Source: the human T2T-CHM13v2.0 reference genome, Homo sapiens. From it: a stretch of 64,000 nt of DNA. Shown in pieces: positions 1 to 64,000 of the stretch (positions within the stretch are counted from its first letter, which is position 1; the number at the start of each line of letters is the position of its first letter). The notes under the pieces are model-generated. The model was given only the letters and a program-made list of their open reading frames with translations, was not told the origin of the DNA and did not search any database. The DNA lies in assembly GCA_009914755.4 (NCBI GenBank), contig CP068257.2, positions 1,472,001-1,536,000 on the forward strand, written 5' to 3'. The position numbers and the translations under genes are program-made.

Positions 1-1216
1 TTCTGTACATAAAATATCAAAGTACACCAGATATATATTCTATAGTGTACATAAAATAACAAAGTACACAAACTATACATTATATACTGTACATAAAATA
101 TGAAATTACATCAAATATATATTATATTAGGTACATAAAATATGAAAGTACATCAAATATAGATTATATACTGTACATAAAATATCAAAGTACCCCAAAT
201 ATATATTATATACTCTACATGAAATATCAAAGTTCACAAACTATATATTATATACTGTACATAAAATATCAAAGTACCCAAGGTATATATTCTATACTGT
301 ACAAAAAATATCAAAGTACCCAAAGCATGTATTATATACTGTACATAAAATATGAAAGTACATCAAATATATATTTTATTCTGTACATAAAATATCAAAG
401 TACACCAGATATATATTCTATAGTGTATATAAAATATCAAAGTACCCAAACTATACATTATATACTGTACATAAAATATGAAATTACATCAAATATATAT
501 TATATTAGGTACATAAAATATGAAAGTACATGAAATATAGATTATATACTGTACATAAAATATCAAGGTACCCCAAATATATATTATATACTGTACATGA
601 AATATCAAAGTTCACAAACTATATATTATATACTGTACATAAAATATCAAAGTACCCAAGGTATATATTCTATAGTGTACAAAAAATATCAAAGTACCCA
701 AAGCATGTATTATATACTGTACATAAAATATAAAATTACATCAAATATATATTTTATTCTGTACATAAAATATCAAAGTACACCAGATATATATACTATA
801 GTGTACATAAAATATCAAAGTACCCAAACTATACATTATACACTGTACATATAATATGAAATTACATCAAATATATATTAGGTACATAAAATATGAAAGT
901 ACATCAAATATAGATTATATACTGTACATATAATATCAATGTAACCCAAATATATATTTTATACTCTACATGAAATATCAAAGTTCACAAACTATATATT
1001 ATATACTGTACATAAAATATCAAAGTACCCAAGGTATATATTCTATACTGTACAAAAAATATCAAAGTACACAAAGCATGTATGATATACTGTACATAAA
1101 ATATGAAAGTACATCAAATATGTATTTTATTCTGTACATAGAATATCAAAGTACACCAGATATATATTCTATAGTGTACATAATATAACAAAGTACAAAA
1201 ACTATACATTATATAC

Positions 1217-1254
1217 TGTACATAAAATATGAAATTACATCAAATATATATTAG
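1217..1254. repeat. Monomer variant C, short form: tgtacataaaatatgaaattacatcaaatatatattag. The long form adds atatt before tag.
   Basis: Read directly. This is the only monomer that lacks the 3' ...tatac end and runs straight into gtacat of D. Confidence 0.9.
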
Positions 1255-1295
1255 GTACATAAAATATGAAAGTACATCAAATATAGATTATATAC
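1255..1295. repeat. Monomer variant D: gtacataaaatatgaaagtacatcaaatatagattatatac
   Basis: Read directly. Diagnostic atatagatta. Confidence 0.9.
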
Positions 1296-1337
1296 TGTAC
1301 GTAAAATATCAAAGTACCCCAAATATATATTATATAA
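1296..1337. repeat. Monomer variant E: tgtac[a/g]taaaatatcaaagtaccccaaatatatattatata[c/a]
   Basis: Read directly. Diagnostic gtacccc. Confidence 0.9.
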
Positions 1338-1379
1338 TGTACATGAAATATCAAAGTTCACAAACCATATATTATATAC
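1338..1379. repeat. Monomer variant F: t[c/g]tacatgaaatatcaaagttcacaaac[c/t]atatattatatac
   Basis: Read directly. Diagnostic catgaaatatcaaagttcac. Confidence 0.9.
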
Positions 1380-1421
1380 TGTACATAAAATATCAAAGTA
1401 CCCAAGGTATATATTCTATAC
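1380..1421. repeat. Monomer variant G: tgtacataaaatatcaaagtacccaaggtatatattctatac
   Basis: Read directly. Diagnostic cccaaggtatatattc. Confidence 0.9.
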
Positions 1422-1463
1422 TGTACAAAAAATATCAATGTACCCAAAGCATGTATTATATAC
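1422..1463. repeat. Monomer variant H: tgtacaaaaaatatcaaagtacccaaagcatgtattatatac
   Basis: Read directly. Diagnostic tgtacaaaaaa and aagcatgtatt. Confidence 0.9.
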
Positions 1464-1505
1464 TGTACATAAAATATGAAATTACATCATATATATATTT
1501 TATTC
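1464..1505. repeat. Monomer variant I: tgtacataaaatatgaaagtacatcaaatatatattttattc
   Basis: Read directly. Diagnostic atattttattc 3' end. Confidence 0.9.
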
Positions 1506-1547
1506 TGTACATAAAATATCAAAGTACACCAGATATATATTCTATAG
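1506..1547. repeat. Monomer variant A: tgtacataaaatatcaaagtacaccagatatatattctatag
   Basis: Read directly. Diagnostic acaccagat and the ...ctatag end. Confidence 0.9.
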
Positions 1548-1589
1548 TGTACATAAAATATCAAAGTACCCAATCTATACATTATAAAC
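1548..1589. repeat. Monomer variant B: tgtacataaaata[t/a]caaagtac[c/a]caaactata[c/a]attatatac
   Basis: Read directly. Diagnostic caaactatacatt. Confidence 0.9.
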
Positions 1590-1962
1590 TGTACATAAAA
1601 TATGAAATTACATCAAATATATATTAGGTACATAAAATATGAATGTACATCAAATATAGATTATAAACTGTACATAAAATATCAAAGTACCCTAAATATA
1701 TATTATATACTCTACAAGAAATATCAAAGTTCACACACTATATATTATATACTGTACATAAAATATCAAAGTACCCAAGGTATATATTCTATACTGTACA
1801 AAAAATATCAAAGAACCCAAACCATGTATTATATACTGTACATAAAATATGAAAGTACATCAAATATATATTTTATTCTGTACATAAAATATCAAAGTAC
1901 ACCAGATATATATTCTATAGTGTACCTAAAATATCAAAGTACCCAAACTATACATTATATAC

Positions 1963-3474
1963 TGTACATAAAATATGAAATTACATCAAATATATATTAT
2001 ATTAGGTACATAAAATATGAAAGTACATCAAATATAGATTATACACTGTACATAAAATATCAATGTACCCCAAATATATATTTTATACTCTACATGAAAT
2101 ACCAAAGTTCACAAACCATATATTATATACTGTACATAAAATATCAAAGTACCCAAGGTATATATTCTATACTGTACAAAAAATATCAAAGTACCCAAAG
2201 CATGTATTATATACTGTACATAAAATATGAAAGTACATCAAATATATATTTTATTCTGTACATAAAATATCAAAGTACACCAGATATATATTCTATAGTG
2301 TACATAAAATATCAAAGTACCCAAACTATACATTATATACTGTACATAAAATATGAAATTACATCAAATATATATTATATTAGGTACATAAAATATGAAA
2401 GTACATCAAATATAGATTATATACTGTACATAAAATATCAAAGTACCCCAAATATATATTATATACTCTACATGAAATATCAAAGTTCACAAACTATATA
2501 TTATATACTGTACATAAAATATCAAAGTACCCAAGGTATATATTCTATAATGTACAAAAAATATCAAAGTACCCAAAGCGTGTATTATATACTGTATATA
2601 AAATATGAAATTACATCAAATATATATTTTATTCTGTACATAAAATATCAAAGTACACTAGATATATATTCTATAGTGTACATAAAATATCAAAGTACCC
2701 AAACTATACATTATATACTGTACATAAAATATGAAATTACATCAAATATATATTATATTAGGTACATAAAATATGAAAGTACATCAAATATAGATTATAT
2801 ACTGTACATTAAATACCAAAGTACCCCAAATATATATTTTATACTGTACATGAAATATCAAAGTTCACAAACTATATATTATATACTGTACATAAAATAT
2901 CAAAGTACCCAAGGTATATATTCTATACTGTACAAAAAATATCAAAGTACCCAAAGCATGTATTATATACTGTACCTAAAATATGAAAGTACATCAAATA
3001 TATATTTTATTCTGTACATAAAATATCAAAGTACACCAGATATATATTCTATAGTGTACATAAAATATCAAAGTACCCAAACTATACATTATATACTGTA
3101 CATAAAATATGAAATTACATCAAATATATTTTATATTAGGTACATAAAATATGAAAGTACATCAAATATAGATTATATACTGTACATTAAATACCAAAGT
3201 ACCCCAAATATATATTTTATGCTGTACATGAAATATCAAAGTTCACAAACTATATATTATATACTGTACATAAAATATCAAAGTACCCAAGGTATATATT
3301 CTATACTGTACAAAAAATATCAAAGTACCCAAAGCATGTATTATATACTGTACATAAAATATGAAAGTACACCAAATATATATTTTATTCTTTACATAAA
3401 ATACCAAAGTACACCAGATATATATTCTATAGTGTACATAAAATAACAAAGTACACAAACTATAAATTATATAC
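1963..3474. repeat. Run of four consecutive 378-bp (long-C) HOR copies. This is the cause of the 614-aa spurious ORF 1602..3446.
   Basis: Long C monomers (atatatattatattag, or atatattttatattag at 3097) start at 1963, 2341, 2719 and 3097, and a short C follows at 3475. The period 378 = 3x126, so one stop-free register persists until the next short C. Confidence 0.8.
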
Positions 3475-6400
3475 TGTACATAAAATATAAAATTACATCA
3501 AATATATATTAGGTACATAAAATATGAAAGTACATCAAATATAGATTATATACTGTACATAAAATATCAATGTACCGCAAATATATATTTTATACTCTAC
3601 ATGAAATATCAAAGTTCACAAACCATATATTATATACTGTACATAAAATATCAAAGTACCCAAGGTATATATTCTATACTGTACAAAAAATATCAAAGTA
3701 CCCAAAGCATGTATTATATACTGTACATAAAATATGAAAGTACACCAAATATATATTTTATTCTGTACATAAAATATCAAAGTACACCAGATATATATTC
3801 TATAGTGTACATAAAATATCAAAGTACCCAAACTATACATTATATACTGTACATAAAATATGAAATTACATCAAATATATATTAGGTACATAAAATATGA
3901 AAGTACATCAAATATAGATTATATACTGTACATAAAATATCAATGTACAACTAATATATATTTTATACTCTACATGAAATATCAAAGTTCACAAACTATA
4001 TATTATATAATGTACATAAAATATCAAAGTACCCAAGGTATATATTCTATACTGTACAAAAAATATCAAAGTACCCAAAGCATGTATTATATACTGTACA
4101 TAAAACATGAAAGTACATCAAATATATATTTTATTCTGTACATAAAATATCAAAGTACACCAGATATATATTCTATAGTGTACATAAAATATCAAAGTAC
4201 CCAAACTATACATTATATACTGTACATAAAATATGAAATTACATCAAATATATATTATATTAGGTACATAAAATATGAAAGCACATGAAATATAGATTAT
4301 ATACTGTACATTAAATACCAAAGTACCCCAAATATATATTTTATACTGTACATGAAATATCAAAGTTCCCAAACTATATATTATATACTGTACATAAAAT
4401 ATCAAATACCCAAGGTATATATTCTATACTGTACAAAAAATATCAAAGTACCCAAAACATGTATTATAAACTGTACATAAAATATGAAAGTACATCAAAT
4501 ATATATTTTATTCTGTACATGAAATATCAAAGTACACCACATATATATTCTATAGTGTACATAAAATATCAAAGTACCCAAACTATACATTATATACTCT
4601 ACATAAAATATGAAATTACATCCAATATATATTATATTAGGTACATAAAATATGAAAGTACATCAAATATAGATTATATACTGTACATTAAATACCCAAG
4701 TACCCCAAATATATATTTTGTACTGTACATGAAATATCAAAGTTCACAAACTATGTATTATATACTGTACATAAAATATCAAAGTACCCAAGGTATATAT
4801 TCTATACTGTACAAAAAATATCAAAGTACCCAAAGCATGTATTATATACTGTACATAAAATATGAAAGTACATCAAATATATATTTAATTCTGTACATAA
4901 AATATCAAAGTACACCAGATATATATTCTATAGTGTACATAAAATATCAAAGTACCCAAACTATACATTATATACTGTACATAAAATATGAAATTACATC
5001 AAATATATATTAGGTACATAAAATATGAAAGTACATCAAATATAGATTATATACTGTACATAAAATATCAAAGTACCCCAAATATATATTATATACTCTA
5101 CATGAAATATCAAATTTCACAAACTATATATTATATACTGTACATAAAATATCAAAGTACCCAAGGTATATATTCTATACTGTACAAAAAATATCAAAGT
5201 ACCCAAAGCATGTATTATATACTGTATATAAAATATGAAAGTACATTAAAGATATATTTTATTCTGTACATAAAATATCAAAGTACACCAGATATATATT
5301 CTATAGTGTACATAAAATAACAAAGTACACAAACTATAAATTATATACTGTACATAAGATATGAAATTACATCAAATATATATTAGGTACATAAAATATG
5401 AAAGTACATCAAAAATAGATTATATACTGTACATATAATATCAAGGTACCCCAAATATATATTTTATACTCTACATGAAATATCAAAGTTCACAAATCAT
5501 ACATTATATACTGTACATAAAATATCAAAGTACCCAAGGTATATATTCTATACTGTACAGAAAATATCAAAGTACCCAAAGCATGTATTATATACTGTAC
5601 ATAAAATATGAAAGTACATCAAATATATATTTTATTCTGTACATAAAATATCAAAGTACACCAGATATATATTCTATAGTGTACATAAAATATCAAAGTA
5701 CCCAAACTATACATTATATACTGTACATAAAATATGAAATTACATCAAATATATATTAGGTACATAAAATATGAAGGTACATCAAATATAGATTATATAC
5801 TGTACATATAATATCAATGTACCCCTAATATATATTTTATACTCTACATGAAATATCAAAGTTCACAAACCATACATTATATACTGTACATAAAATATCA
5901 AAGTACCCAAGGTATATATTCTATACTGTACAAAAAATATCAAAGTACCCAAAGCACGTATTATATACTGTACATAAAATATGAAATTACATCAAATATA
6001 TATTATATTAGGTACATAAAATATGAATGTACATCAAATATAGATTATATACTGTCCATAAAATATCAAAGTACCCAAGGTATATATTCTATACTGTACA
6101 AAAAATATCAAAGTACCCAAAGCATGTATTATATACTGTACATAAAATATGAAAGTACATCAAATGTATATTTTATTCTGTACATAAAATATCAAAGTAC
6201 ACCAGATATATATTCTATAGTGTGCATAAAATAACAAAGTACACACACTATAAATTATATACTGTACATAAAATATGAAATTACATCAAATATATATTAG
6301 GTACATAAAATATGAAAGTACATCAAATATAGATTTTATACTGTACATAAAATATCAATGTACCCCAAATATATATTTTATACTCTACATGAAATATCAA

Positions 6401-6999
6401 AGTTCACAAACCATATATTATATACTGTACATATAATATCAAAGTACCCAAGGTATATATTCTATACTGTACAAAATATATCAAAGTACCCAAAGCATGT
6501 ATTATATACTGTACATAAAATATGAAAGTACATCAAATATATATTTTATTCTGTACATAAAATATCAAAGTACACCAGATATATATACTATAGTGTACAT
6601 AAAATATCAAAGTACCCAAACTATACATTATATACTGTACATAAAATATGAAATTACATCAAATATATATTAGGTACATAAAATATGAAAGTACATCAAA
6701 TATAGATTATATACTGTACATAAAATATCAAAGTACCCCAAATATATATTATATACTCTACATGAAATATCAAAGTTCACAAACTATATATTATATACTG
6801 TACATAAAATATCAAAGTACCGAAGGTATATATTCTATACTGTACAAAAAATATCAAAGTACCCAAAGCATGTATTATATACTGTATATAAAATAAGAAA
6901 GTACATTAAATATATATTTTATTCTGTACATAAAATATCAAAGTACACCAGATATATATTCTATAGTGTACATAATATAACAAAGTACACAAACTATAA

Positions 7000-8750
7000 A
7001 TTATATACTGTACATAAAATATGAAATTACATCAAATATATATTAGGTACATAAAATATGAAAGTACATCAAATATAGATTATATACTGTACATATAATA
7101 TCAATGTACCCCAAATATATATTTTATACTCTACAGGAAATATCAAAGTTCACAAACCATACATTATATACTGTACATAAAATATCAAAGTACCCAAGGT
7201 ATATATTCTATACTGTACAGAAAATATCAAAGTACCCAAAGCATGTATTATATACTGTACATAAAATATGAAAGTACATCAAATATATATTTTATTCTGT
7301 ACATAAAATATCAAAGTACACCAGATATATATTCTATAGTGTACATAAAATATCAAAGTACCCAAACTATACATTATATACTGTACATAAAATATGAAAT
7401 TACATCAAATATATATTAGGTACATAAAATATGAAAGTACATCAAATATAGATTGTATACTGTGCATTAAATATCAAAGTACCCCAAATATATATTATAT
7501 ACTCTACATGAAATATCAAAGTTCGCAAACTATATATTATATACTGTACATAAAATATCAAAGTACCCAAGGTATATATTCTATACTGTACAAAAAATAT
7601 CAAAGTACCCAAAGCATGTATTATATACTGTACATAAAATATGAAAGTACATCAAATATATATTTTATTCTGTACATAAAATATCAAAGTACACCAGATA
7701 TATATTCTATAGTGTACATAAAATATCAAAGTACCCAAACTATACATTATATACTGTACATAAAATATGAAATTACATCAAATATATATTATATTAGGTA
7801 CATAAAATATGAAAGTACAGCAAATATAGATTATATACTGTCCATAAAATATCAAAGTCCCCAAGGTATATATTCTATACTGTACAAAAAATATCAAAGT
7901 ACCCAAATCTTGTATTATATACTGTATATAACATATGAAAGTACATCAAATATATATTTTATTCTGTACATAAAATATCAAAGTACACCAGATATATATT
8001 CTATAGTGTACATAAAATAACAAAGTACACAAACTATAAATTATATACTGTACATAAAATATGAAATTACATCAAATATATATTAGGTACATAAAATATG
8101 AAAGTACATCAAATATAGATTATATACTGTACATAAAATATCAATGTACCCCAAATATATATTTTATACTCTACATGAAATATCAAAGTTCACAAACCAT
8201 ATATTATATACTGTACATAAAATATCAAAGTACCCAAGGTATATATTCTATACTGTACAAAAAATATCAAAGTACCCAAAGCATGTATTATATACTATAC
8301 ATAAAATATGAAATTACATCAAATATATATTTTATTCTGTACATAAAATATCAAAGTACACCAGATATATATTCTATAGTGTACATAAAATATCAAAGTA
8401 CCCAAACTACAAATTTTATACTTTACATAAAATATGAAATTACATGAAATATATATTAGGTACATAAAATATGAATGTACATCAAATATAGATTATATAC
8501 TGTACATAAAATATCAAAGTACCCCAAATATATATTATATACTCTACATGAAATATCAAAGTTCACAAACCATATATTATATACTCTACATAAAATATCA
8601 AAGTACCCAAGGTATATATTCTATACTGTACAAAAAATATCAAAGTACCCAAAGCATGTATTATATACTGTACATAAAATATGAAAGTATATCAAATATA
8701 TATTTTATTGTGTACATAAAATATCAAAGTACACCAGATATATATTCTAT
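7000..8750. repeat. Copy 1 of a 2530-bp-period super-repeat, near-identical to 9530-11280. A lower-identity extension runs back to ~6.6 kb.
   Basis: ORF pairs at offset 2530: 7394..8020 = 9924..10550 (208 aa, identical), 8061 <-> 10591 and 8434 <-> 10964 (1 aa difference). Rare variants ctacaggaaa and tgtacagaaaa occur at 7131/7208 and 9661/9738. The copies diverge after ~8760/11290. Confidence 0.8.
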
Positions 8751-9529
8751 AGTGTACATAAAATATCAAAGTACACAAACTATAAATTATATACTGTACA
8801 TAAAATATGAAATTACATCAAATATATATTAGGTACATAAAATATGAAAGTACATCAAATATAGATTATATACTGAACATATAATATCAATGTACCCCAA
8901 ATATATATTATATACTCTACATGAAATATCAAAGTACAGAAACCATACATTATATACTGTACATAAAATATCAAAGTACCCAAAGTATATATTCTATACT
9001 GTACAAAAAATATCAAAGTACCCAAAGCATGTATTATATACTGTACATAAAATATGAAATTACATCAAATATATATTTTATTCTGTACATAAAATATCAA
9101 AGTACACCAGATATATATTCTATAGTGTACATAAAATATCAAAGTACCCAAACTATACATTATATACTGTACATAAAATATGAAATTACATGAAATATAT
9201 ATTAGGTACATAAAATATGAAAGTACATCAAATATAGATTATATACTGTATATAAAATATCAAAGTACCCCAAATATATATTATATACTCTACATGAAAT
9301 ATCAAATTTCACAAACTATATATTATATACTGTACATAAAATATCAAAGTACCCAAGGTATATATTCTATACTGTACAAAAAATATCAAAGTACCCAAAG
9401 CATGTATTATATACTGTATAAAATATGAAAGTACATTAAAGATATATTTTCTTCTGTACATAAATTATCAAAGTACACCAGATATATATTCTATAGTGTA
9501 CATAAAATAACAAAGTACACAAACTATAA

Positions 9530-11280
9530 ATTATACACTGTACATAAAATATGAAATTACATCAAATATATATTAGGTACATAAAATATGAAAGTACATC
9601 AAATATAGATTATATACTGTACATATAATATCAATGTACCCCAAATATATATTTTATACTCTACAGGAAATATCAAAGTTCACAAACCATACATTATATA
9701 CTGTACATAAAATATCAAAGTACCCAAGGTATATATTCTATACTGTACAGAAAATATCAAAGTACCCAAAGCATGTATTATATACTGTACATAAAATATG
9801 AAAGTACATCAAATATATATTTTATTCTGTACATAAAATATCAAAGTACACCAGATATATATTCTATAGTGTACATAAAATATCAAAGTACCCAAACTAT
9901 ACATTATATACTGTACATAAAATATGAAATTACATCAAATATATATTAGGTACATAAAATATGAAAGTACATCAAATATAGATTGTATACTGTGCATTAA
10001 ATATCAAAGTACCCCAAATATATATTATATACTCTACATGAAATATCAAAGTTCACAAACTATATATTATATACTGTACATAAAATATCAAAGTACCCAA
10101 GGTATATATTCTATACTGTACAAAAAATATCAAAGTACCCAAAGCATGTATTATATACTGTACATAAAATATGAAAGTACATCAAATATATATTTTATTC
10201 TGTACATAAAATATCAAAGTACACCAGATATATATTCTATAGTGTACATAAAATATCAAAGTACCCAAACAATACATTATATACTGTACATAAAATATGA
10301 AATTACATCAAATATATATTATATTAGGTACATAAAATATGAAAGTACAGCAAATATAGATTATATACTGTCCATAAAATATCAAAGTCCCCAAGGTATA
10401 TATTCTATACTGTACAAAAAATATCAAAGTACCCAAATCTTGTATTATATACTGTATATAACATATGAAAGTACATCAAATATATATTTTATTCTGTACA
10501 TAAAATATCAAAGTACACCAGATATATATTCTATAGTGTACATAAAATAACAAAGTACACAAACTATAAATTATATACTGTACATAAAATATGAAATTAC
10601 ATCAAATATATATTAGGTACATAAAATATGAAAGTACATCAAATATAGATTATATACTGTACATAAAATATCAATGTACCCCAAATATATATTTTATACT
10701 CTACATGAAATATCAAAGTTCACAAACCATATATTATATACTGTACATAAAATATCAAAGTACCCAAGGTATATATTCTATACTGTACAAAAAATATCAA
10801 AGTACCCAAAGCATGTATTATATACTATACATAAAATATGAAATTACATCAAATATATATTTTATTCTGTACATAAAATATCAAAGTACACCAGATATAT
10901 ATTCTATAGTGTACATAAAATATCAAAGTACCCAAACTACAAATTTTATACTTTACATAAAATATGAAATTACATCAAATATATATTAGGTACATAAAAT
11001 ATGAATGTACATCAAATATAGATTATATACTGTACATAAAATATCAAAGTACCCCAAATATATATTATATACTCTACATGAAATATCAAAGTTCACAAAC
11101 CATATATTATATACTGTACATAAAATATCAAAGTACCCAAGGTATATATTCTATACTGTACAAAAAATATCAAAGTACCCAAAGCATGTATTATATACTG
11201 TACATAAAATATGAAAGTATATCAAATATATATTTTATTGTGTACATAAAATATCAAAGTACACCAGATATATATTCTAT
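9530..11280. repeat. Copy 2 of the 2530-bp-period super-repeat
   Basis: See copy 1. Confidence 0.8.
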
Positions 11281-14200
11281 AGTGTACATAAAATATCAAA
11301 GTACCAAAACTATACATTATATACTGTACATAAAATATGAAATTACATCAAATATATATTATATTAGGTACATAAAATATGAAAGTATATCAAATATAGA
11401 TTATATACTGTACATAAAATATGAAAGTACCCCAAATATATATTACATACTCTACATGAAATATCAAAGTTCACAAACTATATATTATATACTGTACATA
11501 AAATATCAAAGTACCCAAGGTATATATTCTATATTGTACAAAAAATATCAAAGTACCCAAAGCATCTGTTATATACTGTATATAAAATATGAAAGTACAT
11601 AAAATATATATTTTATTCTGTACATAAAACATCAAAGTACACCAGATATATATTCTATAGTGTACATAAAATATCAAAGTACACAAACTATACATTATAT
11701 ACTGTACATAAAATATGAAATTACATCAAATATATATTAGGTACATAAAATATGAAAGTACATCAAACATAGATTATACACTGTACATAAAATATCAAAG
11801 TACCCGAAATATATATTATATACTGTACATGAAATATCAAAGTTCACAAACTATATATTATATACTGTACATAAAATATCAAAGTACCCAAGGTATATGT
11901 TCTATACTGTACAAAAAATATCAAAGTACCCAAAGCATGTATTATATACTGTACATAAAATATGAAAGTACATCAAATATATATTTTATTCCGTACATAA
12001 AATATCAAAGTACACCAGATATATATTCTATAGTGTACATAAAATATCAAAGTTCCCAAACTATACATTATATAATGTACATAAAATATGAAATTACATC
12101 AAATATATATTAGGTACATAAAATATGAAAGTACATCAAATATAGATTATATACTGTACATAAAATATCAAAGTACCCCAAATATATTTTATATACTGTA
12201 CATGAAATATCAAATTTCACAAACTATATATTATATACTGTACATAAAATATCAAAGTACCCAAGGTATATATTCTATACTGTACAAAAAATATCAAAGT
12301 ACCCAAAGCATGTATTATATACTGTACATAAAATATGAAAGTACATCAAATATGTATTTTATTCTGTACATAGAATATCAAAGTACACCAGATATATATT
12401 CTATAGTGTACATAATATAACAAAGTACATAAACTATACATTATATACTGTACATAAAATATGAAATTACATCAAATATATATTAGGTACATAAAATATG
12501 AAAGTACATCAAATATAGATTATATACTGTACATAAAATATCAAAGTACCCCAAATATATATTATATAATGTACATGAAATATCAAAGTTCACAAACCAT
12601 ATATTATATACTGTACATAAAATATCAAAGTACCCAAGGTATATATTCTATACTGTACAAAAAATATCAAAGTACCCAAAGCATGTATTATATACTGTAC
12701 ATAAAATATGAAATTACATCATATATATATTTTATTCTGTACATAAAATATCAAAGTACACCAGATATATATTCTATAGTGTACATAAAATATCAAAGTA
12801 CCCAATCTATACATTATATACTGTACATAAAATATGAAATTACATCAAATATATATTAGGTACATAAAATATGTATGTACATCAAATATAGATTATATAC
12901 TGTACATAAAATATCAAAGTACCCTAAATATATATTATATACTCTACAAGAAATATCAAAGTTCACACACTATATATTATATACTGTACATAAAATATCA
13001 AAGTACCCAAGGTATATATTGTATACTGTACAAAAAATATCAAAGAACCCAAACCATGTATTATATACTGTACATAAAATATGAAAGTACATCAAATATA
13101 TATTTTATTCTCTATATAAAATATCAAAGTACACCAGATATATATTCTATAGTGTACATAAAATAACAAAGTACGCAAACTATACATTATATACTGTACA
13201 TAAAATATGAAATTACATCAAATATATATTAGGTACATAAAATATGAAAGTACATCAAATATAGATTATATACTGTACATAAAATATCAATGTACCCCAA
13301 ATATATATTTTATACTCTACATGAAATATCAAAGTTCACAAACCATATATTATTTACTGTACATAAAACATCAAAGTACCCAAGGTATATATTCTATACT
13401 GTACAAAAAATATCAAAGTACCCAAAGCATGTATTATATACTGTACATAAAATATGAAAGTATATCAAATATATATTTTATTCTGTACATAAAATATCAA
13501 AGTACACCAGATATATATTCTATAGTGTACATAAAATAACAAAGTACACAAACTATAAATTATATACTGTACATAAAATATGAAATTACATCAAATATAT
13601 ATTAGGTACATAAAATATGAAAGTACATCAAATATAGATTATATACTGTACATAAAATATCAATGTACCCCAAATATATTTTTTATACTCTACATGAAAT
13701 ATCAAAGTTCACAAACCATATATTATATACTGTACATAAAATATCAAAGTACCCAAGGTATATATTCTATACTGTACAAAAAATATCAAAGTACCCAAAG
13801 CATGTATTATATACTGTACATAAAATATGAAAGTACATCAAATATATATTTTATTCTGTACATAAAATATCAAAGTACACCAGATATATATTCTATAGTG
13901 TACATAAAATATCAAAGTACCCAAACTATACATTATATACTGTACATAAAATATGAAATTACATCAAATATATATTAGGTACATAAAATATGAAAGTACA
14001 TCAAATATAGATTATATACTGTACATAAAATATCAAAGTACCCCAAATATACATTATATACTCTACATGAAATATCAAAGTTCACAAACTATATATTATA
14101 TACTGTACATAAAATATCAAGGTACCCAAGGTATATATTCTATACTGTACAAAAAATATCAAAGTACCCAAAGCATTTATTATATACTGTACATAAAATA

Positions 14201-17099
14201 TGAAAGTACATCAAATATATATTTTATTCTGTACATAAAATATCAAAGTACACCAGATATATATTCTATAGTGTACATAAAATATCAAAGTACCCAAACT
14301 ATACATTATATACTGTACATAAAATATGAGATTACATCAAATATATATTATATTAGGTACATAAAATATGAAAGTACATCAAATATAGATTATATACTGT
14401 ACATAATATATCAAAGTACCCCAAATATATATTATATACTCTACATGAAATATCAAAGTTCAAACACTATATATTATATACTGTACATAAAATATCAAAG
14501 TACCCAAGGTATGTATTCTATACTGTACAAAAAATATCAAAGTACCCAAAGCATGTATTATATACTGTACATAAAATATGAAAGTACATCAAATATATAT
14601 TTTATTCTGTACATAAAATATCAAGGAACACCAGATATATATTCTATAGTGTACATAAAATATCAAAGTACACAAACTATACATTATATACAGTACATAA
14701 AATATGAAATTACATCAAATATATATTAGGTACATAAAATATGAAAGTACATCAAATATAGATTATATACTGTACATAAAATATCAAAGTACCCCAAATA
14801 TATATTATATACTGTACATGAAATATCAAAGTTCACAAACTATATATTATATACTGTACATAATATATCAAAGTACCCAAGTTATATATTCTATACTGTA
14901 CAAAAAATATCAAAGTACCCAAAGCATGTATTATATACTGTACATAAAATATGAAAGTACATCAAATATATATTTTATTCTGTACATAAAATATCAAGGT
15001 ACACCAGATATATATTCTATAGTGTACATAAAATAACAAAGTACACAAACTATAAATTATATACTGTACATAAAATATGAAATTACATCAAATATATATT
15101 AGGTACATAAAATATGAAAGTTCATCAAATATAGATTATATACTGTACATAAAATATCAATGTACCCCAAATATATATCTTATACTCTACATGAAATATC
15201 AAAGTTCACAAACCATATATTGTATACTGTACATAAAATATCAAAGTACCCAAGGTATGTATTCTATACTGTACAAAAAATATCAAAGTACCCAAAGCAT
15301 GTATTACATACTGAACATTAAATATGAAAGTACATCAAATATATATTTTATTCTGTACATAAAATATCAAAGTACACCAGATATATATTCTATAGTGTAC
15401 ATAAAATATCAAAGTACCCAAACTATACATTATATACTGTAAATAAAATATGAAATTACATCAAATATATTTTATATTAGGTACCTAAAATATGAAAGTA
15501 CATCAAATATAGATTATATACTGTGCATTAAATACCAAAGTACCCGAAATATATATTTTATACTGTACATGAAATATCAAAGTTCACAATCTATATATTA
15601 TATACTGTACATAAATTATCAAAGTACCCAAGGTGTATATTCTATACTCTACAAAAAATATCAAAGTACCCAAAGCATGTATTATATACTGTACATAAAA
15701 TATGAAAGTACATCAAATATATATTTTATTCTGTACATAAAATATCAAAGTACACCAGATATATATTCTATAGTGTACATAAAATATCAAAGTACCCAAA
15801 CTATACATTATATACTGTACATAAAATATGAAATTACATCAAATATATTTTATATTAGGTACAAAAAATATGAAAGTACATAAAATATAGATTATATACT
15901 GTACATTAAATACGAAAGTACCCCAAATATATATTTTATACTGTACATGAAATATCAAAGTTCACAAACTATATATTATATACTGTACAAATAATATCAA
16001 AGTACCCAAGGTATATATTCTATACTGTACCAAAAATAACAAAGTACCAAAAGCATGTATTATATACTGTACCTAAAATATGAATGTACATCAAATATAT
16101 ATTTTATTCTGTACATAAAATATCAAAGTACACCAGATATATATTCTATAGTGTACATAAAATATCAAAGTACCCAAACTATACATTATATACTGTACAT
16201 AAAATATGAAATTACATCAAATATATATTATATTAGGTACATAAAATATGAAAGTACATCAAATATAGATTATATACTGTACATAAAATATCAAGGTACC
16301 CCACATATATATTATATACTCTACATGAAATATCAAAGTTCACAAACTATATATTATATACTGTACATAAAATATCAAAGTACCCAAGGTATATATTCCA
16401 TACTGCACAAAAAATTTCAAAGTACCCAAAGCATGTATTATATACTGTATATAAAATATGAAAGTACATCAAATATATATTTTATTCTGTACATAAAATA
16501 TCAAAGTACACCAGATATATATTCTATAGTGTACATAAAATAACAAAGTACACAAACTATAAATTATATACTGTACATAAAATATGAAATTACATCAAAT
16601 ATATATTAGGTACATAAAATATGAAAGTACATCAAATATAGATTATATACTGTACATAAAATATCAATGTACCCCAAATATATATTTTATACTCTACATG
16701 AAATATCAAAGTTCACAAACTATATATTATATACTATACATAAAATATCAAAGTACCCAAGGTATATATTCTATACTATACAAAAAGTATCAAAGTACCC
16801 AAAGCATGTATTATATACTGTACATAAAATATGAAAGTACATCAAATATATATTTTATTCTGTACATAAAATATCAAAGTACACCAGATATATATTCTAT
16901 AGTGTACATAAAATATCAAAGTACCCAAACTATACATTATATACTGTACATAAAATATGAAATTACATCAAATATATTTTATATTAGGTACATAAAATAT
17001 GAAAGTACATCAAATATAGATTATATACTGTACATTAAATACCAAAGTACCCCAAATATATATTTTATACTGTACATGAAATATCAAAGTTCACAAACT

Positions 17100-19700
17100 A
17101 TATATTATATACTGTACATATAATATTAAAGTACCCAAGGTATATATTCTATACTGTACAAAAAATAACAAAGTACCAAAAGCATGTATAATATACTGTA
17201 CATAAAATATGAAAGTACATCAAATATATATTTTATTCTGTACATAAAATATCAAAGTACACCAGATATATATTCTATAGTGTACATAAAATATCAAAGT
17301 ATCCAAACTATACATTATATACTGTACATAAAATATGAAATTACATCAAATATATATTATATTAGGTACAGAAAATATGAAAGTACATCAAATATAGATT
17401 ATATAGTGTACATAAAATACCAAAGTACCCCAAATATATATATTATACTGTACATGAAATATCAAAGTTCACAAACTATATATTATATACTGTACATAAA
17501 ATATCAATGTACCCAAGGTATATATTCTATACTGTACAAAAAATATCAAAGTACCCAAAGCATGTATTATATACTGTACATAAAATATGAAAGTACATCA
17601 AATATATATTTTATTCTGTAAATACAATATCAAAGTACACCAAATATATATTCTATACTGTACATAGAATATCAAAGAACCCAAACTATACATTATATAC
17701 TGTACATAAAATATGAAATTACATCAAATATATTTTATATTAGGTACATAAAATATGAAAGTACATCAAATATAGATTATATGCTGTACATAAAATAAAA
17801 AAGTACCCAAATATATATTATATACTGTACATGAAATACCAAAGTTCACAAACTATATATTATATACTGTACATAAAATATCAATGTACCCAAGGTATAT
17901 ATTCTATACTGTACAAATAATATCAAAGTACCCAAAGCATGTATTATATACTGTACATAAAATATGAAATTACATCAAATATATATTTTATTCTGTACAC
18001 AAAATGTCAAAGTACACCAAATATATATTGTATAGTGTACATAAAATATCAAAGTACCCAAGCTATACATTATATACTGTAAATAAAATATGAAATTACA
18101 TCAAACCTATATTATAATAGGTACATAAATTATGAAAGTACATCAAATATAGATTATATACTGTACATAAAATACCAAAGTACCCCAAATATATATTTTA
18201 TACTGTACATGAAATATCAAAGTTGACAAACTATATATTATATACTGTACATAAAATATCAATGTACCCAAGGTACATATTCTATACTGTACAAAAAATA
18301 TCAAAGTACCCAAAGCATGTATTATATACTGTATATAAAATATGAAAGTACATCAAATATATATTTTATTCTGTACATAAAATATCAAAGTACACCAAAT
18401 ATATATTCTATACTGTACATAAAATATCAAAGTACCCAAACTATACATTATATACTGTACATAAAATATGAACTTACATCAAATATATATTATATTAGGT
18501 ACATAAAATATGAAAGTACATCAAATATAGATTATATACTGTACATAAAATATCAAAGTACCCAAATATATATTATATACTGTACATGAAATATCAAAGT
18601 TCACAAACTATATATTATATACTGTACATAAAATATCAATGTACCCAAGGTATATATTCTATACTGTACAAAAAATATCAAAGTACCCAAAGCATGTATT
18701 ATATACTGTACATAAAATATGAATGTACATCAAATACATATTTTATTCTGTACATAAAATATCAAAGTACACCAAATATGTATTCTATAGTGTACATAAA
18801 ATATCAAATTACCCAAACTATACATAACATACTGTACATAAAATATGAAATTACATCAAATATATATTATATTAGGTACATAAAATATGAAAGTAACCCA
18901 AATATATATTATATACTGTACATGTAATATCAAAGTTCACAAACTATATATTATATACTGTACATAAAATATCAAAGTACCCAAGGTATATATTCTATAC
19001 TGTATAAAAAACATCAAAGTACCCAAAGCATGTATTATATACTGTACATAAAATATGAAACTACATCAAATATATATTTTATTCTGTACAAAAAATATCA
19101 AAGTACACCAGACATATTTTCTATAGTGTACATAAAATATCAAAGTACCCAAAGCATGTATTATATACTGTACATAAAATATGAAAGTACATCAAATATA
19201 TATTTTATTCTGTACATAAAATATCAAAGTACACCAGATATATATTCTATAGTGTACATAAAATACCAAAAGTACCCAAACTATACATTATATACTGTAC
19301 ATAAAATATGAAATTACATCAAATATATTTTATATTAGGTACATAAAATATGAAAGTACATCAAATATAGATTATATACTGTACATTAAATACCAAAGTA
19401 CCCCAAATATATATTTTATACTGTACATGTAATATCAAAGTTCACACACTATATATTATATACTGTACATAAAATATCAAAGTACACAAGGTATATATTC
19501 TATACTGTACAAAAAATATCAAAGTACCCAAAGCATGTATTACATACTGTATACAAAATATGAAAATACATTAAATATATATTTTATTCTGTACATAAAA
19601 TATCAAAGTACACCAGATATGTATTCTATAGTGTACATAAAATAACAAAGTACACAAACTATAAATTATATACTGTACATAAAATATGAAATTACATCAA
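17100..19700. repeat. Diverged zone of the same satellite, with a lower-identity, less regular HOR
   Basis: Unusual monomers occur here: tgtaaatacaatatcaaagtacaccaaatat, tgtacatagaatatcaaagaaccc, aataaaaaagtacccaaatatatatt (~17800), acctatattataatag (~18110) and gttgacaaac (~18220). There is an ORF gap at 17621-18317. ORF identities to neighbouring blocks are lower. Confidence 0.6.
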
Positions 19701-20899
19701 ATATATATTAGGTACATAAAATATGAAAGTACATCAAATATAGATTATATACTGTACATATAATATCAATGTACCCCAAATATATATTTTATACTCTACA
19801 TGAAATATCAAAGTTCACAAACCATACATTATATACTGTACATAAAATATCAAAGTACCCAAGGTATATATTCTATACTGTACCAAAAATATCAAAGTAC
19901 CCAAAGCATGTATTATATACTGTACATAAAATATGAAAGTACATCAAATATATATTTTATTCTGTACATAAAATATCAAAGTACACCAGATATATATTCT
20001 GTAGTGTACATAAAATATCAAAGTACCCAAACTATACAGTATATACTGTACATAAAATATGAAATTACATCAAATATATATGAGGTACATAAAACATGAA
20101 AGTATATCAAATATAGATTATATACTGTACATATAATATCAATGAACCCCAAATATATATTTTATACTCTACATGAAATATCAAAATTCACAAACCATAT
20201 ATTATATACTGTACATAAAATATCAAAGTACCCAAGGTATATATTCTATACTGTACAAAAAATATCAAAGTACCCAAAGCATGTATTATATACTGTACAT
20301 AAAATATGAAAGTACATCAAATATATATTTTATTCTGTACATAAAATATCAAAGTACACCAGATATATATTCTATAGTGTACATAAAATATCAAAGTACC
20401 CAAACTATACATTATATACTGTACATAAAATATGAAATTACATCAAATATATATTATATTAGGTACATAAAATATGAAAGCACATCAAATATAGATTATA
20501 TACTGTACATTAAATACCAAAGTACCCCAAATATATATTTTATACTGTACATCAAATATCAAAGTTCACAAACTATATATTATATACTGTACATAAAATA
20601 TCAAAGTACCCAAGGTATATATTCTATACTGCACAAAAAATATCAAAGTACCCAAAGCATGTATTATATACTGTACATAAAATATGAAAGTACATCAAAT
20701 ATATATTTTATTCTGTACATAAAACATCAAAGTACACCAGATATATATTCTATAGCGTACATAAAATATCAAAGTACCCAAACTATACATTATACACTGT
20801 ACATAAAATATGAAATTACATCAAATATATATTATATTAGGTACATAAAATATGAAAGTACATCAAATATAGATTATATACTGCACATAAAATATCAAA

Positions 20900-23680
20900 G
20901 TACCCCAAATATATATTATATACTCTACATGAAATATCAAAGTTCACAAACTATATATTATATACTGTACATAAAATATCAAAGTACCCAAGGTATATAT
21001 TCTATACTTTACAAAAAATATCAAAGTATCCAAAGCATGTATTATATACTGTATATAAAATATGAAAGTACATCAAATATATATTTTATTCTGTACATAA
21101 AATATCAAAGTACACCAGATATATATTCTATAGTGTACATAAAATAACAAAGTACACAAACTATAAATTATATACTGTACATAAAATATGAAATTTCATC
21201 AAATATATATTATATTAGGTACAGAAAATATGAAAGTACATCAAATATAGATTGTATACTGTACATAAAATACCAAAGTACCCCAAATATATATATTATA
21301 CTGTACATGAAATATCAAAGTTCACAAACCATATATTATATACTGTACATAAAATATCAAAGTACCCAAGGTATATATTCTATACTGTACAAAAAATATC
21401 AAAGTACCCAAAGCATGTATTATATACTGTACATAAAATATGAAACTACATCAAATATATATTTTATTCTGGACAAAAAATATCAAAGTACACCAGACAT
21501 ATTTTCTATAGTGTACATAAAATATCAAAGTACCCAAAGCATGTATTATATACTGTACATAAAATATGAAAGTACATCAAATATATATTTTATTCTGTAC
21601 ATAAAATATCAAAGTACACCAGATATATATTCTATAGTGTACATAAAATATCAAAAGTACCCAAACTATACATTATATACTGTACATAAAATATGAACTT
21701 ACATCAAATATATATTATATTAGGTACATAAAATATGAAAGTACATCAAATATAGATTATATACTGTACATTAAATACCAAAGTACCCCAAATATATATT
21801 TTATACTCTACATGTAATATCAAAGTTCACACACTATATATTATATACTGTACATAAAATATCAAAGTACCCAAGGTATATATTCTATACTGTACAAAAA
21901 ACATCAAAGTACCCAAAGCATGTATTATATACTGTACATAAAATATGAAAGTACATCAAATATATATTTTATTCTGTACATAAAATATCAAAGTACACCA
22001 GATATATATTCTATAGTGTATATAAAATATCAAAGTACCCAAACTATACATTATATACTGTACATAAAATATGAAATTACATCAAATATATATTATATTA
22101 GGTACATAAAATATGAAAGTACATCAAATATAGATTATATACTGTACATAAAATATCAAAGTACCCCAAAGATATATTATATACTCTACATGAAATATCA
22201 AAGTTCACAAACTATATATTATATACTGTACATAAAATATCAAAGTACCCAAGGTATATATTCTATACTGTACAAAAAATATCAAAGTATCCAAAGCATG
22301 TATTATATACTGTATATAAAATATGAAAGTACATCAAATATATATTTTATTCTGTACATAAAATATCAAAGTACACCAGATATATATTCTATAGTGTACA
22401 TAAAATAACAAAGTACACAAACTATAAATTATATACTGTACATAAAATATGAAATTTCATCAAATATATATTATATTAGGTACAGAAAATATGAAAGTAC
22501 ATCAAATATAGATTGTATACTGTACATAAAATACCAAAGTACCCCAAATATATATATTATACTGTACATGAAATATCAAAGTTCACAAACCATATATTAT
22601 ATACTGTACATAAAATATCAAAGTACCCAAGGTATATATTCTATACTGTACAAAAAATATCAAAGTACCCAAAGCATGTATTATATACTGTACATAAAAT
22701 ATGAAACTACATCAAATATATATTTTATTCTGGACAAAAAATATCAAAGTACACCAGACATATTTTCTATAGTGTACATAAAATATCAAAGTACCCAAAG
22801 CATGTATTATATACTGTACATAAAATATGAAAGTACATCAAATATATATTTTATTCTGTACATAAAATATCAAAGTACACCAGATATATATTCTATAGTG
22901 TACATAAAATATCAAAAGTACCCAAACTATACATTATATACTGTACATAAAATATGAACTTACATCAAATATATATTATATTAGGTACATAAAATATGAA
23001 AGTACATCAAATATAGATTATATACTGTACATTAAATATCAAAGTACCCCAAATATATATTTTATACTCTACATGTAATATCAAAGTTCACACACTATAT
23101 ATTATATACTGTACATAAAATATCAAAGTACCCAAGGTATATATTCTATACTGTACAAAAAACATCAAAGTACCCAAAGCATGTATTATATACTGTACAT
23201 AAAATATGAAAGTACATCAAATATATATTTTATTCTGTACATAAAATATCAAAGTACACCAGATATATATTCTATAGTGTATATAAAATATCAAAGTACC
23301 CAAACTATACATTATATACTGTACATAAAATATGAAATTACATCAAATATATATTATATTAGGTACATAAAATATGAAAGTACATCAAATATAGATTATA
23401 TACTGTACATAAAATATCAAAGTACCCCAAAGATATATTATATACTCTACATGAAATATCAAAGTTCACAAACTATATATTATATACTGTACATAAAATA
23501 TCAAAGTACCCAAGGTATATATTCTATACTGTACAAAAAATATCAAAGTACCCAAAGCATGTATTATATACTGTATATAAAATATGAAAGTACATCAAAT
23601 ATATATTTTATTCTGTACATAAAATATCAAAGTACACCAGATATATATTCTATAGTGTACATAAAATAACAAAGTACACA
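20900..23680. repeat. Two tandem copies plus a partial third of a 1261-bp super-repeat (about 30 monomers, including a truncated HOR in which monomer A is followed directly by H)
   Basis: ORF pairs at offset 1261: 21252 = 22513, 21307 = 22568 (129 aa, identical) and 21920 <-> 23181 (1 aa difference). The sequence from 20941 equals that from 22202 apart from about 1 difference per 400 bp. The diagnostic accagacatattttctatag monomer is at ~21490 and ~22750. Confidence 0.8.
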
Positions 23681-23949
23681 AACTATAAATTATATACTGT
23701 ACATAAAATATGAAATTACATCAAATATATATTAGGTACATAAAATATGAAAGTACATCAAATATAGATTATATACTGTACATATAATATCAATGTACCC
23801 CAAATATATATTTTATACTCTACATGAAATATCAAAGTTCACAAACCATATATTATATACTGTACATAAAATATCAAAGTACCCAAGGTATATATTCTAT
23901 ACTATACAAAAAATATCAAAGTACCCAAAGCATGTATTATATACTGTAC

Positions 23950-26900
23950 ATAAAATATGAAAGTACATCAAATATATATTTTATTCTTTACATAATATAT
24001 CAAAGTACACCAGATATATATTCTATAGTGTACATAAAATATAAAAGTACCAAAACTATACATTATATACTGTACATAAAATATGAAATTACATCAAATA
24101 TATATTATATTAGGTACATAAAATATGAAAGTACATCAAATATAGATTATATACTGTACATAAAATATCAAAGTACCCGAAATATATATTATATACTCTA
24201 CATGAAATATCAAAGTTCACAAACTATATATTATATACTGTACATAAAATATCAAAGTACCCAAGGTATATATTCTGTAATGTACAAAAAATATCAAAGT
24301 ATCCAAAGCATGTATTATACACTGTATATAAAATATGAAATTACATTAAATATATATTTTATTCTGTACATAAAATATCAAAGTACACCAGATATATATT
24401 CTATAGTGTCTATAAAATTACAAAATACACAAACTATAAATTATATACTGTACATAAAATATGAAATTACATCAAATATATATTAGGTACATAAAATATG
24501 AAAGTACATCAAATATAGATTATATACTGTACATATAATATCAATGTACCCCAAATATATATTTTATACTCTACATGAAATATCAAAGTTCACAAACCAT
24601 ACATTATATACTGTACATAAAATATCAAATTACCCAAGGTATATATTCTATACTGTACAAAAAATATCAAAGTACCCAAAGCATGTATTATATACTGTAC
24701 ATAAAATATGAAAGTACATCAAATATATATTTTATTCTGTACATAAAATATCAAAGTACACCAGATATATATTCTATAGTGTACATAAAATATCAAATTA
24801 CCCAAACTATACATTATATACTGTACATAAAATATGAAATTACATCAAATATATATTATATTAGGTACATAAAATATGAAAGTACATCAAATATAGATTA
24901 TATACTGTACATAAAATATCAAAGTACCCAAATATATATTATATACTCTACATGAAATATCAAAGTTCACAAACTATATATTATATACTATACATAAAAT
25001 ATCAAAGTACCCAAGGTATATATTCTATACTGTACAAAAAATATCAAAGTACCCAAAGCATGTATTATATACTGTACATAAAATATGAAAGTACATCAAA
25101 TATATATTTTATTCTGTACATAAAATATCAAAGTACACCAGATATATATTCTATAGTGTACATAAAATAACAAAGTACACAAACTATAAATTATATACTG
25201 TACATAAAATATGAAATTACATCAAATATATATTAGGTACATAAAATATGAAAGTACATCAAATATAGATTATATACTGTACATAAAATATCAAAGTACC
25301 CCAAATATATATTATATACTGTACATGAAATATCAAAGTTCACAAACTATATATTATATACTGTACATAAAATATCAAAGTACCCGAGGTATATATTCTA
25401 TACTGTACAAAAAATATCAAAGTACCCAAAACATGTATTATATACTGTACATAAAATATGAAAGTACATCAAATATATATTTTATTCTGTACATAAAATA
25501 TCAAAGTACACCAGATATATATTCTATAGTGTACATAAAATAACAAAGTACACAAACGATAAATTATATACTGTACATAAAATATGACATTACATCAAAT
25601 ATATATTAGGTACATAAAATATGAAAGTACATCAAATATAGATTATATACTGTACATAAAATATCAATGTACCCCAAATATATATTTTATACTCTACATG
25701 AAATATCAAAGTTCACAAACCATATATTATATACTGTACATATAATATCAAAGTACCCAAGGTATATATTCTATACAGTACAAAAAATATCAAAGTACCC
25801 AAAGCATGTATTTTATACTGTACATAAAATATGAAACTACATCAAATATATATTTTATTCTGGACAAAAAATATCAAAGTACACCAGACATATTTTCTAT
25901 AGTGTACATAAAATATCAAAGTACCCAAAGCATGTATTATATACTGTACATAAAATATGAAAGTACATCAAATATATATTTTATTCTGTACATAAAATAT
26001 CAAAGTACACCAGATATATATTCTATAGTGTACATAAAATATCAAAAGTACCCAAACTATACATTATATACTGTACATAAAATATGAACTTACATCAAAT
26101 ATATATTATATTAGGTACATAAAATATGAAAGTACATCAAATATAGATTATATACTGTACATTAAATACCAAAGTACCCCAAATATATATTTTATACTGT
26201 ACATGTAATATCAAAGTTCACACACTATATATTATATACTGTACATAAAATATCAAAGTACCCAAGGTATATATTCTATACTGTACAAAAAACATCAAAG
26301 TACCCAAAGCATGTATTATATACTGTACATAAAATATGAAAGTACATCAAATATATATTTTATTCTGTACATAAAATATCAAAGTACACCAGATATATAT
26401 TCTATAGTGTATATAAAATATCAAAGTACCCAAACTATAAATTATATACTGTACATAAAATATGAAATTACATCAAATATATATTATATTAGGAACATAA
26501 AATATGAAAGTACATCAAATATAGATTATATACTGTACATAAAATATCAAAGTACCCCAAAGATATATTATATACTCTACATGAAATATCAAAGTTCACA
26601 AACTATATATTATATACTGTACATAAAATATCAAAGTACCCAAGGTATATATTCTATACTGTACAAAAAATATCAAAGTACCCAAAGCATGTATTATATA
26701 CTGTATATAAAATATGAAAGTACATCAAATATATATTTTATTCTGTACATAAAATATCAAAGTACACCAGATATATATTCTATAGTGTACATAAAATAAC
26801 AAAGTACACAAACTATAAATTATATACTGTACGTAAAATATGAAATTACATCAAATATATATTAGGTACATAAAATATGAAAGTACATCAAATATAGATT

Positions 26901-29900
26901 ATATACTGTACATATATTATCAATGTACCCCAAATATATATTTTATACTCTACATGAAATATCAAAGTTCAGAAACCATATATTATATACTGTACATAAA
27001 ATATCAAAGTACCCAAGGTATATATTCTATACTGTACAAAAAATATCAAAGTACCCAAAGCATGTATTATATACTGTACATAAAATATGAAAGCACATCA
27101 AATATATATTTTATTCTGTACATAAAACATCAAAGTACACCAGATATATATTCTATACTGTACAAAAAATATCAAAGTACCCAAAGCATGTATTATATAC
27201 TGTACATAAAATATGAAATTACATCAAATATATATTATATTAGGTACATAAAATATGAAAGCACATCAAATATAGATTATATACTGTACATTAAATACCA
27301 AAGTAACACAAATATATATTTTATACTGTACATCAAATATCAAAGTTCACAAACTATATATTATATACTGTACATAAAATATCAAAGTACCCAAGGTATG
27401 TATTCTATACTGTATAAAAAATATCAAAGTACCCAAAGCATGTATTATATACTGTACATAAAATATGAAAGTACATCAAATATATATTTTATTCTGTACA
27501 TAAAATATCAAAGTACACCAGATATATATTCTATAGTGTACATAAAATATCAAAGTACCCAAACTATACATTATATACTGTACATAAAATATGAGATTAC
27601 ATCAAATATATATAATATTAGCTACATAAAATATGAAAGTACATCAGATATAGATTATATACTGTACAAAAAATATCAAAGTACCCCAAATATATATTAT
27701 ATTCTCTACATGAAATATCAAAGTTCACAAACTATATATTATATACTGTACATAAAATATCAAAGTACCCATGGTATATATTCTATACTGTACAAAAAAT
27801 ATCAAAGTACCCAAAGCATGTATTATATACTGTATACAAAATATGAAAATACATTAAATATATATTTTATTCTGTACATAAAATATCAAAGTACACCAGA
27901 TATGTATTCTATAGTGTACATAAAATAACAAAGTACACAAACTATAAATTATATACTGTACGTAAAATATGAAATTACATCAAATATATATTAGGTACAT
28001 AAAATATGAAAGTACATCAAATATAGATTATATACTGTACATATAATATCAATGTACCCCAAATATATATTTTATACTCTACATGAAATATCAAAGTTCA
28101 CAAACCATACATTATATACTGTACATAAAATATCAAAGTACCCAAGGTATATATTCTATACTGTACGAAAAATATCAAAGTACCCAAAGCATGTATTATA
28201 TACTGTACATAAAATATGAAAGTACATCAAATATATATTTTATTCTGTACATAAAATATCAAAGTACACCAGATATATATTCTATAGTGTACATAAAATA
28301 TCAAAGTACCCAAACTATACATTATATACTGTACATAAAATATGAAATTACATCAAATATATATTAGGTACATAAAATATGAAAGTATATCAAATATAGA
28401 TTATATACTGTACATATAATATCAATGTACCCCAAATATATATTTTATACTCTACATGAAATATCAAAATTCACAAACTATATATTATATACTGTACATA
28501 AAATATCAAAGTACCCAAGTTATATATTCTATACTGTACAAAAAATATCAAAGTACCCAAAGCATGTTTTATATACTGTACATAAAATATGAAAGTACAT
28601 CAAATATATATTTTATTCTGTAAATAAAATATCAAAGTACACCAGATATATATTCTATAGTGTACATAAAATATCAATGTACCCAAACTATACATTATAT
28701 ACTGTACATAAAATATGAAATTACATCAAATATATATTATATTAGGTACATAAAATATGAAAGCACATCAAATATAGATTATATACTGTACATTAAATGC
28801 CAAAGTACCCCAAATATATATTTTATACTGTACATCAAATATCAAAGTTCACAAACTATATATTATATACTGTACATAAAATATCAAAGTACCCAAGGTA
28901 TATATTCTATACTGTACAAAAAATATCAAAGTATCCAAAGCATGTATTATATACTTTATATAAAATATGAAAGTACGTCAAATATATATTTTATTCTGTA
29001 CATAAAATATCAAAGTACACCAGATATATATTCTATAGTGTACATAAAATAACAAAGTACACAAACTATAAATTATATACTGTACATAAAATATGAAATT
29101 ACATCAAATATATATTAGGTACATAAAATATGAAAGTACATCAAATATAGATTATATACTGTACATATAATATCAATGTACCCCAAATATATATTTTATA
29201 CTCTACATGAAATATCAAAGTTCACAAACCATATATTATATACTGTACATAAAATATCAAAGTACCCAAGGTATATATTCTATACTATACAAAAAGTGTC
29301 AAAGTACCCAAAGCATGTATTATATACTGTACCTAAAATATGAAAGTACATCAAATATATATTTTATTCTGTACATAAAATATCAAAGTACACCAGATAT
29401 ATATTCTATACTGTACATAAAATATCAAAGTACCCAAACTATATATTATATACTGTACATAAAATATGAAATTACATCAAATATATTTTATATTAGGTAC
29501 ATAAAATATGAAAGTACATCAAATATAGATTATATACTGTACATTAAATACCAAAGTACCCCAAATATATATTTTATACTGTACATAAAATATCAAAGTT
29601 CACAAACTATATATTATATACTGTACATATAATATCAAAGTACCCAGGGTATATATTCTATACTGTACAAAAAATAACAAAGTACCAAAAGCATGTATAA
29701 TATACTGTACATAAAATTTGAAAGTACATCAAATATATATTTTATTCTGTACATAAAATATCAAAGTACACCCGATATATATTCTATAGTGTACATAAAA
29801 TATCAAAGTACCCAAACTATACATTATATACCGTACATAAAATATGAAATTACATCAAATATATATTAGGTTCATAAAATATGAAAGTACATCAAATATA

Positions 29901-31950
29901 GATTATATACTGTACATTAAATACCAAAGTACCCCAAATATATATTTTATACTCTACATGAAATATCAAAGTTCACAAACTATATATTATATACTGTACA
30001 TATAATATCAAAGTACCCAAGGTATATATTCTATACTGTACAAAAAATAACAAAGTACCAAAAGCATGTATAATATACTGTACATAAAATATGAAAGTAC
30101 ATCAAATATATATTTTATTCTGTACATAAAATATCAAAGTACACCAGATATATATTCTATAGTGTACATAAAATATCAAAGTACCCAAACTATACATTAT
30201 ATACTGTAAATAAAATATGAAATTACATCAAATATATTTTATATTAGGTACCTAAAATATGAAAGTACATCAAATATAGATTATATACTGTACATTAAAT
30301 ACCAAAGTACCCCAAATATATATTTTATACTGTACATGAAATATCAAAGTTCACAAACTATATATTATATACTGTACATAAATTATCAAAGTACCCAAGG
30401 TATATATTCTATACTGTACAAAAAATATCAAAGTACCCAAAGCATGTATTATATACTGTACATAAAATATGAAAGTACATCAAATATATATTTTATTCTG
30501 TACATAAAATATCAAAGTACACCAGATATATATTTTATAGTGTACATAAAATAACGAAGTACCCAAACTATAAATTATATACTGTACATAAAATATGAAA
30601 TTACATCAAATATATATTAGGTACATAAAATATGAAAGTACATCAAATATAGATTATATACTGTACATAAAATATCAATGTACCCCAAATATATATTTTA
30701 TACTGTACATGAAATATCAAAGTTCACAAACCATATATTGTATACTGTACATAAAATATCAAAGTACCCAAGGTATGTATTCTATACTGTACAAAAAATA
30801 TCAAAGTACCCAAAGCATGTATTATATAGTGTACATAAAATATGAAAGTACATCAAATATATATTTTATTCTGTACATAAAATACCAAAGAACACCAGAT
30901 ATATATTCTATAGTGTACATAAAATATCAAAGTACACAAACTATACATTATATACTGTACATAAAATATGAAATTACATCAAATATATATTATATTAGGT
31001 ACATAAAATATGAAAGTACATCAAATATAGATTATATACTGTACATAAAATATCAAAGTACCCCAAATATATATTATATACTCTACCTGAAATATCAAAG
31101 TTCACAAACTATATATTATATACTGTACATAAAATAAAGTACACAAAGTATATATTCTATACTGTACAAAAAATATCAAAGTACCCAAAGCATGTATTAT
31201 ATACTGTACATAAAATATGAAAGTACATCAAATATATATTTTATTCTGTACATAAAATATCAAAGTACACCAGATATATATTCTATAGTGTACATAAAAT
31301 ATGAAAGTACCCAAACTATACATTATATACTGTACATAAAATATGAAATTACATCAAATATATATTATATTAGGTACATAAAATATGGAAGTACATCAAA
31401 TATAGATTATATACTGTACATAAAATATCAAGGTACCCCAAATATATATTATATACTCTACATGAAATATCAAAGTTCACAAACTATATATTATATACTG
31501 TACATAAAATATCAAAGTACCCAAGGTATATATTCCATACTGCACAAAAAATTTCAAAGCACCCAAAGCATGTATTATATACTGTATATAAAATATGAAA
31601 GTACATCAAATATATATTTTATTCTGTACATAAAATATCAAAGTACACCAGATATATATTCTATAGTGTACATAAAATAACAAAGTACACAAACTATAAA
31701 TTATATACTGTACATAAAATATGAAATTACATCAAATATATATTAGGTACATAAAATATGAAAGTACATCAAATATAGATTATATACTGTACATAAAATA
31801 TCAAAGTACCCCAAATATATATTATATACTCTACATGAAATATCAAAGTTCACAAACTATATATTATATACTGTACATAAAATATCAAATTACCCAAGGT
31901 ATATATTCTATACTGTACAAAAAATATCAAAGTACCCAAAGCATGTATTA
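23950..31950. repeat. Super-unit U1 (~8.0 kb) of a large tandem super-repeat, near-identical to U3 at +13.64 kb
   Basis: Fourteen consecutive ORFs from 24575 to 32472 recur at +13639/13640 (38215 ... 46111) with 0-1 aa differences each. The rare variants tagtgtctataaaattacaaaatacac and ctgtaatgtacaaaaaa at ~24290-24440 recur at ~37930-38080. The fused 39-bp monomer 31124-31162 recurs at 44763-44801. Confidence 0.8.
31124..31162. repeat. Aberrant 39-bp monomer tgtacataaaataaagtacacaaagtatatattctatac (a 3-bp deletion plus substitutions in a G-type monomer); a lineage marker
   Basis: Read directly. The same variant is at 36754-36792 (+5630) and 44763-44801 (+13639). Confidence 0.85.
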
Positions 31951-34900
31951 TATACTGTACATAAAATATGAAAGTACATCAAATATATATTTTATTCTGT
32001 ACATAAATCATCAAAGTACACCAGATATATATTCTATAGTGTACATAAAATATAAAAGTACCGAAACTATACATTATATACTGTACATAAAATATGAAAT
32101 TACATCAAATATATATTATATTAGGTACATAATATATGAAAGTACATCAAATATAGATTATATACTGTACATAAAATATCAAAGTACCCGAAATATATAT
32201 TATATACTCTACATGAAATATCAAAGTTCACAAACTATATATTATATACTGTACATAAAATATCAAAGTACCCAAGGTATATATTCTGTAATGTACAAAA
32301 AATATCAAAGTATCCAAAGCATGTATTATACACTGTATATAAAATATGAAAGTACATTAAATATATATTTTATTCTGTACATAAAATATCAAAGTACACC
32401 AGATATATATTCTATAGTGTCTATAAAATAACAAAATACACAAACTATAAATTATATACTGTACATAAAATATGAAATTACATCAAATATATATTAGGTA
32501 CATAAAATATGAAAGTACATCAAATATAGATTATATACTGTACATAAAATGTCAATGTACCCCAAATATATATTTTATACTCTACATGAAATATCAAAGT
32601 TCACAAACCATATATTATATACTGTACATAAAATATCAAGGTACCCAAGATATATTCTATACTGTACAAAAAATATCAAAGTACCCAAAGCATGTATTAT
32701 ATACTGTACATAAAATATGAAAGCACATCAAATATATATTTTATTCTGTACATAAAACATCAAAGTACACCAGATATATATTCTATACTGTACAAAAAAT
32801 ATCAAAGTACCCAAAGCATGTATTATATACTGTACATAAAATATGAAATTACATCAAATATATATTATATTAGGTACATAAAATATGAAAGCACATCAAA
32901 TATAGATTATATACTGTACATTAAATACCAAAGTAACACAAATATATATTTTATACTGTACATCAAATATCAAAGTTCACAAACTATATATTATATACTG
33001 TACATAAAATATCAAAGTACCCAAGGTATATATTCTATACTGTACAAAAAATATCAAAGTACCCAAAGCATGTATTATATACTGTACATAAAATATGAAA
33101 GTACATCAAATATATATTTTATTCTGTACATAAAATATCAAAGTACACCAGATATATATTCTATAGTGTACATAAAATATCAAAGTACCCAAACTATACA
33201 TTATATACTGTACATAAAATATGAGATTACATCAAATATATATAATATTAGCTACATAAAATATGAAAGTTCATCAGATATAGATTATATACTGTACATA
33301 AAATATCAAAGTACCCCAAGTATATATTATATTCTCTACATGAAATATCAAAGTTCACAAACTATATATTATATACTGTACATAAAATATCAAATTACCC
33401 ATGGTATATATTCTATACTGTACAAAAAATATCAAAGTACCCAAAGCATGTATTATATACTGTATACAAAATATGAAAATACATTAAATATATATTTTAT
33501 TCTGTACATAAAATATCAAAGTACACCAGATATGTATTCTATAGTGTACATAAAATAACAAAGTACACAAACTATAAATTATATACTGTACGTAAAATAT
33601 GAAATTACATCAAATATATATTAGGTACATAAAATATGAAAGTACATCAAATATAGATTATATACTGTACATATAATATCAATGTACCCCAAATATATAT
33701 TTTATACTCTACATGAAATATCAAAGTTCACAAACCATACATTATATACTGTACATAAAATATCAAAGTACCCAAGGTATATATTCTATACTGTACGAAA
33801 AATATCAAAGTACCCAAAGCATGTATTATATACTGTACATAAAATAAGAAAGTACATCAAATATATATTTTATTCTGTACATAAAATATCAAAGTACACC
33901 AGATATATATTCTATAGTGTACATAAATTATCAAAGTACCCAAACTATACATTATATACTGTACATAAAATATGAAATTACATCAAATATATATTAGGTA
34001 CATAAAATATGAAAGTATATCAAATATAGATTATATACTGTACATATAATATCAATGTACCCCAAATATATATTTTCTACTCTACATGAAATATCAAAAT
34101 TCACAAACTATATATTATATACTGTAAATAAAATATCAAAGTACCCAAGGTATATATTCTATACTGTACAAAAAATATCAAAGTACCCAAAGCATGTATT
34201 ATATACTGTACATAAAATATGAAAGTACATCAAATATATATTTTATTCTGTACATAAAATATCAAAGTACACCAGATATATATTCTATAGTGTACATAAA
34301 ATATCAATGTACCCAAACTATACATTATATACTGTACATAAAATATGAAATTACATCAAATATATATTATATTAGGTACATAAAATATGAAAGCACATCA
34401 AATATAGATTATATACTGTACATTAAAAGCCAAAGTACCCCAAATATATATTTTATACTGTACATCAAATATCAAAGTTCACAAACTATATATTATATAC
34501 TGTACATAAAATATCAAAGTACCCAAGGTATATATTCTATACTGTACAAAAAATATCAAAGTATCCAAAGCATGTATTATATACTGTATATAAAATATGA
34601 AAGTACGTCAAATATATATTTTATTCTGTACATAAAATATCAAAGTACACCAGATATATATTCTATAGTGTACATAAAATAACAAAGTACACAAACTATA
34701 AATTATATACTGTACATAAAATATGAAATTACATCAAATATATATTAGGTACATAAAATATGAAAGTACATCAAATATAGATTATATACTGTACATAAAA
34801 TATCAATGTACCCCAAATATATATTTTATACTCTACATGAAATGTCAAAGTTCACAAACCATATATTATATACTGTACATAAAATATCAAAGTACCCAAG

Positions 34901-37600
34901 GTATATATTCTATACTATACAAAAAGTATCAAAGTACCCAAAGCATGTATTATATACTGTACCTAAAATATGAAAGTACATCAAATATATATTTTATTCT
35001 GTACATAAAATATCAAAGTACACCAGATATATATTCTATAGTGTACATAAAATATCAAAGTACCCAAACTATATATTATATACTGTACATAAAATATGAA
35101 ATTACATCAAATATATTTTATATTAGGTACATAAAATATGAAAGTACATCAAATATAGATTATATACTGTACATTAAATACCAAAGTACCCCAAATATAT
35201 ATTTTATACTGTACATGAAATATCAAAGTTCACAAACTATATATTATATACTGTACATATAATATCAAAGTACCCAGGGTATATATTCTATACTGTACAA
35301 AAAATAACAAAGTACCAAAAGCATGTATAATATACTGTACATAAAATATGAAAGTACATCAAATATATATTTTATTCTGTACATAAAATATCAAAGTACA
35401 CCAGATATATATTCTATAGTGTACATAAAATATCAAAGTACCCAAACTATACATTATATACCGTACATAAAATATGAAATTACATCAAATATATATTAGG
35501 TTCATAAAATATGAATGTACATCAAATATAGATTATATACTGTACATTAAATACCAAAGTACCCCAAATATATATTTTATACTCTACATGAAATATCAAA
35601 GTTCACAAACTATATATTATATACTGTACATAAAATATCAAAGTACCCAAGGTATATATTCTATACTGTACAAAAAATAACAAAGTACCAAAAGCATGTA
35701 TAATATACTGTACATAAAATATGAAAGTACATCAAATATATATTTTATTCTGTACATAAAATATCAAAGTACACCAGATATATATTCTATAGTGTACATA
35801 AAATATCAAAGTACCCAAACTATACATTATATACTGTAAATAAAATATGAAATTACATCAAATATATTTTATATTAGGTACCTAAAATATGAAAGTACAT
35901 CAAATATAGATTATATACTGTACATTAAATACCAAAGTACCCCAAATATATATTTTATACTGTACATGAAATATCAAAGTTCACAAACTATATATTATAT
36001 ACTGTACATTAATTATCAAAGTACCCAAGGTATATATTCTATACTGTACAAAAAATATCAAAGTACCCAAAGCATGTATTATATACTGTACATAAAATAT
36101 GAAAGTACATCAAATATATATTTTATTCTGTACATAAAATATCAAAGTACACCAGATATATATTTTATAGTGTACATAAAATAACGAAGTACCCAAACTA
36201 TAAATTATATACTGTACATAAAATATGAAATTACATCAAATATATATTAGGTACATAAAATATGAAAGTACATCAAATATAGATTATATACTGTACATAA
36301 AATATCAATGTACCCCAAATATATATTTTATACTGTACATGAAATATCAAAGTTCACAAACCATATATTGTATACTGTACATAAAATATCAAAGTACCCA
36401 AGGTATGTATTCTATACTGTACAAAAAATATCAAAGTACCCAAAGCATGTATTATATACTGTACATAAAATATGAAAGTACATCAAATATATATTTTATT
36501 CTGTACATAAATTATCAAAGAACACCAGATATATATTCTATAGTGTACATAAAATATCAAAGTACACAAACTATACATTATATACTGTACATAAAATATG
36601 AAATTACATCAAATATATATTATATTAGGTACATAAAATATGAAAGTACATCAAATATAGATTATATACTGTACATAAAATATCAAAGTACCCCAAATAT
36701 ATATTATATACTCTACATGAAATATCAAAGTTCACAAACTATATATTATATACTATACATAAAATAAAGTACACAAAGTATATATTCTATACTGTACAAA
36801 AAATATCAAAGTACCCAAAGCATGTATTATATACTGTACATAAAATATGAAAGTACATCAAATATATATTTTATTCTGTACATAAAATATCAAAGTACAC
36901 CAGATATATATTCTATAGTGTACATAAAATATGAAAGTACCCAAACTATACATTATATACTGTACATAAAATATGAAATTACATCAAATATATATTATAT
37001 TAGGTACATAAAATATGAAAGTACATCAAATATAGATTATATACTGTACATAAAATATCAAGGTACCCCAAATATATATTATATACTCTACATGAAATAT
37101 CAAAGTTCACAAACTATATATTATATACTGTACATAAAATATCAAAGTACCCAAGGTATATATTCCATACTGCACAAAAAATTTCAAAGCACCCAAAGCA
37201 TGTATTATATACTGTATATAAAATATGAAAGTACATCAAATATATATTTTATTCTGTACATAAAATATCAAAGTACACCAGATATATATTCTATAGTGTA
37301 CATAAAATAACAAAGTACACAAACTATAAATTATATACTGTACATAAAATATGAAATTACATCAAATATATATTAGGTACATAAAATATGAAAGTACATC
37401 AAATATAGATTATATACTGTACATAAAATATCAAAGTACCCCAAATATATATTATATACTCTACATGAAATATCAAAGTTCACAAACTATATATTATATA
37501 CTGTACATAAAATATCAAAATACCCAAGGTATATATTCTATACTGTACAAAAAATATCAAAGTACCCAAAGCATGTATTATATACTGTACATAAAATATG
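31950..37600. repeat. Super-unit U2 (~5.65 kb), a copy of U1 lacking ~2.4 kb (it matches U1 27.08-32.05 kb at offset ~5.63 kb)
   Basis: ORFs 30336, 30595, 31192 and 31721 recur at +5630 (35966, 36225, 36822, 37351) with 0-3 aa differences. 32701 onward equals 27081 onward (offset 5620). 28660 <-> 34194 sit at offset 5534, which implies small monomer indels. The fused 39-bp monomer recurs at 36754-36792. Confidence 0.7.
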
Positions 37601-40600
37601 AAAGTACATCAAATATATATTTTATTCTGTACATAAAACATAAAGGACACCAGATATATATTCTATAGTGTACATAAAATATAAAAGTACCAAAACTATA
37701 CATTATATACTGTACATAAAATATGAAATTACATCAAATATATATTATATTAGGTACATAATATATGAAAGTACATCAAATATAGATTATATACACTACA
37801 TAAAATATCAAAGTACCCGAAATATGTATTATATACTCTACATGAAATATCAAAGTTCACAAACTATATATTATATACTGTACATAAAATATCAAAGTAC
37901 CCAAGGTATATATTCTGTAATGTACAAAAAATATCAAAGTATCCAAAGCATGTATTATACACTGTATATAAAATATGAAATTACATTAAATATATATTTT
38001 ATTCTGTACATAAAATATCAAAGTACACCAGATATATATTCTATAGTGTCTATAAAATTACAAAATACACAAACTATAAATTATATACTGTACATAAAAT
38101 ATGAAATTACATCAAATATATATTAGGTACATAAAATATGAAAGTACATCAAATATAGATTATATACTGTACATATAATATCAATGTACCCCAAATATAT
38201 ATTTTATACTCTACATGAAATATCAAAGTTCACAAACCATACATTATATACTGTACATAAAATATCAAATTACCCAAGGTATATATTCTATACTGTACAA
38301 AAAATATCAAAGTACCCAAAGCATGTATTATATACTGTACATAAAATATGAAAGTACATCAAATATATATTTTATTCTGTACATAAAATATCAAAGTACA
38401 CCAGATATATATTCTATAGTGTACATAAAATATCAAATTACCCAAACTATACATTATATACTGTACATAAAATATGAAATTACATCAAATATATATTATA
38501 TTAGGTACATAAAATATGAAAGTACATCAAATATAGATTATATACTGTACATAAAATATCAAAGTACCCAAATATATATTATATACTCTACATGAAATAT
38601 CAAAGTTCACAAACTATATATTATATACTATACATAAAATATCAAAGTACCCAAGGTATATATTCTATACTGTACAAAAAATATCAAAGTACCCAAAGCA
38701 TGTATTATATACTGTACATAAAATATGAAAGTACATCAAATATATATTTTATTCTGTACATAAAATATCAAAGTACACCAGATATATATTCTATAGTGTA
38801 CATAAAATAACAAAGTACACAAACTATAAATTATATACTGTACATAAAATATGAAATTACATCAAATATATATTAGGTACATAAAATATGAAAGTACATC
38901 AAATATAGATTATATACTGTACATAAAATATCAAAGTACCCCAAATATATATTATATACTGTACATGAAATATCAAAGTTCACAAACTATATATTATATA
39001 CTGTACATAAAATATCAAAGTACCCGAGGTATATATTCTATACTGTACAAAAAATATCAAAGTACCCAAAACATGTATTATATACTGTACATAAAATATG
39101 AAAGTACATCAAATATATATTTTATTCTGTACATAAAATATCAAAGTACACCAGATATATATTCTATAGTGTACATAAAATAACAAAGTACACAAACGAT
39201 AAATTATATACTGTACATAAAATATGACATTACATCAAATATATATTAGGTACATAAAATATGAAAGTACATCAAATATAGATTATATACTGTACATAAA
39301 ATATCAATGTACCCCAAATATATATTTTATACTCTACATGAAATATCAAAGTTCACAAACCATATATTATATACTGTACATATAATATCAAAGTACCCAA
39401 GGTATATATTCTATACAGTACAAAAAATATCAAAGTACCCAAAGCATGTATTTTATACTGTACATAAAATATGAAACTACATCAAATATATATTTTATTC
39501 TGGACAAAAAATATCAAAGTACACCAGACATATTTTCTATAGTGTACATAAAATATCAAAGTACCCAAAGCATGTATTATATACTGTACATAAAATATGA
39601 AAGTACATCAAATATATATTTTATTCTGTACATAAAATATCAAAGTACACCAGATATATATTCTATAGTGTACATAAAATATCAAAAGTACCCAAACTAT
39701 ACATTATATACTGTACATAAAATATGAACTTACATCAAATATATATTATATTAGTACATAAAATATGAAAGTACATCAAATATAGATTATATACTGTACA
39801 TTAAATACCAAAGTACCCCAAATATATATTTTATACTGTACATGTAATATCAAAGTTCACACACTATATATTATATACTGTACATAAAATATCAAAGTAC
39901 CCAAGGTATATATTCTATACTGTACAAAAAACATCAAAGTACCCAAAGCATGTATTATATACTGTACATAAAATATGAAAGTACATCAAATATATATTTT
40001 ATTCTGTACATAAAATATCAAAGTACACCAGATATATATTCTATAGTGTATATAAAATATCAAAGTACCCAAACTATAAATTATATACTGTACATAAAAT
40101 ATGAAATTACATCAAATATATATTATATTAGGTACATAAAATATGAAAGTACATCAAATATAGATTATATACTGTACATAAAATATCAAAGTACCCCAAA
40201 GATATATTATATACTCTACATGAAATATCAAAGTTCACAAACTATATATTATATACTGTACATAAAATATCAAAGTACCCAAGGTATATATTCTATACTG
40301 TACAAAAAATATCAAAGTACCCAAAGCATGTATTATATACTGTATATAAAATATGAAAGTACATCAAATATATATTTTATTCTGTACATAAAATATCAAA
40401 GTACACCAGATATATATTCTATAGTGTACATAAAATAACAAAGTACACAAACTATAAATTATATACTGTACGTAAAATATGAAATTACATCAAATATATA
40501 TTAGGTACATAAAATATGAAAGTACATCAAATATAGATTATATACTGTACATATATTATCAATGTACCCCAAATATATATTTTATACTCTACATGAAATA

Positions 40601-43600
40601 TCAAAGTTCAGAAACCATATATTATATACTGTACATAAAATATCAAAGTACCCAAGGTATATATTCTATACTGTACAAAAAATATCAAAGTACCCAAAGC
40701 ATGTATTATATACTGTACATAAAATATGAAAGCACATCAAATATATATTTTATTCTGTACATAAAACATCAAAGTACACCAGATATATATTCTATACTGT
40801 ACAAAAAATATCAAAGTACCCAAAGCATGTATTATATACTGTACATAAAATATGAAATTACATCAAATATATATTATATTAGGTACATAAAATATGAAAG
40901 CACATCAAATATAGATTATATACTGTACATTAAATACCAAAGTAACACAAATATATATTTTATACTGTAAATCAAATATCAAAGTTCACAAACTATATAT
41001 TATATACTGTACATAAAATATCAAAGTACCCAAGGTATGTATTCTATACTGTATAAAAAATATCAAAGTACCCAAAGCATGTATTATATACTGTACATAA
41101 AATATGAAAGTACATCAAATATATATTTTATTCTGTACATAAAATATCAAAGTACACCAGATATATATTCTGTAGTGTACATAAAATATCAAAGTACCCA
41201 AACTATACATTATATACTGTACATAAAATATGAGATTACATCAAATATATATAATATTAGCTACATAAAATATGAAAGTACATCAGATATAGATTATATA
41301 CTGTACAAAAAATATCAAAGTACCCCAAATATATATTATATTCTCTACATGAAATATCAAAGTTCACAAACTATATATTATATACTGTACATAAAATATC
41401 AAAGTACCCATGGTATATATTCTATACTGTACAAAAAATATCAAAGTACCCAAAGCATGTATTATATACTGTATACAAAATATGAAAATACATTAAATAT
41501 ATATTTTATTCTGTACATAAAATATCAAAGTACACCAGATATGTATTCTATAGTGTACATAAAATAACAAAGTACACAAACTATAAATTATATACTGTAC
41601 GTAAAATATGAAATTACATCAAATATATATTAGGTACATAAAATATGAAAGTACATCAAATATAGATTATATACTGTACATATAATATCAATGTACCCCA
41701 AATATATATTTTATACTCTACATGAAATATCAAAGTTCACAAACCATACATTATATACTGTACATAAAATATCAAAGTACCCAAGGTATATATTCTATAC
41801 TGTACGAAAAATATCAAAGTACCCAAAGCATGTATTATATACTGTACATAAAATATGAAAGTACATCAAATATATATTTTATTCTGTACATAAAATATCA
41901 AAGTACACCAGATATATATTCTATAGTGTACATAAAATATCAAAGTACCCAAACTATACATTATATACTGTACATAAAATATGAAATTACATCAAATATA
42001 TATTAGGTACATAAAATATGAAAGTATATCAAATATAGATTATATACTGTACATATAATATCAATGTACCCCAAATATATATTTTATACTCTACATGAAA
42101 TATCAAAATTCACAAACTATATATTATATACTGTACATAAAATATCAAAGTACCCAAGTTATATATTCTATACTGTACAAAAAATATCAAAGTACCCAAA
42201 GCATGTTTTATATACTGTACATAAAATATGAAAGTACATCAAATATATATTTTATTCTGTAAATAAAATATCAAAGTACACCAGATATATATTCTATAGT
42301 GTACATAAAATATCAATGTACCCAAACTATACATTATATACTGTACATAAAATATGAAATTACATCAAATATATATTATATTAGGTACATAAAATATGAA
42401 AGCACATCAAATATAGATTATATACTGTACATTAAATGCCAAAGTACCCCAAATATATATTTTATACTGTACATCAAATATCAAAGTTCACAAACTATAT
42501 ATTATATACTGTACATAAAATATCAAAGTACCCAAGGTATATATTCTATACTGTACAAAAAATATCAAAGTATCCAAAGCATGTATTATATACTTTATAT
42601 AAAATATGAAAGTACGTCAAATATATATTTTATTCTGTACATAAAATATCAAAGTACACCAGATATATATTCTATAGTGTACATAAAATAACAAAGTACA
42701 CAAACTATAAATTATATACTGTACATAAAATATGAAATTACATCAAATATATATTAGGTACATAAAATATGAAAGTACATCAAATATAGATTATATACTG
42801 TACATATAATATCAATGTACCCCAAATATATATTTTATACTCTACATGAAATATCAAAGTTCACAAACCATATATTATATACTGTACATAAAATATCAAA
42901 GTACCCAAGGTATATATTCTATACTATACAAAAAGTATCAAAGTACCCAAAGCATGTATTATATACTGTACCTAAAATATGAAAGTACATCAAATATATA
43001 TTTTATTCTGTACATAAAATATCAAAGTACACCAGATATATATTCTATACTGTACATAAAATATCAAAGTACCCAAACTATATATTATATACTGTACATA
43101 AAATATGAAATTACATCAAATATATTTTATATTAGGTACATAAAATATGAAAGTACATCAAATATAGATTATATACTGTACATTAAATACCAAAGTACCC
43201 CAAATATATATTTTATACTGTACATAAAATATCAAAGTTCACAAACTATATATTATATACTGTACATATAATATCAAAGTACCCAGGGTATATATTCTAT
43301 ACTGTACAAAAAATAACAAAGTACCAAAAGCATGTATAATATACTGTACATAAAATTTGAAAGTACATCAAATATATATTTTATTCTGTACATAAAATAT
43401 CAAAGTACACCCGATATATATTCTATAGTGTACATAAAATATCAAAGTACCCAAACTATACATTATATACCGTACATAAAATATGAAATTACATCAAATA
43501 TATATTAGGTTCATAAAATATGAAAGTACATCAAATATAGATTATATACTGTACATTAAATACCAAAGTACCCCAAATATATATTTTATACTCTACATGA

Positions 43601-45600
43601 AATATCAAAGTTCACAAACTATATATTATATACTGTACATATAATATCAAAGTACCCAAGGTATATATTCTATACTGTACAAAAAATAACAAAGTACCAA
43701 AAGCATGTATAATATACTGTACATAAAATATGAAAGTACATCAAATATATATTTTATTCTGTACATAAAATATCAAAGTACACCAGATATATATTCTATA
43801 GTGTACATAAAATATCAAAGTACCCAAACTATACATTATATACTGTAAATAAAATATGAAATTACATCAAATATATTTTATATTAGGTACCTAAAATATG
43901 AAAGTACATCAAATATAGATTATATACTGTACATTAAATACCAAAGTACCCCAAATATATATTTTATACTGTACATGAAATATCAAAGTTCACAAACTAT
44001 ATATTATATACTGTACATAAATTATCAAAGTACCCAAGGTATATATTCTATACTGTACAAAAAATATCAAAGTACCCAAAGCATGTATTATATACTGTAC
44101 ATAAAATATGAAAGTACATCAAATATATATTTTATTCTGTACATAAAATATCAAAGTACACCAGATATATATTTTATAGTGTACATAAAATAACGAAGTA
44201 CCCAAACTATAAATTATATACTGTACATAAAATATGAAATTACATCAAATATATATTAGGTACATAAAATATGAAAGTACATCAAATATAGATTATATAC
44301 TGTACATAAAATATCAATGTACCCCAAATATATATTTTATACTGTACATGAAATATCAAAGTTCACAAACCATATATTGTATACTGTACATAAAATATCA
44401 AAGTACCCAAGGTATGTATTCTATACTGTACAAAAAATATCAAAGTACCCAAAGCATGTATTATATAGTGTACATAAAATATGAAAGTACATCAAATATA
44501 TATTTTATTCTGTACATAAAATATCAAAGAACACCAGATATATATTCTATAGTGTACATAAAATATCAAAGTACACAAACTATACATTATATACTGTACA
44601 TAAAATATGAAATTACATCAAATATATATTATATTAGGTACATAAAATATGAAAGTACATCAAATATAGATTATATACTGTACATAAAATATCAAAGTAC
44701 CCCAAATATATATTATATACTCTACCTGAAATATCAAAGTTCACAAACTATATATTATATACTGTACATAAAATAAAGTACACAAAGTATATATTCTATA
44801 CTGTACAAAAAATATCAAAGTACCCAAAGCATGTATTATATACTGTACATAAAATATGAAAGTACATCAAATATATATTTTATTCTGTACATAAAATATC
44901 AAAGTACACCAGATATATATTCTATAGTGTACATAAAATATGAAAGTACCCAAACTATACATTATATACTGTACATAAAATATGAAATTACATCAAATAT
45001 ATATTATATTAGGTACATAAAATATGGAAGTACATCAAATATAGATTATATACTGTACATAAAATATCAAGGTACCCCAAATATATATTATATACTCTAC
45101 ATGAAATATCAAAGTTCACAAACTATATATTATATACTGTACATAAAATATCAAAGTACCCAAGGTATATATTCCATACTGCACAAAAAATTTCAAAGCA
45201 CCCAAAGCATGTATTATATACTGTATATAAAATATGAAAGTACATCAAATATATATTTTATTCTGTACATAAAATATCAAAGTACACCAGATATATATTC
45301 TATAGTGTACATAAAATAACAAAGTACACAAACTATAAATTATATACTGTACATAAAATATGAAATTACATCAAATATATATTAGGTACATAAAATATGA
45401 AAGTACATCAAATATAGATTATATACTGTACATAAAATATCAAAGTACCCCAAATATATATTATATACTCTACATGAAATATCAAAGTTCACAAACTATA
45501 TATTATATACTGTACATAAAATATCAAATTACCCAAGGTATATATTCTATACTGTACAAAAAATATCAAAGTACCCAAAGCATGTATTATATACTGTACA
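37600..45600. repeat. Super-unit U3 (~8.0 kb), near-identical to U1. A partial U4 follows at 45600-46350.
   Basis: See U1. 45360..46070 = 31721..32431 (236 aa, identical) and 46111..46359 = 32472..32720. Similarity to U1/U2 ends at ~46.35 kb: the sequence from 46331 carries gaaagtacatc where the copy from 32691 carries gaaagcacatc. Confidence 0.8.
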
Positions 45601-46349
45601 TAAAATATGAAAGTACATCAAATATATATTTTATTCTGTACATAAATCATCAAAGTACACCAGATATATATTCTATAGTGTACATAAAATATAAAAGTAC
45701 CGAAACTATACATTATATACTGTACATAAAATATGAAATTACATCAAATATATATTATATTAGGTACATAATATATGAAAGTACATCAAATATAGATTAT
45801 ATACTGTACATAAAATATCAAAGTACCCGAAATATATATTATATACTCTACATGAAATATCAAAGTTCACAAACTATATATTATATACTGTACATAAAAT
45901 ATCAAAGTACCCAAGGTATATATTCTGTAATGTACAAAAAATATCAAAGTATCCAAAGCATGTATTATACACTGTATATAAAATATGAAAGTACATTAAA
46001 TATATATTTTATTCTGTACATAAAATATCAAAGTACACCAGATATATATTCTATAGTGTCTATAAAATAACAAAATACACAAACTATAAATTATATACTG
46101 TACATAAAATATGAAATTACATCAAATATATATTAGGTACATAAAATATGAAAGTACATCAAATATAGATTATATACTGTACATAAAATGTCAATGTACC
46201 CCAAATATATATTTTATACTCTACATGAAATATCAAAGTTCACAAACCATATATTATATACTGTACATAAAATATCAAGGTACCCAAGATATATTCTATA
46301 CTGTACAAAAAATATCAAAGTACCCAAAGCATGTATTATATACTGTACA

Positions 46350-49300
46350 TAAAATATGAAAGTACATCAAATATATATTTTATTCTGTACATAAAATATC
46401 AAAGTACACCAGATATATATTCTACAGTGTACATAAAATATCAAAGTACACAAACTATAAATTATATATTGTACATAAAATATGAAATTACATCAAATAT
46501 ATATTAGGTACATAAAATATGAAAGTATATCAAATATAGATTATATACTGTACATAAAATATCAAAGTACCCCAAATATATATTATATACTGTACATGAA
46601 ATATCAAAGTTCACAAACTATATATTATATACTGTACATAAAATATCAAAGTACCCAAGGTATATATTCTATACTGTACAAAAAATATCAAAGTACCCAA
46701 AGCATGTATTATATACTGTACATAAAATATGAAAGTACATCAAATATATATTTTATTCTGTACATAAAATATCAAAGTACACCAGATATATATTCTATAG
46801 TGTACATAAAATATCAAAGTACCCAAACTATACATTATATACTGTACATGAATATGAGATTACATCAAATATATATTATATTAGGTACATAAAATATGAA
46901 AGTACATCAGATATAGATTATATACTGTACATTAAATACCAAAGTACCGCAAATATATATTTTATACTGTACATCAAATATCAAAGTTCACAAACTATAT
47001 ATTATATACTGCACATAAAATATCAAAGTACCCAAGGTATATATTCTATACTGTAAAAAAATATCAAAGTACCCAAAGCATGTATTATATACTGTACATA
47101 AAATATGAAAGTACATCAAATATATATTTTCTTCTGTACATAAAATATCAAAGTACACCAAACATATATTCTATACTGTACCTAAAATATCAAAATACCC
47201 AAACTGTACATTATATACTGTACATAAAAGATGAAATTATATCAAAAATATATTATATTAGGTACATAAAATATGAAAGTACATCAAATATAGATTGTAA
47301 ACTTTACATAAAATATCAAAGTACCCCAAATATATATTATATACTCTACATGAAATATCAAAGTTCACAAACTATATATTATATACTGTTCATAAAATAT
47401 CAATGTACCCAAGGTATACATTCTATACTGTACAAAAAATATCAAAGTACCCAAAGCATGTATTACATACTGTACATAAAATATGAAAGTACATCAAATA
47501 CATATTTTATTCTGTACTTAAAATATCAAAGTACACCAAATATGTATTCTATAGTGTACATAAAATATCAAATTACCCAAACTATACATTACATACTGTA
47601 CATAAAATATGAAATTACATCAAATATCTATTATATTAGGTACGTAAAATATAAAAGTCCATCAAATATAGATTATATACTGTACATAATATACCTAAGT
47701 ACACCAAATATATATTTTATACTCTACATGAAATATCAAAGTTCACAAACCATATATTATATACTGTACATAAAATATCAAAGTACCCAAGGTATATATT
47801 CTATACTGTACAAAAAATATCAAAGTACCCAAAGCATGTATTATATACTGTACATAAAATATGAAAGTACATCAAATATATATTTTATTCTGTACATAAA
47901 ATATCAAAGTACACCAGATATATATTCTATAGTGTACATAAAATATCAAACTACCCAAACTATTTATTATATACTGTACATAAAATATGAAATTACATCA
48001 AATATGTATTATATTAGGTACATAAAATATGAAAGTACATCAAATATAGATTATATACTGTACATGAAATACCAAAGTACCCCAAATATATATTTTATAC
48101 GGTACATGAAATATCAAAGTTCACAAACTATATATTATATACTGTATATAAAATATCAAAGTACCCAAGGTATATATTCTATACTGTACAAAAAATATCA
48201 AAGTACCCAAAGCATGTATTATATACTGTACATAAAATATGAAAGTACATCAAATATATATTTTATTCTGTACAGAAAATATCAAAGTACACCAGATATA
48301 TATTCTATAGTGTACATAAAATATCAAAGTACCCAAACTATACAATATATACTGTACATAAAATATGAAATTACATCAAATTTATATTAGGTACATAAAA
48401 TATGAAAGTACGTCAAATATAGATTATATACTGTACATAAAATATCAAAGTACCCCAAATATATATTATATACTCTACATGAAATATCAAAGTTCACAAA
48501 CTATATATTATATACTGTACATAAAATATCCAAGTACCCAAGGTATATATTCTATACTGTACAAAAAATATCAACGTACCCAAAGCGTGTATTATATACT
48601 CTATATAAAATATGAAAGTACATCACATATATATTTTATTCTGTACATAAAATATCAAAGTACACCAGATATATATTCTATAGTGTACATAAAATTACAA
48701 AGTACAAAAACTGTAAATTATATGCTGTACATAAAATATGAAATTACATCAAATATATATTAGGTACATAAAATATGAAAGTACATCAAATATACATTAT
48801 ATACTGTACATAAAATATCAATGTACCCCAAATATATATTTTATACTCTACATGAAATATCAAAGTTCACAAACCATATATTATATACTGTACATAAAAT
48901 ATCAAAGTACCCAAGGTATATATTCTATACTGTACAAAAAATATCAAAGTACCCAAAGCATGTATTATATACTGTACATAAAATATGAAAGTACATCAAA
49001 TATATATTTTATTCTGTACATAAAATATCAAAGTACACCAGATATATATTCTATAGTGTACATAAAATATCAAAGTACCCAAACTATACATTATACACTG
49101 TACATAAAATATGAAATTACATCAAATATATATTATATTAGGTACATAAAATATGAAAGCACATCAAATATAGATTATATACTGTACATTAAATACCAAA
49201 GTACCCCAAATATATATTTTATACTGTACATCAAATATCAAAGTTCACAAACTATATATTATATACTGTACATAAAATATCAAAGTACCCATAGTATATA

Positions 49301-50395
49301 TTCTACAATGTACAAAAAATATCAAAGTACCCAAAGCAAGTATTATATACTGTATATTAAATATGAAAGTACATCACATATATATTTTATTCTGTACATA
49401 AAATATCAAAGTACACCAGATATATATTCTATAGTGTACATAAAATAACAAAGTTCAAAAATTATAAATTATATGCTGTACATAAAATATGAAATTACAT
49501 CAAATATATATTAGGTACATAAAATATGAAAGTACATCAAATATAGATTATATACTGTACATAAAATATCAATGTACCCCAAATATATATTTTATACTCT
49601 ACATGAAATATGAAAGTTCACAAACCATATATTATATGCTGTACATAAAATATCAAAGTACCCAAGGTATATATTCTATACTGTACAAAAAATATCAAAG
49701 TACCCAAAGCATGTATTATATACTGTACATAAAATATGAAAGTACATCAAATATATATTTTATTCTGTACATAAAATATCAAAGTACACCAGATATATAT
49801 TCTATAGTGTACATAAAATATCAACGTACCCAAACTCTACATTATATACTGTACATAAAATATGAAATTACATCAAATATATATTATATTAGGTACATAA
49901 AATATGAAAGCACATCAAATATAGATTATATACTGTACTTTAAATACCAAAGTACCCCAAATATATATTTTATACTGTACATCAAATATCAAAGTTCACA
50001 AACTATATATTATATACTGTACATAAAATATCAAAGTACCCATGGTATATATTCTATACTGTACAAAAAATATCAAAGTACCCAAAGCATGTATTATATA
50101 CTGTACATAAATTATGAAAGTACATCAAATATATATTTTATTCTGTACATAAAATATCAAAGTACACCAGATATATATTCTATAGTGTACATAAAATATC
50201 AAAGTACCCAAACTATACATTATATACTGTACATAAAATATGAAATTACATCAAATATATATTATATTAGGTACATAAAATATGAAAGTACATCAAATAT
50301 AGATTATATACTGTACATAAAATATCAAAGTGCCCCAAATATATATTATATACTGTACATGAAATATCAAAGTTCACAAACTATATATTATATAC
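46350..50395. repeat. Diverged transition zone between the homogenised U-block and the subfamily-II domain
   Basis: ORF 47080..48390 carries many private substitutions (YFLLYIK, KDEIISKIY, NIDCKLY, KYKSPSNID). There are no exact long-range ORF duplicates here. Confidence 0.6.
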
Positions 50396-53300
50396 TATAG
50401 ATAAAATATCAAAGTACCCAAGGTATATATTCTATACTGTACAAAAAATATCAAAGTACCCAAAGCATGTATTATATACTGTACATAAAATATGAAAGTA
50501 CATCAAATATATATTTTATTCTGTACATAAAATAAAAAAGTACACCAGATATATATTTTATAGTGTACATAAAATATGAAATTACCCAAACTATACATTA
50601 CATACTGTACATAAAATATGGAATTACATCAGATATATATTATATTAGGTACGTAAAATATGAAAGTACATCAAATATAGATTATATACCATACATAAAA
50701 TATAAAGGAACCCCAAATATATATGATATACTGTTCATGAAATATCAAAGTTCACAAACTATATATTATATACTGTAGATAAAATATCAAAGTACCCAAG
50801 GTATATATTCTATACTGTAAAAAAAAATCAAAGTACCCAAAGCATGTATTATATACTGTACATAAAATATGGAATTACATCAAATATATATTATATTAGG
50901 TACGTAAAATATGATAGTACAACAAATATAGATTATATACCATACATAAAATATAAAGGAACCCCAAATATATATGATATACTGTACATGAAATCTCAAA
51001 GTTCACAAACTATATATTATATACTGTAGATAAAATATCAAAGTACCCAAGGTATATATTCTATACTGTAAAAAAATATCAAAGTACCCAAAGCATGTAT
51101 TATATACTGTACATAAAATATGAAAGCACATCAAATATGTATTATATTAGGTACATAAAATATGAAAATACATAAAATATAGATGATATACTGTACATAA
51201 AATATCAAAGTAGCCCAAATATATATTATACTGTGTACATGAAATATCAAAATTTACGAAATATATATTATATAATGTACATAAAATATCAAAGTACCCA
51301 AAGCAAGTATTATATACTGTACATAAAAGATGAAATTACATCAAATATATATTTTATTCTGTACATAAAATATCAAAGTACACCAGATATATATTTTATA
51401 GTGTACATATAATATCAAGGTGCCCAAACTATAGATTATATACTGTACATAAAATATGAAATAACATCAAATATATATTATATTAGGTACGTAAAATATG
51501 AAAGTACATCAAATATAGATTATATACTGTACATAATATATAAAAGAACCCCAACAATATATTATATACTGTACATGAAATATCAAAATACACAAACTAT
51601 ATATTATATACTGTACATAAAATATCAAAGCACCCAAGGTATATATTCTATACTGTACAAAAAATATCAAAGTACCCAAAGCATGTATTATATACTGTAC
51701 ATAAAATATGAAAGTACATCAAATATATATTTTATTCTGTACATAAAATATCAAAGTACACCAGATATATATTCTATAGTGTACATAAAATATCAAAGTA
51801 CCCAAACTATACATTACATACTGTACATAAAATATGGAATTACATCAAATATATATTATATTAGGTACGTAAAATATGAAAGTACATCAAATATAGATTA
51901 TATACCGTACATAAAATATAAAGGAACCCCAAATATATAGGATATACTGTACATGAAATATCAAAGTTCACAAACTGTATATTATATACTGTAGATAAAA
52001 TATCAAAGTACCCAAGGTATATATTCTATACTGTATAAAAAATATCAAAGTACCCAAAGCATGTATTATATACTGTACATAAAAGATGAAAGTACATCAA
52101 ATATATATTTTATTCTGTACATAAAATAACAAAGTACACCAGATATATATTTTATAGTGTACATAAAATATGAAATTACCCAAACTATACATTACATACT
52201 GTGCATAAAATATGGAATTACATCAAATATATATTATATTAGGTACGTAAAATATGAAAGTACATCAAATATAGATTATATACCATACATAAAATATAAA
52301 GGAACCCCAAATATATATGATATACTGTACATGAAATATCAAAGTACCCAAGGTATATATTCTATAATGTAAAAAAAATATCAAAGCACACAAAGCATGT
52401 ATTATATACTGTACATAAAATATGAAAGCACATCAAATATATATTATATTAGGTACATAAAATATGAAAGTACATAAAATATAGATGATATACTGTACAT
52501 AAAAAATCAAAGGAGCCCAAATATATATTATACAGTGTACATGAAATACCAAAATTTACAAAATATATATTATATAATGTACATAAAATATCAAAGTACC
52601 CAAAGCAAGTATTATATACTGTACATAAAAGATGAAAGTACATCAAATATATATTTTATTCTGTACATAAAATATCAAAGTACACCAGATATATATTTCA
52701 TAGTGTACATAAAATATCAAGGTACCCAAACTATACATTATATACTGTACATAAAATATGAAATTACATCAAATATATATTATATTAGGTACATAAAATA
52801 TGAAAGTACATCAAATATAGATTATATACTGTACATAAAATATCAAAGTGCCCCAAATATATATTATATACTGTACATGAAATATCAAAGTTCACAAACT
52901 ATATATTATATACTATAGATAAAATATCAAAGTACCCAAGGTATATATTCTATACTGTACAAAAAATATCAAAGTACCCAAAGCATGTATTATATACTGT
53001 ACATAAAATATGAAAGTACATCAAATATATATTTTATTCTGTACATAAAATAACAAAGTACACCAGATATATATTTTATAGTGTACATAAAATATGAAAT
53101 TACCCAAACTATACATTACATACTGTACATAAAATATGGAATTACATCAGATATATATTATATTAGGTACGTAAAATATGAAAGTACATCAAATATAGAT
53201 TATATACCATACATAAAATATAAAGGAACCCCAAATATATATGATATACTGTTCATGAAATATCAAAGTTCACAAACTATATATTATATACTGTAGATAA

Positions 53301-55400
53301 AATATCAAAGTACCCAAGGTATATATTCTATACTGTAAAAAAAAATCAAAGTACCCAAAGCATGTATTATATACTGTACATAAAATATGGAATTACATCA
53401 AATATATATTATATTAGGTACGTAAAATATGATAGTACAACAAATATAGATTATATACCATACATAAAATATAAAGGAACCCCAAATATATATGATATAC
53501 TGTACATGAAATCTCAAAGTTCACAAACTATATATTATATACTGTAGATAAAATATCAAAGTACCCAAGGTATATATTCTATACTGTAAAAAAAATATCA
53601 AAGCACCCAAAGCATGTATTATATACTGTACATAAAATATGAAAGCACATCAAATATGTATTATATTAGGTACATAAAATATGAAAGTACATAAAATATA
53701 GATGATATACTGTACATAAAATATCAAAGTAGCCCAAATATATATTATACAGTGTACATGAAATATCAAAATTTACGAAATATATATTATATAATGTACA
53801 TAAAATATCAAAGTACCCAAAGCAAGTATTATATACTGTACATAAAAGATGAAATTACATCAAATATATATTTTATTCTGTACATAAAATATCAAAGTAC
53901 ACCAGATATATATTTTATAGTGTACATATAATATCAAGGTGCCCAAACTATAGATTATATACTGTACATAAAATATGAAATAACATCAAATATATATTAT
54001 ATTAGGTACGTAAAATATGAAAGTACATCAAATATAGATTATATACTGTACATAACATATAAAAGAACCCCAACAATATATTATATACTGTACATGAAAT
54101 ATCAAAATACACAAACTATATATTATATACTGTACATAAAATATCAAAGCACCCAAGGTATATATTCTATACTGTACAAAAAATATCAAAGTACCCAAAG
54201 CATGTATTATATACTGTACATAAAATATGAAAGTACATCAAATATATATTTTATTCTGTATATAAAATAACAAAGTACACCAGATATATATTTTATAGTG
54301 TACATAAAATATCAAAGTACCCAAACTATACATTACATACTGTACATAAAATATGGAATTACATCAAATATATATTATATTAGGTACGTAAAATATGAAA
54401 GTACATCAAATATAGATTATATACCGTACATAAAATATAAAGGAACCCCAAATATATAGGATATACTGTACATGAAATATCAAAGTTCACAAACTGTATA
54501 TTATATACTGTAGATAAAATATCAAAGTACCCAAGGTATATATTCTATACTGTATAAAAAATATCAAAGTACCCAAAGCATGTATTATATACTGTACATA
54601 AAAGATGAAAGTACATCAAATATATATTTTATTCTGTACATAAAATAACAAAGTACACCAGATATATATTTTATAGTGTACATAAAATATGAAATTACCC
54701 AAACTATACATTACATACTGTGCATAAAATATGGAATTACATCAAATATATATTATATTAGGTACGTAAAATATGAAAGTACATCAAATATAGATTATAT
54801 ACCATACATAAAATATAAAGGAACCCCAAATATATATGATATACTGTACATGAAATATCAAAGTACCCAAGGTATATATTCTATAATGTAAAAAAAATAT
54901 CAAAGCACACAAAGCATGTATTATATACTGTACATAAAATATGAAAGCACATCAAATATATATTATATTAGGTACATAAAATATGAAAGTACATAAAATA
55001 TAGATGATATACTGTACATAAAAAATCAAAGGAGCCCAAATATATATTATACAGTGTACATGAAATACCAAAATTTACAAAATATATATTATATAATGTA
55101 CATAAAATATCAAAGTACCCAAAGCAAGTATTATATACTGTACATAAAAGATGAAAGTACATCAAATATATATTTTATTCTGTACATAAAATATCAAAGT
55201 ACACCAGATATATATTTCATAGTGTACATAAAATATCAAGGTACCCAAACTATACATTATATACTGTACATAAAATATGAAATTACATCAAATATATATT
55301 ATATTAGGTACGTAAAATATGAAAGTACATCAAATATAGATTATATACTGTACATAATATATAAAAGAACCCCAACTATATATTATATACTGTACATGAA
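50396..55400. repeat. Two tandem copies of a ~2518/2519-bp super-repeat in subfamily II
   Basis: ORFs 50563 = 53081, 50844 = 53362 (offset 2518) and 52157 = 54676, 52449(-) = 54968(-), 52535 <-> 55054 (offset 2519). 51571 tgtacatgaaatatcaaaatacacaaac matches 54090. The copies diverge at ~52.9/55.4 kb. Confidence 0.8.
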
Positions 55401-58400
55401 ATATCAAAACACACAAACTATATATTATATACTGTACATAAAATATCAAAGTACCCAAGGTATATATCCTATACTGTACAAAAAATATCAAAGTACCCAA
55501 AGCATGTATTATATACTGTACATAAAATATGAAAGCACATCAAATATATATTATATTAGGTACATAAAATATGAAAGTAAATAAAATATAGATGATATAC
55601 TTTACATAAAATATCAAAGTAGCCCAAATATATATTATACAGTGTACATGAAATATCAAAATTTACAAAATATATATTATATAATGTACATAAAATATCA
55701 AAGTACCCAAAGCATGTATTATATACTGTACATAAAATATGAAAGTACATCAAATATATATTTTATTCTGTACATAAAATATCAAAGTACACCAGATATA
55801 TATTTTATAGTGTACATAAAATATCAAGGTACCCAAACTATACATTATATACTGTACATAAAATATGAAATTACATCAAATATATATTATATTAGGTACG
55901 TAAAATATGAAAGTACATCAAATATAGACTCTATACTGTACATAATATATAAAAGAACCCCAAATATATATTATATACTGTACATGAAGTATCAAAATAC
56001 ACAAACTATATATTATATACTGTACATAAAATATCAAAGTACCCAAGGTATATATTCTATACTGTACAAAAAATATCAAAGTACCCAAAGCATGTATTAT
56101 ATACTGTACATAAAATATGAAAGTACATCAAATATATATTATATTAGATACGTAAAATATGAAAGTACATCAAATATAGATTATATACCATACATAAAAT
56201 ATAAAGGAACCCCAAATATATATGATATACTGTACATGAAATATCAAAGTTCACAAACTATATATTATATACTGTAGATAAAATATCAAAGTACCCAAGG
56301 TATATATTCTATACTGTAAAAAAAAATCAAAGTACCCAAAGCATGTATTATATACTGTACATAAAATATGAAGACACATCAAATATATATTATATTAGGT
56401 ACATAAAATATGAAAGTACATAAAATATAGATGATATACTGTACATAAAATATCAAAGTAGCCCAAATATATATTATACAGTGTACATGAAATATCAAAA
56501 TTTACAAAACATATATTATATAATGTACATAAAATATCAAAGTACCCAAAGCAAGTATTATATACTGTACATAAAAGATGAAAGTACATCAAATATATAT
56601 TTTATTCTGTACATAAAATATCAAAGTACACCAGATATATATTTTATAGTGTACATAAAATATCAAGGTACCCAAACTATACATTATATACTGTACATAA
56701 AATATGAAATTACATCAAATATATATTATATTAGGTACGTAAAATATGAAAGTACATCAAATATAGATTATATACTGTACATAATATATAAAAGAACCCC
56801 AAATATATATTATATACTGTACATGAAGTATCAAAATACACAAACTATATATTATATACTGTATATAAAATATCAAAGTACCCAAGGTATATATTCTATA
56901 CTGTACAAAAAATATCAAAGTACCCAAATCATGTATTATATACTGTATATAAAATATGAAAGTACATCAAATATATATTTTATTCTGTACATAAAATAAC
57001 AAAGTACAACAGATATATATTTTATAGTGTACATAAAATATCAAAGTACCCAAACTATACATTACATACTGTACATAAAATATGGAATTACATCAAATAT
57101 ATATTATATTAGGTATGTAAAATATGAAAGTACATCAAATATAGTTTATATACCATACATAAAATATAAAGGAACCCAAATATATATGATATACTGTACA
57201 TGAAATATCAAAGTTCACAAACTATATATTATATACTGTAGATAAAATATCAAAGTACCCAAGGTATATATTCTATACTGTAAAAAAAATATCAAAGCAC
57301 CCAAAGCATGTATTATATACTGTACATAAAATATGAAAGCACATCAAATATATATTATATTAGGTACATAAAATATGAAAGTACATAAAATATAGATGAT
57401 ATACTGTACATAAAATATCAAAGGAGCCCAAATATATATTATACAGTGTACATGAAATATCAAAATTTACAAAATATATATTATATAATGTACATAAAAT
57501 ATCAAAGTACCCAAAGCAAGTATTATCTACTGTACATAAAAGATGAAAGTACATCAAATATATATTTTATTCTGTACATAAAATATCAAAGTACACCAGA
57601 TATATATTTTATAGTGTACATAAAATATCAAGGTACCCAAACTATACATTATATACTGTACATAAAATATGAAATTACATCAAATATATATTATATTAGG
57701 TACGTAAAATATGAAAGTACATCAAATATAGATTATATACTGTACATAATATATAAAAGAACCCCAACTATATATTATATACTGTACATAAAATATCAAA
57801 ATACACAAACTATATATTATATACTCTACATAAAATATCAAAGTACCCAAGGTATATATCCTATACTGTACAAAAAATATCAAAGTACCCAAAGCATGTA
57901 TTATATACTGTACATAAAATATGAAAGCACATCAAATATATATTATATTAGGTACATAAAATATGAAAGTACATAAAATATAGATGATATACTGTACATA
58001 AAATATCAAAGTAGCCCAAATATATATTATACAGTGTACATGAAATATCAAAATTTACAAAATATATATTATATAATGTACATAAAATATCAAATTACCC
58101 AAAGCATGTATTATATACTGTACATAAAATATGAAAGTACATCAAGTATATATTTTATTCTGTACATAAAATATCAAAGTACACCAGATATATATTTTAT
58201 AGTGTACATAAAATATCAAGGTACCCAAACTATACATTATATACTGTACATAAAATATGAAATTACATCAAATATATATTATATTAGGTACGTAAAATAT
58301 GAAAGTACATCAAATATAGACTATATACTGTACATAATATATAAAAGAACCCCAAATATATATTATATACTGTACATGATGTATCAAAATACACAAACTA

Positions 58401-59800
58401 TATATTATATACTGTACATAAAATATCAAAGTACCCAAGGTATATATTCTATACTGTACAAAAAATATCAAAGTACCCAAAGCATGTATTATATACTGTA
58501 CATAAAATATGAAAGTACATCAAATATATATTATATTAGGTACGTAAAATATGAAAGTACATCAAATATAGATTATATACCATACATAAAATATAAAGGA
58601 ACCCCAAATATATATGATATACTGTACATGAAATATCAAAGTTCACAAACTATATATTATATACTGTAGATAAAATATCAAAGTACCCAAGGTATATATT
58701 CTATACTGTAAAAAAAAATCAAAGTACCCAAAGCATGTATTATATACTGTACATAAAATATGAAGGCACATCAAATATATATTATATTAGGTACATAAAA
58801 TATGAAAGTACATAAAATATAGATGATATACTGTACATAAAATATCAAAGTAGCCCAAATATATATTATACAGTGTACATGAAATATCAAAATTTACAAA
58901 ACATATATTATATAATGTACATAAAATATCAAAGTACCCAAAGCAAGTATTATATACTGTACATAAAAGATGAAAGTACATCAAATATATATTTTATTCT
59001 GTACATAAAATATCAAAGTACACCAGATATATATTTTATATTGTACATAAAATATCAAGGTACCCAAACTATACATTATATACTGTACATAAAATATGAA
59101 ATTACATCAAATATATATTATATTAGGTACGTAAAATATGAAAGTACATCAAATATAGATTATATACTGTACATAATATATAAAATAACCCCAAATATAT
59201 ATTATATACTGTACATGAAGTATCAAAATACACAAACTATATATTATATACTGTAGATAAAATATCAAAGTACCCAAGGTATATATTCTATACTGTACAA
59301 AAAATATCAAAGTACCCAAAGCATGTATTATATACTGTATATAAAATATGAAAGTACATCAAATATATATTTTATTCTGTACATAAAATAACAAAGTATA
59401 CCAGATATATATTTTATAGTGTACATAAAATATCAAAGTACCCAAACTATACATTACATACTGTACATAAAATATGGAATTACATCAAATATATATTATA
59501 TTAGGTACGTAAAATATGAAAGTACATCAAATATAGATTATATACCATACATAAAATCTAAAGGAACCCCAAATATATATGATATACTGTACATGAAATT
59601 TCAAAGTTCACAAACTATATATTATATACTGTAGATAAAATATCAAAGTACCCAAGGTATATATTCTATACTGTAAAAAAAATATCAAAGTACCCAAAGC
59701 ATGTATTATATAATGTACATAAAATATGAAAGCACATCAAATATATATTATATTAGGTACATAAAATATGAAAGTACATAAAATATAGATGATATACTGT
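55000..59800. repeat. Two tandem copies of a 2392-bp super-repeat, itself built from 1427-bp and 965-bp blocks
   Basis: 55054 <-> 57446 (176 aa, 2 differences), 55642 <-> 58034, 56395(-) = 58787(-), 56481 <-> 58873. The MYMKYQNLQNIYYIMY... ORF recurs at 55054, 56481, 57446, 58873, 59839, 61183 and 62610, giving spacings of 1427, 965, 1427, 966, 1344 and 1427. Confidence 0.75.
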
Positions 59801-62800
59801 ACATAAAATATCAAAGTAGCCCAAATATATATTATACAGTGTACATGAAATATCAAAATTTACGAAATATATATTATATAATGTACATAAAATATGAAAG
59901 TACACAAAGCAAGTATTATATACTGTACATAAAAGATGAAATTACATCAAATATATATTTTATTCTGTACATAAAATATCAAAGTACACCAGATATATAT
60001 TTTATAGTGTACATAAAATATCAAGGTACCCAAACTATACATTATATACTGTACATAAAATATGAAATTACATCAAATATATATTATATTAGGTACGTAA
60101 AATATGAAAGTACATCAAATATAGATTATATACTGTACATAATATATAAAAGAACCCCAACTATATATTATATACTGTACATGAAATATCAAAATACACA
60201 AACTATATATTATATACTGTACATAAAATATCAAAGCACCCAAGGTATATATTCTATACTATACAAAAAATATCAAAGTACCCAAAGCATGTATTATATA
60301 CTGTACATAAAATATGAAAGTACATCAAATATATATTTTATTCTGTATATAAAATAACAAAGTACACCAGATATATATTTTATAGTGTACATAAAATATC
60401 AAAGTACCCAAACTATACATTACATACTGTACATAAAATATGGAATTACATCAAATATATATTATATTAGGTACGTAAAATATGAAAGTACATCAAATAT
60501 AGATTATATACCATACATAAAATATAAAGGAACCCCAAATATATAGGATATACTGTACATGAAATATCAAAGTTCACAAACTATATATTATATACTGTAG
60601 ATAAAATATCAAAGTACCCAAGGTATATATTCTATACTGTATAAAAAATATCAAAGTACCCAAAGCATGTATTATATACTGTACATAAAAGATGAAAGTA
60701 CATCAAATATATATTTTATTCTGTACATAAAATAACAAAGTACACCAGATATATATTTTATAGTGTACATAAAATATGAAATTACCCAAACTATACATTA
60801 CATACTGTACATAAAATATGGAATTACATCAAATATATATTATATTAGGTACGTAAAATATGAAAGTACATCTAATATAGATTATATACCATACATAAAA
60901 TATAAAGGAACCCCAAATATATATGATATACTGTACATGAAATATCAAAGTTCACAAACTATATATTGTATACTGTACATAAAATATCAAAGTACCCAAG
61001 GTATATATTCTATAATTTAAAAAAAATATCAAAGCACCCAAAGCATGTATTATATACCGTACATAAAATATGAAAGCACATCAAATATATATTATATTAG
61101 GTACATAAAATATGAAAGTACATAAAATATAGATGATATACTGTACATAAAATATCAAAGGAGCCCAAATATATATTATACAGTGTACATGAAATATCAA
61201 AATTTACAAAATATGTATTATATAATGTACATAAAATATCAAAGTACCCAAAGCAAGTATTATATACTGTACATAAAAGATGAAAGTACATCAAATATAT
61301 ATTTTATTCTGTACATAAAATATCAAAGTACACCAGATATATATTTTATAGTGTACATAAAATATCAAGGTACCCAAACTATACATTATATACTGTACAT
61401 AAAATATGAAATTACATCAAATATATATTATATTAGGTACGTAAAATATGAAAGTACATCAAATATAGATTATATACTGTACATAATATATAAAAGAACC
61501 CCAACTATATATTATATACTGTACATGAAATATCAAAATACACAAATTATATATTATATACTGTACATAAAATATCAAAGTACCCAAGGTATATATCCTA
61601 TACTGTACAAAAAATATCAAAGTACCCAAAGCATGTATTATATACTGTACATAAAATATGAAAGCACATGAAATATATATTATATTAGGTACATAAAATA
61701 TGAAAGTACATAAAATATAGATGATATACTGTACATAAAATATCAAAGTAGCCCAAATATATATTATACAGTGTACATGAAATATCAAAATTTACAAAAT
61801 ATATATTATATAATGTACATAAAATATCAAAGTACCCAAAGCATGTATTATATACTGTACATAAAATATGAAAGTACATCAAATATATATTTTATTCTGT
61901 ACATAAAATATCAAAGTACACCAGATATATATTTTATAGTGTACATAAAATATCAAGGTACCCAAACTATACATTATATACTATACATAAAATATGAAAT
62001 TACATCAAATATATATTATATTAGGTACGTAAAATATGAAAGTACATCAAATATAGACTATATACTGTACATAATATATAAAAGAACCCCAAATATATAT
62101 TATATACTGTACATGAAGTATCAAAATACACAAACTATATATTATATACTGTACATAAAATATCAAAGTACCCAAGGTATATATTCTATACTGTACAAAA
62201 AATATCAAAGTACCCAAAGCATGTATTATATACTGTACATAAAATATGAAAGTACATCAAATATATATTATATTAGGTACGTAAAATATGAAAGTACATC
62301 AAATATAGATTATATACCATACATAAAATATAAAGGAACCCCAAATATATATGATATACTGTACATGAAATATCAAAGTTCACAAACTATATATTATATA
62401 CTGTAGATAAAATATCAAAGTACCCAAGGTATATATTCTATACTGTAAAAAAAAATCAAAGTACCCAAAGCATGTATTATATACTGTACATAAAATATGA
62501 AGGCACATCAAATATATATTATATTAGGTACATAAAATATGAAAGTACATAAAATATAGATGATATACTGTACATAAAATATCAAAGTAGCCCAAATATA
62601 TATTATACAGTGTACATGAAATATCAAAATTTACAAAACATATATTATATAATGTACATAAAATATCAAAGTACCCAAAGCAAGTATTATATACTGTACA
62701 TAAAAGATGAAAGTACATCAAATATATATTTTATTCTGTACATAAAATATCAAAGTACACCAGATATATATTTTATAGTGTACATAAAATATCAAGGTAC

Positions 62801-63450
62801 CCAAACTATACATTATATACTGTACATAAAATATGAAATTACATCAAATATATATTATATTAGGTACGTAAAATATGAAAGTACATCAAATATAGATTAT
62901 ATACTGTACATAATATATAAAAGAACCCCAAATATATATTATATACTGTACATGAAGTATCAAAATACACAAACTATATATTATATACTGTAGATAAAAT
63001 ATCAAAGTACCCAAGGTATATATTCTATACTGTACAAAAAATATCAAAGTACCCAAAGCATGTATTATATACTGTATATAAAATATGAAAGTACATCAAA
63101 TATATATTTTATTCTGTACATAAAATAACAAAGTACAACAGATATATATTTTATAGTGTACATAAAATATCAAAGTACCCAAACTATACATTACATACTG
63201 TACATAAAATATGGAATTACATCAAATATATATTATATTAGGTACATAAAATATGAAAGTACATCAAATATAGATTATATACCATACATAAAATCTAAAG
63301 GAACCCCAAATATATATGATATACTGTACATGAAATTTCAAAGTTCACAAACTATATATTATATACTGTAGATAAAATATCAAAGTACCCAAGGTATATA
63401 TTCTATACTGTAAAAAAAATATCAAAGTACCCACAGCATGTATTATATAC
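58000..63450. repeat. Paired blocks at offset 3737 bp (58.0-59.7 kb and 61.75-63.45 kb)
   Basis: 58034 <-> 61771 (211 aa, 3 differences), 58787(-) = 62524(-), 58873 <-> 62610 (2 differences), 59419 <-> 63156 (1 difference). 55642 <-> 61771 at offset 6129 = 2392+3737 with 1 difference. Confidence 0.75.
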
Positions 63451-64000
63451 TGTACATAAAATATGAAAGTACATCAAATATATATTTTATTCTGTACATA
63501 AAATAACAAAGTACACCAGATATATATTTTATAGTGTACATAAAATATGAAATTACCCAAACTATACATTACATACTGTACATAAAATATGGAATTACAT
63601 CTAATATATATTATATTAGGTACGTAAAATATGAAAGTACATCAAATATAGATTATATACCATACATAAAATATAAAGGAAACCCAAATATATATGATAT
63701 ACTGTACATGAAATATCAAAGTTCACAAACTATATATTATATACTGTAGATAAAATATCAAAGTACCCAAGGTATATATTCTATACTGTAAAAAAAATAT
63801 CAAAGTACCCAAAGCATGTATTATATACTGTACATAAAATATGAAAGCACATCAAATATATATTATATTAGGTACATAAAATATGAAAGTACATAAAATA
63901 TAAATGATATACTGTACATAAAATATCAAAGTAGCCCAAATATATATTATACAGTGTACATGAAATATCAAAATTTACAAAATATATATTATATAATGTA

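What the first reader, a model, noticed from the sequence alone, without database searches (positions are those of the whole stretch)
50396..64000. Subfamily-II domain is built from 588/839/965/1427-bp blocks (monomer multiples, not 9-mer multiples)
The minus-strand 65-aa ORF recurs at 52449, 54968, 55556, 56395, 57360, 58787, 61097, 61685 and 62524. This gives spacings of 2519, 588, 839, 965, 1427, 2310, 588 and 839. The plus-strand MYMKYQNLQ... ORF gives 1427/965 alternation. The larger periods 2392 (=1427+965), 2519, 3737 and 6129 (=2392+3737) follow from these. These values correspond to about 14, 20, 23 and 34 monomers. In this domain, unequal exchange is therefore registering on the 42-bp monomer rather than on a fixed HOR. 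That is a different evolutionary regime from the first 50 kb.
Basis: seen in the sequence. Interest (0 to 1): 0.5.

Follow-up and report, generated by a model that had tools for sequence, protein, structure and literature searches.

The report
Variant repeat domain in satellite 1A
The last 13.6 kb of this window is an ordinary stretch of the 42-bp AT-rich satellite HSat1A, in which the usual 9-monomer repeat unit is mixed with three shortened versions of itself and then copied in 2.4-2.5 kb blocks; this is a local variant of known satellite behaviour, not a new mode of evolution.

Summary
The whole window is one uninterrupted 42-bp satellite. It is 78% AT, has a 17+25 bp substructure and a 378-bp 9-mer higher-order repeat (HOR), which fits the published description of human satellite 1A (HSat1A/SAR).

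All nine ORF coordinates and their spacings are correct. The true blocks are therefore 588, 839, 965/966, 1217, 1302 and 1344 bp (14, 20, 23, 29, 31 and 32 monomers).

Monomer typing shows that the 9-mer is not abandoned. All 44 units from 50479 on stay in 9-mer phase:
- 23 full 9-mers
- 13 five-mers
- 5 six-mers
- 2 eight-mers
- 1 unit cut by the window end

Only three junction types break the 1-to-9 order, and each sits at a hybrid monomer (1/4, 8/9 or 7/8).

These units were then amplified as super-units: 2519 bp x2 at 99.4% identity, and 2392 bp x3 at 98.8-99.3%. 378 bp remains the strongest period above the monomer, but it is diluted.

The first 50 kb also has near-identical periods that are not 9-mer multiples (30, 61 and 327 monomers). 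The difference between domains is therefore one of degree. The finding is ordinary and of low interest.

The parts
1..50100 (+). Context: HSat1A-type 42-bp satellite in canonical 9-mer HOR form. Units are 378 bp (ADHACGFEB / ADHACKFEB) and 373 bp (ADJICGFEB / ADHICGFEB, with a 38-bp monomer). There are a few truncated units.
   Evidence: TRF finds one array at 3..64000 with period 42. 126 of 142 parsed units are 9-mers, with bp lengths mostly 373 (62 units) and 378 (47 units). K-mer intervals of 373+378 make up 38% at k=16.
50101..50478 (+). Junction unit (W9). Monomers 1-6 are of the first-domain type and monomer 8 is of the Y type. The domain boundary lies between about 50348 and 50400.
   Evidence: Diagnostic-column table. 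The G at 50400 creates the TAG that ends the 303-aa ORF at 49489..50400.
50101..52618 (+). 2519-bp super-unit, copy 1 (60 monomers): W9 Y9 Y6 Z5 X9 Y9 Y8 Z5.
   Evidence: Unit parse. 99.44% identical to copy 2.
52619..55137 (+). 2519-bp super-unit, copy 2. Its first unit (52619-52996) is X9-like in monomers 1-3, first-domain-like in monomers 5-6 and Y-like in monomer 8. This is the duplication junction, and it is in HOR phase.
54928..57319 (+). 2392-bp super-unit, copy 1 (57 monomers): [Z5 X9][Z5 X9 Y6][Z5 X9 Y9], i.e. 588+839+965 bp.
   Evidence: Unit parse. 98.87% identical to copy 2 and 99.0% to copy 3.
57320..59712 (+). 2392/2393-bp super-unit, copy 2.
59713..61056 (+). 1344-bp block (32 monomers): Z5 X9 Y9 Y9. 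It lies between super-unit copies 2 and 3.
   Evidence: Its first 966 bp are 97.6-97.8% identical to the third block of the super-units. The independent contig L002 matches 60431-61492 at 97.7%.
61057..63449 (+). 2393-bp super-unit, copy 3.
   Evidence: Lags 6129 and 3737 give 99.2-99.3% identity.
63450..64000 (+). A further Y9 unit and the start of a Z5 unit. The array runs off the window.
52409..52450 (+). Example of the 1/4 hybrid monomer (first monomer of Z5 and Y6 units). Column 20 is G as in HOR position 1, and column 38 is A as in position 4. The junction removes three monomers. It occurs 19 times.
   Evidence: Positions 1 and 4 are the most similar pair in the HOR, with 2 differences in 42.
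52577..52618 (+). Example of the 8/9 hybrid monomer (last monomer of Z5). Its 5' part is like position 8 and its 3' part is like position 9. The junction removes one monomer. It occurs 13 times.
52325..52366 (+). Example of the 7/8 hybrid monomer in the 8-mer Y8 (ADHACLET). The junction removes one monomer. It occurs twice.

Best explanation
This is non-coding tandem satellite DNA of the HSat1A (SAR, classical satellite I) type. The last 13.6 kb is a local variant domain of the same 9-monomer HOR that fills the first 50 kb.

Shown here:
- The domain is a string of HOR units, all in phase. There are two diverged full 9-mers: X9 (variant monomers at positions 6 and 7) and Y9 (variant monomer at position 6).
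- There are three truncated derivatives, each with a hybrid monomer at its deletion junction: Y6 (positions 2-4 lost, 1/4 hybrid), Z5 (the same loss plus an 8/9 hybrid) and Y8 (7/8 hybrid).
- Z5 is followed by X9 in 12 of 13 complete cases, giving a 588-bp 14-mer core. The exception at 52409 is followed by the junction unit W9.
- The core is followed by no Y unit, Y6, Y9, Y9Y9 or Y9Y8. This gives the 588, 839, 965, 1344 and 1302 bp spacings.
- These blocks are in turn copied as a 2519-bp super-unit (x2) and a 2392-bp super-unit (x3) at about 99% identity.

Inferred:
- The three deletions arose by out-of-register homologous exchange between similar monomers within the HOR. The mechanism could be unequal crossing-over, gene conversion or replication-template switching.
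- They happened once or a few times each.
- Later amplification happened by exchange between units aligned in HOR phase. Lengths are therefore monomer multiples only because the copied segments contain truncated units.

The ORFs are by-products of a 42-bp (14-codon) repeat and are not genes.
For: - One 42-bp array spans 3..64000, with 17- and 25-bp sub-periods. GC is 21-22% throughout.
- The literature describes HSat1A as a 42-bp (17+25) repeat, the most AT-rich in the human genome, with a predominant 378-bp 9-mer and also a 751-bp period. The window shows 378, 373 and 751.
- Monomer classes and the unit parse.
- Hybrid monomers at diagnostic columns.
- Only three non-canonical junction types among 330 transitions.
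- The commonest junction joins the two most similar monomers of the HOR.
- Super-unit identities are 99.44% and 98.87-99.29%. Copies of the 14-mer are 96.6-98.5% identical across different positions, and X9 against Y9 is 94.3%.
- The duplication junction at 52619-52996 preserves HOR phase.
- An independent metagenome contig (L002) carries the same Y9-Y9-Z5-X9 order, with both hybrid junctions, at 97.7% identity.
- 4 of 13 marker ORF copies have stop codons, and there is no Pfam match.
Against: - No human or ape reference was available, so identification as HSat1A rests on matching published descriptors, not on an alignment to the Dfam SAR consensus or to clone pTRI-6.
- The molecular mechanism (crossing-over, conversion or replication-based) cannot be read from one sequence.
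- Whether the 1/4 hybrid in Z5 and in Y6 is one event or two is unresolved.
- There are only 2-3 copies of each super-unit and the array runs off the window, so the larger-scale grammar is under-sampled.
- Only one junction of a large duplication could be resolved for phase.
Confidence: 0.85

Rival explanations
1. In this domain unequal exchange now registers on any 42-bp monomer, with no HOR constraint. This would be a different evolutionary regime from the first 50 kb.
For: - Block lengths of 14, 20, 23, 29, 31 and 32 monomers are not multiples of nine.
- Non-canonical transitions are 10.3% here, against 1.8% in the first 50 kb.
- The 378-bp share of k-mer intervals falls from about 38% to 15%.
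Against: - The 34 non-canonical junctions are only three types, each copied many times.
- All units keep the 1-to-9 phase, and 23 of 44 are intact 9-mers.
- 378 bp remains the top period above the monomer.
- The first 50 kb has at least five junction types of its own, and near-identical duplications of 30, 61 and 327 monomers.
- Founder junction types per kb differ by only about two-fold between domains, on very small numbers.
Confidence: 0.1
2. The irregular block structure is an assembly artefact, such as mis-joins or collapses in a highly repetitive array.
For: Satellite arrays are prone to mis-assembly (general knowledge). No reads were available to check this.
Against: - Super-unit copies differ by 0.6-1.2% with copy-specific variants, so they can be resolved.
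- Junctions are clean hybrid monomers that keep the 42-bp frame.
- The independent contig L002 reproduces the Y9-Y9-Z5-X9 order and both hybrid junctions.
Confidence: 0.03
3. The recurring ORFs (65 aa on the minus strand, up to 211 aa on the plus strand) are real repeated protein-coding genes.
For: Long ORFs recur with conserved translations.
Against: - The translations are simply the 14-codon reading of the 42-bp repeat.
- 4 of 13 copies of the minus-strand marker carry stops.
- ORFs overlap on both strands throughout the array.
- There is no Pfam match at E<=1.
- DNA-level identity explains the conservation.
Confidence: 0.01

Closest known systems
Human satellite 1A (HSat1A; RepeatMasker/Dfam SAR; classical satellite I, clone pTRI-6)
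   Same: The monomer is 42 bp, made of 17-bp and 25-bp sub-repeats. AT content is about 78%. A 378-bp 9-mer HOR predominates and there is a 751-bp period (literature).
   Different: The periods reported for HSat1A arrays are 378, 751, 3013, 3474 and 6330 bp (PMC9909926), plus a 2.97-kb HOR (PMC8125562). The 588/839/965-bp blocks and the 2392/2519-bp super-units found here are not in those lists. Species and chromosome were not determined.
Structural-variant HORs with hybrid monomers in alpha satellite (as described in Altemose et al., 'Complete genomic and epigenetic maps of human centromeres')
   Same: A canonical HOR and its deletion variants sit in one array. The deletions are out of register with monomer boundaries and leave hybrid monomers (the 'a/bc' type). 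The variants are then propagated in tandem.
   Different: The monomer family differs (42 bp rather than 171 bp). Here truncated units make up about half of all units and are tied into a fixed 14-mer core. No centromere function is implied.
Nested tandem repeats / locally varying periodicity within HSat arrays (NTRprism analysis, Altemose et al.)
   Same: Periodicity changes abruptly along one array, with young multi-kb repeat units expanding locally (text; here).
   Different: Only 2-3 copies of each super-unit are visible in this window. The extent beyond 64000 is unknown.
HSat1B (formerly HSATI; AT-rich sequence plus Alu fragments, mostly on chrY)
   Same: It is AT-rich and has a multi-kb unit size of similar order.
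   Different: There is no Alu-like or GC-rich insert. The 42-bp array is uninterrupted and GC is flat at 0.21-0.22. This window is not a member.

Membership tests
HSat1A / SAR satellite | 42-bp tandem monomer | tested here: met
   TRF finds period 42 with 1532 copies over 3..64000. Cyclic alignment gives 1373 of 1534 monomers at exactly 42 bp.
HSat1A / SAR satellite | Monomer built from a 17-bp A unit and a 25-bp B unit | tested here: met
   TRF reports period-17 and period-25 sub-arrays throughout. The A-unit 17-mer recalled from memory (ACATAAAATATGAAAGT) occurs 211 times; the recalled sequence itself is a lead, not a verified reference.
HSat1A / SAR satellite | Extremely AT-rich (reported GC about 23%) | tested here: met
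   GC is 0.212-0.223 in every 2-kb bin.
HSat1A / SAR satellite | Predominant 378-bp 9-mer higher-order repeat (also 751 bp) | tested here: met
.
HSat1A / SAR satellite | Sequence identity to the Dfam SAR consensus (DF0001062) or clone pTRI-6 (L01057) | not testable with these tools
   No human reference, Dfam or GenBank primate sequence was available. A full-text search for the 17-mers found no paper.
HSat1A / SAR satellite | Pericentromeric or acrocentric short-arm location in a human (or ape) chromosome | not testable with these tools
   The window is satellite from end to end and has no flanking unique sequence.
Structural-variant HOR with hybrid monomers | Deletion of a whole number of monomers relative to a canonical HOR present in the same array | tested here: met
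   Units of 6, 5 and 8 monomers occur beside 9-mers, all in phase.
Structural-variant HOR with hybrid monomers | Hybrid monomer at the junction, with 5' diagnostic bases of one HOR position and 3' diagnostic bases of another | tested here: met
   The 1/4, 8/9 and 7/8 hybrids are seen in the consensus comparison. The 1/4 call rests on only two diagnostic columns.
Nested / super higher-order repeat | Copies of the long unit are more alike than the shorter units inside it | tested here: met
   Super-unit copies are 98.9-99.4% identical. Internal 14-mers are 96.6-98.5% identical, and X9 against Y9 is 94.3%.
Nested / super higher-order repeat | Many tandem copies forming a homogeneous array | tested here: inconclusive
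   Only 2 copies of the 2519-bp unit and 3 of the 2392-bp unit are seen (one separated by a 1344-bp block). The array leaves the window at 64000.
HSat1B | Composite unit containing Alu fragments | tested here: not met
   The 42-bp array is uninterrupted and GC is flat.
Protein-coding repeat gene | Intact ORF in all copies and a recognisable protein family | tested here: not met
   4 of 13 copies have stops and there is no Pfam hit.

The most novel reading that the evidence does not exclude
The 50.4-64 kb domain could be the edge of a young, expanding layer of HSat1A with an emergent HOR of its own: a 588-bp 14-mer core inside a 57-monomer, 2392-bp super-HOR. It carries a fixed new CpG in every position-5 monomer. 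If it extends for hundreds of kb, it would be an undescribed chromosome- or haplotype-specific HSat1A subfamily. Such a subfamily could serve as a marker and might differ in methylation from the neighbouring canonical array.
Probability: 0.15. Interest if true: 0.3.

Novelty: new member of a known kind. Interest (0 to 1): 0.15.

Why it matters
It matters little beyond satellite cataloguing. It gives a worked, base-level example of how an HSat1A array changes periodicity. A few exchanges between similar monomers inside the HOR create truncated units, and ordinary in-phase amplification then spreads them. This produces periods that look unrelated to the HOR length. It also shows that ORF spacing used as a marker under-samples repeats when some copies carry stop codons. 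If the domain proves extensive, its diagnostic monomers (classes L, M, N, O and the hybrid junctions) could serve as array- or haplotype-specific markers.

Tried and rejected
- Self-BLAST of 49-64 kb. With an identity filter it returned nothing usable. Without one, every alignment ran through the whole array at about 85%. I replaced it with lag-specific sliding identity and global alignments.
- Full-text paper search for the 17-mer A unit and its variants: no hits. The consensus could therefore not be verified from the literature.
- Scan of genome contigs with a pattern specific to the L and N monomers: 0 hits.
- Scans of viral contigs with the same pattern and with a general HSat1A pattern: 0 hits.
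- Metagenome contig L001 is only an 82% divergent, HOR-less relative and says nothing about this domain.
- Tracing the origin of the terminal Y9 unit (63450-64000) among the other Y9 units gave no clear best donor; the top three were 97.6-98.0%.
- The coding hypothesis was rejected.
- HSat1B was rejected because there is no Alu insert.
Full report
**What the window is**

Tandem Repeats Finder reports a single array from 3 to 64000. It has period 42, 1532 copies and 79% matches, with recurring period-17 and period-25 sub-arrays. GC is 0.21-0.22 in every 2-kb bin.

A cyclic alignment to the consensus cuts the window into 1534 monomers, of which 1373 are exactly 42 bp. Clustering of the monomers gives nine main classes that recur in the order A-D-H-A-C-G-F-E-B. 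This is a 378-bp 9-mer higher-order repeat (HOR). A 373-bp variant contains a 38-bp monomer.

These features match the published description of human satellite 1A (HSat1A, formerly SAR, classical satellite I):
- a 42-bp monomer made of a 17-bp A unit and a 25-bp B unit
- a predominant 378-bp 9-mer, with further periods of 751, 3013, 3474 and 6330 bp

I could not align the window to a reference consensus, so the identification rests on these descriptors. A 17-mer that I recalled from memory as the A unit occurs 211 times. I treat that only as a lead.

**Checking the observation**

But the ORF is only a marker for a DNA segment, and the marker list is incomplete.

Translating the same offset in every Z5 unit shows 13 complete copies. 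Those at 51147, 53666, 57948 and 59753 each carry one in-frame stop. A 14th copy is cut by the window end.

The true spacings are 1302, 1217, 1302, 588, 839, 965, 588, 839, 966, 1344, 588 and 839. One more spacing of 1344 is inferred from the unit starts at 62484 and 63828. So 1427, 2310 and 2519 are sums of smaller blocks, and "34 monomers" is not a block size.

The large periods are real. Segments at lags 2519, 2392, 3737 and 6129 are 98.8-99.4% identical.

The boundary near 50396 is also right:
- In the unit at 50101-50478, monomers 1-6 carry bases of the first-domain type.
- The first base of the second-domain type is G at 50400.
- That G creates the TAG that ends the 303-aa ORF at 49489..50400.
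- Monomer classes L, M, N and O are confined to 50689 onward, and I, J and K to 49933 and below.

**What the domain is made of**

I cut the monomer string after HOR position 9. This gives 44 units from 50479 to the end:

| Unit size | Count | Types |
|---|---|---|
| 9-mer | 23 | X9 = ADHACNOEB, Y9 = ADHACLFEB, one W9 = ADHACGFEB |
| 5-mer | 13 | Z5 = ACGMB |
| 6-mer | 5 | Y6 = ACLFEB |
| 8-mer | 2 | Y8 = ADHACLET |
| partial | 1 | cut by the window end |

The junction unit W9 at 50101-50478, described above, lies just before these 44.

Every unit begins at HOR position 1 and runs in order towards position 9. When each monomer is assigned to one of the nine HOR positions, 296 of 330 successive steps are canonical. 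The 34 exceptions fall into three junction types:
- **1 to 5 (19 times):** the junction monomer has the position-1 base at column 20 and the position-4 base at column 38.
- **7 to 9 (13 times):** the junction monomer is like position 8 in its 5' part and like position 9 in its 3' part.
- **6 to 8 (2 times):** a 7/8 hybrid.

The hybrids are shown. Positions 1 and 4 are the most similar pair in the HOR, with 2 differences in 42. This fits homology-driven misalignment for the commonest junction.

Z5 is followed by X9 in 12 of 13 complete cases, making a 588-bp 14-mer core. The Z5 at 52409 is followed by W9 instead. The core is followed by different Y-unit tails, which produce the observed spacings:

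| Tail after the core | Monomers | Spacing (bp) |
|---|---|---|
| none | 14 | 588 |
| Y6 | 20 | 839 |
| Y9 | 23 | 965/966 |
| Y9 Y9 | 32 | 1344 |
| Y9 Y8 | 31 | 1302 |

The remaining 1217-bp (29-monomer) spacing is Z5 W9 Y9 Y6.

**Higher levels**

- A 2519-bp super-unit of 60 monomers occurs twice, at 50101-52618 and 52619-55137, with 99.44% identity.
- A 2392/2393-bp super-unit of 57 monomers (14+20+23) occurs three times, at 54928-57319, 57320-59712 and 61057-63449, with 98.87-99.29% identity.
- A 1344-bp block lies between copies 2 and 3.
- Copies of the 14-mer core at the same position in different super-units are 98.8-99.7% identical. Copies at different positions are 96.6-98.5% identical.
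- X9 against Y9 is 94.3%. That is about as far apart as either is from the first-domain units.
- The first unit of the second 2519-bp copy (52619-52996) is X9-like in monomers 1-3, first-domain-like in monomers 5-6 and Y-like in monomer 8. This duplication junction therefore joined two units in the same HOR phase.

A k-mer interval spectrum (an NTRprism-style analysis) gives the following at k=16:

| Interval (bp) | First 50 kb | 50101-64000 |
|---|---|---|
| 373 + 378 | 38% | 378 alone: 15.3% |
| 588 | - | 11.0% |
| 251/252 | - | 8.8% |
| 839 | - | 7.1% |
| 965/966 | - | 7.0% |
| 1344 | - | 2.7% |
| 1302 | - | 2.5% |

Base-match autocorrelation at lag 378 is 0.74 in the second domain. It is 0.63-0.79 in equal-sized pieces of the first domain.

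But 378 bp is still the strongest period above the monomer.

**Is it a different regime?**

The first 50 kb also has truncated units and non-canonical junctions. It shows 22 non-canonical steps out of 1200, in at least five types. These include 3-mers (AQB), a 4-mer (ACEB), 7-mers (ADHACEB) and an 8-mer.

It also has near-identical duplications:
- lag 13639 (327 monomers), 99.86% over 8.6 kb
- lag 5630 (135 monomers), a period that is a 9-mer multiple
- lag 2530 (61 monomers)
- lag 1261 (30 monomers)

Counted as founder junction types per kb, the two domains differ by about two-fold, on very small numbers. The real difference is that in the last 13.6 kb the truncated units became part of the segment that was amplified.

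**Independent support**

A pattern specific to the L and N monomers found two metagenome contigs.
- L002 (QZLL01023588.1, 1060 bp) aligns over its full length to 60431-61492 at 97.7%. It contains the Y9-Y9-Z5-X9 order with both the 1/4 and 8/9 hybrid junctions. This argues against an assembly artefact and shows that the arrangement exists in another data set.
- L001 is an 82% divergent relative without a HOR.
- No hits were found in the bacterial/archaeal genome collection or in viral contigs.

**Mechanism**

Shown: the unit grammar, the hybrid junctions, the hierarchy of identities, and one duplication junction that preserves HOR phase.

Inferred: out-of-register homologous exchange between similar monomers produced the three deletions, and in-phase unequal exchange (or an equivalent replication-based process) amplified the resulting blocks. 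The type of exchange cannot be told from one sequence.

The ORFs are not genes. They are the 14-codon reading of the repeat. They overlap on both strands, they are interrupted in 4 of 13 copies, and they match no Pfam family.

**Comparison with what is known**

Deletion-variant HORs with hybrid monomers are described for alpha satellite. Locally varying periodicity ("expanding hyper-locally") is described for HSat arrays. This domain is the HSat1A counterpart of both. The particular periods (588, 839, 965, 2392, 2519 bp) are not among those listed for HSat1A. I therefore file it as a new member of a known kind, of low interest.

Noticed in passing
window 50101-64000 versus 1-50100: CpG density is 2.37 per kb in the second domain against 0.96 per kb in the first. 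26 of the 33 CpGs come from one fixed A-to-G change in HOR-position-5 monomers (TAGGTACGTAAAAT). This could change methylation potential.
   Followed up: partly
window about 50000: GC skew steps from about -0.29 to about -0.18 and stays there. C falls from 14.0% to 12.8% and G rises from 7.7% to 8.8%. This reflects the variant monomers L, M and N and the position-5 G.
   Followed up: partly
window 24151-32761 and 37790-46400: An 8.6-kb segment in the first domain is duplicated at lag 13639 with 99.86% identity (327 monomers, not a multiple of 9). Further duplications lie at lags 5630, 8009, 2530 and 1261.
   Followed up: partly
window 1-50100, e.g. 19084, 21469, 25860, 39500: The first domain contains 3-monomer units (class string AQB, 126 bp, 5 copies), 7-mers (ADHACEB), a 4-mer (ACEB) and 9-mers with a position-9-like monomer at position 3 (ADBACKFEB).
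   Followed up: partly
window 843-49476: A 38-bp monomer (class I, 64 copies) at HOR position 4, together with a 41-bp position-5 monomer, makes the 373-bp HOR variant. Alternation of 373-bp and 378-bp units gives the 751-bp period. This matches a period reported for HSat1A.
   Followed up: partly
window 49489-50400 (+): A 303-aa ORF, an artefact of the in-frame 42-bp repeat, ends at a TAG created by the first base diagnostic of the second domain (G at 50400).
   Followed up: yes
L001 1-3646 (OIHV01000332.1): A metagenome contig made of 42-bp satellite is about 82% identical to the window. It consists mostly of consensus-like monomers and has no 9-mer HOR. It is a divergent, monomeric HSat1A-like array of unknown source.
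   Followed up: partly
L002 1-1060 (QZLL01023588.1): A contig in a metagenome assembly is 97.7% identical to window 60431-61492. It is presumably host DNA carried into a metagenome.
   Followed up: partly
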